This document shows, one piece after another, positions 1 through 64,000 of a stretch of 64,000 nucleotides of DNA. Position numbers and translations under genes: made by a program. The notes beneath the pieces were generated by a model that worked only from the letters and a program-made list of their open reading frames with translations, was not told the origin of the DNA and did no database searches. The stretch is from a virus. Lineage: Duplodnaviria > Caudoviricetes. Location of the stretch: the IMG/VR virus record IMGVR_UViG_3300020450_001133; one strand, written 5' to 3'. How positions within the stretch are numbered: the first letter of the stretch is position 1; the number at the start of each line of letters is the position of its first letter.

Positions 1-883
1 TGAGATTATAAGTTTGTGCTGTACCACTATTTTGTGTTAAATTTAATGTAGTTGGTTGTGTTCCATATAAAGTTATAGTGGCATTGTGAGCACCATTACC
101 TTTCTGTACTCCGCTTATTTGACTGCCATCTTGATAACTTTTATAGTTTACAGTTTTATTTCCGTCATTAATTTGTTTCCACCATATATCATTGTTATCA
201 GCATATATCCATATATTTGCAGTATGACTACCTGGTGTATTAGTATTACCATTTGTTTGATATCCTGCAATAACATTATTGTCTCCATGATAGTCTAAAA
301 TAACTTTGTGACCGCCATGTTCAGCACCATCACCTTCATTAAATGTTGTGTCATTGATATTGTTAAGTCCAACACCTTGACCCCATCTCATAAGATTGTT
401 GTCTCCCCAAACGTGAAAACCTGCTTCTGAATATACACAATTATTATCTTCTGTACATTTTTGTTTTATGTAAATGTCATTGTCAACACCATCTACGTCA
501 CCACAAAATGTTGCGTTTGGACAATTCACTTTACCCCATGTGCTAGTAAATCCAGCAAAATTCTTTTGTCCTTCTTGTGAAATTTTAACTAAATTACCAT
601 CACCTGACACGGAAAATTCTACATCATTGTCTTCACCTAACTGCCCAATCCACATTGTTAAATTATCAACATTACCATATGTTAATCCTAAATCTAAATC
701 AATGTGTTGTCCTTTACCATCTTGTAAAATAGTTAATTCTAAGTTGTCACCTACTTGGTCAATATGAACGTGATTGTGTTCTTCTCCTCCCCAAGCATCG
801 TTGGCAATTAGTAGGCCCATACCTAAAAGTAAACCGCCTATTAACCAGTTACCAATCCTATTATTTAATTTTGACTCTTTCAT
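1..883 (-). CDS. Curlin-repeat-like secreted protein, 3' end outside the window (absent from the ORF track)
   Basis: Hand translation from ATG at 883, which overlaps the upstream stop as TAATG: MKESKLNNRIGNWLIGGLLLGMGLLIANDAWGGEEHNHVHIDQVGDNLELTILQDGKGQHID... The frame stays open to base 1. It has a signal-peptide-like N-terminus and repeated Q-x-G-x-x-N / GDNN motifs. Confidence 0.75.
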   Translation of the reverse strand, partial: MKESKLNNRIGNWLIGGLLLGMGLLIANDAWGGEEHNHVHIDQVGDNLELTILQDGKGQHIDLDLGLTYGNVDNLTMWIGQLGEDNDVEFSVSGDGNLVKISQEGQKNFAGFTSTWGKVNCPNATFCGDVDGVDNDIYIKQKCTEDNNCVYSEAGFHVWGDNNLMRWGQGVGLNNINDTTFNEGDGAEHGGHKVILDYHGDNNVIAGYQTNGNTNTPGSHTANIWIYADNNDIWWKQINDGNKTVNYKSYQDGSQISGVQKGNGAHNATITLYGTQPTTLNLTQNSGTAQTYNL

Positions 884-2085
884 TAATCTACCTGTATAAT
901 TGTAATAAATGTACCTTCGCAATCATTTAAACATATTGTGGCATCTTTTAAATTACTATCTTCTACAAATATTTGGGCACTATTACCTGAATTAATTCTA
1001 ACACTTACTGTATTTGTTACCTGTCTAAAAAAGAATAATTTACCATCTTCTAAGACTGTGTTAAATTGTGTTTCAGGGTCAAACCCTATTGCAGTACCTG
1101 TAATTTTATCTGCGGCTAATCTACCTTCAGATTCGCTACCACTTTCTGCTTTATCTTCTCCTACACTTACTTCTTCTATTTCTTCAAGTAAGTCTTGTAA
1201 AAAATCAACATCTAGAAAATTTATATCTAGTGTTGTAAATTCTAAATCTTCTGTTGTGTCTGCTAACACATCTGCTTCAATGGCATTAGCATCTAATCCA
1301 TCAAAGTCTAAAAGTCCAGCATCACCTTTTGCTTCTTCTTGTTGTTCCTCAACTGCTTCTTTAATTTCAGTTGGTTCACTTACAATAAACATGTTATCAA
1401 TCATGTCTAAATTCAAGTCCGCAAGTAAAACAGGATTTGTTGGAGCCTGTTCTAATGTACTAACCATAACAGCCTGAAAGGCTTCAGTTAATACTTGTTG
1501 ACCACCATCATTTGTAATTGTTATACTACCTGACGGTCTGCAACCTTCTTCTAACTTTACTGTATCTGTACAGCCTGAGTCTGGTAATAATATTACTAGA
1601 CTTCTTCCTAACTCATCAACAGTAGTTGTAAAGTCAGTACCCCTGATACCAATTGTGGCTGTAGGAGTTTGTACGACTATATTTTCCTTAGGTACCAATC
1701 CTAATCCACCAGTGGCAAAACGTGCCGTTCCTTGCACAAAATCTAATGCCATCCTGCTTTTACTTGGATCAGGATCGTACACATATTCATTAATAACCAT
1801 ATATGTGTGTTCAGTTAAACTTACCTGTGTATCATCGACAAATTTTAATTTTAAACGACCATTAATCGTTTCAACTTCGTCCATGCTCTGTATGTCTGTG
1901 TCTAGTTCTGCAATCAATTTTTCACCAGACGTTCTATTAATACTACCGGGTGAGCCAACTTGCTCAAATACTCCGCCGATACTTTCAATGGCACCGGCGG
2001 AAATACTATATGTTGCACTAAACAACAAAAATGCATATAAACAAACTTTAGTCAGTCTGTCTAATTGAAACTGAAGCATTTTCAC
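883..2085 (-). CDS. FecR-domain secreted protein with acidic linker
   Basis: N-terminal hydrophobic signal; FecR-like core (DTQVSLTEHT...FVQGTARF...VQTPTATIGIRGTDF); long D/E-rich segment. True start may be slightly downstream. Confidence 0.75.
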   Translation of the reverse strand: MKMLQFQLDRLTKVCLYAFLLFSATYSISAGAIESIGGVFEQVGSPGSINRTSGEKLIAELDTDIQSMDEVETINGRLKLKFVDDTQVSLTEHTYMVINEYVYDPDPSKSRMALDFVQGTARFATGGLGLVPKENIVVQTPTATIGIRGTDFTTTVDELGRSLVILLPDSGCTDTVKLEEGCRPSGSITITNDGGQQVLTEAFQAVMVSTLEQAPTNPVLLADLNLDMIDNMFIVSEPTEIKEAVEEQQEEAKGDAGLLDFDGLDANAIEADVLADTTEDLEFTTLDINFLDVDFLQDLLEEIEEVSVGEDKAESGSESEGRLAADKITGTAIGFDPETQFNTVLEDGKLFFFRQVTNTVSVRINSGNSAQIFVEDSNLKDATICLNDCEGTFITIIQVD

Positions 2086-2878
2086 TGTCTAAATCAACGT
2101 CTATTTTACCAGTACAGGCAGGAGTACACGATGCCGCATTACTTTGTAGGAATTGGAAATCACCATCTGAACCTACTAAAACAAATTTTAAGTAATGGTT
2201 AGAGTTACCTGTTTGGTTAGATGTGATAGCATTATCATCACCTGTGATATTCATTTCCCAAGTTGCGGAACCGGCGTCAACTTTTATACCACTTTGTGAA
2301 AAAGCGGATGTATTGTTCCAGTCAGAACCAGGAGTACCACTCCATGCTTTTGAGTTGGAAACAGCACTTCTAAAGTCGTTCCTGTCACCTAGTATTGTCA
2401 AATCCATATTAAGGTTGTCTGCGGCATAGTTACCACCAATATCTACATCAAAAATGTTAGTATCACCTTGAACATTCCAAAGCATATCAACATTATCTGC
2501 ACTACCAGTTGCACCTATGTTTAAATCTAATGAATTAGAATCTCCTAAAAAGTAGAAATCCCATACTGTTGATCCAGAACCGTCTCCAGTCCATGCACCA
2601 AATATTTCATTAGCATCACCGTCTTGAATGATATCAATAATCAAGTTAGATCCTGTAATAACTAAATCGCTACCATCAGAAGCATCACCTGATATTTTGT
2701 TACCAGCACCAGCCTGTAATATGGTCAAAGTTAAATTGTCCCCTTGTTGGTCTAATAAAACTTCGTTGTCGTCAGCACCTAAGGCAGGAGCAAATAATCC
2801 TACTGTTAGGCCCATAACTGCGAAGACATTGATTGCAAAATTCTTAAACAAATTTTTAGTCTTCATCCTTATCTCCAT
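2048..2878 (-). CDS. Curlin-repeat-like secreted protein (CsgA/CsgB-like candidate)
   Basis: Signal peptide, then about 7 imperfect repeats ending in (Q/L/T)-G-D-x-N (DQQGDNL, IIQDGDAN, FLGDSN, VQGDTN, ILGDRN, ITGDDN); lies directly downstream of csgG. Confidence 0.65.
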   Translation of the reverse strand: MEIRMKTKNLFKNFAINVFAVMGLTVGLFAPALGADDNEVLLDQQGDNLTLTILQAGAGNKISGDASDGSDLVITGSNLIIDIIQDGDANEIFGAWTGDGSGSTVWDFYFLGDSNSLDLNIGATGSADNVDMLWNVQGDTNIFDVDIGGNYAADNLNMDLTILGDRNDFRSAVSNSKAWSGTPGSDWNNTSAFSQSGIKVDAGSATWEMNITGDDNAITSNQTGNSNHYLKFVLVGSDGDFQFLQSNAASCTPACTGKIDVDLDSENASVSIRQTD

Positions 2879-3836
2879 TATTCTTTAGGAGCATTTTCTC
2901 CCAAAGTTTCTTATCGGCTTTAAGATCCTTTTCGTCAATGTCAACTTGCATCCATGTTGCGTTTTCACCTTCAACTAATTCTTGAACGTCCCAACCCTCA
3001 GGATATACAATTTTCCAATAACCTCTCTCATCGCCTTGTTGTATTAATGCCAATACTGCGGCTTCAATAGCCGAACGTACTGCCCATGTAACACTTTCGT
3101 TCTCTGTCATACCACTTTCTAACTCTAGAAGTTTTGTGTCCATATCTAAAAATCTAAACACATCGCCTCCAATACCTGTACTCAAAATGGTTTTGTATGT
3201 CTGTACGTTGAGTAACACTTCGCCAGTGAGTGTGCTTACGGCTCTCAGTGATACAACAACACTATCTCTTCGATATTGGTTTGTTGTCCCAATACCTAGA
3301 TATCTTGCACCATTACCTCCAGTTTCAACATTAGTGTCGTATCCAATGATACCACCTTCTAATATCATACCTGCAAACAATAGTGGTTGGACTCCTTCTG
3401 CTGGTTTTTCTTCAGTGGCAAACTGTTCACGAGTACTTCGAACAATTTGTCTTTCCCTCACAAGGTTGTCTAGTCCTAAACCTCTTTCTACAACTCTAAA
3501 CCACGTGCCTTTAGGATCATCCTTGGCACCTGCGGCTTTTAATGAGTCAATTAATAAATCTTTTGCACCCTGCGTAACTGCGGTGCTGAAACTTGCAACT
3601 CCGTCTGAACTCACTCTTTGTCCAGTTAAGTCATCAAATTTATAAACTGCAACCACTGGCATAACTTCTGCCGGTGGCAAATTTCTTAGTTTCTTATATG
3701 TTGGTAATTCTACGAATTTAGGCTCTTCGATACATTCCAATAATGATGTATTGCAGACTTTGTCGCCAGGTATGGAAATGCTGGCGCATCCGCTAATTAG
3801 CAAAGCAAATAATACTGCTATTATTCCATTTTTCAA
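2856..3836 (-). CDS. csgG: CsgG-family curli secretion channel lipoprotein
   Basis: TTG start and lipobox LISGC. CsgG motifs VAVYKFDDLTGQR, FSTAVTQGA, WFRVVERGLGLDNLVRERQIVR, LEGGIIGYDTN, GGNGARYLGIG, QYRRDSVVVSLRAVS. Confidence 0.93.
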   Translation of the reverse strand: MKNGIIAVLFALLISGCASISIPGDKVCNTSLLECIEEPKFVELPTYKKLRNLPPAEVMPVVAVYKFDDLTGQRVSSDGVASFSTAVTQGAKDLLIDSLKAAGAKDDPKGTWFRVVERGLGLDNLVRERQIVRSTREQFATEEKPAEGVQPLLFAGMILEGGIIGYDTNVETGGNGARYLGIGTTNQYRRDSVVVSLRAVSTLTGEVLLNVQTYKTILSTGIGGDVFRFLDMDTKLLELESGMTENESVTWAVRSAIEAAVLALIQQGDERGYWKIVYPEGWDVQELVEGENATWMQVDIDEKDLKADKKLWEKMLLKNNGDKDED

Positions 3837-3839
3837 CTT

Positions 3840-4340
3840 TTACCCGCCTAATGTTCCAATTCCGATAGGTATTTCTATTTCTGTTACTGTTCCATCTGCG
3901 TCTATAATAGTTAATTGAATATACTCAATTCCATCTATTGTAATTACCTGGTATGAGACGTTACTGTCTTCAATAGTAAATGCACCTTCGGTAGAATTGG
4001 TACAAGTTGGTACTTCTGCAGGATTACAAAACATACTATCTACTAATCCTTTAGAAATCTGACTGTAAATTCTGCTTTCCAAATTTCTAATAAACTTATT
4101 AATAGTGCTGTTTGATTCTGCTCTTTCAGCCGCTCTTAAAGCCGCTTCTATATCATCTCTAATTTTATCTTTTCTGCTCTTTTCTTGATTTTCAATTGTC
4201 AAATAATGAGCACCGGTTCCTATTCCACTAAAACTTGGGTTCTTAAACTTATGTGTTAGTTTGTCAGCGAAAACCGTTTGTGATGCAAAAAATGCCAACA
4301 TTACGCCAATTCCTAAAATTCTTCCTGTAATTTTATTCAT
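3840..4340 (-). CDS. csgF: CsgF-family curli assembly protein
   Basis: Signal peptide, then ADKLTHKFKNPSFSG (CsgF N-terminal F-x-N-P-x-F-x-G motif), FIRNLESRIYSQIS, and a C-terminal IIDADGTVTEIEIP; adjacent to csgG. Confidence 0.85.
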   Translation of the reverse strand: MNKITGRILGIGVMLAFFASQTVFADKLTHKFKNPSFSGIGTGAHYLTIENQEKSRKDKIRDDIEAALRAAERAESNSTINKFIRNLESRIYSQISKGLVDSMFCNPAEVPTCTNSTEGAFTIEDSNVSYQVITIDGIEYIQLTIIDADGTVTEIEIPIGIGTLGG

Positions 4341-4639
4341 TTTTTCTTTTTTATAGCCTCTTCTTTTTCAGCAAGGGCCTCCTTTTCCTCCGCGTCTTGG
4401 AGGACTTCTTGTCGTGCTCTATATTCTAGCACAACATCTACTTTTTGTTGCAAACGAATCAAGTCTTGATCCAACATTCTTGTTTGGTCTATGACTCTTA
4501 TAAGAGCCATATGCATTTTGCCTAATGCAGGTTTTATTTCTGTGTTAATGTATTTCCATACATAAAAAATGAAATATCCTAACCCTACACAGGCTACAAC
4601 TGGAAAGCCATATTGGGAAACTAATGCCGCAACGTCCAT
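4337..4639 (-). CDS. Small single-pass membrane protein, YvrJ-like
   Basis: GFPVVACVGLGYFIFYVW transmembrane segment followed by a heptad-rich helix; paralogous to the neighbouring gene; coupled by overlapping stop and start codons. Confidence 0.6.
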   Translation of the reverse strand: MDVAALVSQYGFPVVACVGLGYFIFYVWKYINTEIKPALGKMHMALIRVIDQTRMLDQDLIRLQQKVDVVLEYRARQEVLQDAEEKEALAEKEEAIKKKK

Positions 4640-4941
4640 TAATCTCTCCTAACGTCGAGTTTACCATCCTCAATAAAGTTTTCCGCTCTGGCAACTCGTT
4701 CTATATCAGGTCTTAATTCCAACGCACTACTGACTAACATATCGATTTTAATCATCTCGTTACTCATAGTTCTTGCTCTATTTTCTAAGGATTCGCAAAA
4801 CTTTGTCAAAGTTTGTACCTGACCGACGACGCCAGCCATTAGTTGTTTAATAATAATAAAGATAAATGCTCCCATTACCAATGCTCCGGCAATAGGGAAT
4901 CCTACCTCTGCTATTAATTGAAATACTTCGTTCATCTGCAC
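4639..4941 (-). CDS. Small single-pass membrane protein, YvrJ-like (first gene of the operon)
   Basis: EVGFPIAGALVMGAFIFIIIKQL transmembrane segment followed by a coiled-coil-like region. Confidence 0.6.
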   Translation of the reverse strand: MQMNEVFQLIAEVGFPIAGALVMGAFIFIIIKQLMAGVVGQVQTLTKFCESLENRARTMSNEMIKIDMLVSSALELRPDIERVARAENFIEDGKLDVRRD

Positions 4942-5021
4942 ACTCTGTCTTTTTATCTTTCATTTGTAGTGTGTACTTTTTGTGTTACTTCCTACAAATA
5001 GGATCTACAGTCCTACGCAGT

Positions 5022-5029
5022 TATTTATC
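5022..5029 (-). promoter_or_regulatory. Late-promoter motif GATAAATA upstream of the curli-like operon
   Basis: TATTTATC on the + strand; one base different from the T4 late consensus TATAAATA; the 15-mer GAAAAGTGATAAATA is identical to the one upstream of the portal gene. Confidence 0.7.
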
Positions 5030-5069
5030 ACTTTTCTTGGCAAAGATTTTGATATAGACTAATCTATTT

Positions 5070-5077
5070 GATAAATA
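5070..5077 (+). promoter_or_regulatory. Late-promoter motif GATAAATA, divergent, upstream of the small ORF 5191..5313
   Basis: Exact motif in the intergenic region. Confidence 0.5.
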
Positions 5078-5082
5078 AATGC

Positions 5083-5101
5083 TGTAACATGATTGTAACA
5101 T
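5083..5101. promoter_or_regulatory. Direct repeat TGTAACAT-N3-TGTAACAT (11-bp period)
   Basis: Two exact 8-mers at 5083-5090 and 5094-5101; the spacing matches OmpR/PhoB-family binding sites. Confidence 0.35.
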
Positions 5102-5190
5102 AACGTTGCAGAACATTTTTGTAGACCCCAATAGGGCTGATACAATAACAACGTATATGGGAAAATCGGTTACTTCAATCGGAGAAAAAA

Positions 5191-5313
5191 ATGGCGAAAT
5201 CCTTAGGAATAGTAGCCAATGCAACTCAACGTTTTGCTTTGGACTACTTTAAAAAATTTGATACGATGATGAAAGCCGGCTCTATAGATAGAGTTATTGC
5301 TGAATCATTTTAG
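5191..5313 (+). CDS. 40-aa small protein (below the ORF-track cutoff)
   Basis: GGAG ribosome-binding site at 5181-5184 and ATG at 5191; MAKSLGIVANATQRFALDYFKKFDTMMKAGSIDRVIAESF; stop lies just before a bidirectional terminator. Confidence 0.65.
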   Translation: MAKSLGIVANATQRFALDYFKKFDTMMKAGSIDRVIAESF

Positions 5314-5318
5314 CAGTC

Positions 5319-5348
5319 AAAAAAAAGCACCCGGAAGGGTGCTTTTTT
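5319..5348. terminator. Bidirectional intrinsic terminator
   Basis: A8-GCACCC-GGAA-GGGTGC-T6 between the convergent genes 5191..5313(+) and 5362..8394(-). Confidence 0.9.
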
Positions 5349-5361
5349 AAATTTGTTTTTA

Positions 5362-8300
5362 TTACATCATATTTACTAATACTTCAATAACACCTTCGCC
5401 ACTGTCTATCTCACCAATTGCTTTACCAATTATTCTTCCTGGACCTGCGTTATTGTCTGCTTTAGCATGACCTTTAACACTAGAAGCAACCATTAAGTCA
5501 CCCTTAGCAACTGGACCAACTACTTTACAAGGAACCCTTCCTGTTAAAGCAACATATTGTCCTTCTGCGTCTGCGTTCATCATGTATGCTGGATCTGTAC
5601 TAACAACTCCTGCGACTCTGTGGTCTAATTCTTCTTCACATGCTGTAACTTCTGCTTCGCCGCCAAATACAAGAACTGTACCTGCTTCGTATTCTGCATC
5701 ACTTTCGTATTTCTCAGCCAAATCCGCATATCTTGCCGCTGTTGCTGTACCTACAAAGAATGAAGCATGTACGTTAGCACTTGTTGTAACATTACCTGTC
5801 ATGTTTACCATTGAACCAGTGTATGCTGTTATTCTTGCATCTGCTCTACCATTTGTGTAATATAAGTTACTTGAACCTTCTGATAAGTTATCAGTGTCAA
5901 ATGCACCCATATTTACAGCAACGTCATCAGCATTTACAGTAATACCTGTACCTGCTCCAATGTTTAATGTAACTGCACCTGAAGTGCCGCCACCTGTTAA
6001 ACCTGATCCTGCTGTAACACCTTCAATGTCACCTGCGTCATTTGTGAAACTAATTACACCAGTTGAACTGTTATAACTTAGGTCTCCACTGGCACTAATT
6101 GCCGCTCTTGCTCTTGCAGTTGTGTGGAATAAGTTTGTTGATCCTTCAGTAATATCATCTGAATCTCCACTTAGTTCACTAAGTGCATCTGCTGTGTCAA
6201 CTTGTGCATCAACGTATGCTTTTACTGATTGCTGTGAAGGAACATGAGTTGCACTATTAGATGCCATATTATCTTCATCTTTAATAGCCGCTTGTACTCT
6301 TGCATCTGCTCTAGCATTTGTGTAGTATAAGTTACTTCCTTCTGAAAGGTCACCTGTATCTGCCGCCGCTAGTTTTGTATCAAATCTACCATCTGCTCTT
6401 GCGTTAGTAAAGTAAAGTGCATCGCCTTCATCTATATCAGTTGTTGTTAGTGCTTCTGAAATAACTATTGTGCCTGCACCGTCATTATAAGTTACACTTA
6501 AATTACCTGTAGCAGACATAATAGCACCAACTCTATCGTCTACTCTTTCGTTTGTAAAGTATAAGTTACTTGAACCTTCTGTAATTTCGTCTGTATTGTC
6601 TTTTGTTGCAAGTTGAGCCGCCACAAAAGCCTTAACTGATTGCTGTGATGGTACATGTGTAGCACTATCACTTGTCATATCATCTTCGTCTTTAATTGCG
6701 TTTGCAATTCTGGCATCTGCTCTTGCGTTAGTAAAGTAAAGGTTAGTTGAACCTTCTGCTAAATCATCTGTATCAGTTGCTAGTGGATAATATGTTGATC
6801 CATCGTTTGTGAATTGCCATACATCTGAAGTTTCGTTCCATTGTAAAAATACATCTGAACTACTTCCTCTGTTTACTTGTAAACCTGCATTCTCACTTGG
6901 AGTACCACTGGCATCTCTGTTCAATTCAATAATATTGTCTGCCAAACTTGCTGTTGTTGTATTAATAATGGTTTGTGTACCATTAACTGTTAAATTTCCT
7001 GTAACGACAACGTCATTACTAAATGTTTTATCTCCGCCAACAGTTTGTGCTCCTGAAGTTACAACAACTGTACTGTCTACAGAAAGTGCTCCACTTGATG
7101 CACTTAAACCAGTACCAGCAAATGCTGTTGCCAAGTCTGCTATGCTTTCTTTTTTGGAACTGTTGTCACTAGCATCAATAATTGCTATGCTGTCTGCACT
7201 TACATCTACTGTCGCGGCTGATAATTCGTTAAGGTCTAGTGCTAATGAAACTGCACCACTTGAACCACCACCTGAAAGTCCATCGCCGGCTGTAACACTT
7301 TCTATGTCACCTGCGTCATTTGTAAATGATATTACACCAGTTGATGAATTATAACTTAAATCTCCACCGGCACTAATTGCCGCTCTGGCTCTTGCAGTTG
7401 TGTGGAATAAGTTTGTTGAGCCTTCTGTGATATCATCTGAATCACCACTTAATTCGCTTAATGCATCTTTTGTGGCTACTTGGGCATCAACGTATGCCTT
7501 TGATGCCGCATCTTGTGCCGCAACTGGATCTGTTACGTTGTTAATATGATTACTGTTCAAGTTGATGTTTGACCCCATTGTCAAACCACCTGTACCTGTT
7601 AATACTTGTCCACTATCTACTGTAATACCTGATTGTAAATTAATTACACCAGTACCACTTGCGTTTAATTCTATGTCACCTGAACCTGAAGTAACAATTC
7701 CTACGTTTTGGTTTGCGTTTGCACTAAATTGGATAGTACCTGAACTGTCACTTAATACTTGTTGTCCATTAACGTATAATGATCCTGGACCAATATATAC
7801 GTCTTTCCATACACTTGTTGCACTACCTAGTGAATGTGTATTGTTAGCCGCTGGTTCTAAGTTTGCTCCGAAACCTGTTCCACCTGCTGTTTTATCAAAA
7901 AATGCATCGTTTACTGCTAAACTAACTGCACCTGAACTACCACCGCCGGATAAACCATTACCTGCTGTAACGGCACTAATGTCACCTGTTTCTGAAATGC
8001 TTAATTGTCCTGAACTTGCTGATAAACCTGATCCTGCTATTGCACTTACAAAGTCTGCAATAGACTCTTTCTTACTTGAATTATCTCCTGCATCGATAAT
8101 TGCTATGCTGTCTGCATCTACGGCTACTGTTGCCGCTGTTAATTCGTTTAAGTCTAAGGCTAAACTAACTGCTCCAGAAGTACCTCCGCCGGATAGTCCA
8201 TCACCTGCTGTTACACCTGTAATGTCTCCTGCTTCTAATTCTGAAAATTTCGCTAGCCTGTGTCCACCTGCTGTTGAACCATCGTGGACTCTTATGGTAT

Positions 8301-8394
8301 CTAAATCTGTATCAACGGTAATCTCACCTACTAGTCCTGTGAATGAACTGTGTTGGCTAGTTGTACCTCTTCTCCATTGGATTGCTGTTGCCAT
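5362..8394 (-). CDS. Virion fibre/adhesin with Mtd_N-like N-terminus and C-terminal intramolecular chaperone (peptidase G2-like) domain
   Basis: N-terminus AIQWRRGTTSQHSSFTGLVGEITVDTD; many internal repeats (VTAGxGLSGGGxSG, DLxEGSxNLYxTxARA); C-terminus ARYADLAEKY...GVVSTDPAYMMN...VALTGRVPCKV. Confidence 0.8.
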   Translation of the reverse strand: MATAIQWRRGTTSQHSSFTGLVGEITVDTDLDTIRVHDGSTAGGHRLAKFSELEAGDITGVTAGDGLSGGGTSGAVSLALDLNELTAATVAVDADSIAIIDAGDNSSKKESIADFVSAIAGSGLSASSGQLSISETGDISAVTAGNGLSGGGSSGAVSLAVNDAFFDKTAGGTGFGANLEPAANNTHSLGSATSVWKDVYIGPGSLYVNGQQVLSDSSGTIQFSANANQNVGIVTSGSGDIELNASGTGVINLQSGITVDSGQVLTGTGGLTMGSNINLNSNHINNVTDPVAAQDAASKAYVDAQVATKDALSELSGDSDDITEGSTNLFHTTARARAAISAGGDLSYNSSTGVISFTNDAGDIESVTAGDGLSGGGSSGAVSLALDLNELSAATVDVSADSIAIIDASDNSSKKESIADLATAFAGTGLSASSGALSVDSTVVVTSGAQTVGGDKTFSNDVVVTGNLTVNGTQTIINTTTASLADNIIELNRDASGTPSENAGLQVNRGSSSDVFLQWNETSDVWQFTNDGSTYYPLATDTDDLAEGSTNLYFTNARADARIANAIKDEDDMTSDSATHVPSQQSVKAFVAAQLATKDNTDEITEGSSNLYFTNERVDDRVGAIMSATGNLSVTYNDGAGTIVISEALTTTDIDEGDALYFTNARADGRFDTKLAAADTGDLSEGSNLYYTNARADARVQAAIKDEDNMASNSATHVPSQQSVKAYVDAQVDTADALSELSGDSDDITEGSTNLFHTTARARAAISASGDLSYNSSTGVISFTNDAGDIEGVTAGSGLTGGGTSGAVTLNIGAGTGITVNADDVAVNMGAFDTDNLSEGSSNLYYTNGRADARITAYTGSMVNMTGNVTTSANVHASFFVGTATAARYADLAEKYESDAEYEAGTVLVFGGEAEVTACEEELDHRVAGVVSTDPAYMMNADAEGQYVALTGRVPCKVVGPVAKGDLMVASSVKGHAKADNNAGPGRIIGKAIGEIDSGEGVIEVLVNMM
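6022..7468 (-). repeat. Intragenic duplication of about 165 nt (about 6022-6190 and about 7301-7468)
   Basis: Both copies encode LSELSGDSDDITEGSTNLFHTTARARAAISA(S/G)GDLSYNSSTGVISFTNDAGDIE; related copies occur in the next gene at about 9090-9190 and 9390-9500. Boundaries approximate. Confidence 0.85.
7105..8225 (-). repeat. Second intragenic duplication (about 7105-7300 and about 8030-8225)
   Basis: Both copies encode VTAGDGLSGGGxSGAVSLALDLNELxAATVxVxADSIAIIDAxDNSSKKESIAD. Boundaries approximate. Confidence 0.8.
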
Positions 8395-8484
8395 TGTTGT
8401 CTCTTCCTATATAGTTTGTCTACATTTATTGTAGTCTATACTCACGTCTGAGCATAGTCAAAAGGATTACCTTTTATATAAGAG

Positions 8485-8492
8485 TATTTATC
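8485..8492 (-). promoter_or_regulatory. Late-promoter motif GATAAATA
   Basis: TATTTATC in the gap upstream of the 8394 start. Confidence 0.7.
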
Positions 8493-8497
8493 TAGAT

Positions 8498-11400
8498 TTA
8501 CTTAATTAAGGCTTCTACAACACCGGAACTGGTTGTTAGGTTTTCGCTTATTGCTACACCTATTGCACTTGCACCAGCATGGTATCCATTGAATGGAGCC
8601 GCTTGAGCATGTCCTGGAGTATTACTTGCAATCAGTACATCACCTTTTCTAACAGCACCTACAACTTTAACAGGAACACGACCTTTAAGTGCAACTGCTA
8701 CTACATTGTCGCCTTCTAATGCTGAGTTCATTAAGTGTGCTGGTTCTGTACTAACAACACCTGCTATTGCTGGACTGTTTTGTTTTGTTACTTCTGTAAC
8801 TTCAGCACTTCCGCCTATAACAAGAACTGTACCAGGCTCATAAGGTTTGTCTGCCAAATAGTTCTCAGCCAAGTCAGCATATTGAGCCGATGTTGCTGTT
8901 GCTGTTATAACATTTGCCGCAAAGTTACCTGAGCCATCTCTAACTACGGCTCTGTTTGCAAAGTTACCAGTTGTAAATATTGTTGTGTCTGATAAGTCAA
9001 CTGCTACATCATCTGCGTTAGCAGTAATACCATCGCCACCTATAACATTTAGTGTAACTGCTCCTGAATTTCCACCACCTGTCATACCTGAACCAGCAGT
9101 AACACTTTCTATATCACCTGCATCGTTAGTGAAACTAATTACACCTGTTGAACTGTTATAACTTATGTCGCCACTTGCACTAAACAATCCACGTATTTGT
9201 GCATCGGATCTTTCTGTAAAGGATAATACACCTGTTCCACTATTATAAGAAAGGTCACCACTTGTACTAATTAATCCTCTAACATCTGAATTTGCAAGTT
9301 CTATATCGTTTGCATTTACAGTAATACCATATCCGCCTACTGCATTAAGAGTAACTGCACCTGAAGAACCACCTCCAGTTAAACCTGCTCCTGCAGTAAC
9401 ACTTTCTATATCACCTGCATCATTTGTAAAAGATATAACACCTGTTGAACTATTATAACTTAGGTCTCCACTTACACTAATTGCACTTCTGGCTCTAGCA
9501 TTTGTGAAGTATTGATTTGTACCTTCTGCTAAATCGCTTGTGCTTGTTGGTACTGGGAAATATGTACTTCCATCATTTGTGAACTGCCATATATCTGAAC
9601 CTTCATTGTATCTAAATAATACATTTGTAGATGTTCCTCTTTCAACTTCGATACCTGCGTTTTGTGATGGTGTACCTGATTCATTATTGTTAAGAATAAT
9701 TATATTATCATCTACTGTTAAAGTTTCAGTATTTAAAATTGTTTGTGTTCCGTTTACAGTAATATTACCAGAGAATATTGCGTCATCACTAAATGTTTTA
9801 CCACCTGCAATAGTTTGTGCGCCAGTTGTTCTTACAACTGTATTGTCTACATCAATAGTACCACTACTAAAGTCTATACCATCACCGCCTGAAATGTATG
9901 ACTCTACTCTGGCATTTGTAAAGTATAAGTTATCGCCTTCTGTAATATCTGTTGTGGTTAATGCTTCGCTAACTGTGATAGTGTCTGCGGCATCATCATA
10001 TGTTACACTAATGTTACCTGAACCAGACATAATTGAACCAATTTTATCTGCCGCTCTTTCATCTGTATAATATAAATTTGTGCCTTCTGCTAAATCACTT
10101 GTTGTTTTACTTGCTAATGATAGGTTACCTGCTGTAACTCCAAGTAATTCTGAATCAACGTATGCTTTAATACTTTGTTGAGTTGCGGCATGAGTCGCAC
10201 TATCTGACGCCATGTTGTCTTCATCTTTGAAGTCTATTGCAATATCATTTGCATTAACTGTCATACCTGTACCAGCAACAACATTTAGTGTTACATCGCC
10301 TGATGTACCACCACCTGTTAGACCAGCACCTGAAACAACACCAGTTACATCACCTGTTAAGTCATTGTCAATTACAAATGTTCCTGCGGCATCATCATAT
10401 GTTACAGTTATGTTTGAACCACCTGATACTAATACATTTACTCTATCATCTACTGCTTCAGCAAAGTCGCTAACCTGAGATGCTGTAATGTTTATTGAAG
10501 TGTTTGCCGCACCAGTTATTTGTCCTTGTGCGTTAATAGTTAATGCAGGAACTTTATTAGCATCGCCATATACACCTGCTGTAACACCTGTGTTAGTGAT
10601 TGCTATGTCATTTGCGTTAGCAGTGATACCTGTTCCGCCAACTACATCTAAAGTAACGTCTCCTGAAGAACCGCCTCCAGTTAAACCTGCTCCTGCAGTT
10701 ACACCTGTAACGTCACCTATATTATCTGCATCAATTGTGAGTGTGCCAGCCGCATCGTTATAAGTTGCGGTTATGTTTGCGCCTCCTACTATTAATGCAC
10801 CTACTCTATCATCTACACGTTCGTCTGTGTAGAATAAATTTGTTCCTTCTGTAATATGATCCGATGTACTCGGAACACTAATTACACCTGTACCGCTGTT
10901 GTATCCTTGGCTTCCTGCACTTACACTAAACAGACCTCTAATGTCTGCGTTACTTGTTTCTATTACTGCTACATTGGCAGTTGTGTTAGCAATTCTGCTA
11001 ACTGTAATTCCGTAATTACCTTTTAATCCTGCTGGGAAGAAAGTACTTCCTGCTTGAGTCATTAAGTTGGCATCTGATCCAACGTCTGCACTACCTAAAT
11101 CGATTGTGTTTACTGTTGCGTCAACTAATGTTTTAACAACACCTGCTTCAACACCTTTAAATTGATTTGAAGCAACATCATAAAAAATTGTTCCGTTTGC
11201 GTGGAATGTATCACTTGCTTTATTACCTATTGTGATAGCACCATCAACTGTTAATCTTTCAATTAAGGCATCACCTGCCGAAGTTGATGTACTTGTTACA
11301 GTGAAAACATCTGCACCTGCATTAGAAGTAACAGTTTGTCCACTGATATATGTTGCAATATCTCCACCTACAAATAGTACTGAATCTTCAAATGTTACCC

Positions 11401-13609
11401 TACTTGCTCTAGGTTCTGCAATCGTAATTGTGTTTGCACTTACTAATGCGTTTACAGTTCCATTAAAACTGTCTGCATTTCTAGTTGATACATCACTGCT
11501 GTGAGCAAACATAAACAAGTTTGCACTTGCAATACCAAATCCTGAACCTGTACCACCAAAGAATGTTGGTGTGTCTGGAGTGCCTTTATGGAATACAGTT
11601 GTTACAGCCGAACTCCATAACTGTCCTGCACCTACGTTTGCATCTGGTAAGAAAGAAACATTACTAAAGAAGTTTACGTCACCTGAACCTAATCTTGAAC
11701 CTTGCTGATTTGTGTGTACACTATCACCGGCTTCATTTGCTCTTCTACCTTGACTGAAACTGGTAGTACCTGTAAATGTGATGTTACCATCTCTCTTCTG
11801 GAAGTCTCCTGTTGGGTTAGGATCAGTAAAGTTGTTCAAAGAAGCATTTGCAGTTGTTGTTGTACCATTAAATGAACTAGGTACTGTAAAAGTATTGTTG
11901 TCTACTTTTGTTACTGTAAATGTTCCATGTGCATTTGAATCACCCATATTGCTAATGGTGACTGTGTCTCCATCAATTAATCTGTGACCAGTTGCTGTGA
12001 CTGTTGATGTACTACCATTACCAACCATGTTGCCAGTAATTTTACCACTGACTTGTTGTTGTCCTTGAAGTAATACTGCAAATCCATCATCATCATATGT
12101 TTGAGTTTGCAAATAAATGTTTGCAAGTCCTTGATGTTGGAAAGATATAACTTGTGAATTTGAACTAGCATTACCACCTAATGATGATGAATTACTATCT
12201 ACAACAGAACCGTTTGCTAATTTAACACGTGGTAAAATACTACCATCTGTTTCTATTGTGAATGTTTTATCTACTTTATTGTTATCTGTATAACTTTTTA
12301 AATTAGTATTAGCAGTTACAATATTGGCTTCCGCCGCGGCAACTGATGCCACTAAAGTATTTGCAACTGTTGTATTGTTGTTTAATGAATCTGTTATTTC
12401 TCTTAAAGTATCTAACTGCGATGGTGCACCGCCAATTAAATCTGTTAATTCTGTTTGCACATAAGCCGTTGTAGCAATCTTTGTACTATTATCATTTGCG
12501 GATTGTGTTTTTGCGACAGCATCTATTCCTGTCATATCAACATTACCTGAGAACACATAATCTGCAGTTAGTGTATCATTTCTATCTGTTGTAACAACAT
12601 CGGCTGTTACATCTATAACACCATTTGCTTCTGTAACGTATGTGCCACTTGTAATATATGTGCTTATGTTTGCATTAAAGTCTGAAACTTGGTCAGATGT
12701 AATTACAATTTGAACTGTGTTAGCATCTGTTAATTGACCTTGTTGATTTACAACAAATGAACTTACCTTACTTGCATTACCACCATAAGCACCTGCTGTA
12801 ACGGCTGTATCATCTATATCGATTGTTCCGCTTGTTTCTGTTAATCCTGTTCCGCCTGTTATATAAGAACTAATGGCGGCATTAAAGTCTGTAACTTGCG
12901 AGTGGGGTATAGCAATCATTACAGAGTTTGCATCTATTAATCTACCTTTTGAGTCTACATTGTATGTTGCAACTGCTGTGGCATTTCCTTGAGCACCAGC
13001 ACTTACAGTAGTATCTACTAAATCTATTGTAATGTCTGAACCGTCATCTGTTCCTTGACTTGCAACAATAATGTTACTGTTGCTTAAACCTTGTGCTGAT
13101 TTAACGTATGCACCTTGTGTATGATAATCTAATATTACTGCATTTGCATTTATGTTTGCCGCAAAACTGTCAGTAAAAGGACCTTCAAAACTTACACTAC
13201 CTGTAAGGTCTCCGTCTAATGTTAAGTTTACATTGCCTGTGAATTTTTGTGCTGAAGTGGCAATACCTACAAAGTAAGGACCAGTAACATTTCCTGTTGT
13301 TGTTAATGTTCCTTCAATATTTGAGTTTGCATTTAATAAAATATTATTGGTATTTGTTGCATCACCAATAGTCAAGTTTGCACTATTATAACTTATTCTT
13401 GCGTTGCTTGTCTGTGAGTTTAATTGTAGATAAGAACTATCAACATCGCTGTCACTATTAATCACATAGCCGTCAGCATCATTAACTGTGACTGTGTCGT
13501 TTAAAAATGTAGTGGTACCATATCCTAGAATATTACCACGGACCGTTAAATTTCCTTGTATGTCAAGGTTTCCGTCTGGTCTGAAATTCGATTTGTTGTT
13601 TGTTGCCAT
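8498..13609 (-). CDS. Large virion fibre protein with C-terminal intramolecular chaperone (peptidase G2-like) domain
   Basis: 1703 aa; shares repeat modules and the C-terminal AQYADLAENY...VALKGRVPVKV domain with 5362..8394; contains a beta-rich module GNGSTSTVTATGHRLIDGDTVTISN. Confidence 0.8.
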   Translation of the reverse strand: MATNNKSNFRPDGNLDIQGNLTVRGNILGYGTTTFLNDTVTVNDADGYVINSDSDVDSSYLQLNSQTSNARISYNSANLTIGDATNTNNILLNANSNIEGTLTTTGNVTGPYFVGIATSAQKFTGNVNLTLDGDLTGSVSFEGPFTDSFAANINANAVILDYHTQGAYVKSAQGLSNSNIIVASQGTDDGSDITIDLVDTTVSAGAQGNATAVATYNVDSKGRLIDANSVMIAIPHSQVTDFNAAISSYITGGTGLTETSGTIDIDDTAVTAGAYGGNASKVSSFVVNQQGQLTDANTVQIVITSDQVSDFNANISTYITSGTYVTEANGVIDVTADVVTTDRNDTLTADYVFSGNVDMTGIDAVAKTQSANDNSTKIATTAYVQTELTDLIGGAPSQLDTLREITDSLNNNTTVANTLVASVAAAEANIVTANTNLKSYTDNNKVDKTFTIETDGSILPRVKLANGSVVDSNSSSLGGNASSNSQVISFQHQGLANIYLQTQTYDDDGFAVLLQGQQQVSGKITGNMVGNGSTSTVTATGHRLIDGDTVTISNMGDSNAHGTFTVTKVDNNTFTVPSSFNGTTTTANASLNNFTDPNPTGDFQKRDGNITFTGTTSFSQGRRANEAGDSVHTNQQGSRLGSGDVNFFSNVSFLPDANVGAGQLWSSAVTTVFHKGTPDTPTFFGGTGSGFGIASANLFMFAHSSDVSTRNADSFNGTVNALVSANTITIAEPRASRVTFEDSVLFVGGDIATYISGQTVTSNAGADVFTVTSTSTSAGDALIERLTVDGAITIGNKASDTFHANGTIFYDVASNQFKGVEAGVVKTLVDATVNTIDLGSADVGSDANLMTQAGSTFFPAGLKGNYGITVSRIANTTANVAVIETSNADIRGLFSVSAGSQGYNSGTGVISVPSTSDHITEGTNLFYTDERVDDRVGALIVGGANITATYNDAAGTLTIDADNIGDVTGVTAGAGLTGGGSSGDVTLDVVGGTGITANANDIAITNTGVTAGVYGDANKVPALTINAQGQITGAANTSINITASQVSDFAEAVDDRVNVLVSGGSNITVTYDDAAGTFVIDNDLTGDVTGVVSGAGLTGGGTSGDVTLNVVAGTGMTVNANDIAIDFKDEDNMASDSATHAATQQSIKAYVDSELLGVTAGNLSLASKTTSDLAEGTNLYYTDERAADKIGSIMSGSGNISVTYDDAADTITVSEALTTTDITEGDNLYFTNARVESYISGGDGIDFSSGTIDVDNTVVRTTGAQTIAGGKTFSDDAIFSGNITVNGTQTILNTETLTVDDNIIILNNNESGTPSQNAGIEVERGTSTNVLFRYNEGSDIWQFTNDGSTYFPVPTSTSDLAEGTNQYFTNARARSAISVSGDLSYNSSTGVISFTNDAGDIESVTAGAGLTGGGSSGAVTLNAVGGYGITVNANDIELANSDVRGLISTSGDLSYNSGTGVLSFTERSDAQIRGLFSASGDISYNSSTGVISFTNDAGDIESVTAGSGMTGGGNSGAVTLNVIGGDGITANADDVAVDLSDTTIFTTGNFANRAVVRDGSGNFAANVITATATSAQYADLAENYLADKPYEPGTVLVIGGSAEVTEVTKQNSPAIAGVVSTEPAHLMNSALEGDNVVAVALKGRVPVKVVGAVRKGDVLIASNTPGHAQAAPFNGYHAGASAIGVAISENLTTSSGVVEALIK

Positions 13610-13640
13610 CTATTATCTCACATTAGCATTGTATTAGTTG

Positions 13641-13648
13641 TATTTATC
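13641..13648 (-). promoter_or_regulatory. Late-promoter motif GATAAATA
   Basis: Lies between the capsid-gene terminator and the 13609 start. Confidence 0.7.
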
Positions 13649-13665
13649 TTTTTGATGCAAAAGTC

Positions 13666-13698
13666 AAAAAAAAGCACCTCCCGAAGGAAGTGCTTTTT
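13666..13698 (-). terminator. Intrinsic terminator after the major capsid gene
   Basis: Minus strand reads GCACTTCC-TTCG-GGAGGTGC-T8: a C(UUCG)G tetraloop with one G-U pair. Confidence 0.9.
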
Positions 13699-13737
13699 AA
13701 AGTTATTTGCGTTCGCAAATAAGAATTAAATTAATTC

Positions 13738-14877
13738 TTACTGGAATGCTACGTTTGACAATGTTATTGCGTCAACGTAGTCAGCCGCGTTACCCAATGA
13801 ACTTGCAGTATTTGTAAGTTCGATGTAACCATATCTTGTCATAAATGACACGACAGGTTCAAATGTAGCAGGGTCCATAACTGGGCCTGTGCTCATTAGT
13901 GGGATATACGGACAGTAGAACGCAGGTGCGTCAGTTTCGCTTGAACCTTTGTATCCAACTAAAACTTTTGTTCCGTCAGCCGCATAACTGTCAACAAATA
14001 CTTTGATAGATCCGTTAAGGACACCAGCAAGTTTTGTGTTAGTAGGTGCTTCGAAAGAACCTTCTGTTGTTCTAGCGAATGTTGAAGTTGATGCACTTTG
14101 TAATATTGTCAATGCTTCTGGAGAAACAACGATGTAGTTACCTGCACCTCTTCTTGTTCTAGCCGCGATTCTGTTCGCCGCTCTGTTAATTTCAATAGCC
14201 AATACCGCGTGTCTGTCACCAACGTATGTTTGTGTACCAGATACTGCGTTAAAGTCTAAAGTTGTACCAGAACCTGCAAGACTTCTTAGTGAACCGATAA
14301 TTTCTTGGTCGATTTCAACTACGATTTCTTGTGCAAGTGCCTGCATAATTTCTGCTTCAACATCAAGACCATGCATAGATTCGGCATCTTGAGCTGACTC
14401 AAATGTCCATCTAGCACTTAAACGTCTTGTTTTTGCTTCAACAGTTTGCTTTAAGATTTGGATGCTTAGTTTCTTACCAGCAGTTCCTTCTGAAGCCGCT
14501 GTGGCGTCAGGTGAACCTGCGTAAGATGTAGCAATCTTAAATGGTGAAAGTGCTTCATCACCAGGATTAACTCCTGTTGCACTCTCGGCATACCTTGTTC
14601 TCAAAGTATGTATTTGTCCTACTGGACCAGTCATTGGCTGAACACCAACTAATTCGTTAGCAATAACTGAAGGCATAACCCTTCTAATTAAAGGTAACAT
14701 TACTTTGTTTAATGTAGCAACGTTGCCAGCCTGAGTTGCACCACTAGATGCTGATTCTTGAAGATGTCTTTTAGTATTTTCAAGAACAACGTCTAATGAA
14801 CTTTTTCTTGAACCGTTAAGTCCTTCTAAAAGTGCGTCCTTGGTTGCTGACCAATTGCTTTCAAATAATTCTGCCAT
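13738..14877 (-). CDS. gp23: Major capsid protein, T4 gp23-like
   Basis: LPLIRRVMPSVIANELVGVQPMTGPVG, VEAKTRRLSARWT, EIMQALAQEIVVEIDQE, AFYCPYIPL, SFMTRYG. Confidence 0.97.
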   Translation of the reverse strand: MAELFESNWSATKDALLEGLNGSRKSSLDVVLENTKRHLQESASSGATQAGNVATLNKVMLPLIRRVMPSVIANELVGVQPMTGPVGQIHTLRTRYAESATGVNPGDEALSPFKIATSYAGSPDATAASEGTAGKKLSIQILKQTVEAKTRRLSARWTFESAQDAESMHGLDVEAEIMQALAQEIVVEIDQEIIGSLRSLAGSGTTLDFNAVSGTQTYVGDRHAVLAIEINRAANRIAARTRRGAGNYIVVSPEALTILQSASTSTFARTTEGSFEAPTNTKLAGVLNGSIKVFVDSYAADGTKVLVGYKGSSETDAPAFYCPYIPLMSTGPVMDPATFEPVVSFMTRYGYIELTNTASSLGNAADYVDAITLSNVAFQ

Positions 14878-14887
14878 TTCTTATCTC

Positions 14888-15994
14888 CTAATTTGAAAGT
14901 CCGGCTAATTTACGGATAGCATCAATTTCGACGATATCCTGTCCATCTTCAGTTGAAGGCTGAACATCTTTGTCACCAGTGTGTTCTGATGTCACTGATT
15001 CCGTTAATGGTTTACGATCCTCTTTAGGTGCTTCGCCGTCTAAAACACTTGGCAAGTATTTGTTAAATTGCTTTTCAAGGTTTTCTGTTTTAACACTTTC
15101 AAGAAGGTCAACCATAATTTCTTTTTTGCCTTTTGCTAAAGGTTTTAGCAATTCGTCAAGTTGTTCTTTACGAGCATACTTGTCTTCTGCTATTCTCAAC
15201 TTGCTTTCTGTAAGTTTAGTTGCTTCTGCTTTTGCTTCTGCATCTGCTTTACTTTCTGCAAGTTCCCTTTTAACATCGGCGATTGTTTTTTCTAGTTCTT
15301 TAACATCTGAACTCTCGTTTAAGTAACTTGAACGATATTCATTTGCAAAAGATTCGAATATTCTTCGACCAAAGTCATTTTCTCTGGCGGCTGTGATGTC
15401 ATCTTTAAACTGTTGTACGTTGTCAGACACAACTCTATTAACAACAGCCTCGACTTTGTCAGCGGCACGTTTAATGAAGTCTGCTTTAGATTCAGCAAGT
15501 TGTTTCTTACCTTCTCTAACCATTTTCACTTTTTGCTCAACTAATGCTGTTTTGTCCTCGTGGAATTCTTTAATTTCTCCAGCAAGTGACTCAACAACAA
15601 AGTTATCAAGTTTTTCTACGTGTGCTTGAACATTTGCACGTTCTCCACGTAACTCTTTAACTTCTTTAGCAAGTTGTTCAGCAATGAAACTTTCCAATTT
15701 CTTCGCATGTTCACTAACAGCTCTTTTGTAAGCAACTCTTTCTTCAGCGACTTTTTGTTTATCTTCAGCAAGTTCTTGCATTTCTGCTTCGATTCTTTCT
15801 TTGATAAACCCATCAACTGCTTCAACAATAAGACCTTTGTCATGCTCATATCTTTGAGCAAACTCTTCTCTTAATTCTGCTGTAAGTTCCTCACGGGCTT
15901 CGGATAGACGACTTTCCCAGGCCTCAACGATTTGACCTTGTGTTTCTTCGGTCAATTCGGTAGACTTGATTAGGTCTTCAAATTTTTCTGCCAT
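14888..15994 (-). CDS. gp22: Prohead core scaffold protein, gp22-like
   Basis: Long acidic coiled coil located between the protease and capsid genes. Confidence 0.85.
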   Translation of the reverse strand: MAEKFEDLIKSTELTEETQGQIVEAWESRLSEAREELTAELREEFAQRYEHDKGLIVEAVDGFIKERIEAEMQELAEDKQKVAEERVAYKRAVSEHAKKLESFIAEQLAKEVKELRGERANVQAHVEKLDNFVVESLAGEIKEFHEDKTALVEQKVKMVREGKKQLAESKADFIKRAADKVEAVVNRVVSDNVQQFKDDITAARENDFGRRIFESFANEYRSSYLNESSDVKELEKTIADVKRELAESKADAEAKAEATKLTESKLRIAEDKYARKEQLDELLKPLAKGKKEIMVDLLESVKTENLEKQFNKYLPSVLDGEAPKEDRKPLTESVTSEHTGDKDVQPSTEDGQDIVEIDAIRKLAGLSN

Positions 15995-16003
15995 AGTAGT
16001 CTC

Positions 16004-16633
16004 CTACCTCAATTTTAATTCATTGATAAAATCAATGATACTTTTATCCAGATGCTTTTTTGCACCTGAGGTTTTATCGTGTGTATAGTCTTTGGCAATA
16101 TCATGTATCATGCTACCGCCTCTCATGTTAAACAAAGACTCATAAATGGTCTTTGGATAGGCATCTGGGGCCGAAGGTTGTGCAACAATATCTACAGTAA
16201 CAATATCAAAATCAGACACACGACCTGATTCATTTACGTTACCACTTCCTCTACTGCTGACACCTAATTTTGCTCCTGCTTTTAATAATGCTCTTGCAAT
16301 ATTCCCCATTGGTGTGTCTATAACTTTTAATTTACCCATTCCGTTTGCGTCATTACACATCATTTCTGTTATGATATGACTCACACGGTCTAAGTTAATT
16401 TGAAGTTCTTCTGGATGGTCTAATTCGCCCATCACAGTTTCACCGTTGTTTAGTCTGGAAGTTACATTCTCAACGGCACGTTTAATCTCATCCTTTGGAT
16501 ATACTCGTCCATTTTGGTTCTTTACATCACCTTGAATGAATAATCCTTGCATGTATAAGTCTTTTCCATCGTTAGATTCCATTAACTGGATCTGACTTTG
16601 TTCTGGACTCATGTATTCATATAACTTACGCAC
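16004..16633 (-). CDS. gp21: Prohead maturation protease, gp21-like
   Basis: GLFIQGDVKNQNGRVYP, GELDHP, INLDRVSHII, LGVSSRGSG, DIVAQPSAPDA. Confidence 0.96.
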   Translation of the reverse strand: MRKLYEYMSPEQSQIQLMESNDGKDLYMQGLFIQGDVKNQNGRVYPKDEIKRAVENVTSRLNNGETVMGELDHPEELQINLDRVSHIITEMMCNDANGMGKLKVIDTPMGNIARALLKAGAKLGVSSRGSGNVNESGRVSDFDIVTVDIVAQPSAPDAYPKTIYESLFNMRGGSMIHDIAKDYTHDKTSGAKKHLDKSIIDFINELKLR

Positions 16634-16664
16634 CGCTTCTCCTGTAAAATCTTAACTTCAAGCC

Positions 16665-17585
16665 TTACTTAATCTCGTCTGGATTATTTACTGCTTGAGG
16701 TTTTACGTTAAGATTGTCTGAACCGCCACTGTCTTTTGGTGAGTTAGGGTTACCTTTCTCACTTGCGTTTCCGTCTCCACCATCGTGGGTTTTAACAGGC
16801 TCGCCTTGTCCATGTGGGCTAGTTACACCTTTTTGACTGTTTTTTGCATTACCTGAATCAACATTATCAGCATCTTCGCCTTCATGTTTTAATTCTTTTC
16901 CGACGTTGTCAGATAATTTAGTTGCTTCTTCAACAACTTCATCATCTTCTTCAACTTCTTCGTCTAGGTCATACTCAACGGATTCTTCTTCCATTTCTGC
17001 GTCCATGTCCATGTCGTCTCCGCCCATGTCCATCATATCTGCGTCCATTTCCGCTTCTTCTCCGTCATCGCCTTCTTCGTCATCATCTTTATCAAGAAGT
17101 TTTTCGAATTCAGCTCTTAAGTCTTCAAGTTCAGATTCAAGTTCATCAACTTTATCTTCAATCTCTCCGTCTTCCATTTCCTCGCCAATCTCATCTGCTT
17201 CGATGTCATCATCCGCTTCTTCAACGTCTGAGACAAAGTCTGCTTCTGGATCTGCTTGGTTAATTTCTTCTTCTACTGCTTCATCTTCAGAATCAACCGA
17301 TTCGTCCATGTCCTTTTCAGCATCGAGTTTTTCTTTCTCTTTTTTTGCTTTCATTTCAGCATCAAGTTTTTCCTTTTTGCTTTTAGGTTTCATTTCTTCT
17401 TCGATTTCTTCTTCAACTGCTTCTTCAACAGATTCTGTTGAAACTTCAGCATCATCTAAGATACGTTCGTATTCCTTACGAGCAGTTTCAACAACGTATT
17501 CGTGAAGCAACTCTTCGGCACGTTCGTTATCTTCAGCAAGTAAGAATTCTAGTACTTGTTCTAGTTTACTTTTGCTTTCTGACAT
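16665..17585 (-). CDS. Highly acidic prohead core/internal protein (gp67/68-like position)
   Basis: Extremely D/E-rich; sits between the portal and protease genes. Confidence 0.6.
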   Translation of the reverse strand: MSESKSKLEQVLEFLLAEDNERAEELLHEYVVETARKEYERILDDAEVSTESVEEAVEEEIEEEMKPKSKKEKLDAEMKAKKEKEKLDAEKDMDESVDSEDEAVEEEINQADPEADFVSDVEEADDDIEADEIGEEMEDGEIEDKVDELESELEDLRAEFEKLLDKDDDEEGDDGEEAEMDADMMDMGGDDMDMDAEMEEESVEYDLDEEVEEDDEVVEEATKLSDNVGKELKHEGEDADNVDSGNAKNSQKGVTSPHGQGEPVKTHDGGDGNASEKGNPNSPKDSGGSDNLNVKPQAVNNPDEIK

Positions 17586-17776
17586 ATTGTGCTCCTATAA
17601 ATTGATATAATTCATAATTATAAACTACCCTCCGCGATTGTGGATTGTAGTTATGTCGTATTTGTACTTATTAATAATGTGTTTTTATAGACAAAAAGGG
17701 CCTATTTTGATGTCTTTTTTGTCAAAATAGTGTAAGATGCGTGTTTTTGGTATCTGTCTGTACCATTGTATGCAAA

Positions 17777-17784
17777 TATTTATC
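17777..17784 (-). promoter_or_regulatory. Late-promoter motif GATAAATA (core/protease/scaffold/capsid operon)
   Basis: TATTTATC in the 227-nt intergenic region. Confidence 0.7.
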
Positions 17785-17812
17785 AGACGTGGATAAGAAT
17801 TTATAACACTAC

Positions 17813-18019
17813 TTAAAGTGCAGGTGCTTCATCGCCACCTGATTTTGAATACATTAAACTTGCTAATTTTTTACGTTCCATGTCTTCAGACTTTTTAAGT
17901 TCTCTGTATTTTCTTAATTTGTTGAGAGCCTCTAATGTTAGTTTAGACTTACGAGTGTCGTCCATTTTACGAGTGGCTTGTCTATCTTTTTCCGGATTGT
18001 AAAATTCGTCTAGTCTCAT
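17813..18019 (-). CDS. Small basic hypothetical protein coupled to the portal gene
   Basis: 68 aa; TAATG overlap with the portal stop codon. Confidence 0.75.
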   Translation of the reverse strand: MRLDEFYNPEKDRQATRKMDDTRKSKLTLEALNKLRKYRELKKSEDMERKKLASLMYSKSGGDEAPAL

Positions 18020-37008: not shown

Positions 37009-39716
37009 TGGCATATAAACCTAACGAATTTAGAAAAAGTAAACGTAACCCACGTGATAAAATGCGTGAAGGTGCAGACCTTGACTTTGGTGTTTACATG
37101 GGCGAAGTTATTGTAAGACCTAAAGATGCAACACACAGCGGACGTATTACTGTTTATGTTCCTATGTTAAGTAAAGACAGAAATGACCCTGCAGGATATT
37201 TCCATTGTTATTGGAGTTCACCTTTTGCAGGCACAACTCCTTCAGCAAAAATAGGCGAGAATATAGCAGACTATCAAGACACAATGAAAACATATGGCAT
37301 GTGGATGGTTCCACCTGATCCTGGTAACTTTGTATTGATGTGTTTTGCAGATGGCAAAAAGAAAATGCCAGTCATTATAGGTTGTATGTTTCCGGATCAA
37401 ATGCAATACATGGTTCCGGGTAATGCCGCAGGTCCAACATATGGTGCAAATATGAATTTGCCTGTAGCAGAAAAAAACAAACTTGATGAAGATTTAGACC
37501 ATGGTAACAAAGCACAACGACCATTAAACAACATAATTACAGAATCAATTTTAAATCAAGGATTAATCAAAGACCCAATTAGAGGTATTACAACTGCAAG
37601 TGCAAGAAGAGAAAGTCCTTCACAAGTGTTTGGTATATTAACTCCAGGACCTGATAATAGAAATTTAAAAACAGGAAAAAACGACGGAACAAATAGAAGA
37701 GGTGGTCATTCATTTGTAATGGACGACCATATGGATCAACGTCATATAAGATTGCGTACAGCATTAGGCAATCAAATATTAATGGACGATACAAATGGTC
37801 TTATATATGTTATCAATAGAGATGGTACTGCTTGGGTAGAATTAGATGAAGCAGGAAGTATTAATGTTTACAGTAATGAAAATTTAAACATAAGAGCAAA
37901 GCAAGATATAAACATTAGAGCAGATAACAATCTAAATTTAGAAGGCGGTGTTAATGTAAACATAAGTGCTGGTGTGTTAGAATCAGGGGAAGGACCTGAT
38001 GGCTCCAGTGGACCATACGGTGATGTAAAAATACAATCTGGTAATAGTATTGAAAATTATACCATTAATAGATTTAAAGTTTTTACAAAAGACGAAGGCT
38101 CAGCAATAGAACATACGTCGGCAGGACAAATAAGAAACTTTTCACAATCTCAAATGCATATCCTTTCACAGGAAGAAATTTTTATGTCCACAAATGCAGA
38201 CATGCATGTTAAAAGTGGCGGCACAATGAATCAACAAGCAGGTGGAAGAAATAATATTATAGGATCAACTGTTCATTTAAATGATGGTGGAAGTGCTTCA
38301 CAGGCAGAACAGGCTACAGAAGTAGAAAGAATAGCACCAACAATTCACACAGATGTAAATGACCAAAATCCAGAATTTGAATACGAAGAAGGTAATGTAT
38401 CAGAAGATACAAATCCATTACCAACGGACGGTGAAAGACCGCCACCAGATCCAGATACATCTAACATAGCATCTATTTTACCAATAGTTACAACTGTTGA
38501 ACCTTGGATAGGACATGGTAGTGGCCCTGCAGGAGACCCGCAAACGGTAACAAAAGATGGCAGAGCAAGTGAAAATAATCCCACTAATGCTATTAATCCA
38601 AATGATACATCACCAGCAAACTATACTGCAGATAATGGACAATTACAAGTAGGCACAGGATACGATGGTGTTGCTGGAGATGACATCAAAGCGGCAGGAG
38701 GAAAACCAGGACCTGGTAGTATTGCAGATTATACTCCAACAGATTTAAAATCCACAATGTCTGATCCAAGTGGTTTAGGTGATTCTTTTTACAAATCAGA
38801 TTCTGCTAGTGTAGGAGCAGGTGTTATAGGCTCAGCAGTTAGTAATACAGCGATGCCTGTAGAATTAGACAACGGCAGAAAACTTTTAGGAAAAGGACAC
38901 ATACTATCTCCAGAAGAAGTAACTTCAGGTGTAACAGCATTTGGTGGTGGTAATATTTTAAATCCTAAATCAGGTGGACTTTTACCTGGAACAAATGTTA
39001 GTATAAACGATGCAACCAGTTTAGTTAAAGGTGGCATAACACAAGATTTAGCAAATGCAGGATTATCAAGAATTATGGGTTCCAAAGGATCTTATCAAAC
39101 AGGCACAGGATACATTATACATAACTTGGGAATGAATATGGCAACAGGTGTTGCAACCAAACTTGCAAAAAACACATTGGGCAATACTGCTAAATGGGTA
39201 GCATTAAGTTTAAGTGGTGCTCAAGGTGGTATGAGTAAAAATCAATACTTGGCAACAGTTATGTTTGCAGAAAGTATGGGAGAAGCAAATTGGATGACCA
39301 GTAGTGTAAAAAGTGCTATATTAAATGGCGACTATATAAGAGTGCCAATTGAAATGATGAACTACTCAAGCAACAAACAAGGATACAAACAGAATCTTGC
39401 AAACAGAAGAGTTTATGAAAGCACACTTTGGGGAATGCCTGACACTTATAATCCTAATCACACAGAAGGCAGTGGAACAGGTTGGGGAAACAAGGCGGCT
39501 CAAATACAATTAGACAATTATGAATTAACTAAAAAGTATGGTAAGTCATCACCTTCCTTCTTCCCAAGAAACGAAGATGCAAGAATTCCTTTAAGTAAAA
39601 TTGACCTTGCTGACAGAAATGATAAGGCAAAGTTCTATGATCCAAATGATGTAACGTTGAAAAACTTTGGTCAGCCTGGACCAATGTTACCGATGTTCAA
39701 TATATTTAATATCTAA
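37008..39716 (+). CDS. gp5: Baseplate central spike, gp5-like (OB fold, beta-helix repeats, lysozyme-like C-terminus)
   Basis: GRITVYVP, YGMWMVPPDPGNFVLMCF, GHSFVMDD, GTAWVELD, repeats NLNIRAKQDINIRADNNLNL; C-terminal helices resemble GH24 lysozyme. Confidence 0.8.
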   Translation: MAYKPNEFRKSKRNPRDKMREGADLDFGVYMGEVIVRPKDATHSGRITVYVPMLSKDRNDPAGYFHCYWSSPFAGTTPSAKIGENIADYQDTMKTYGMWMVPPDPGNFVLMCFADGKKKMPVIIGCMFPDQMQYMVPGNAAGPTYGANMNLPVAEKNKLDEDLDHGNKAQRPLNNIITESILNQGLIKDPIRGITTASARRESPSQVFGILTPGPDNRNLKTGKNDGTNRRGGHSFVMDDHMDQRHIRLRTALGNQILMDDTNGLIYVINRDGTAWVELDEAGSINVYSNENLNIRAKQDINIRADNNLNLEGGVNVNISAGVLESGEGPDGSSGPYGDVKIQSGNSIENYTINRFKVFTKDEGSAIEHTSAGQIRNFSQSQMHILSQEEIFMSTNADMHVKSGGTMNQQAGGRNNIIGSTVHLNDGGSASQAEQATEVERIAPTIHTDVNDQNPEFEYEEGNVSEDTNPLPTDGERPPPDPDTSNIASILPIVTTVEPWIGHGSGPAGDPQTVTKDGRASENNPTNAINPNDTSPANYTADNGQLQVGTGYDGVAGDDIKAAGGKPGPGSIADYTPTDLKSTMSDPSGLGDSFYKSDSASVGAGVIGSAVSNTAMPVELDNGRKLLGKGHILSPEEVTSGVTAFGGGNILNPKSGGLLPGTNVSINDATSLVKGGITQDLANAGLSRIMGSKGSYQTGTGYIIHNLGMNMATGVATKLAKNTLGNTAKWVALSLSGAQGGMSKNQYLATVMFAESMGEANWMTSSVKSAILNGDYIRVPIEMMNYSSNKQGYKQNLANRRVYESTLWGMPDTYNPNHTEGSGTGWGNKAAQIQLDNYELTKKYGKSSPSFFPRNEDARIPLSKIDLADRNDKAKFYDPNDVTLKNFGQPGPMLPMFNIFNI

Positions 39717-39946
39717 TCTTTTTTCTGAGACTCTAGTAATTTAATTTCATTTTGCAAATCTGAAATTTTTACCCATGCTCGATATTTTCCATCTTGCTCA
39801 TCTTTGATGTTTCTTTCAAGCAATTTAATATGGTCTCTAAGTTGATTGCACTCATTGTTCTTTTCAATAAGCATAAGTCTTATTTGCTCTTCTGCTGTAT
39901 TGTTAAGTGTGAGTATATCTTTGTTTTTAATCTCTATCGTTGTCAT
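39713..39946 (-). CDS. Small coiled-coil hypothetical protein
   Basis: 77-aa heptad-rich ORF overlapping the hydrolase stop codon. Confidence 0.65.
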   Translation of the reverse strand: MTTIEIKNKDILTLNNTAEEQIRLMLIEKNNECNQLRDHIKLLERNIKDEQDGKYRAWVKISDLQNEIKLLESQKKD

Positions 39947-40559
39947 TAAACACTCGTTCCTTTATTAAGTTTACTATGTCCATTGATAATAGCACTTCAT
40001 TGTGCGATAAGTCAACCGTTATATTTTCCTTATTCACAAATCCCACAGGAACTTTAGTTTGTGTTTCAATTGTAAGCAGTCCATCATTAGGAGAACTTCC
40101 TAGTCCAGCGAGTGCATTACCACTACCTGTTCCTGCTGTTATAATATTAGTTATCGGAATTTCACTATAAGTATCCGCAATGGCTGTCAAAAAAGCACTT
40201 CCTGGAGTCATTGTTGCAAAAAGTTTACTTTGTCTAAAAACTAACGATAGCCATTTTGCAGTTCTACTACCTGCCCACGGTGAACTTAATGCAAATAAAT
40301 GTTGAACATTGTCATAATATGATAGTAGTCGTGCAGATAGCACACAGCCGTAACTATGTGCAATTATAGAAAAAGGTTCATTATCTAAATTTTGGTCTAT
40401 AATAAATTTGAATCTTTTTAAAATTTCGTCTGGATCTTCTTGAACGTCATATTCCAAACTTAAAAGATTATGTTCTGGTAAAAATATTTCTAAAAAATTA
40501 AAACTTAATTTACTTTGACCACTGCCATGAATAAAGACAACATTAGTTTGGTTCGCCAT
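39927..40559 (-). CDS. Alpha/beta-fold hydrolase (lipase/esterase-like)
   Basis: VVFIHGSG, nucleophile elbow IAHSYG, SSPWAGS, NDG, LSHNEVL. Confidence 0.85.
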   Translation of the reverse strand: MANQTNVVFIHGSGQSKLSFNFLEIFLPEHNLLSLEYDVQEDPDEILKRFKFIIDQNLDNEPFSIIAHSYGCVLSARLLSYYDNVQHLFALSSPWAGSRTAKWLSLVFRQSKLFATMTPGSAFLTAIADTYSEIPITNIITAGTGSGNALAGLGSSPNDGLLTIETQTKVPVGFVNKENITVDLSHNEVLLSMDIVNLIKERVFNDNDRD

Positions 40560-40848
40560 CCCTTATTAACTGCTCCATAAGGTCAAACTCACGTGGGATT
40601 TTATTTTTTTGGCCCACCATATTAACCATTTCAAAAAGTACATATTTCTTAGTGTGGTAATCAAATATGCCGAGTGAATGAATTCTGTTGCCGTTTTTGT
40701 GCAACATTTTACGAAATCTAGGTCCATACCCACTAGATTCTACATAATTATTGTCATAGATTTTTTTGTTGACTTTGTATGCTAAATCAACTATCTTGTC
40801 GAAACGTTCTAATACGTTTTTCATTAGCCATCCTTTGTTAAGGTTCAA
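40543..40848 (-). CDS. Hypothetical protein (likely start at ATG 40824)
   Basis: AAAGGA precedes ATG 40824 (MKNVLERF...); no family recognised. Confidence 0.65.
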   Translation of the reverse strand: MNLNKGWLMKNVLERFDKIVDLAYKVNKKIYDNNYVESSGYGPRFRKMLHKNGNRIHSLGIFDYHTKKYVLFEMVNMVGQKNKIPREFDLMEQLIRDGEPN

Positions 40849-40854
40849 AAAATA

Positions 40855-40871
40855 ACGATAATGATTATCGT
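40855..40871. promoter_or_regulatory. Perfect inverted repeat ACGATAAT-G-ATTATCGT, Fur-box-like
   Basis: The core GATAATGATTATC fits the GATAAT-N-ATTATC 7-1-7 Fur model; upstream of the hydrolase operon. Confidence 0.45.
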
Positions 40872-40921
40872 CTCCAATGTTACTTATAAAATGTTATTTG
40901 GAATGTGCTTAAAAATGGTGT

Positions 40922-40954
40922 ATTAAAACTAGTTTTAATGGTATCAGATAAATA
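40922..40954 (+). promoter_or_regulatory. Perfect palindrome ATTAAAACTAGTTTTAAT (40922-40939) plus GATAAATA (40947-40954)
   Basis: Read directly; 7-nt spacer; ATG follows 5 nt after the motif. Confidence 0.75.
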
Positions 40955-40959
40955 TTGGT

Positions 40960-41331
40960 ATGGCAAACATTTACAAAGGCTTTAGTACAGTAAACAAGAT
41001 TAGGGCACCTTATACCTTAACGGATGCCGAACTTGTAAAAACTGATTTACTGAATGAACTCAATACTAGACAAGGTGAACGTGTTATGCGTCCAAAGTTT
41101 GGTACAAGAATTTTTGACATACTTATGAATCCACTAGATGAATATGTTGTCAATGAAGTTGAGGAAGATGTAATCAGAATTGTCAACAAAGACCCTAGAG
41201 TTGAACTACAAACAGTAAAGACAGATGTTTTGGATCACACAATAAGGTGTGCAGTACAACTTAGAATTTTGCCAAGATTAGGTAATGACGAGTTATATGT
41301 AGAATATGCTCGACAAGACGTAGAGTTATAA
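40960..41331 (+). CDS. gp25: Baseplate wedge subunit, gp25-like
   Basis: DLLNELNTRQGERVMRPKFGTRIFDILMNP, DPRVEL. Confidence 0.92.
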   Translation: MANIYKGFSTVNKIRAPYTLTDAELVKTDLLNELNTRQGERVMRPKFGTRIFDILMNPLDEYVVNEVEEDVIRIVNKDPRVELQTVKTDVLDHTIRCAVQLRILPRLGNDELYVEYARQDVEL

Positions 41332-41332
41332 T

Positions 41333-44300
41333 ATGGCAGTTAATAGTAGACAAAACAATTTATTTGCGGCAGAGGATTGGGACGTAGCCTATCAGGCATA
41401 TACGCAAGTAGATTTACAAGCATACGACTTCGATACAATTCGAAGTGCTATGGTCGAATATATAAAAACAAATTTCCCTGAAAACTTCAACGACTATATT
41501 GAAAGTTCAGAATTTATTGCTATTATAGAATTGTTAGCATATCTTGGACAAAGTATTGCTTTCAGAATGGATATCAATACTAGGGAAAACTTTTTAGAAA
41601 CTGCAGAAAGAAGAGATTCAGTATTTAAACTTGCAAGAATGTTAGGATACAATCCTAAAAGAAATATTCCAGCAAGTGGATTAATGAAGGTTGTGAGTAT
41701 ATCAACTACAGAACCTTTATCAGACAGCCTAGGCAATCAACTCAATAACAGAACAATCACATGGAACGATGCAAACAATCCAGACAGTTATGAGCAGTTC
41801 ATCACAGTAATGAATAGTGCCTTTGGTCAAGTAAACAGATTTAGTAAGCCTGTTAAGACAGGAACATTGGGTGGTATTGTAACAGACTTATACGAAATAA
41901 ATACCCCAACAAATGCTCCGTTAGTATTCAGTTTTGACTCAACCATAAACGGACAAAAAAGACAATTTGAATTTGTTAATTCTGATTTCACAGATAACAA
42001 ATTCTTTTTTGAAAAACATCCAGACCCTGTAAACAACTTTGGAATGATTTATAGAAATGACGGACTAGGTCTGTCAAGCAAAAACAATGGTTTCTTTATG
42101 TTGTTTAAACAAGGAAAACTAGAACAAAGAGATTTTGATTTTAGTGTGCCTGTAGAAAATAGAACAGAAGAAATTGGAGTATCAGGTATAAATGAAACAG
42201 ACGTATGGTTGCAACAATTAAACAGTTTGAAAACAGTCGTAAACAAATGGACAAGAATACCAAATACAGTTGGACAAACATTACAATATAATGTACAGGC
42301 AAAAAATACTCCATTGTTATATGCAATATCTAATTTAGGTACAGGTGGTATAAAATTAGAATTTGCTGATGGTAACTTTGCTAACGTTCCAGTAGGCGAT
42401 TATAGAGTATATTTCAGAAAGAGTGACAATGAAAGATTTACAATGTCACCTGACGATGTTGGAACCACATCTACTAGAATACCTTACATAAATGCTAAGG
42501 GAGTAAGATATGTTTTAACTGTTACTTCGCAATTACAAAATACAGTTAATAACAGTTTGCCTGAAGAAACAGTAGCAGGTATTAAAGAACGAGCACCACA
42601 ATCATACTATGCACAAGATAGAATGATTACAAACCAAGATTATCAAACATTGCCTTTAGCAAAGAATACTAATATTGCTAAACTTAAAGTTACTAATAGA
42701 ACACATGCAGGGCATAGTAGATATATTGATATCACAGACCCAACAAGCACATTCCAAACAACAGATGTAATTGCTGAGGATGGTGCATTATATTTAGACA
42801 ACGTATTTACTAGCAGTAATTTTGTTATTGATGTAAACAATACTGCTACAGAACAAATTGATAGAACAGTACAACTCATACTTAAAAATTTAAAACTAAA
42901 CGATTTTATTTACAGTACGTTTAGAGATAGTTGGCTGTTAAGACAACCTAATAAATTTAATTTAGAAAACTACAATATAGTATGGCACACATTGCCAAGA
43001 ACCACATCTAGTGTTACAGGATATATGACTGAAACATTTACACAGAATGGAACTATTGCTGACCTTAATGTTGCAGATCCTAATTTGCAACTTATACAAC
43101 CAGGTCATCTTATTAAATTTGTTAATCCACAAAACAAAGCAGAATTTATTTGGGCAAAGATTAAAGTTATACTTGATAATGGTAGACGTGGTGGAAACTT
43201 AACCACGGTGACAGGACCTATCACATTAAGTGAAGCAATACCTGAAAATTGGGAAGGTGTTGAATTAATTACAACTTTAAGAAAAACATTCTTTGACAGT
43301 GAAAAAACTGCACTCAGAAATGCATTAGAAACTAAAAAGACTTTTGGACTAGGGTATAACCCAAGCAACAACTATTACTATATAATTCAAAATAGTAATC
43401 TTAATGCAGGCACAGATTTTGATATTGGTAACGGAGAAGATACATCAGGTAATGGAAGAGATAAAAGTTGGTTATTAAAGTTTCAATACGAAAGCATTGA
43501 CACACTAAGTTATAGATATAATGTAACAACAAGAGGAACAGAGTATGTATTTGAAAGTTTCGAAGATGTAAGATTCTATGATGTGTCATCGAACAGAATT
43601 GTTGATAGTGGAACAGGTTTAGCAAAGTTTGATACAATTGAATTAACAACACTAAACAATAAACCTATATTAGAAGAAAATTTTGAATGGATAGATTCTA
43701 ATGCTACTCCAGACTTTATAGGTGATAAATGGTTCTCAGTAGAACTTGGTCAGACATTTGACCAAATACCATTAAGAAGCAGAGACACAAACTTCGATGA
43801 TGTTGAAGTAAAACTACAAAGTAACTTTGGTTTATTCAGAGAAGGTGATAGAACTAGTAATGCTTTTGTAAACGATGTTGTAATTGAATTAGGAACAACA
43901 TTTGATACTAGTGATGTTTCCAACACTAACGTAGTCATTGCAAACAATTCAGGAGTTATCAGTCAGTTACCTGGTAACATTAATATAGATTTCAGTAATA
44001 CAACATTTGGATATAATATTGTATCTGCAACTGGTAATGGTAATGTTGCATTCAAATACAATGCAGTTTCTTACGATACTGGAAACGTAGGATACGGACA
44101 ACACATAAGTTTAGCAAATGCAAACGTATCAACGCAAACAGGTAATTTGGTTATTGCAAATTATAATACTAAAAATCATTATGCTATAGATAGAACAGGT
44201 TTAACCAGTAAAGATAGACTTACTGTAACCTACCTTAATGAAAAAAGTAGATTAGAAAAACCAATTAAATGGAGTGCTGTTGGTAACTTTGTTTCTTCTG

Positions 44301-45790
44301 ATGGATACACAGATCCTAGAAAAGTTTTAGTAACACCTCAAAACAGCACAGGTGATGATAGTCCTGATAATCCTATTCAGTTTAAAGACTTTGTTAATCA
44401 AAGAAATATTATTTTATATGAAGATTTTGAAAGTTTCGACGGTTATACATATAGCAAACCAGTTAAAGCAGGAATATTAGATTTAAGAAGAGAAGATGGT
44501 GTTAATTTTAACGGAACATCATTTAGTAAAATAGCAGGTAACTCAACAGGAGAGGCAAGTACAGATACAGGTACTGTATATGAAGTAGCAGATTATGATT
44601 ATTTCTTAGTTAAAAAAGAAAGCATAATAGATACTTTTGATAATACAAACGGAAAGTTACATAATAAAAAAGTTTATGCACAAGACACTAATAAAGTATA
44701 TTTGATGACTTATAGTAGCACAAACTTAAATGTTGTAAAACATTATGAAAGTTCTAGACACAGAGCAAAAAAAGGAAGAAGTTTTACACAGAATACTCAA
44801 TCATCTGCACAAGATGGTGTAATTTTTAAATGGCAACATGTTGCAGATAATAGCATGAGAATTGATCCAAGTATTAGTAATGTACATGAGTTCTTTATTT
44901 TAACAGAAACATATTATGATAAAATACAATCATACTTGAATGTTCCAGGAACAACCTTCCCCATAGCACCAAGTAGTTCAGAATTAGAAACAGAATTTGA
45001 AAACTTGCAAGAATTCAAATCTGCAAGTGACCAACTCTTATTTAAGAGTGGTAAGTTTAAATTATTATTTGGTAATGATGCACAACAAAGTCTACAAGCA
45101 AGATTTAAAGTTGTTAGATTACCTGGTACAAGTATCAGCGATAACGAAATTAAAACAAAAGTTATAGCGGCAATCAATCGATATTTTGAAATAGATAATT
45201 GGGATTTTGGTGATACTTTTTACTTTACAGAATTAAGCAGTTACATACATCAACAAGTAGGTAATACTATCGGAAGTATTGTAATTGTACCTAAAAACAG
45301 TCAGGGTGTATTTGGAGATTTATTCCAGGTCAAGTGTAGTTCAGAAGAATTATTCTTAAGCACCGCAACAGTTTTAGATGTAGATGTTGTTGATAAACTA
45401 ACATCAGATAATTTAAGACCTGCACCTGCAACACAAAGTAACTTCTCAACATATGAAAATAGTTTAGAAGAAATTGGCCCATATGCAATAGATGGTTTTT
45501 ATCCTCTTTACAGCACGGCTGAAGCGGCTAACTTTGTAGGTGATGGCACAAACGAAACATTTAAGTTTTTTGGAAAAACATTTTATATGCCTAAAGGCGT
45601 AACACAGTTTAAAGGAAATTATGTAACCAATCAAGCCACAACTACAACTTACACAGGTACCACTGCAACAAATGATAGTGTTGGAAGTTCAGCATCATCA
45701 ACAGGTGGTTCAACAGGATCAGGTGGATCTGGATCTGGTGGATCAGGCGGTGGAGGTTCCGGTGGCGGTGGCGGTGGCTACGGCTATTAA
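41333..45790 (+). CDS. gp6: Baseplate wedge subunit, gp6-like, enlarged, with a Gly/Ser tail
   Basis: DFDTIRSAMVEYIK, ENFLETAERRDSVFKLARMLGYNPKR, EFADGNFANVP, APQSYYAQDRMITNQDY, FGDTFYFTELSSYI. Confidence 0.88.
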   Translation: MAVNSRQNNLFAAEDWDVAYQAYTQVDLQAYDFDTIRSAMVEYIKTNFPENFNDYIESSEFIAIIELLAYLGQSIAFRMDINTRENFLETAERRDSVFKLARMLGYNPKRNIPASGLMKVVSISTTEPLSDSLGNQLNNRTITWNDANNPDSYEQFITVMNSAFGQVNRFSKPVKTGTLGGIVTDLYEINTPTNAPLVFSFDSTINGQKRQFEFVNSDFTDNKFFFEKHPDPVNNFGMIYRNDGLGLSSKNNGFFMLFKQGKLEQRDFDFSVPVENRTEEIGVSGINETDVWLQQLNSLKTVVNKWTRIPNTVGQTLQYNVQAKNTPLLYAISNLGTGGIKLEFADGNFANVPVGDYRVYFRKSDNERFTMSPDDVGTTSTRIPYINAKGVRYVLTVTSQLQNTVNNSLPEETVAGIKERAPQSYYAQDRMITNQDYQTLPLAKNTNIAKLKVTNRTHAGHSRYIDITDPTSTFQTTDVIAEDGALYLDNVFTSSNFVIDVNNTATEQIDRTVQLILKNLKLNDFIYSTFRDSWLLRQPNKFNLENYNIVWHTLPRTTSSVTGYMTETFTQNGTIADLNVADPNLQLIQPGHLIKFVNPQNKAEFIWAKIKVILDNGRRGGNLTTVTGPITLSEAIPENWEGVELITTLRKTFFDSEKTALRNALETKKTFGLGYNPSNNYYYIIQNSNLNAGTDFDIGNGEDTSGNGRDKSWLLKFQYESIDTLSYRYNVTTRGTEYVFESFEDVRFYDVSSNRIVDSGTGLAKFDTIELTTLNNKPILEENFEWIDSNATPDFIGDKWFSVELGQTFDQIPLRSRDTNFDDVEVKLQSNFGLFREGDRTSNAFVNDVVIELGTTFDTSDVSNTNVVIANNSGVISQLPGNINIDFSNTTFGYNIVSATGNGNVAFKYNAVSYDTGNVGYGQHISLANANVSTQTGNLVIANYNTKNHYAIDRTGLTSKDRLTVTYLNEKSRLEKPIKWSAVGNFVSSDGYTDPRKVLVTPQNSTGDDSPDNPIQFKDFVNQRNIILYEDFESFDGYTYSKPVKAGILDLRREDGVNFNGTSFSKIAGNSTGEASTDTGTVYEVADYDYFLVKKESIIDTFDNTNGKLHNKKVYAQDTNKVYLMTYSSTNLNVVKHYESSRHRAKKGRSFTQNTQSSAQDGVIFKWQHVADNSMRIDPSISNVHEFFILTETYYDKIQSYLNVPGTTFPIAPSSSELETEFENLQEFKSASDQLLFKSGKFKLLFGNDAQQSLQARFKVVRLPGTSISDNEIKTKVIAAINRYFEIDNWDFGDTFYFTELSSYIHQQVGNTIGSIVIVPKNSQGVFGDLFQVKCSSEELFLSTATVLDVDVVDKLTSDNLRPAPATQSNFSTYENSLEEIGPYAIDGFYPLYSTAEAANFVGDGTNETFKFFGKTFYMPKGVTQFKGNYVTNQATTTTYTGTTATNDSVGSSASSTGGSTGSGGSGSGGSGGGGSGGGGGGYGY

Positions 45791-45803
45791 AAGGTAAAAA
45801 TTT

Positions 45804-48800
45804 ATGGCTGACGATAAGCAATATAGTAAATTACCTGCTAACCAACAAACAACAGCAGTCAAAAACTTTTTTGAAAGCACCGTTGAACAGTTGTTTAGTA
45901 AAGCAAATATTGAACAAGTTTCAGGATTTGTTGGTAGAAAAGAATACGAACAGTTTGAACCTACAGACCGTTATGTCAGTCAGCCTACCAGCGGAAGAAA
46001 CTTTTACAGTTTTGAACCAGTAGTAAGTTCAGTAAATCAAATAAGTGGTAGAAGTGAAAACAATGTTTTCTTTGATGACTTTGCTAACATATTAGAAAGT
46101 TATGGTGCAGATACATCAAAACAAAATGTACTTTTTGATTCAGAATTTTACAGTTTCTTACCACCAATTAACATTGACAAATTTATAAACTTCCAAGAAT
46201 ATTTTTGGAGTCCTACGGGCCCTACACCTAAAACTATAGAAGGTACAGTAACAAATCCAATTAATATTGAAAAAGATATTTTAGGAAAGAAAAGTTATAC
46301 AGCACCTGACGGAACAGTATTTAAAAATGGTATGATAGTAACCTTTACAGGAAACTATGCAATACCTTTATCATATCAAGACGACCAACGTTGGATCATA
46401 GAAGGCGTTGGTGAAAGTATTATATTATTCAACAGAGACCAAAACTTTGCAACTACATTTGCAACAGAATTGAATATACCTTTTGACAATACATTAATTA
46501 CCAGTACAGATGAATTAGTAAGCACACCTGGTACTAGCATGTTAAGTGGTGGTCTTATTGGATTAGCGGATCCGGATGGCACTACAATCACAGACTCTAA
46601 CAAGTTTACAGATTATGATGGATATGTTTTACATTATAATGATAGGTATGCACCAGGCGGAAGAACTCCAGCAGTTGGTTATGTTAGTATGTCACAAGTT
46701 GATCCTGATTCAGGACAGCCTTTATGGGCAGGTTACATTACACCAATTGGAACATCACTACAATATGTTGTAGGAGGTTCGGGTGCATTCGATACGCAAC
46801 CTTTTGACAGTGATAATACTCAAACAGTTCCAGACTATATTATGATGCAACGTGGAGCAAAAGATAATAATGTATGGAGTAGAATTAATTTTTGGTATCA
46901 TAGACAAAACTTTTTGGACGTTGGTGACCAACTCCCAGCCAAAAGTGCTAGAGCAACAAGACCTATTTTAGAATTTGATAGAGACCTTGAACTATATAAC
47001 TTTGGTAAATTGGGTGTTGATTCAGTTGAAATATCTTCTTATGATACAACATACTCAGAAGTAGACGGAAGACCTACTAACGGAGTTGTAGATTCTGTTA
47101 CATTAAGAAGTGGTAATAAAATTTTGTTCCCATCAGAAGAACAAAATGTTAGCCAATACATATATCAAGTAGAAAGTAGCACAGAAGCAACTGTTTTTGC
47201 AGACGTAACTAGTTCAACAAATATAACTTTAACATCTACAAATGATGATATAAAAGTTGGTGCAGTTGTTAGTGAGCCAGGAAATAGTTTAAACAATATT
47301 ACAGTAGCAAGTATTAGTGGTACAGCACTTGTTGTTAATTCAGCAATTAGTATTACTGCAGGTACAGTATTAAGTTTTGATGATAGAGTAATTTTAAAAA
47401 GAAAACCAGCAAGTACAAATCCTGCAGGAGCAGTTGATGGTGATGCAAACTTTGTACCATATACACCTACAACAGGTGATGTAGTCAGTATTAAGTTTGG
47501 TGCTAATAAGCAAGGTGTAGAATATTACTGGAGTGGTACTGCATGGTTAGAAGGACAAAAGAAAAATAAAGTTAATACTCCAATACTATTTAATGCTTAC
47601 GATGTAAACAAAAAAGCATTAGACAATGAAGCAGTATATCCAAACAGTATGTTTATAGGAAATAAAATTTTCTCATACAAAGAAGATAATACAATTGGTG
47701 CTACAAGAGACACCGTATTGGATATGGCATTGTCATATAGAAACTTTAATAACTTTAGTGAAATAGTTTTTGTAAACAATTTAGATGATGACTTAGTGTC
47801 ATATAAAGCATTTGGGTCTACGCAAGATTCATTTGTAAAAGGTTATGTGTATTACAAACGTATATTACCAAACGGTGATTCAGAATATTGTACTACTTGG
47901 AAAACACATTCAACAAAAGCAAGTCAAATTGTAAGAGACCAATATATTGTTAGTCAAAAAGATGTTGATGATGAGAGATTGCTTTGGAAAATTAGTGCAA
48001 AGCCAACTGACAATGCAAACAGCATTAGAGTTTATATAAATGATAAAAGGAACAAAACATTTAGTTTTGATCCTAATCAAACTGCAATTACATTTAGCAC
48101 ATTTACATTCAAACTAAATGACGTAATTGATATAGAAATAAAAACTACAGAAGGTAAAATTACTGCTGATGACAGATTCGGTCATTTTGAAGTTCCTGCT
48201 AGTTGGGTAAGCAATTATGAAAATGCAGACATTAAGGAAATATCACAACCACAATATTTAGAACATTTTAGAAACTTTGTTAAGAATCAAGAATTATTCA
48301 GTGGAGATCCATTAGGTTCTAACAACTTTGATAATTTAGAAAAAGACGAAACTTATGCAAACAGAATTATTCAAACAGATGATAGTTTGCAAATGGCATC
48401 TTGGCTAGTAAGTAATGAAAAATTTAATATCATAGATGCAATTAATTTTAATGCTAACGAATATGTAAAATATAAAGCAAGACTGAAATCAGAAATTAAA
48501 AGATACATAGATAACAATGACACATCTACTATGAGTAATAGTGAGATATTGGAATTTGTTTTACAAAATGTTATTGCATTTAATCCTGGTAAGTTAGTAT
48601 TCGATTACAGTTACATGTTAGCATTTGGTGACAAGTACACAGAAGAAAAAATTACAATTAACAATGTTGCCACTAAAAAATATACTCTAACAAATTACTT
48701 AGATTGTAATAATGTACAAAATACAATTTATGTTTATGACCAAGTAAACAATGTTGACACAATGTTACTTGTTGATAAAGATTACACTATAAACAGTCTA

Positions 48801-51800
48801 AATGGTGTTGTAACATTAGAGTTTACATCAACATATACACTTACATTAGGCAATATAATTAAAGTTAGACTGTTTGACTTAAACAGAGAAAGCACACAAA
48901 CTCCCCCAACTCCAAGTGCTATGGGTATTACACCTCTATATGTACCTGAGATTATAAGTGATACAAGTTTTATAAGTCCTATAAATGTTATTGTTGGACA
49001 CGATGGTAGTAGAACAGTAGCAGACAATGATTTGCATGATAACATTTTATTAGAATATGAAAGACGTGTTTATAACAATGTACTACAAGAATACAGAGAT
49101 AAAGACAGTCATCCTGACTTAAACGTACACACTATCAGACCTGGTAGATTTAGAAATACAGGTCTGTCTAGAGAAAACTTTTATAACTTAATAAGAAATG
49201 ATTTTAATCAATATGTTTCAAGAAACGATGTTGATTTTGTAAAAAATGAATTTTATGACACTGATAACTTCTTTACATGGAATTATAATAGTGGCACAAC
49301 TAGCCCAGGCTATTGGAGAGGTATATACGAGAGTTGCTACGATACAGAAAGACCACATACTCATCCATGGGAGATGTTAGGGTTTACTAAAAAACCTACT
49401 TATTGGGACTCAACTTACGGTACAGATTACACAAGTGAAAATAAAAAACTTTGGAATGATTTAGAAGAAGGTAAAATTAGAGGTGGTTCTAGAGAGAACT
49501 TAACTAACAATAAGTTTAAAACAAATAATCCATATAGAAGAATAGGATTAAAAAATGAAATACCTGTTGATGAAAATGGAAACTTAGTAGCACCAGCAAA
49601 CATTATCAGTACAGCCGCTACAACTAAAACAATAGACTTTATAGAAACTACTACAGGTACTGCAACTGCAAATGCAAATAGTTTTATAAAAACAATTGAT
49701 GGACTAAGTGTTAAAGAAATTGGCAGTAACATTTTTGTTAGTTCTACAAATGGTGTTAATCATGAAGTTGGAACTTTTCCAAGCACAAATAATACAGCAT
49801 TTATAGACTTAAACAAAGTATCAAATTATAACATTGTTTCTCTTGCAGGTAACAACAACAGCACAACATATGGTAGTGCTACATCAACAGGAAATACTTC
49901 TGTGGGTGTTGCAGTAAATGGTGCATTAATATTTAACGGTAACACAGGTGTACAACACTCTGAATCAAGTTCATTTAATTATGATGCTATGTACAGAAAT
50001 GATGTAGACAGAGATAGTGCAGGTGGATATCCAGACAGAAATAATTTGTACGGATATGTACAACCTAGTCCACAAACAGTTGGTTTAACTGAGTGGGCAA
50101 CAGATAGTCACTCACCAATTGTGGGTTGGGCATTTGATGGATTCCCTATTTACGGACCATATGGATATACAGATAGACTTAACGTTTCATCTGATATCAA
50201 AAGATTACAAAGTGGTTACAGTTTAAAAACTACAACAAGAACAACAGTTGGTGGAACACCTACAGGCGAATTTATAGAAGATTATGAATACAGCAGTACA
50301 GGTGCAGACTTAGACGAATTCAACGGACGTTTTGGTATTACTCCAGAATATCCAAGTGGTACATATTATTATGTAGCAACAATAGACGCAGACAGCAAAC
50401 CTGCATATCCTTATACAGTAGGAGGCAAGTTTGCAGGAACATTACAAACAGAAGGACCATTTGCCGCATACGGTGAAGAAAATGCAGGTGGTAATTCTCA
50501 TGGTAAAATTGGATACTTTTATCCATTGTACTTAACAGTAGATTCTGCTTTGAGAGAATCTACATCAGGTGGATATCATACCCACACATTTAAAGAACAT
50601 CCTGGTGTTAAGTTCTATATGCCTAATCAATTTTCAAATCATGGCACAGGTTCATACCCAGAAGGAACTTACACATTATACAGTTCAGCAAATGCATTAG
50701 ATTCAGGTACTGCAACTTATACATTAGCAAGTACAGAAACAATCACATTTGGTGCAACTACAAGTTTAACAAATAACACATGGAAATTCAGTGACGGTGC
50801 ACCTGTTGAAAATTCATGGAAAATTTCTGAGGGTTATCCATTTGCGATTGCCTCAGCATTATATCTTACCAAGCCTGGTAAGTTTGCCAGTGTGTTTGCA
50901 GAGCCACAAAAAATAGTTCGTGGTTCTGCGAACACCAACCAATTATTAGAGAATGCTAACTTTAGAAGATTCAAAGTTAAAAATAGTGTTGTACACGGAA
51001 GTAAAGATGACGACAACAAATTAAGAGCAAGTACTGGATATACACAATTTATAGATTCATATTTGAGATTCCAGGGACTTGATACACATACTGAATTTGC
51101 AATTCCATTTGCATCAGTATCAAGTAAATTAGGTAGTAAGTTAGCAGGTTATATTGACAAAGATACAATGACTGTATTCTTGGATAACTATACCACTACA
51201 GGTAATAGTTCAAGTTTAATACTTCCACAAGAAGATATACAAGTAGATGTACACATAGGTCCATATGCAACAACTAATGACTATACAGGTGTATTAGTAG
51301 AACTAACAGAAGATGCAAAATACAAAGTATTTGGATTTAATAGTGTTAAAAAACATTTTGATATAGAACCTAGTTTTAAAGAAGGACCTAGAACACAAAT
51401 AGAAGTAGGCGGTGAACCTGCAGACTTTACTAATTTTAGTAACACAACAAATTATCCTGCAGGTGCTATTGTTAAATCAGGATTCAATTTCTTTAGAGCA
51501 AAAGAACAAGCAAATGCAGGTACTAGTGTAACAAATACAGAAACATGGGAAAGACTTGCAAGTTTACCACAAATTGGTGGTGCTAGAGCAACACTATTCT
51601 TAGAAGGTACTGGACAAGTTGAACGTGTTGAGTATGGAACAGAATATGAAAAATTAGAAGATGTGTTTGACTTATTAATCAGCATAGGCAGACAACAAAA
51701 GAACATGGGATATGTGTTTGACCAATATGATGACAGCATAGGAGACGTAAATGACTGGACATACAGTGGTAAACAATTCCTATTCTGGACATTAGGAAAT

Positions 51801-54800
51801 TGGGCCGCTGGTAATACAATTAGTTTAAGTCCTGGTGCAGGTAAACTTACATTCCAACCTAATATAGGTAGAGTAAGTCCTATATTAGAATCAGACCAAG
51901 GACAGTTTAGCATTTTAGACGAAGAAGGTAAAGTTATTTTGCCTACAGAATGTACCATAATAAGAGAAGATACACAATTGATTGTTAGTCCTCCAGAAGG
52001 AAAACAACTGTATGGTATTATTCTTTACACAAATGAAATAGAACATTCAATGTTGATTAACAACCGAACAACTTTCGGTGATACTATATTTGATGACATA
52101 TTTGGATCAAGACAAAAACGTGTTAAACTAAAAGGTAAGAGAACAAAAAATTGGGACGGTACTTTAACAGCAGAAGGTTATTTAATAACAAGTAACGGCT
52201 TGAAACCAAACTATGATACTTTAGCAGATGACATGAGAAGGTACACAGAAATTGGACATGTGCCTGTTGAAAAGAATTTATATGAATTAACCAGAAGACA
52301 ATATGGTTATGCAGAGAAAAAATATCTAAGAGAGTTTGAATTAATCAACGACAACCAATTTGATTTTTATCGAGGAATGATAAAAAGTAAAGGTACTAAA
52401 ACAGCAATAGAGACGTTGCTTAATAGTAATAAAGTATTAGTACCGGGTTCAGTAGCAGTATATGATGAATGGGGACTGAAAGCAGGTGAGTTTGGTGATA
52501 CAGAAAATGAACAAAGTTTAGATTTAAAAATAACAACTGATGAAATTACAAGTGAATCACAACTAATACAAATTGCTTACCCTGAAAACATTGTTAGTAA
52601 AGTTAAAGAAGTTGAAGTCCTGGATAGAACAACAGTATTCTATCAAAGACCTATATTAGAAATTGAACCACCACCAGCAGAGATTCCAGGATCTTTCACA
52701 TACGGTGGAGGTACAACTGCTAAAGCAACAGTTAATATTTCACAAGACGGAACTATTAGTGATGTAACAGTTGATGAGCCAGGATATGGTTATACAATTA
52801 ATCCTGCTGTTACAGTTATTGCGGCTCAGTTGCTAACAGCAAATGTAACAACAAACTTCTTACAACCATCTGCTATTACAACCAGTGTAGAAATAGGTGG
52901 GTCAGCATCAGGACAATACGTTGACCATGGTGGTATATTTACTGGAGCAAATGCTTTAACAAATGGTATGTTTATAACAGACCACTTTGCACCGTCGGCT
53001 AATGCTAACACATTTGTTGACTTTACAGGACTATCCAACATACAAGCAGTTGCTAATTTAATTAATAATACTGCAGAAGTAAACGCAAACATCAGTGCTA
53101 ATACTACACTGATTACAACAGTAGACGGCAGTGGTAACTTAGTTGAAAATTATCAATTAAATATTAAAGGTAATGACTTTTCATTAAGTAATTCAAATAC
53201 TCAAATAGGTAATATTGCAAATGTTAATTTGCAAGGTAAGAGATATCAACCAAGACAAAGATATAGTTTTGAAAGTGCAAATAGTACAACACATAGTGAT
53301 GTAGTAATCACAGTTAATGGTAACAGCACAACAGGTAATGCCGTTGGTGCTGGTGGTAATATAGATTGGGAATTTGATCCAGGCAGTAGAACAACTGTAA
53401 TAAGTGACAGAGGACTGGTAACAGGAAATGTTTCACAAACATTTAGTTTCCAACCTCTTAGTACAGCAAACATAAGCACATTAGCAGGATCTATTGCAAC
53501 AGATAACTTAAACATTATTAATGGTTCTTATCCTCACATAGAAGTTTATGTTAATGGTAGTTTGCTTTCTGACAAATTAGAGTCAGACGCAACTAGCGGA
53601 TATACAATTACTAATGTTGACTCAAATACAAATAATATCATATTCCATGATGTAAGTCAGTTACCAGGTGGTCAATTAGATGCCCAAGCAAATATTTTAA
53701 TTGTTGAAAAATCAACTGTTGATTTTACAGATACATATCAAGGTGATTTACCAGGTAGCACTCTTAATATTAAAGTGTTTGCCAATGATGCCTTAGCGGC
53801 TAAACTAGAACAAGTTAGAACATTTGAAATTACACCTGACGATGAAAGTGATAACACAATCTTAATTGATGTTGACGATGCAAGTAGATTAGTAGTAAGA
53901 CCATCAGATATGGCAGAAAAAAGTCTATGGCCCTTGACAAGTAGTGTTAGTTATGTTGGTATAGTGGACAGTAAGTATGATCCTTTACCAAACTCAGGAT
54001 ATGTTTCCAAGTATGATGTAGATTACCAAGCAATGGATTTAAGTGATGCTAGAGAACTGTTTAATTCAGATGTGAGAAGACCTAAAGAAATTCCAGGTGT
54101 AAATGATATCATTCATTTTGCTAGAGGAGAACACAATGAGTTTGATGTTTATGAATTAGAAAAAGCAAATGTTTCTAGAATGTTTGTTGAATATGACGAT
54201 GTTAATAATCAAAGTATTTTGTTCTCAGACGTAAGTTTAGATAACTTATACAAAGACAAAAATCAATTAGAAAGAATTACTGCTCCAATTTCAGGAGCAA
54301 CAGCAGATGGTACAAATGTAACATTTACTGCAACACAATTATTTAAGAAAGGCGATAAAGTTACAATATCAAATGTAACACCAAGTGTATTTAATTTAAC
54401 AAATGCAAATATTATTGCGGCAAACATTTCAGCATTTACAGTAGCAAGTAACATAAGCGGTACATACTCAGGTGGTGGTCGTGCAACAACAGATTACGAT
54501 AATACATTATATTATGATAGTGTTATAGCATTAAAAGGAAATACAACATTAGGACCAAATGTTACATGGGCAGGTAACTTAACAAATGCAGAAGGTGATA
54601 AACTATTTGATCCTACAGCATTAAAGATGAATGAAAAATTAATGCTGTATGTTGACGAAACTCAGATATCGGATCAAGCAGTAGAAGTTGCCAACATTAC
54701 TTTTAATCCACCAACTTACAGAGCAATATCTACTATTGCTCCAAAAAATAGTGGCTCAATTACTACTATGGCAAACTATCCTAATGGTTCAGTTAGAGAT

Positions 54801-57800
54801 AGTGCAAACAGCAACTTTAGTGTACAAGCAAACGTACTAACAGGTGGTGATGTACAGATATCATTGGAAGAAAATGCCAACGCATCACCTAACAGAAGTA
54901 ATATAGCAAATGGCAGATATGTAAGATTTGTGGACTCAACAAGCAGTACACTAAACAATAATGCGTTTGTTATTAGTAATGTAATATTTGGTGATGGTAA
55001 TGTAACTAATACATTAACAGGCTTTGCAAATGTAGGACCTATTGTACAATTAGAAACTTCAAACATCACAAGTAACACAAACATTGTTTACATAGATGAA
55101 GTTAAAGACGCAAACGGTAGAGTGCTTTGGGAAAATGAACAAGCAAATGCACAACTAGGAAATTATTTACAAGATTTTGATATTGCAAGTAATAGATTTT
55201 TCTCACCAACAGAAACATCATCAAACATTTTTATTGATGGTGTAAATTTACATGCTAACGGAAAAGTAAATTATGTTGTATTAAGTGAAAATATTGCAGT
55301 ATCAAGTAACATAGCCGCAAATACAGTTATTAACACAACATCTGTACAAGCACAATTTACAAATGCAAATACAAAGATAACAACATTTACTATTAATGAT
55401 CCGGGTGTAAGTTCAAATATTGCTCCAGCAGATTTAACTGCAAGTGTAGATGATGGGTTATTGGTTACAACAGATGCAAATGTCAGTAACTTGATTGCAG
55501 GTGATACAGTATATGTTAATAGAGCAGGTGGATATACCGATACATACATTTTAAGAAAAATAGAACCTAGCGATACTCCTGCAGGAACACAAACTGGTAA
55601 AATACTATTAGATGGTTTCTTCAGTGACCCGCTTTCAAACACATTAACTGTAAATGGTGCAGTTACAGATAGTCCAAATGTTATATTAAATGGCTCTCTA
55701 GTAAACGTACAAGGTGGTATGTTAGTAAGTGGTACAGGTGTTACTGCTGGTACCAAAGTTGTTGATGTAACAAGTCTAAGCAATATTACATTAAGTGCTA
55801 ACGCAAATATTTCCAATGGTGCTACATTAACATTTACTGAAGATACGTTTGGAAATGCAGACATAGTTGATTCAACAATTACAGTTACAACAAGAGAAAA
55901 CCATGGACATCCAACAGATGGCACAGATAAGATTATTGGACAAACAATAACCATTGCAGACTTTGGTGCTGAATTCTACAACAAGAATTATACTGTATTA
56001 GATGTACCTAGTGACAATACCATTGAACTAGAAGGATTTGGATTAGGACACCCACATGCACCAGGCGATGGAAATACTTATATTAACAAACAAGCATTCG
56101 ATATGTTTGGCACAGGAGCAACACAAACAAGAGGTGATTTAGACAACTTTACTGATGACAATGATGATGGAATAGATAATAGAGTTCCAGTATTAGTTGA
56201 AACTTCACAAGGTACATATAATATAGATGGTGCAGATGTTGTTACTAGAGCATACAATTACTTAAATGCAGATGAACTTGTTGATGAAATAAACAGACAA
56301 CTTATACAAAAACAAAATAGTGTAATGGACACAGGTTCCTTTAACGCCGGATTTGCAATACCTAAAGGGTCTCTAAATGCAATGAAGCATAGTATATTTG
56401 GACCAATGGGAAGAAAAGCAGGTGGACCTAAAGCAATTAATGGTGCTGGTCGAATTCCAACTATACCCCCAGGATTCCAAGGTGCACCACAGATTAATAA
56501 TACAGCCATTAACATGGCTAATCCAGGATCGTTCTTAAATCATTTTGGAGCAATAGGGCCTGCAGGAGCAGGTGGTGGATTAGGATTTAATCCATTCCCT
56601 GGTGGAACAAATGTTTCGTTTACACCAGTAGGACCAATTAATTTACCATTTAATCCTGTGAATAATACAGGAACACCTCCACAAGTTCCAACACCAGGTG
56701 CAGGTGCAGGTGGTACACAGGCTCCGCCTTCACCACCGCAAACTCCTATACCACCGATAGTACCTCCAGTACCACCGGCTACACCAACACCTACATACAA
56801 CAGTCCTAACTTGTCCAGTACAGTTAAGGTCGATTCTATAGGAAGTAATTATGGTGTAACAGTTTTGAACTTGGATACGATTAAGACAATAACTCAATTT
56901 GATGAACCTTGTCCTCCACCTCCGCCACCGCCACCACCACCACCGCCTAAGCCAGATGCGGTAACAGTTTGTGAAAAAGTTTCTAATACTAAAGGAACTG
57001 GTGTAACAGAGTGGAAAACATTTACATTTACAAGTAATAATCAATTTGACTATACTGTTAAAATATTATTTGACATGTATAGTGCAAAAGATAAAATGAC
57101 AGTTTATCAGAGTAGTTCTGCAAATCAAGGATCAGGTAGAGTAATTGCTACTACACAAGGCAGTCAAGGACTAGCATTGATGGATCAAAAAGAACTTAAT
57201 GAGTTAGGAGCGGCATTTGGAATTGGTTCAGGCAGTTATTATGGTGGACTGAAAAATTATGTGGGACCTGATGGTTCAGGTTTCTTAACATTTGCAGGTA
57301 AATTAACATTTAGTTATAATGCAGATAATGGTAGATACATACATGTTAAATTAGAAAAAACACCTAAAAGAAGTATTGCATATAGATACTTTATGTGCTA
57401 TCCGCAAGACGCAACATCAGGTGCGGCGCCTAAATTGCCTACACCTCCTGTAGCGGCTTTTGTACCACCAAAGATTCCATTAGGTAATATCCCACTTGGT
57501 ATTCCAAACTTTGGAAACTTAATGGCAGGATCGTTAGGACTAGGAGGCGGAACTCCAAACTTTAACTTCTCTGCTCAAATAGGTGGTATAGGTGCTTTGA
57601 GTTATTCATCACTACCTATTAATATAAATTTAGGAACAAGTAATAAGAGTTTACAGGCAAAAAATAATCCATTTGGATCAACTGTGGCTTCGGGTACTCC
57701 TACATATAGTGCTACCACACAAAGTGGTGCAACCAATTTATTAACTTCTAATCAAGGAGCAGGTGTAGTTAATTATGGTGGAGGAGGAGTTGCTGGAATC

Positions 57801-60800
57801 AGTGTTCCTACTGTACCAGCATCCGCAGGAACACCTGTAACAACAGGAACTAAATTTATCTCATTGGCGCCATTAGCCAAAGCAAATGGCAAGTATCAAC
57901 CTGTACAACCTCCTGTACAAATACCTGTATGTCCTCCAAAACCAAGAGTAAAAATTTGTGGTGAGCCATTAGGAGTAGGTAAAGGTGATTCATTTAAGAT
58001 TGATGATTGTACAATTGATATGAACTTAGGTGCAAATGCAACATTAAATAATGTTAAGAATGCAATTGAAAGTCAATGCGATAAAGTTATTGTAAACATT
58101 AGTTCAAGTCCAACAACTAATGAACAATGTTTAAGTATTATTAAAAAGAGTTCAGACCCAATGGTTATTAGAAATGGGTGTGCAGGTGGTGTATTTAAAG
58201 AAGTACTAGACTATGCGGCACAAAAAACTAACCAAGTAAACTTTAATTCGCATCAACAACAAGATGCACAAAATAATCCAGCGGTTAATACAACATTCCA
58301 AAACCAATTGGGAGCGGCATCAAATCAGAATGATGCATTCACAATGATTACTCCTGCTAGTGTTTCTAGTTTTGTAACAAATACAGTTACAGCAGACGAG
58401 AAAAAACGTCAAAACATTATAGCACAAAGAAGTGGAGTTGCAGGTACAGGTTATAGAGTAATGGATATACTAAGGGTTGTTGGTGGTACTCCTGTAGTTA
58501 GAGTACCTGCTTTGAGTATAGAATCATTAACAGTAAACAATGCAGGCTCAGGATATTTAGACCAAAACAATCAAGCAAGAGGATTAGAAATCAGAATAGG
58601 TGATCCAAGTGATCCAGGTGGTGGCGCACAAGCAGACATGAATAACATTGTGTTTGATACTAATGGTGGACTTGTAGAGATACCATTACTATCAGGTGGT
58701 AGAATGTACAGTCCAGAAAATCCGCCTACAATCACAGTAAAAGGTTTAGGTAAAAATGCAAGAGTTTCTGCAAAATTTGCCACTGCAAAACCTGTAGAAA
58801 GAGTTGCTAAATTTGTTATAACACAAGTAGGTACAAACGGAGAACCTTTAAACTTTGCATGTATTGACAGAGGTGTTTACAAAGAATTCCCAAGTGACCT
58901 AGATAGTGGTTTACCATTAGAATATGATATACAAAGACAAACTCCGTCAGACAAACAAAGTGATGTATTAGGTACAGCAGGATATGAGGCAGGTTCAGGT
59001 ACAGGTGCTAGAATTTATTTAACATCAAGATTTATACCAGACTGTTCAGAAAAAGGTAATGCTTTAACAGACTTAGGATTAAATGAAGGTGTTGTTCCTA
59101 AACCATCAGATGCAGAACAATTAATGGAAACAATTAATGACTATCCAATATTTGGCCCAGACGGTTTCCCATTGTTTGGTGCAGAACTTATAGATGACGG
59201 CAATGGATTCCAAATATTAAAAATTGGTGGACCAAACATTGATGGTATAAGACTTGGTGATGAACTTAATCCAGGTTTATTAGACTTACTAGGAATATTG
59301 CCAGGTTCATACATTAAAGATCCATTACCAGAAGCAGTTAAAATAGACACTGGTGACGGTGGTGGTGACACAATTGGTTTCTTGGGTACAAACGAGATTA
59401 ATACAACAGCAGGTGATGTTATAGGTGGCAATGCTGGTATGTTCACATACACATTGTTAGATATCAATGGTGGCAATACACCTAGACCATTTGAACTAGA
59501 TAAAAGAATTAAAGTTGATGGCTTAATGCTTAAGAGTTTAAGACATGCAACGCCTCCAACAGGTTTTGAAAATATGGCTAATGTATGGATTGACCAATAC
59601 GATGCAAATGGTTGGGCATACTTAGAAGCAAATACAGTTATTAGAAAACAAGAAAAATTAGTAGATGTAAAACGTATTACAGACGTTATAACATATGATG
59701 AGGAAACAGCACATAAAGAATTTGATATAGATTTATATGATCCATTCAAAGGTGTTATACCAGGATTTATAAGCAAGGATATAAACTATAGAAGTACAGT
59801 AGATCCTTGTGTATATGATCCTGCAAGAACAGAATGGGGTAGAGAGCAAGTAGGTACAACTTGGTGGGACACATATAATGCAATTTATCAATGGTACGAA
59901 CAAGGATCAGGTGCATATGGCATCAGTAGATATGTTGACGGCATGGTTGAAAAAGTAGGCTACAACAATACAGAAAGAGCAATTGGTTGGGGTGAAAGAT
60001 TCCCTAGTTCACAAATTGAAGTTTATGAATGGGTTGAAAGTATTAACTTGCCTAATGCATATGAAGGACCAGGTGTTGTAAAAGATCCAAATGCATTTGT
60101 TGTAGAAAAACATGTGGACAATAGAAGCGGTAAGACTGTACAATATTATTACTATTGGGTAAGAGGTGTTTTAGATGTAAGTGATACAGCAAAACAAAAA
60201 TATGGTAGAGACAGAAGTGTTGCAGACTTAGAAAGACTATTAAATGATCCTTATGCAGAAAGAGTTGCTTTTGCAGGTATTATTTCACCTGACGGAATGA
60301 TTGTTAATACACTATCTGATTTAATTAAAACAGATGAAAGTATTTTAAGTGTAAACTTCAAACGTAAAGATCCAATTGCAAGTCAGAAACATAGTAGTTG
60401 GAGACTAATTGGTGAAGGCGACCCACAAGAAAGTATACCTGAGAATTTAAGTATAAAACTAATAGACAGTTTAGCAGGTTATAATGCAATTAATCAAGTT
60501 GTACCAACCAAAGGATTGAGTACAGCAGAACGTTACGGTTCTAAGTTTAGACCTAGACAAACAATGTTTAAAAATCTCAAAGATGCTAGAAAGCAAATGT
60601 TTGATGCATTAAATGAAATCTTTAGAGAAGTTAAAATGGACAGCACGTTCTTAGATTGGAGAACAAAACTTCCTGCTACATTAACTTATTTAGATACTGT
60701 AAATTGGTTTGAAAAACTAAGAGTTAGTGGTATTGATAATTCGCAACTATACTACAACGAAGATTATAAACCATTAAGAAAAGTAACAGATACAAAACAA

Positions 60801-64000: not shown

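Follow-up and report, generated by a model that had tools for sequence, protein, structure and literature searches.

A phage-borne curli-type operon with two predicted curlin-like beta-solenoid proteins in a putative marine jumbo myophage

Organization and expression of the operon

We analyzed a 64,000-nucleotide stretch of viral DNA (IMGVR_UViG_3300020450_001133; hereafter "the window", to which all positions refer). ORF calling in this 64-kb window recovered, on the minus strand (span 1–4941), all seven tightly coupled genes of the original prediction in the order and at the places it had given. The operon begins with two genes for small membrane proteins: tm1 (4639..4941), a single-pass protein with a C-terminal coiled-coil-like tail, and its paralogue tm2 (4337..4639, 100 aa). 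These are followed by a CsgF homologue with a signal peptide (3840..4340, 166 aa), the CsgG outer-membrane lipoprotein channel (2856..3836, 326 aa), a predicted secreted curlin-like beta-solenoid, cur1 (2048..2878, 276 aa), a secreted FecR-domain protein (883..2085, 398–400 aa), and a second predicted curlin-like beta-solenoid, cur2 (1..883; ORF 2–922, open at the window edge). An alignment of relatives makes ATG 4935 the likelier start of tm1 (probably 98 aa). The genes are joined by overlaps of 1, 4, 11–23, ~32–38, and 1 nt, and by a single gap of 3 nt. All seven are under purifying selection (dN/dS 0.04–0.20).

The operon continues past the window edge, which truncates cur2 by ~17 C-terminal residues. 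In a contig that is 96% identical (L015), the counterpart of cur2 is a 301-aa protein (83% identity) followed by a CHASE2 and Guanylate_cyc protein; in relatives, the eighth gene, after cur2, is likewise a CHASE2 adenylate/guanylate cyclase. The predicted count of seven genes thus holds within the window, but the operon has eight in all. Phages HTVC008M and Melnitz show the identical gene order, as do 27 IMG/VR loci and 11 contigs assigned to metagenome-assembled genomes (MAGs).

A hairpin terminator (5321..5348), its 12-pair stem flanked by T/A runs on either side, ends the fibre gene upstream and delimits the upstream region of the operon. Within this region, 87 nt upstream of ATG 4935, lies the promoter-like motif GATAAATA (5022..5029, minus strand). 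The window holds 11 copies of this motif against 4.7 expected, ten of them in intergenic DNA 12–200 nt ahead of an ORF on the same strand (the portal gene and the two fibre genes are among these ORFs), and its ATAAATA core is invariant across seven related loci. The T4 motif TATAAATA occurs once against 8.2 expected; allowing one mismatch, GATAAATAAC showed no enrichment in the window, the enriched word being the exact 8-mer GATAAATA. A late-promoter motif had been predicted ahead of the operon: a promoter-like motif that also precedes structural genes is indeed present, but it is GATAAATA and not the T4 motif. Because virion structural genes share this putative promoter, we infer that the operon would be expressed late.

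Contigs from four RNA libraries of three studies cover the operon (e.g., 1885–3700 in X14 and 1627–2885 in X20), in agreement with the predicted transcription. Library depth was very uneven, far higher for the capsid gene than for cur1 and csgG, which in turn exceeded tm1 and tm2; these depths are contig averages and some DNA carry-over is possible, but the pattern is unlike DNA carry-over.

The carrier phage

The capsid protein encoded in the window is 70% identical to that of the Pseudomonas jumbo phage PA5oct and 39–40% identical to those of HTVC008M and Melnitz; the portal shares 53% identity with its PA5oct counterpart. Judged by these proteins, the carrier belongs with PA5oct-like marine jumbo myophages and not with the pelagiphages. 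The same identities rule out a T4-like phage, and our test of carrier type found neither a T4-like pelagimyophage nor an HTVC023P-type podophage. Syntenic contigs of 30–54 kb have CheckV completeness of 10–14%, and the window contains no tRNAs. Our literature search found no publication tying jumbo phages to curli or CsgG.

The CsgG–CsgF channel

The calls of CsgG and CsgF were well founded, both proteins scoring above their Pfam cut-offs (160 bits against 20.8 for CsgG with PF03783; 45.5 against 25.8 for CsgF with PF10614). CsgG matches E. coli CsgG structures (E 4e-44), has a lipobox, LISGC, with a nearly invariant Cys, and carries an additional C-terminal tail of ~50 aa. It scores 168 against an NCBIfam equivalog cut-off of 505, so that by this measure we class it as a homologue and not an equivalog. 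We assume an outer-membrane context for the channel in the host of this phage. In the alignment with E. coli, among the Phe, Tyr, and Asn that we take to be the constriction-loop residues, the Phe is kept and the other two are not.

The mature N-terminus of CsgF, DKLTHKFKNPSFSG, contains FKNPSFSG, which aligns with FRNPNFGG of E. coli CsgF (chains 6L7A/6LQH). By homology, CsgF bears the F-x-N-P-x-F-x-G peptide that plugs into the CsgG barrel. As had been noted from the sequence, no CsgE is recognizable: the seven proteins that the operon encodes within the window gave no match to it in Pfam at E<=1.

The CsgG phylogeny that had been called for places the window copy inside a viral clade of FecR/cyclase type, together with the pelagiphage and methylophage copies (support 99/98), with 46–47% identity to those of cultured phages.

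Two curlin-like proteins

The prediction that the channel is accompanied by two credible curlin-type substrates held up: cur2 scores above the Curlin_rpt (PF07012) cut-off of 20.7 bits (25.2 bits), and cur1, at 18.1 bits, falls below it but is its paralogue. The two families align in hhalign at 99.6% probability (E 5e-25), a homology by which we consider the proteins paralogues. Their N-termini, as read from the sequence, resemble Sec signal peptides. Both are very acidic, with conserved C-terminal cysteine pairs and repeats longer than those of E. coli CsgA. In cur1 (dN/dS 0.10–0.16), a periodic Q-x-G-x-x-N pattern is invariant, as are the Q/N ladder positions.

Similarity to characterized curlins is remote. 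Comparison with E. coli CsgA by hhalign was weak (22–30%); against the NCBIfam CsgB and CsgA models cur2 scored 30.5 and 22.2 bits (equivalog cut-offs 165 and 160), and cur1 matched neither. The cur2 family profile, however, matched the sequence of 8C50, a CsgA, at E 5.8e-7; for cur1, the same protein appeared among PDB sequences at E 1.8, which is not significant.

Comparison of AF2 models with CsgA had been proposed as a check of the solenoid fold. Both models consist entirely of beta structure that repeats every ~25 residues (pLDDT 74–75; cur1 75), and in both the top solved match (VIA) is 8C50, the cryo-EM curli subunit CsgA of Pontibacter korlensis. The match is clear for cur2 (Z 19.1; runner-up 14.7), but in cur1 (Z 17.2) it is tied with SufD-type helices (16.6). 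These superpositions have an rmsd of ~9 Å over 195–229 residues at 19–20% identity, and Foldseek searches with the cur1 model, in the PDB and in the Swiss-Prot AlphaFold database, returned insignificant beta-helix matches only. Overall, cur1 and cur2 model as two-sheet beta-solenoids that homology relates to the solved CsgA, and cur1 is likely the major fibre subunit.

FecR, the cyclase, and the small membrane proteins

The FecR protein (PF04773, 38.7 bits; phrog_37870, 9e-65) consists of the FecR domain, an acidic linker, and a C-terminal domain. It is secreted, without an anti-sigma N-terminus, and its partner is the CHASE2 cyclase, not a TonB receptor or ECF sigma factor: most related loci that reach far enough have the cyclase downstream of FecR, directly or after a gap. 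The FecR profile found nothing among PDB sequences, and a scan of genome contigs with the FecR protein alone found no relatives. A complex prediction for FecR with the CHASE2 domain scored 0.00, which neither supports nor opposes binding.

Pairing of a secreted FecR protein with a CHASE2 sensor is known in bacteria (PMC5192318). In the Burkholderia BiofilmReg operon and in P. aeruginosa, a signal-peptide FecR-domain gene likewise adjoins the gene of a membrane sensor that has a CHASE2 domain in the periplasm. There, however, the FecR protein carries LysM and the sensor is a histidine kinase, whereas the putative phage pair lacks LysM and has a class III cyclase as output.

cur1, cur2, and FecR have a common C-terminal ending, hydrophobic-x-hydrophobic-x-Q-x-D. 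hhalign finds no similarity between FecR and the curlin-like proteins.

The small membrane proteins align with each other and match phrog_18771 (tm1, 2e-25; tm2, 4e-26); dN/dS of tm1 is 0.05–0.06. They had been called YvrJ-like, of which the gene pair stands but the label is weak: neither window copy matches any Pfam family at E<=1, six of 24 relatives match YvrJ (PF12841) at E>=0.014 (best 0.014), and YvrJ is the closest Atlas cluster that has a name, with a score of 0.87 that falls short of 0.9 and is therefore a lead only. Weak matches to the holin family phrog_4898 occur in tm1 (7e-4) and in five of the 24 family members (best E 3e-5), and the proteins are possibly holin-like. A published label for these proteins is "HK" (PMC9599517). 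We rejected a histidine kinase: they have ~100 aa, a single membrane segment, and a tail resembling a coiled coil, and neither HisKA nor HATPase_c is matched in tm1 or tm2 in Pfam or NCBIfam. The pair also occurs in three phage contigs (L112–L114) with no curli genes nearby. In the best explanation, tm1 and tm2 are a separate, separable phage gene pair and not dedicated secretion components.

Relation to known curli systems

To the known channel, the original prediction had added its own substrates, the lack of CsgE, and host aggregation. None of this is new, as all are found in Wittmers et al. 2022 (PMC9599517), who described pelagiphage type VIII secretion modules with CsgA/B-like fibre genes, FecR, adenylate cyclase, and no CsgE, reported metatranscriptome expression of the module, and put forward aggregation and superinfection-exclusion hypotheses. 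A "sibling capture" idea was published earlier (Zaragoza-Solas et al. 2020, PMC7029224), and annotations of curlin-repeat proteins already exist in the GenBank entries for HTVC008M and Melnitz. The module is the viral type VIII (curli) module already published for pelagiphages; new here is the carrier lineage only. The pelagiphage and methylophage modules (HTVC008M, Melnitz, and HTVC023P-type podophages; PMC7029224, PMC9004378, PMC9599517) have the same eight-gene order without CsgE. In HTVC008M and Melnitz the module adjoins an ssDNA-binding protein gene, whereas here it adjoins tail-fibre and capsid genes.

We also identified chromosomal csgF–csgG–curlin–FecR–CHASE2 cyclase operons in MAGs of Hyphomonadaceae (Henriciella, L040) and Caulobacteraceae (L038, L039). 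These share six genes in phage order and the same CsgG clade but have ordinary bacterial flanks, a cellular context, no tm1 or tm2, and curlin genes of different number and length. The FecR/cyclase pair belongs to this ancestral bacterial operon type. Since the CsgG tree places the chromosomal operons within groups of viral sequences, it gives no direction of transfer between phage and bacteria.

Relative to E. coli csgBAC/csgDEFG, CsgG and CsgF are homologous and the substrates are likewise Q/N/G-rich repeat proteins exported by Sec (here by prediction). Within the operon, however, CsgE, CsgC, and CsgD are absent, and the subunits, at 276–301 aa, are about twice the E. coli length, acidic, with ~25-residue repeats and conserved cysteines, and only remotely similar to CsgA and CsgB.

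Proposed function

The account we favor, as probable from gene content and homology, is a phage-borne curli module that exports amyloid-like fibres by a Sec and CsgG–CsgF route and includes a cNMP sensor pair. The operon would be transcribed late from the GATAAATA promoter, alongside virion structural genes. The curlin-like proteins would cross the inner membrane via Sec, exit through CsgG–CsgF, and polymerize into amyloid-like fibres on the infected cell, while FecR and CHASE2 would form a periplasmic sensor pair setting cNMP levels. Amyloid export, polymerization, and any ecological effect are inferences. Points that count against this account are the sub-threshold Pfam score of cur1, its tie with SufD-type beta-helices, the absence of a significant Foldseek match, the weak similarity to E. 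coli CsgA, the possible DNA carry-over in the RNA libraries, the assumed outer-membrane context, and the report that Melnitz-infected cells showed no clumping (Buchholz et al., PMC9004378).

Once secreted, the beta-solenoids might instead remain at the surface as adhesins that are not amyloid, or as a coat that CsgF anchors, masking receptors (superinfection exclusion) and forming no long fibres. For cur1, generic beta-helix adhesins fit the fold almost as closely as CsgA does, and the acidity, conserved cysteine pairs, and long repeats of both proteins, like the unclumped Melnitz-infected cells, would suit such a role. We nevertheless find it improbable, as the cur2 family is significantly similar by sequence profile to a solved curli fibril subunit and the Q/N ladder positions are invariant.

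Another proposal, published as a pinholin/secretin hypothesis (Buchholz et al. 2022, PMC9004378), would make CsgG–CsgF a repurposed, gated envelope pore that times or executes lysis, with tm1 and tm2 as holin and antiholin and the solenoids accessory or unrelated. The weak holin matches and the late type of the promoter motif agree with this; however, the tm pair is found apart from any CsgG, and the same six genes without it form a bacterial chromosomal operon in which no lysis is involved. Moreover, T4-like phages and the jumbo lineage (and, per the literature, podophages) retain the pore together with two secreted curlin-like proteins, FecR, and the cyclase, and pore, curlin-like proteins, and FecR are under purifying selection, all of which makes a lysis role unlikely. 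That an ungated CsgG serves nutrient or cofactor uptake, or leaks, during infection, with the FecR-like protein tied to iron or ligand sensing (PMC7029224, PMC9599517), agrees with the lack of a CsgE match but is very doubtful, as it leaves the CsgF cap and two conserved beta-solenoid proteins without explanation, and FecR is secreted, has no anti-sigma N-terminus, and is paired with a CHASE2 cyclase and not with a TonB receptor or ECF sigma factor.

For the curli module that we favor, we tentatively suggest a fuller history, which may well prove wrong in part: the eight-gene block may have entered, as a unit, a diverse clade of marine jumbo myophages, which would be the third of three unrelated viral lineages to carry it, and there become fixed beside, and expressed with, capsid and fibre genes. 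Infected cells might then build amyloid under a cNMP-writing periplasmic sensor, with cur1 as the major and cur2 as the minor or nucleating subunit.

The question of phage amyloids was not opened by this window, having been in print since 2020–2022, but the curli module is not limited to pelagiphages. The question is now narrower: both putative subunits are CsgA-like solenoids by model and are under purifying selection, FecR and the cyclase belong to an ancestral bacterial operon type, and the small proteins at the head of the operon form a phage cassette that can be separated from it. Should the fibres prove real, three unrelated lineages of abundant ocean phages would confer an amyloid surface structure that is absent from the hosts examined to date (SAR11, OM43), which might influence how cells aggregate, how particles form, superinfection, and the exchange of genes.

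An eight-gene curli-type operon at the window edge

Seven minus-strand ORFs, all in one orientation and joined by overlaps of 1–38 nt and one 3-nt gap, occupy the initial 5 kb of the window. Gene calls, which rest on Pfam and PHROG searches of each ORF, identified tm1 and tm2, two paralogous membrane proteins of ~100 aa that matched only phrog_18771 (4639–4941 and 4337–4639); CsgF (3840–4340; PF10614, 45.5 bits vs. a cut-off of 25.8); CsgG (2856–3836; PF03783, 160 bits); cur1, a weaker curlin match (2048–2878; PF07012, 18.1 bits, cut-off 20.7); a FecR-domain protein (883–2085; PF04773, 38.7 bits); and cur2, a curlin-repeat protein (2–922; PF07012, 25.2 bits vs. a cut-off of 20.7). The CsgF and CsgG calls of the original prediction held: beyond their Pfam matches, CsgG matched the solved E. 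coli channel (E 4e-44) and carries the lipobox LISGC, and mature CsgF begins with FKNPSFSG, which can be aligned to the peptide by which E. coli CsgF binds CsgG. N-termini resembling Sec signal peptides could be read off the sequences of CsgF, cur1, the FecR protein, and cur2.

The window edge truncates the operon. In L015, a 96% identical IMG/VR contig, cur2 is 301 aa long, so the window copy is short by ~17 residues, and it is followed by a 626-aa CHASE2 and class III cyclase protein. All seven of the originally predicted coupled genes are present, as part of an operon of eight. Identity to the related contig L003 is mosaic along the operon (window 1–4941), at 82% for tm1, 70% for tm2, and 90–92% for CsgF and CsgG; this unevenness suggests recombination within the module (the csgF, csgG, curlin, FecR, and cyclase gene set headed by the tm pair).

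The curlin-like proteins as putative curli subunits

Aligned with one another, 33 cur1 homologues revealed invariant Q, G, and N residues with a period of ~25 residues, and the cur1 and cur2 families are homologous (hhalign 99.6%, E 5e-25). The cur2 profile matched the sequence of PDB 8C50, the CsgA curli subunit of Pontibacter korlensis, with an E of 5.8e-7; the cur1 profile alone gave a non-significant E of 1.8. AlphaFold2 models of both proteins consist of all-beta strand pairs (pLDDT 75 and pTM 0.73 for cur1; 74 and 0.75 for cur2). In an exhaustive structural comparison, 8C50 was the top match of each model, with a Z of 19.1 for cur2 (next best 14.7) and 17.2 for cur1, followed by SufD-type flattened beta-helices at 16.6 and 16.5. 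The rmsd of the models to 8C50 was ~9 Å, and Foldseek returned no significant match for cur1. These all-beta models, with 8C50 as their top match (by a narrow margin for cur1), are compatible with the solenoid fold originally expected of the repeat proteins. Similarity to E. coli CsgA and CsgB is only remote. Among related loci, dN/dS was 0.04–0.20 for all seven genes; both curlin-like genes are thus maintained by selection.

A C-terminal ending of the form hydrophobic-x-hydrophobic-x-Q-x-D is shared by cur1, cur2, and the FecR protein (SIRQTD, ITITQD, and TIIQVD; window 883–2878, L015 10954–11856). Despite this common ending, profile comparison found no homology between the FecR protein and the curlins.

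A jumbo-phage carrier

The major capsid protein encoded in the window is 70% identical to that of the Pseudomonas jumbo phage PA5oct and 62–63% identical to those of other jumbo phages of 350–470 kb, and the portal shares 53% identity with PA5oct. A pelagimyophage identity was ruled out, as the capsid protein is only 39–40% identical to those of the cultured marine phages HTVC008M and Melnitz. Seven IMG/VR contigs with the module (30–54 kb, 10–14% complete by CheckV) also have this capsid gene, at 87–99% identity. No paper linking jumbo phages with curli or CsgG was found in the literature searched.

The window also contains a single plus-strand ORF of at least 6065 aa (45804–63998) that runs past its end; the only Pfam match in the first 4999 aa is a YHYH domain at residues 1357–1529.

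Contigs with the full viral module, including the tm pair, also sit in MAGs labeled Saprospirales, Sphingobacteriales, Flavobacteriales, Rhodobacterales, and Planctomycetaceae (L030–L037, L041, L042, and L054). The one such MAG that was searched with the window capsid protein, a Sphingobacteriales MAG holding L034 and L035, carries two T4-like capsid genes, and these contigs therefore appear to be phage sequences that were binned with bacteria.

FecR and cyclase genes in bacterial operons

In the CsgG tree, which was midpoint-rooted and built without a topology test, all FecR/cyclase-type modules fall in one clade (support 99/98). The window lies within a subclade of 16 IMG/VR loci (support 100/98), itself embedded in the viral radiation, whose earliest-branching group contains HTVC008M and Melnitz. 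This nesting fits a scenario in which the jumbo lineage took the whole block from other marine phages.

Among 80 bacterial csgG loci searched with profiles, chromosomal operons of csgF, csgG, curlin(s), FecR, and CHASE2 cyclase were present in one Henriciella MAG (L040, 6466–12489) and two Caulobacteraceae MAGs (L039, 7513–13533, and L038). The Henriciella operon resides on a 396-kb contig, neighbored by TonB receptors and metabolic genes. Partial versions of this gene order appeared on two short contigs in other MAGs (L049 and L077), and tm1 and tm2 are absent from all of these. Most other Alphaproteobacteria among the 80 loci have csgF, csgG, and curlins only. FecR and the cyclase thus belong to a bacterial operon type, which qualifies the published statement that they do not occur within bacterial T8SS operons (PMC9599517). 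Since a secreted FecR protein adjoining a CHASE2 sensor is also known in Burkholderia and Pseudomonas (PMC5192318), we read the FecR protein and CHASE2 cyclase as a putative periplasmic sensor unit. The three chromosomal operons (L038–L040) nest among viral CsgG sequences, a placement compatible with either direction of transfer.

A separable small-protein pair

The tm1/tm2 family spans 980 clusters at 50% identity. The pair stands alone in three phage contigs (L112, 5723–6309; L113; and L114); there its neighbors are ClpS, HSP20, HSP70, and ribosomal protein S21 genes, and genes for csg components, FecR, and the cyclase are all absent within 6 kb. The original prediction described these proteins as YvrJ-like; their similarity to YvrJ, like that to a holin family, is weak. 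The kinase identity implied by the published label ‘HK’ (PMC9599517) was ruled out, as neither protein has a kinase domain. The pair is most reasonably viewed as a phage cassette in its own right at the head of the transcript, possibly holin-like in function.

Promoter motif and expression

The motif upstream of the operon, at 5022–5029, is GATAAATA. It occurs 11 times in the window vs. 4.7 expected, a count reached in only 1 of 100 shuffles, and 10 of the 11 copies are intergenic, 12–200 nt upstream of same-strand ORFs, among which are the portal gene, the two giant fibre genes, and genes of the baseplate region. The ATAAATA core does not vary across seven related upstream regions. The T4 motif TATAAATA was found once vs. 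8.2 expected. The predicted late-promoter motif is thus GATAAATA rather than the T4 sequence, a promoter-like element that the operon has in common with structural genes. This sharing points to late expression of the operon.

Several further elements surround this promoter-like site. A divergent 40-aa ORF (5191–5313, plus strand) has its own GATAAATA at 5070–5077; seven related loci conserve its RBS and start codon together with the nine initial codons (M-x-K-x-L-G-I-V-A), and it had no Pfam match. Between the two divergent motifs, ATGTTACA is present as two direct copies, 11 nt apart (5083–5101) and invariant in seven related loci; they are a possible operator or 5'-UTR element. The tm1 start codon is directly preceded by AGAGTGTGC, which is likewise invariant.

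RNA-library contigs (four libraries, three studies) fall on the operon: X14 (1885–3700, four differences), X16 (2383–3249), X20 (1627–2885), and X17 (3889–5154). In X14, X16, and X20, summed contig depth was ~110–580 for the capsid gene, 28–76 for the deepest cur1/csgG contig in each, and ~0.3–5 for tm1/tm2, values that are contig averages and should not be used to rank genes. Such very uneven depth argues for RNA over DNA carry-over. RNA-library contigs also join the two giant fibre-like genes (5362–13609, minus strand; 1010 and 1703 aa), whose products have Mtd_N and BppL_N domains and a set of shared internal repeats; the joints are probably assembly cross-overs at repeats.

Relation to the published module

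The annotations of Pelagibacter phage HTVC008M and of Methylophilales phage Melnitz show an identical gene order, with entries such as ‘curlin associated repeat protein’, ‘FecR domain protein’, and ‘adenylate/guanylate cyclase’. The operon was described by Zaragoza-Solas et al. (2020), who put forward the idea of ‘sibling capture’ (PMC7029224), Tominaga et al. (2020) reported csgA/G/F in a 180-kb T4-like genome with predicted Bacteroidetes infection (PMC7198788), and Buchholz et al. (2022) made the case for a lysis-related pore (PMC9004378). Wittmers et al. (2022) described HK(x1–2)-CsgF-CsgG-CsgA/B-FecR-CsgA/B-AC in podo- and myo-pelagiphages, its lack of CsgE, its movement between viral families, its metatranscriptome expression, and hypotheses of aggregation and superinfection (PMC9599517). 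Because gene order, CsgE absence, expression, and hypotheses had all been published, the central inference of the original prediction, a late phage curli operon with its own amyloid-like substrates, is not new. The putative amyloid-export reading is nevertheless a reasonable one, to which our analysis adds a jumbo-phage carrier, structural and selection support for both putative subunits, RNA-library coverage, a bacterial counterpart operon, a separable small-protein pair, and a promoter motif.

What the first reader, a model, noticed from the sequence alone, without database searches (positions are those of the whole stretch)
45804..64000. Single ORF of more than 18 kb (at least 6,065 aa) invisible to the ORF track
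Seen: one reading frame occupies the last 28% of the window; all short minus-strand ORFs there are its shadows. This is exceptionally large for a phage protein. Inference: a baseplate wedge scaffold that has accreted adhesin-like, Pro-rich and repeat domains, possibly forming a very large host-recognition apparatus or being processed into several chains.
Basis: seen in the sequence. Interest (0 to 1): 0.7.

Follow-up and report, generated by a model that had tools for sequence, protein, structure and literature searches.

The report
Giant baseplate protein of marine jumbo phage
The 18-kb open reading frame is a real gene for one virion protein of about 6,270 residues in an uncultured marine jumbo phage; it belongs to a known but uncharacterised family of giant proteins encoded just after the baseplate wedge genes, so its size is normal for the family.

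Summary
Observation confirmed. Window 45804-63998 (+) is one stop-free frame of 6,065 codons that runs off the window. The closest relatives put the full length near 6,270 aa.

It is a real gene:
- dN/dS against a relative is 0.18 overall and 0.06-0.40 in every 200-codon bin.
- 14 of 16 population variants are synonymous and none is nonsense.
- The minus-strand ORFs inside it carry stops in the relative.

It belongs to PHROG 10938, the giant "virion structural protein" of RaK2/K64-1 (3,321 aa), PA5oct (3,857 aa, marked ESI-MS/MS in the record) and Atu_ph07 (4,449 aa). At least 1,313 metagenomic clusters match; among the hits retrieved the median length is about 4,500 aa and the longest is 7,914 aa.

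In 8 of 8 loci the gene follows gp25-like and gp6-like wedge genes, where T4 has gp7. No sequence or fold similarity to gp7 was found.

Three scaffold blocks are family-wide. The extra mass is lineage-specific:
- a YHYH-like domain that has lost its histidines;
- a 2,230-aa central insert holding a beta-sandwich on Pro/Gly-rich linkers;
- tandem modules of about 70 aa.

The wedge role rests on gene position only. Processing into chains has no support.

The scan noted this family before: e1-518057, e1-5335698 and e1-5341376 on other DNA, and e1-5319751 on this genome.

The parts
40960..41331 (+). gp25-like baseplate wedge gene (123 aa), first gene of the conserved gp25 / gp6-like / giant triplet
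   Evidence: PHROG 261/43 baseplate wedge subunit, E 1e-15. PF04965 GPW_gp25 sits at the same place in L008-L010.
41333..45790 (+). gp6-like baseplate wedge gene (1,485 aa, Pfam DUF8360)
   Evidence: PHROG 10646, E 0 over the whole length. PHROG 219 (the family of T4 gp6) matches aa 27-117 with E 1.4e-22. PF27647 in homologues.
45804..64000 (+). giant virion protein gene, 6,065 codons in the window, 3'-open; about 205 more codons expected beyond the window
45804..49604 (+). conserved scaffold block 1 (aa 1-1267); the extreme N-terminus is the most conserved part
   Evidence: 183 of 194 family proteins span aa 1 to about 1,200. AlphaFold2 model of aa 1-1200: pLDDT 83.5, pTM 0.73. Same fold as the first pieces of Atu_ph07 and uncultured homologues in BFVD, TM 0.6-0.7. 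Small beta domains at aa 458-527 and 944-1026 match phage tail, fibre and baseplate domains, Z 8-10.
49605..50780 (+). lineage-specific insert 1 (aa 1268-1659) holding a YHYH-like domain (Pfam match aa 1357-1529) without the name-giving histidines
   Evidence: PF14240, E 1.2e-35, 123.6 bits. Absent at this site from PA5oct and the 4,100-5,000-aa class. The nearest cultured relatives of the insert are all marine cyanomyophage structural proteins. YHYH reads YGYV and GH reads GY; only H1436 is kept.
50781..52829 (+). conserved scaffold block 2 (aa 1660-2342)
   Evidence: BLAST hits in 186 of 194 family proteins, 180 covering more than 60%. 32% identical to PA5oct gp355 aa 1377-2076.
52830..59522 (+). 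central lineage-specific insert (aa 2343-4573): N/T/S-rich beta modules, two Pro/Gly-rich linkers and two small domains
   Evidence: PA5oct has 185 aa here. Sub-blocks occur in only 33-66 family proteins. Fastest-evolving part: dN/dS 0.20-0.40 over aa 3001-4400.
56559..56945 (+). Pro-rich linker 1 (aa 3586-3714), ending in a run of 12 Pro
   Evidence: Window of at least 25% Pro, and a poly-P run at aa 3704-3715. A linker at the equivalent place in 27 homologues.
56946..57428 (+). domain A (aa 3715-3875): jelly-roll type beta-sandwich
   Evidence: AlphaFold2 pLDDT 80-96. Best matches are GOLD, PPC, collagen-binding and CBM51-type sandwiches at Z 7-8.3, none standing out.
57429..57845 (+). Pro/Gly-rich linker 2 (aa 3876-4014), predicted disordered
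   Evidence: pLDDT 30-44; composition P 11%, G 15%.
57846..58181 (+). domain B (aa 4015-4126) with four invariant Cys (4043, 4052, 4109, 4126)
   Evidence: Invariant Cys in 33 sequences. pLDDT 62-93. Resembles outer variable domains of FliD and flagellin: Z 8.2, atlas TM 0.2-0.3.
59523..61673 (+). conserved scaffold block 3 (aa 4574-5290)
   Evidence: BLAST hits in 162 of 194 family proteins. 29% identical to PA5oct gp355 aa 2253-2834. PHROG 10938 positions 1804-2143.
61734..62702 (+). one partial and four full tandem protein modules of about 70-75 aa (aa 5311-5633; R-x-P-G-T-Y ... G-x-G-H/Y motif)
   Evidence: Motif scan. Present in only 4-5 relatives. No DNA-level repeat remains.
62721..63998 (+). 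C-terminal block (aa 5640-6065), cut by the window end
   Evidence: Present in 43-54 family proteins. 82% identical to P0003 over aa 5000-6065, and P0003 continues for 210 aa more.

Best explanation
This is one real late structural gene of an uncultured marine jumbo myovirus. It encodes a single protein of about 6,270 aa (about 680 kDa). The protein is a member of the giant 'virion structural protein' family, PHROG 10938 (RaK2/K64-1, PA5oct gp355, Atu_ph07 gp180).

The gene is the third of the conserved wedge triplet: gp25-like, gp6-like, giant. That is the slot held by gp7 in T4, gpI in P2 and TssG in type VI secretion.

Most likely mechanism (inferred):
- The strictly conserved N-terminus and the three family-wide blocks (aa 1-1267, 1660-2342, 4574-5290) anchor the protein to the gp6-like wedge core. 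They build the periphery of the baseplate, one copy per wedge.
- The lineage-specific inserts project outward as host-surface-contacting decoration. These are a YHYH-like domain that has lost its predicted metal-binding histidines, strings of small beta modules, a beta-sandwich and a Cys-stabilised domain on disordered Pro/Gly-rich linkers of about 130-140 aa, and tandem modules of about 70 aa.

Shown: real coding gene, family membership, block-wise accretion, conserved gene position, virion detection of the PA5oct homologue as annotated in its record.

Inferred: wedge attachment, copy number, and a binding rather than enzymatic role for the inserts.
For: Real gene:
- 6,065 stop-free codons.
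- dN/dS against the TARA relative is 0.18 overall and 0.06-0.40 in every 200-codon bin.
- 14 of 16 variant sites seen in independent marine metagenomes are synonymous and none is nonsense.

Family:
- PHROG 10938 hits with E 5.7e-174, 1.5e-79 and 1.4e-68 along the protein.
- Colinear blocks with PA5oct gp355.
- 1,313 clusters at E<1e-3 and 716 at E<1e-30; among the ~190 retrieved family proteins the median length is about 4,500 aa and the longest is 7,914 aa.

Virion protein: PA5oct gp355 is annotated 'virion structural protein, ESI-MS/MS'. The PA5oct paper names gp128, next to wedge gp129, baseplate protein gp130 and hub gp133, among its largest proteins (PMC7318152).

Position:
- gp25-like, gp6-like (DUF8360), giant, a protein of about 200 aa in most loci, then (where recognisable) fibre-like genes. 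The wedge-gene(s)-then-giant order holds in the window, L002, PA5oct, Atu_ph07, K64-1, L008, L009 and L010.
- The upstream gene matches the T4 gp6 family PHROG 219.
- The T4 gp7 family PHROG 964 is absent from the PA5oct, Atu_ph07 and K64-1 records but is found in T4.

Inserts:
- Block presence counts.
- Relatives carry GLEYA/PA14, CBM_5_12, FG-GAP, Laminin_G_3 and SGNH domains; GLEYA/PA14 were located in the central region of two long relatives.
- The centre evolves fastest.
- Domain A is a beta-sandwich of the kind used in binding modules.
- A domain at aa 944-1026 resembles the gp10-like docking domain of CBA120 TSP4 and baseplate proteins of P1, phiKZ and phi812 (Z 5.8-8.9).
Against: - No sequence, profile or fold similarity to T4 gp7. 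hhalign probability is 0.1, there is no PDB sequence hit, and Foldseek against the PDB gives nothing below E 1e-3. The wedge role therefore rests on gene order alone.
- No structure of any family member places the protein in a baseplate.
- The binding role of the inserts is not tested. Fold matches are generic (Z about 8, within the background range stated by the tool), and no lectin or enzyme domain passes Pfam thresholds in this protein apart from the YHYH-like one.
- The last ~205 residues lie outside the window.
Confidence: 0.65

Rival explanations
1. It is not the wedge protein itself. It is a primary fibre or branching hub that hangs from the baseplate periphery and carries other fibres through gp10-like docking domains, like phiKp24 gp306 or CBA120 TSP4. 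A small unrecognised protein would then play the gp7 role.
For: - The domain at aa 944-1026 matches CBA120 TSP4 residues 187-250 (Z 8.3, rmsd 1.9), fibre N-termini of Carin-1 and T7, and T4 gp10 weakly by Foldseek.
- Fibre-like genes follow the giant gene (Peptidase_S74, Collar).
- phiKp24 is modelled with a primary fibre that docks secondary fibres through T4gp10-like domains (PMC9700779).
Against: - The gene order gp25 / gp6 / X is the invariant place of the third wedge component in 8 of 8 loci, and no other candidate ORF lies between the gp6-like gene and the giant gene (13-nt gap here).
- The model is built of globular beta and alpha domains, not a trimeric fibre shaft.
- Z about 8 for a 65-80-residue domain is within background.
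Confidence: 0.2
2. It is a polyprotein that is cut into several mature virion chains, with the Pro/Gly-rich linkers as cutting zones.
For: Its extreme length and two long disordered linkers.
Against: - No protease, Peptidase_S74 or other autocleavage domain in this protein.
- The T4-type prohead protease acts inside heads, not on baseplates (established knowledge of T4 assembly).
- Relatives without the linkers are still single ORFs of 3,300-4,900 aa.
Confidence: 0.07
3. It is a head or internal protein, as the PHROG category 'head and packaging' of family 10938 suggests.
For: PHROG lists phrog_10938 under 'head and packaging'.
Against: PHROG places many generic 'virion structural protein' families (e.g. 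701, 4406, 10938, 11190, 12050) under that category. The gene lies inside the baseplate operon (hub, gp25-like, gp6-like, giant, fibres) in all 8 loci. The head genes of this phage lie elsewhere, on the other strand (major head protein 13738-14877, protease 16004-16633, portal 18019-19725).
Confidence: 0.03
4. The long frame is an artefact: a chimeric assembly, or a decayed non-functional gene.
For: The source is a metagenome assembly. No single independent contig spans the ORF; Logan pieces are 2 kb or shorter.
Against: - Purifying selection in every bin.
- Synonymous-dominated population variation.
- Contigs at least 95% identical (mostly 99% or more) from three other studies tile the whole stretch.
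- More than 40 colinear homologues of 5,500-7,500 aa exist, some on contigs over 300 kb.
Confidence: 0.02

Closest known systems
PA5oct gp355 (gp128 in PMC7318152), 3,857 aa virion structural protein; also Atu_ph07 gp180 (4,449 aa) and K64-1 BAQ02794 / RaK2-type 'largest ORF' (3,321 aa); PHROG 10938
   Same: Homologous over four colinear blocks at 29-35% identity. Same gene position after the gp25-like and gp6-like genes. Same predicted fold of the first ~1,200 residues (Atu_ph07 piece in BFVD, TM 0.52-0.63). Function is unknown in all of them.
   Different: About 2,400 aa longer than PA5oct gp355. The extra mass is a YHYH-like insert between blocks 1 and 2, a 2,230-aa centre where PA5oct has 185 aa, Pro/Gly-rich linkers with a tethered beta-sandwich, and tandem modules of about 70 aa.
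T4 gp7 (PHROG 964), and its analogues P2 gpI and T6SS TssG: the third component of the conserved wedge module
   Same: Gene position directly after the gp6 homologue. Cultured relatives lack any recognisable gp7.
   Different: No detectable sequence, profile or fold similarity. Six times the length of gp7 (1,032 aa).
Giant YHYH-bearing virion structural proteins of marine T4-like cyanophages (e.g. S-RIM44 gp177, 3,328 aa; PHROGs 701, 2885, 4406) and the VrlC-type gp7 substitutes of cyano- and pelagimyophages (PMC7029224)
   Same: They share the YHYH-like module: 457 phage records, all marine cyanomyophages, at 33-34% identity (PHROG hits). They are also very large baseplate-region proteins of marine myoviruses.
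   Different: Similarity is confined to the YHYH-like module. The scaffold blocks are unrelated by sequence. Only a weak BFVD hit to a VrlC-like protein was seen (E 2e-5, TM 0.06-0.08).
Pfam PF14240 YHYH domain, predicted tail-associated Zn-dependent hydrolase (Iyer et al. 2021, PMC7824862)
   Same: Strong HMM match, 123.6 bits against a cut-off of 25. Fused to a tail or baseplate protein, as that paper describes.
   Different: The histidines are mostly gone: GH reads GY (aa 1409), YHYH reads YGYV (1416-1419), and only H1436 is kept. This comes from alignment with family member P0093, which has DSANGH..YHYHH.

Membership tests
PHROG 10938 / RaK2-PA5oct-Atu_ph07 giant virion structural protein | Significant profile match along the protein | tested here: met
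   E 5.7e-174 (aa 732-1258), 1.5e-79 (aa 1909-2808) and 1.4e-68 (aa 4617-4952) against one 3,324-position profile.
PHROG 10938 / RaK2-PA5oct-Atu_ph07 giant virion structural protein | Colinear conserved blocks with cultured members | tested here: met
   BLASTP against PA5oct gp355: q1-218, 558-1267, 1660-2342 and 4574-5169 in the same order. tblastn hits in 92 jumbo phage records.
PHROG 10938 / RaK2-PA5oct-Atu_ph07 giant virion structural protein | Gene directly downstream of the gp25-like and gp6-like (DUF8360) genes | tested here: met
   8 of 8 loci.
PHROG 10938 / RaK2-PA5oct-Atu_ph07 giant virion structural protein | Incorporated in the virion | not testable with these tools
   Only the PA5oct record's ESI-MS/MS note. 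This is an uncultured phage. Contigs from an RNA library cover 22 of 30 bins, which does not prove transcription.
T4 gp7 baseplate wedge protein (PHROG 964) | Sequence or profile similarity to gp7 | tested here: not met
   hhalign of 19- and 90-sequence profiles against T4 gp7 gives probability 0.1. No PHROG 964 hit.
T4 gp7 baseplate wedge protein (PHROG 964) | Fold similarity to gp7 in the solved T4 baseplate (5IV5) | tested here: inconclusive
   The model of aa 1-1200 was searched whole. Only two small domains filled the lists, and gp7 did not appear. The N-terminal domain was not searched alone.
T4 gp7 baseplate wedge protein (PHROG 964) | Gene follows the gp6 homologue | tested here: met
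T4 gp7 baseplate wedge protein (PHROG 964) | Forms a heterotrimer with two gp6 chains (core bundle) | not testable with these tools
   Needs a baseplate structure or pull-down of a cultured member.
Pfam PF14240 YHYH | HMM match above the gathering score | tested here: met
   123.6 bits against 25, aa 1357-1529, profile positions 13-184 of 193.
Pfam PF14240 YHYH | Conserved His triad plus Asp of the predicted Zn site (PMC7824862) | tested here: not met
   Only two His in aa 1357-1529 (H1385, H1436). The GH and YHYH positions of P0093 align to GY and YGYV.
VrlC-type gp7 substitute of cyano- and pelagimyophages | Sequence or fold similarity | tested here: inconclusive
   One BFVD row, phiM9 VrlC-like: E 2e-5 but TM 0.06-0.08. 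No Pfam or PHROG hit.

The most novel reading that the evidence does not exclude
The giant protein is a single-chain replacement for the whole peripheral baseplate, doing the jobs that T4 splits among gp7, gp8 and gp10-type proteins. Six copies would add about 4 MDa to the baseplate. Its marine-specific centre would work as a capture device: a beta-sandwich and a disulfide-stabilised domain cast out on disordered Pro/Gly-rich leashes of about 130-140 residues, which find sparse host cells before the fibres commit. That would be a new kind of receptor-search apparatus in tailed phages.
Probability: 0.15. Interest if true: 0.65.

Novelty: new member of a known kind. Interest (0 to 1): 0.35.

Why it matters
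No member of this giant protein family has a known structure, location or function. Yet the family is found in at least 1,313 sequence clusters, and it holds the slot of the third wedge protein in a large clade of jumbo phages that includes therapy candidates (PA5oct, RaK2-like Klebsiella phages).

The marine clade shows how far the family can grow by inserting modules at fixed sites between conserved scaffold blocks. It also marks the centre (aa 2343-4573) as the fast-evolving part that is probably exposed to the host. This gives concrete domain boundaries for expression and for cryo-EM docking.

It does not change current ideas. It extends a catalogued but neglected family.

Tried and rejected
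- Extending the ORF. No whole genome is held. Exact-word scans of viral and metagenome contigs with the last 60 nt found nothing. Megablast against phage records found nothing. The length was therefore taken from relatives.
- The look-up of encoding contigs refuses proteins over 5,000 aa.
- PDB sequence searches of both halves, and of the N-terminal profile, found nothing.
- Pfam at E up to 1 on ten pieces gave only the YHYH domain.
- An ESM Atlas feature search of aa 2343-3560 gave only unnamed viral clusters with scores of 0.85 or less.
- Complex prediction with two copies of gp6-like aa 1-380 plus giant aa 1-232 returned 'no answer' (score 0.00; the partner's own fold was uncertain). This is no evidence either way.
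- hhalign of the 90-sequence profile against T4 gp10 gave probability 0.25.
- BLASTP found no similarity between domain A/B and the GLEYA region of P0038.
- Self-BLAST at E 1e-3 found no internal repeats. The modules were found by motif instead.
- No DNA-level repeats and no template/variable repeat pair suggestive of a diversity-generating retroelement in the ORF.
- The T4 late-promoter word TATAAATA is not inside the gene, so there is no sign of internal late transcripts of the T4 type.
- No supplementary tables of the PA5oct paper are held, so the gel-slice position of gp128, which would bear on processing, could not be read.
- Joints in laid contigs had short sides (22-68 nt), each in a single contig, and were treated as noise.
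- The 2-nt deletion at 54333 is in one RNA-library contig only.
Full report
**Observation**

With open ends allowed, the ORF list shows a single frame 45804..63998 (+) of 6,065 codons. It starts at an ATG and runs off the window. The translation has no stop.

The ATG lies 13 nt after the stop of the preceding gene, behind an AAGGT word. The N-terminus MAD(D)K..LP....T is shared by every relative.

The window end aligns to residue 6,038 of the 6,248-aa relative P0003, at 82% identity over the last 1,066 residues. In the TARA scaffold L002 the same gene spans 3603-22498, broken only by a 100-N scaffold gap, and runs about 205 codons past the point that matches the window end. The whole protein is therefore about 6,270 aa. 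An overlapping-window note of this scan reads 6,269 aa (e1-5319751). The 6,065 residues in the window weigh 660 kDa and have pI 4.7.

**Is it a real gene?**

- Codon-by-codon comparison with L002 gives dS 0.84, dN 0.15 and dN/dS 0.18. Every 200-codon bin lies between 0.06 and 0.40, including the low-complexity centre.
- Near-identical DNA is held by marine metagenomes of at least seven studies from 2014-2025.
- Contigs of three studies other than the possible source tile all 30 bins of 45001-64000, mostly at 99% identity or more and all at 95% or more.
- Of their 16 variant sites inside the ORF, 14 are synonymous, 2 are missense and none is nonsense.
- The three minus-strand ORFs of 150 aa or more inside the gene have 2-4 stops in the homologous frame of L002, so they are shadows.
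- Contigs from an RNA library cover 22 of 30 bins. By the tool's own caveat this does not prove transcription.
- No independent contig spans the whole gene. Colinear homologues of 5,500-7,500 aa lie on contigs up to 338 kb.

**What family**

Pfam sees only a YHYH domain (PF14240, aa 1357-1529, E 1e-35).

PHROG 10938, 'virion structural protein' with a 3,324-position profile, matches three stretches with E 6e-174 to 1e-68.

tblastn of the first 1,350 residues hits 92 jumbo phage records. The best are PA5oct and its kin (33% identity), Salicola SCTP-2, Atu_ph07, and RaK2/K64-1-like phages of Klebsiella, Salmonella and Escherichia. The annotated homologues are:

| Phage | Protein | Length | Note |
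|---|---|---|---|
| PA5oct | gp355 | 3,857 aa | 'virion structural protein, ESI-MS/MS' |
| Atu_ph07 | gp180 | 4,449 aa | |
| K64-1 | BAQ02794 | 3,321 aa | |

The PA5oct paper names this protein (its gp128) among the phage's largest. It sits next to wedge gp129, baseplate protein gp130 and hub gp133. The paper gives it no function (PMC7318152).

A full scan of 1.84 billion representatives with aa 1-1200 finds 1,313 clusters at E<1e-3 and 716 at E<1e-30. Over the ~190 family proteins retrieved from the two searches, the median length is about 4,500 aa, the 90th percentile is 6,322 and the maximum is 7,914. Giant size is the rule in this family, and this member is in the upper part of the range, not a record.

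An earlier follow-up of this scan on a RaK2/121Q-like genome reached the same reading (e1-518057). First-reader notes flag relatives of 5,532 and 6,236 aa in two other genomes.

**Gene context**

Upstream on the same strand lie:

- a structural gene at 33171;
- a 900-aa structural protein;
- a gp5-like hub (902 aa);
- a gp25-like gene (40960-41331);
- a 1,485-aa gp6-like gene (41333-45790). It matches PHROG 10646 end to end, and its N-terminus matches PHROG 219, the family of T4 gp6.

In seven of the eight loci examined the order gp25-like, DUF8360 (gp6-like), giant is annotated or detected, usually followed by a protein of about 200 aa and then further structural genes that are fibre-like where recognisable. 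In the sparsely annotated K64-1 record the giant gene follows a 1,154-aa ORF taken to be the gp6 homologue. The eight are the window, L002, PA5oct, Atu_ph07, K64-1 and three distant metagenomic members of 4,134-4,893 aa.

In contractile injection systems generally, the gene after the gp25 and gp6 homologues encodes the third wedge component: T4 gp7, P2 gpI, TssG. This is established knowledge of these systems, not tested here.

The T4 gp7 family (PHROG 964) is absent from the complete PA5oct, Atu_ph07 and K64-1 records, while the T4 control is found.

**Is it homologous to gp7?**

Not detectably.

- Profiles of 19 and 90 family sequences against T4 gp7 give hhalign probability 0.1.
- PDB sequence searches are empty.
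- An AlphaFold2 model of aa 1-1200 from a 90-sequence alignment is confident: pLDDT 83.5, pTM 0.73, with only aa 224-336 poor.
- Foldseek against the PDB finds nothing below E 1e-3.
- The exhaustive VIA search is filled by two small beta domains.
  - aa 458-527: Z up to 9.9; a barrel seen as decoration in tail tubes, tailspikes and capsids.
  - aa 944-1026: Z 5.8-9.6; matches the Carin-1 fibre, P1 baseplate chain Y, the gp10-like domain of CBA120 TSP4, the phiKZ inner peripheral baseplate protein and the phi812 baseplate.
  - These scores are within the background the tool quotes.
- Against BFVD the model matches the first pieces of family members (Atu_ph07 and uncultured 'YHYH domain-containing' proteins) at TM 0.5-0.7. 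The N-terminal architecture is therefore family-wide.

The wedge assignment thus rests on gene order and on the lack of another candidate. It does not rest on homology.

**Anatomy**

Mapping against PA5oct and 194 family proteins separates scaffold from inserts.

| Part | Residues | Found in (of 194) |
|---|---|---|
| Scaffold block 1 | 1-1267 | 183 span the start |
| Insert 1, YHYH-like | 1268-1659 | marine 5,500-7,500-aa class only |
| Scaffold block 2 | 1660-2342 | 180-186 |
| Central insert | 2343-4573 | sub-blocks in 33-66 |
| Scaffold block 3 | 4574-5290 | 158-162 |
| Tandem modules | 5311-5633 | 4-5 |
| C-terminal block | from 5640 | 43-54 |

*Insert 1.* Its closest cultured relatives are 457 phage records, nearly all marine Synechococcus or Prochlorococcus myophages (one Actinomycetia record), where it sits in structural proteins such as the 3,328-aa S-RIM44 gp177. 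Iyer et al. predict that YHYH domains are tail-associated Zn hydrolases with a His triad and an Asp (PMC7824862). Here the Pfam-matched stretch holds only two His. Alignment with family member P0093, which has DSANGH...YHYHH, shows GH replaced by GY (aa 1409) and YHYH by YGYV (aa 1416-1419), with only H1436 kept. A catalytic role is therefore unlikely here.

*Central insert.* PA5oct has 185 aa at this site. The insert begins with N/T/S-rich beta modules. From about aa 3480 it becomes Gly/Pro/Asn-rich, and aa 3586-3714 are at least 25% Pro, ending in twelve consecutive Pro. A Pro-rich linker lies at the equivalent place in 27 relatives.

A model of aa 3715-4140 from 33 sequences gives three parts:

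- a confident beta-sandwich (aa 3715-3875, pLDDT 80-96);
- a disordered Pro/Gly-rich linker (aa 3876-4014, pLDDT 30-44);
- a second domain (aa 4015-4126, pLDDT 62-93) with four invariant Cys (4043, 4052, 4109, 4126).

Cys is otherwise rare: 16 in 6,065 residues, 10 of them between aa 3703 and 4126.

The sandwich resembles GOLD, PPC, collagen-binding and CBM51 modules at Z 7-8.3. The second domain resembles outer domains of FliD and flagellins at Z 8.2 and atlas TM 0.2-0.3. Neither match stands out.

This centre evolves fastest, with pN 0.16-0.31 and dN/dS 0.20-0.40 over aa 3001-4400, against pN 0.03-0.09 in most scaffold bins.

Longer relatives carry GLEYA/PA14 lectin domains in the same variable centre. 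Shorter ones carry CBM_5_12, FG-GAP, ILEI, Laminin_G_3 and SGNH esterase domains.

*Tandem modules.* aa 5311-5633 hold one partial and four full modules of about 70-75 aa with an R-x-P-G-T-Y ... G-x-G-H/Y motif. They leave no DNA-level repeat.

**Most likely mechanism**

Shown:
- a real, selected, single gene;
- membership of the giant virion-protein family;
- a fixed position in the wedge operon;
- growth by insertion at fixed sites.

Inferred:
- The conserved N-terminus and scaffold blocks dock on the gp6-like core as the third wedge component. By analogy with gp7 there would be one copy per wedge, six per virion, about 4 MDa in total.
- The inserts face outward and make contact with the host surface by binding rather than by catalysis.

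I put the 'real virion baseplate-region protein' part at about 0.9, the gp7-equivalent role at about 0.55-0.6, and the adhesive role of the inserts at about 0.5.

The main rival is a fibre-branching hub hung on the baseplate. It is favoured only by the gp10-like small domain and the fibre genes downstream. Processing into several chains, a head location and an assembly artefact have little or no support.

**Novelty**

The family and its place next to the wedge genes are on record: PHROG 10938, the annotated records, and the PA5oct paper. An earlier report of this scan described the RaK2-type member.

What is added here for the marine clade is:
- the block and insert map;
- the loss of the YHYH histidines;
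- the conserved module of Pro/Gly-rich linker, beta-sandwich, second linker and Cys-stabilised domain;
- the length distribution of the family.

I did not find a paper that assigns a function or location to any member (searches; reads 40-42, 82, 83, 89). That is a limited library, not proof that none exists.

Verdict: a new, unusually expanded member of a known but uncharacterised kind, of moderate interest.

Noticed in passing
window 5362-8394 (-) and 8498-13609 (-): Two tail-fibre-like genes (1,010 and 1,703 aa; PHROG 697, 22593, 19602) share many diverged DNA repeat modules (17 direct-repeat families, 60-83% identity). Their 3' ends are colinear (5552-5748 against 8703-8899). They look like paralogous fibre genes built from shuffled modules.
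   Followed up: partly
window 41333-45790 (+): The gp6-like wedge protein is 1,485 aa, more than twice T4 gp6, and ends in a Gly-rich tail. Its first 400 residues are 60-96% identical to the 120 best of 3,488 matching metagenomic proteins (Pfam DUF8360), far more conserved than the giant gene beside it.
   Followed up: partly
window 28564-28571 (-): The T4 late-promoter word TATAAATA occurs once in 64 kb, against 8.2 expected from shuffles. This phage avoids the word or uses a different late promoter.
   Followed up: no
window 50499-50642 (+), aa 1566-1613 of the giant protein: A His cluster (NSHG ... GGYHTHTFKEHPG ... NHG) lies just after the degenerate YHYH-like domain. It is kept only in the closest relatives (P0003, P0006). 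It could be a small metal site of recent origin.
   Followed up: partly
window 54333: One contig of a metatranscriptome library (X17) lacks 2 nt here, which would break the frame. No DNA run shows it. It is probably an assembly error.
   Followed up: no
L002 9717-9816: In the TARA scaffold the homologous giant gene is split by a 100-N scaffold gap. The flanks overlap by about 18 residues, so public gene calls list it as two proteins (2,074 and 4,165 aa). Such splits will make the family look shorter in databases.
   Followed up: yes
window 13738-19725 (-) and 23181-24062 (+): Head genes (major head protein, a PHROG 10922 protein, prohead protease, portal) lie on the minus strand. A baseplate hub gene (PHROG 150) stands alone on the plus strand, away from the main baseplate operon.
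   Followed up: no
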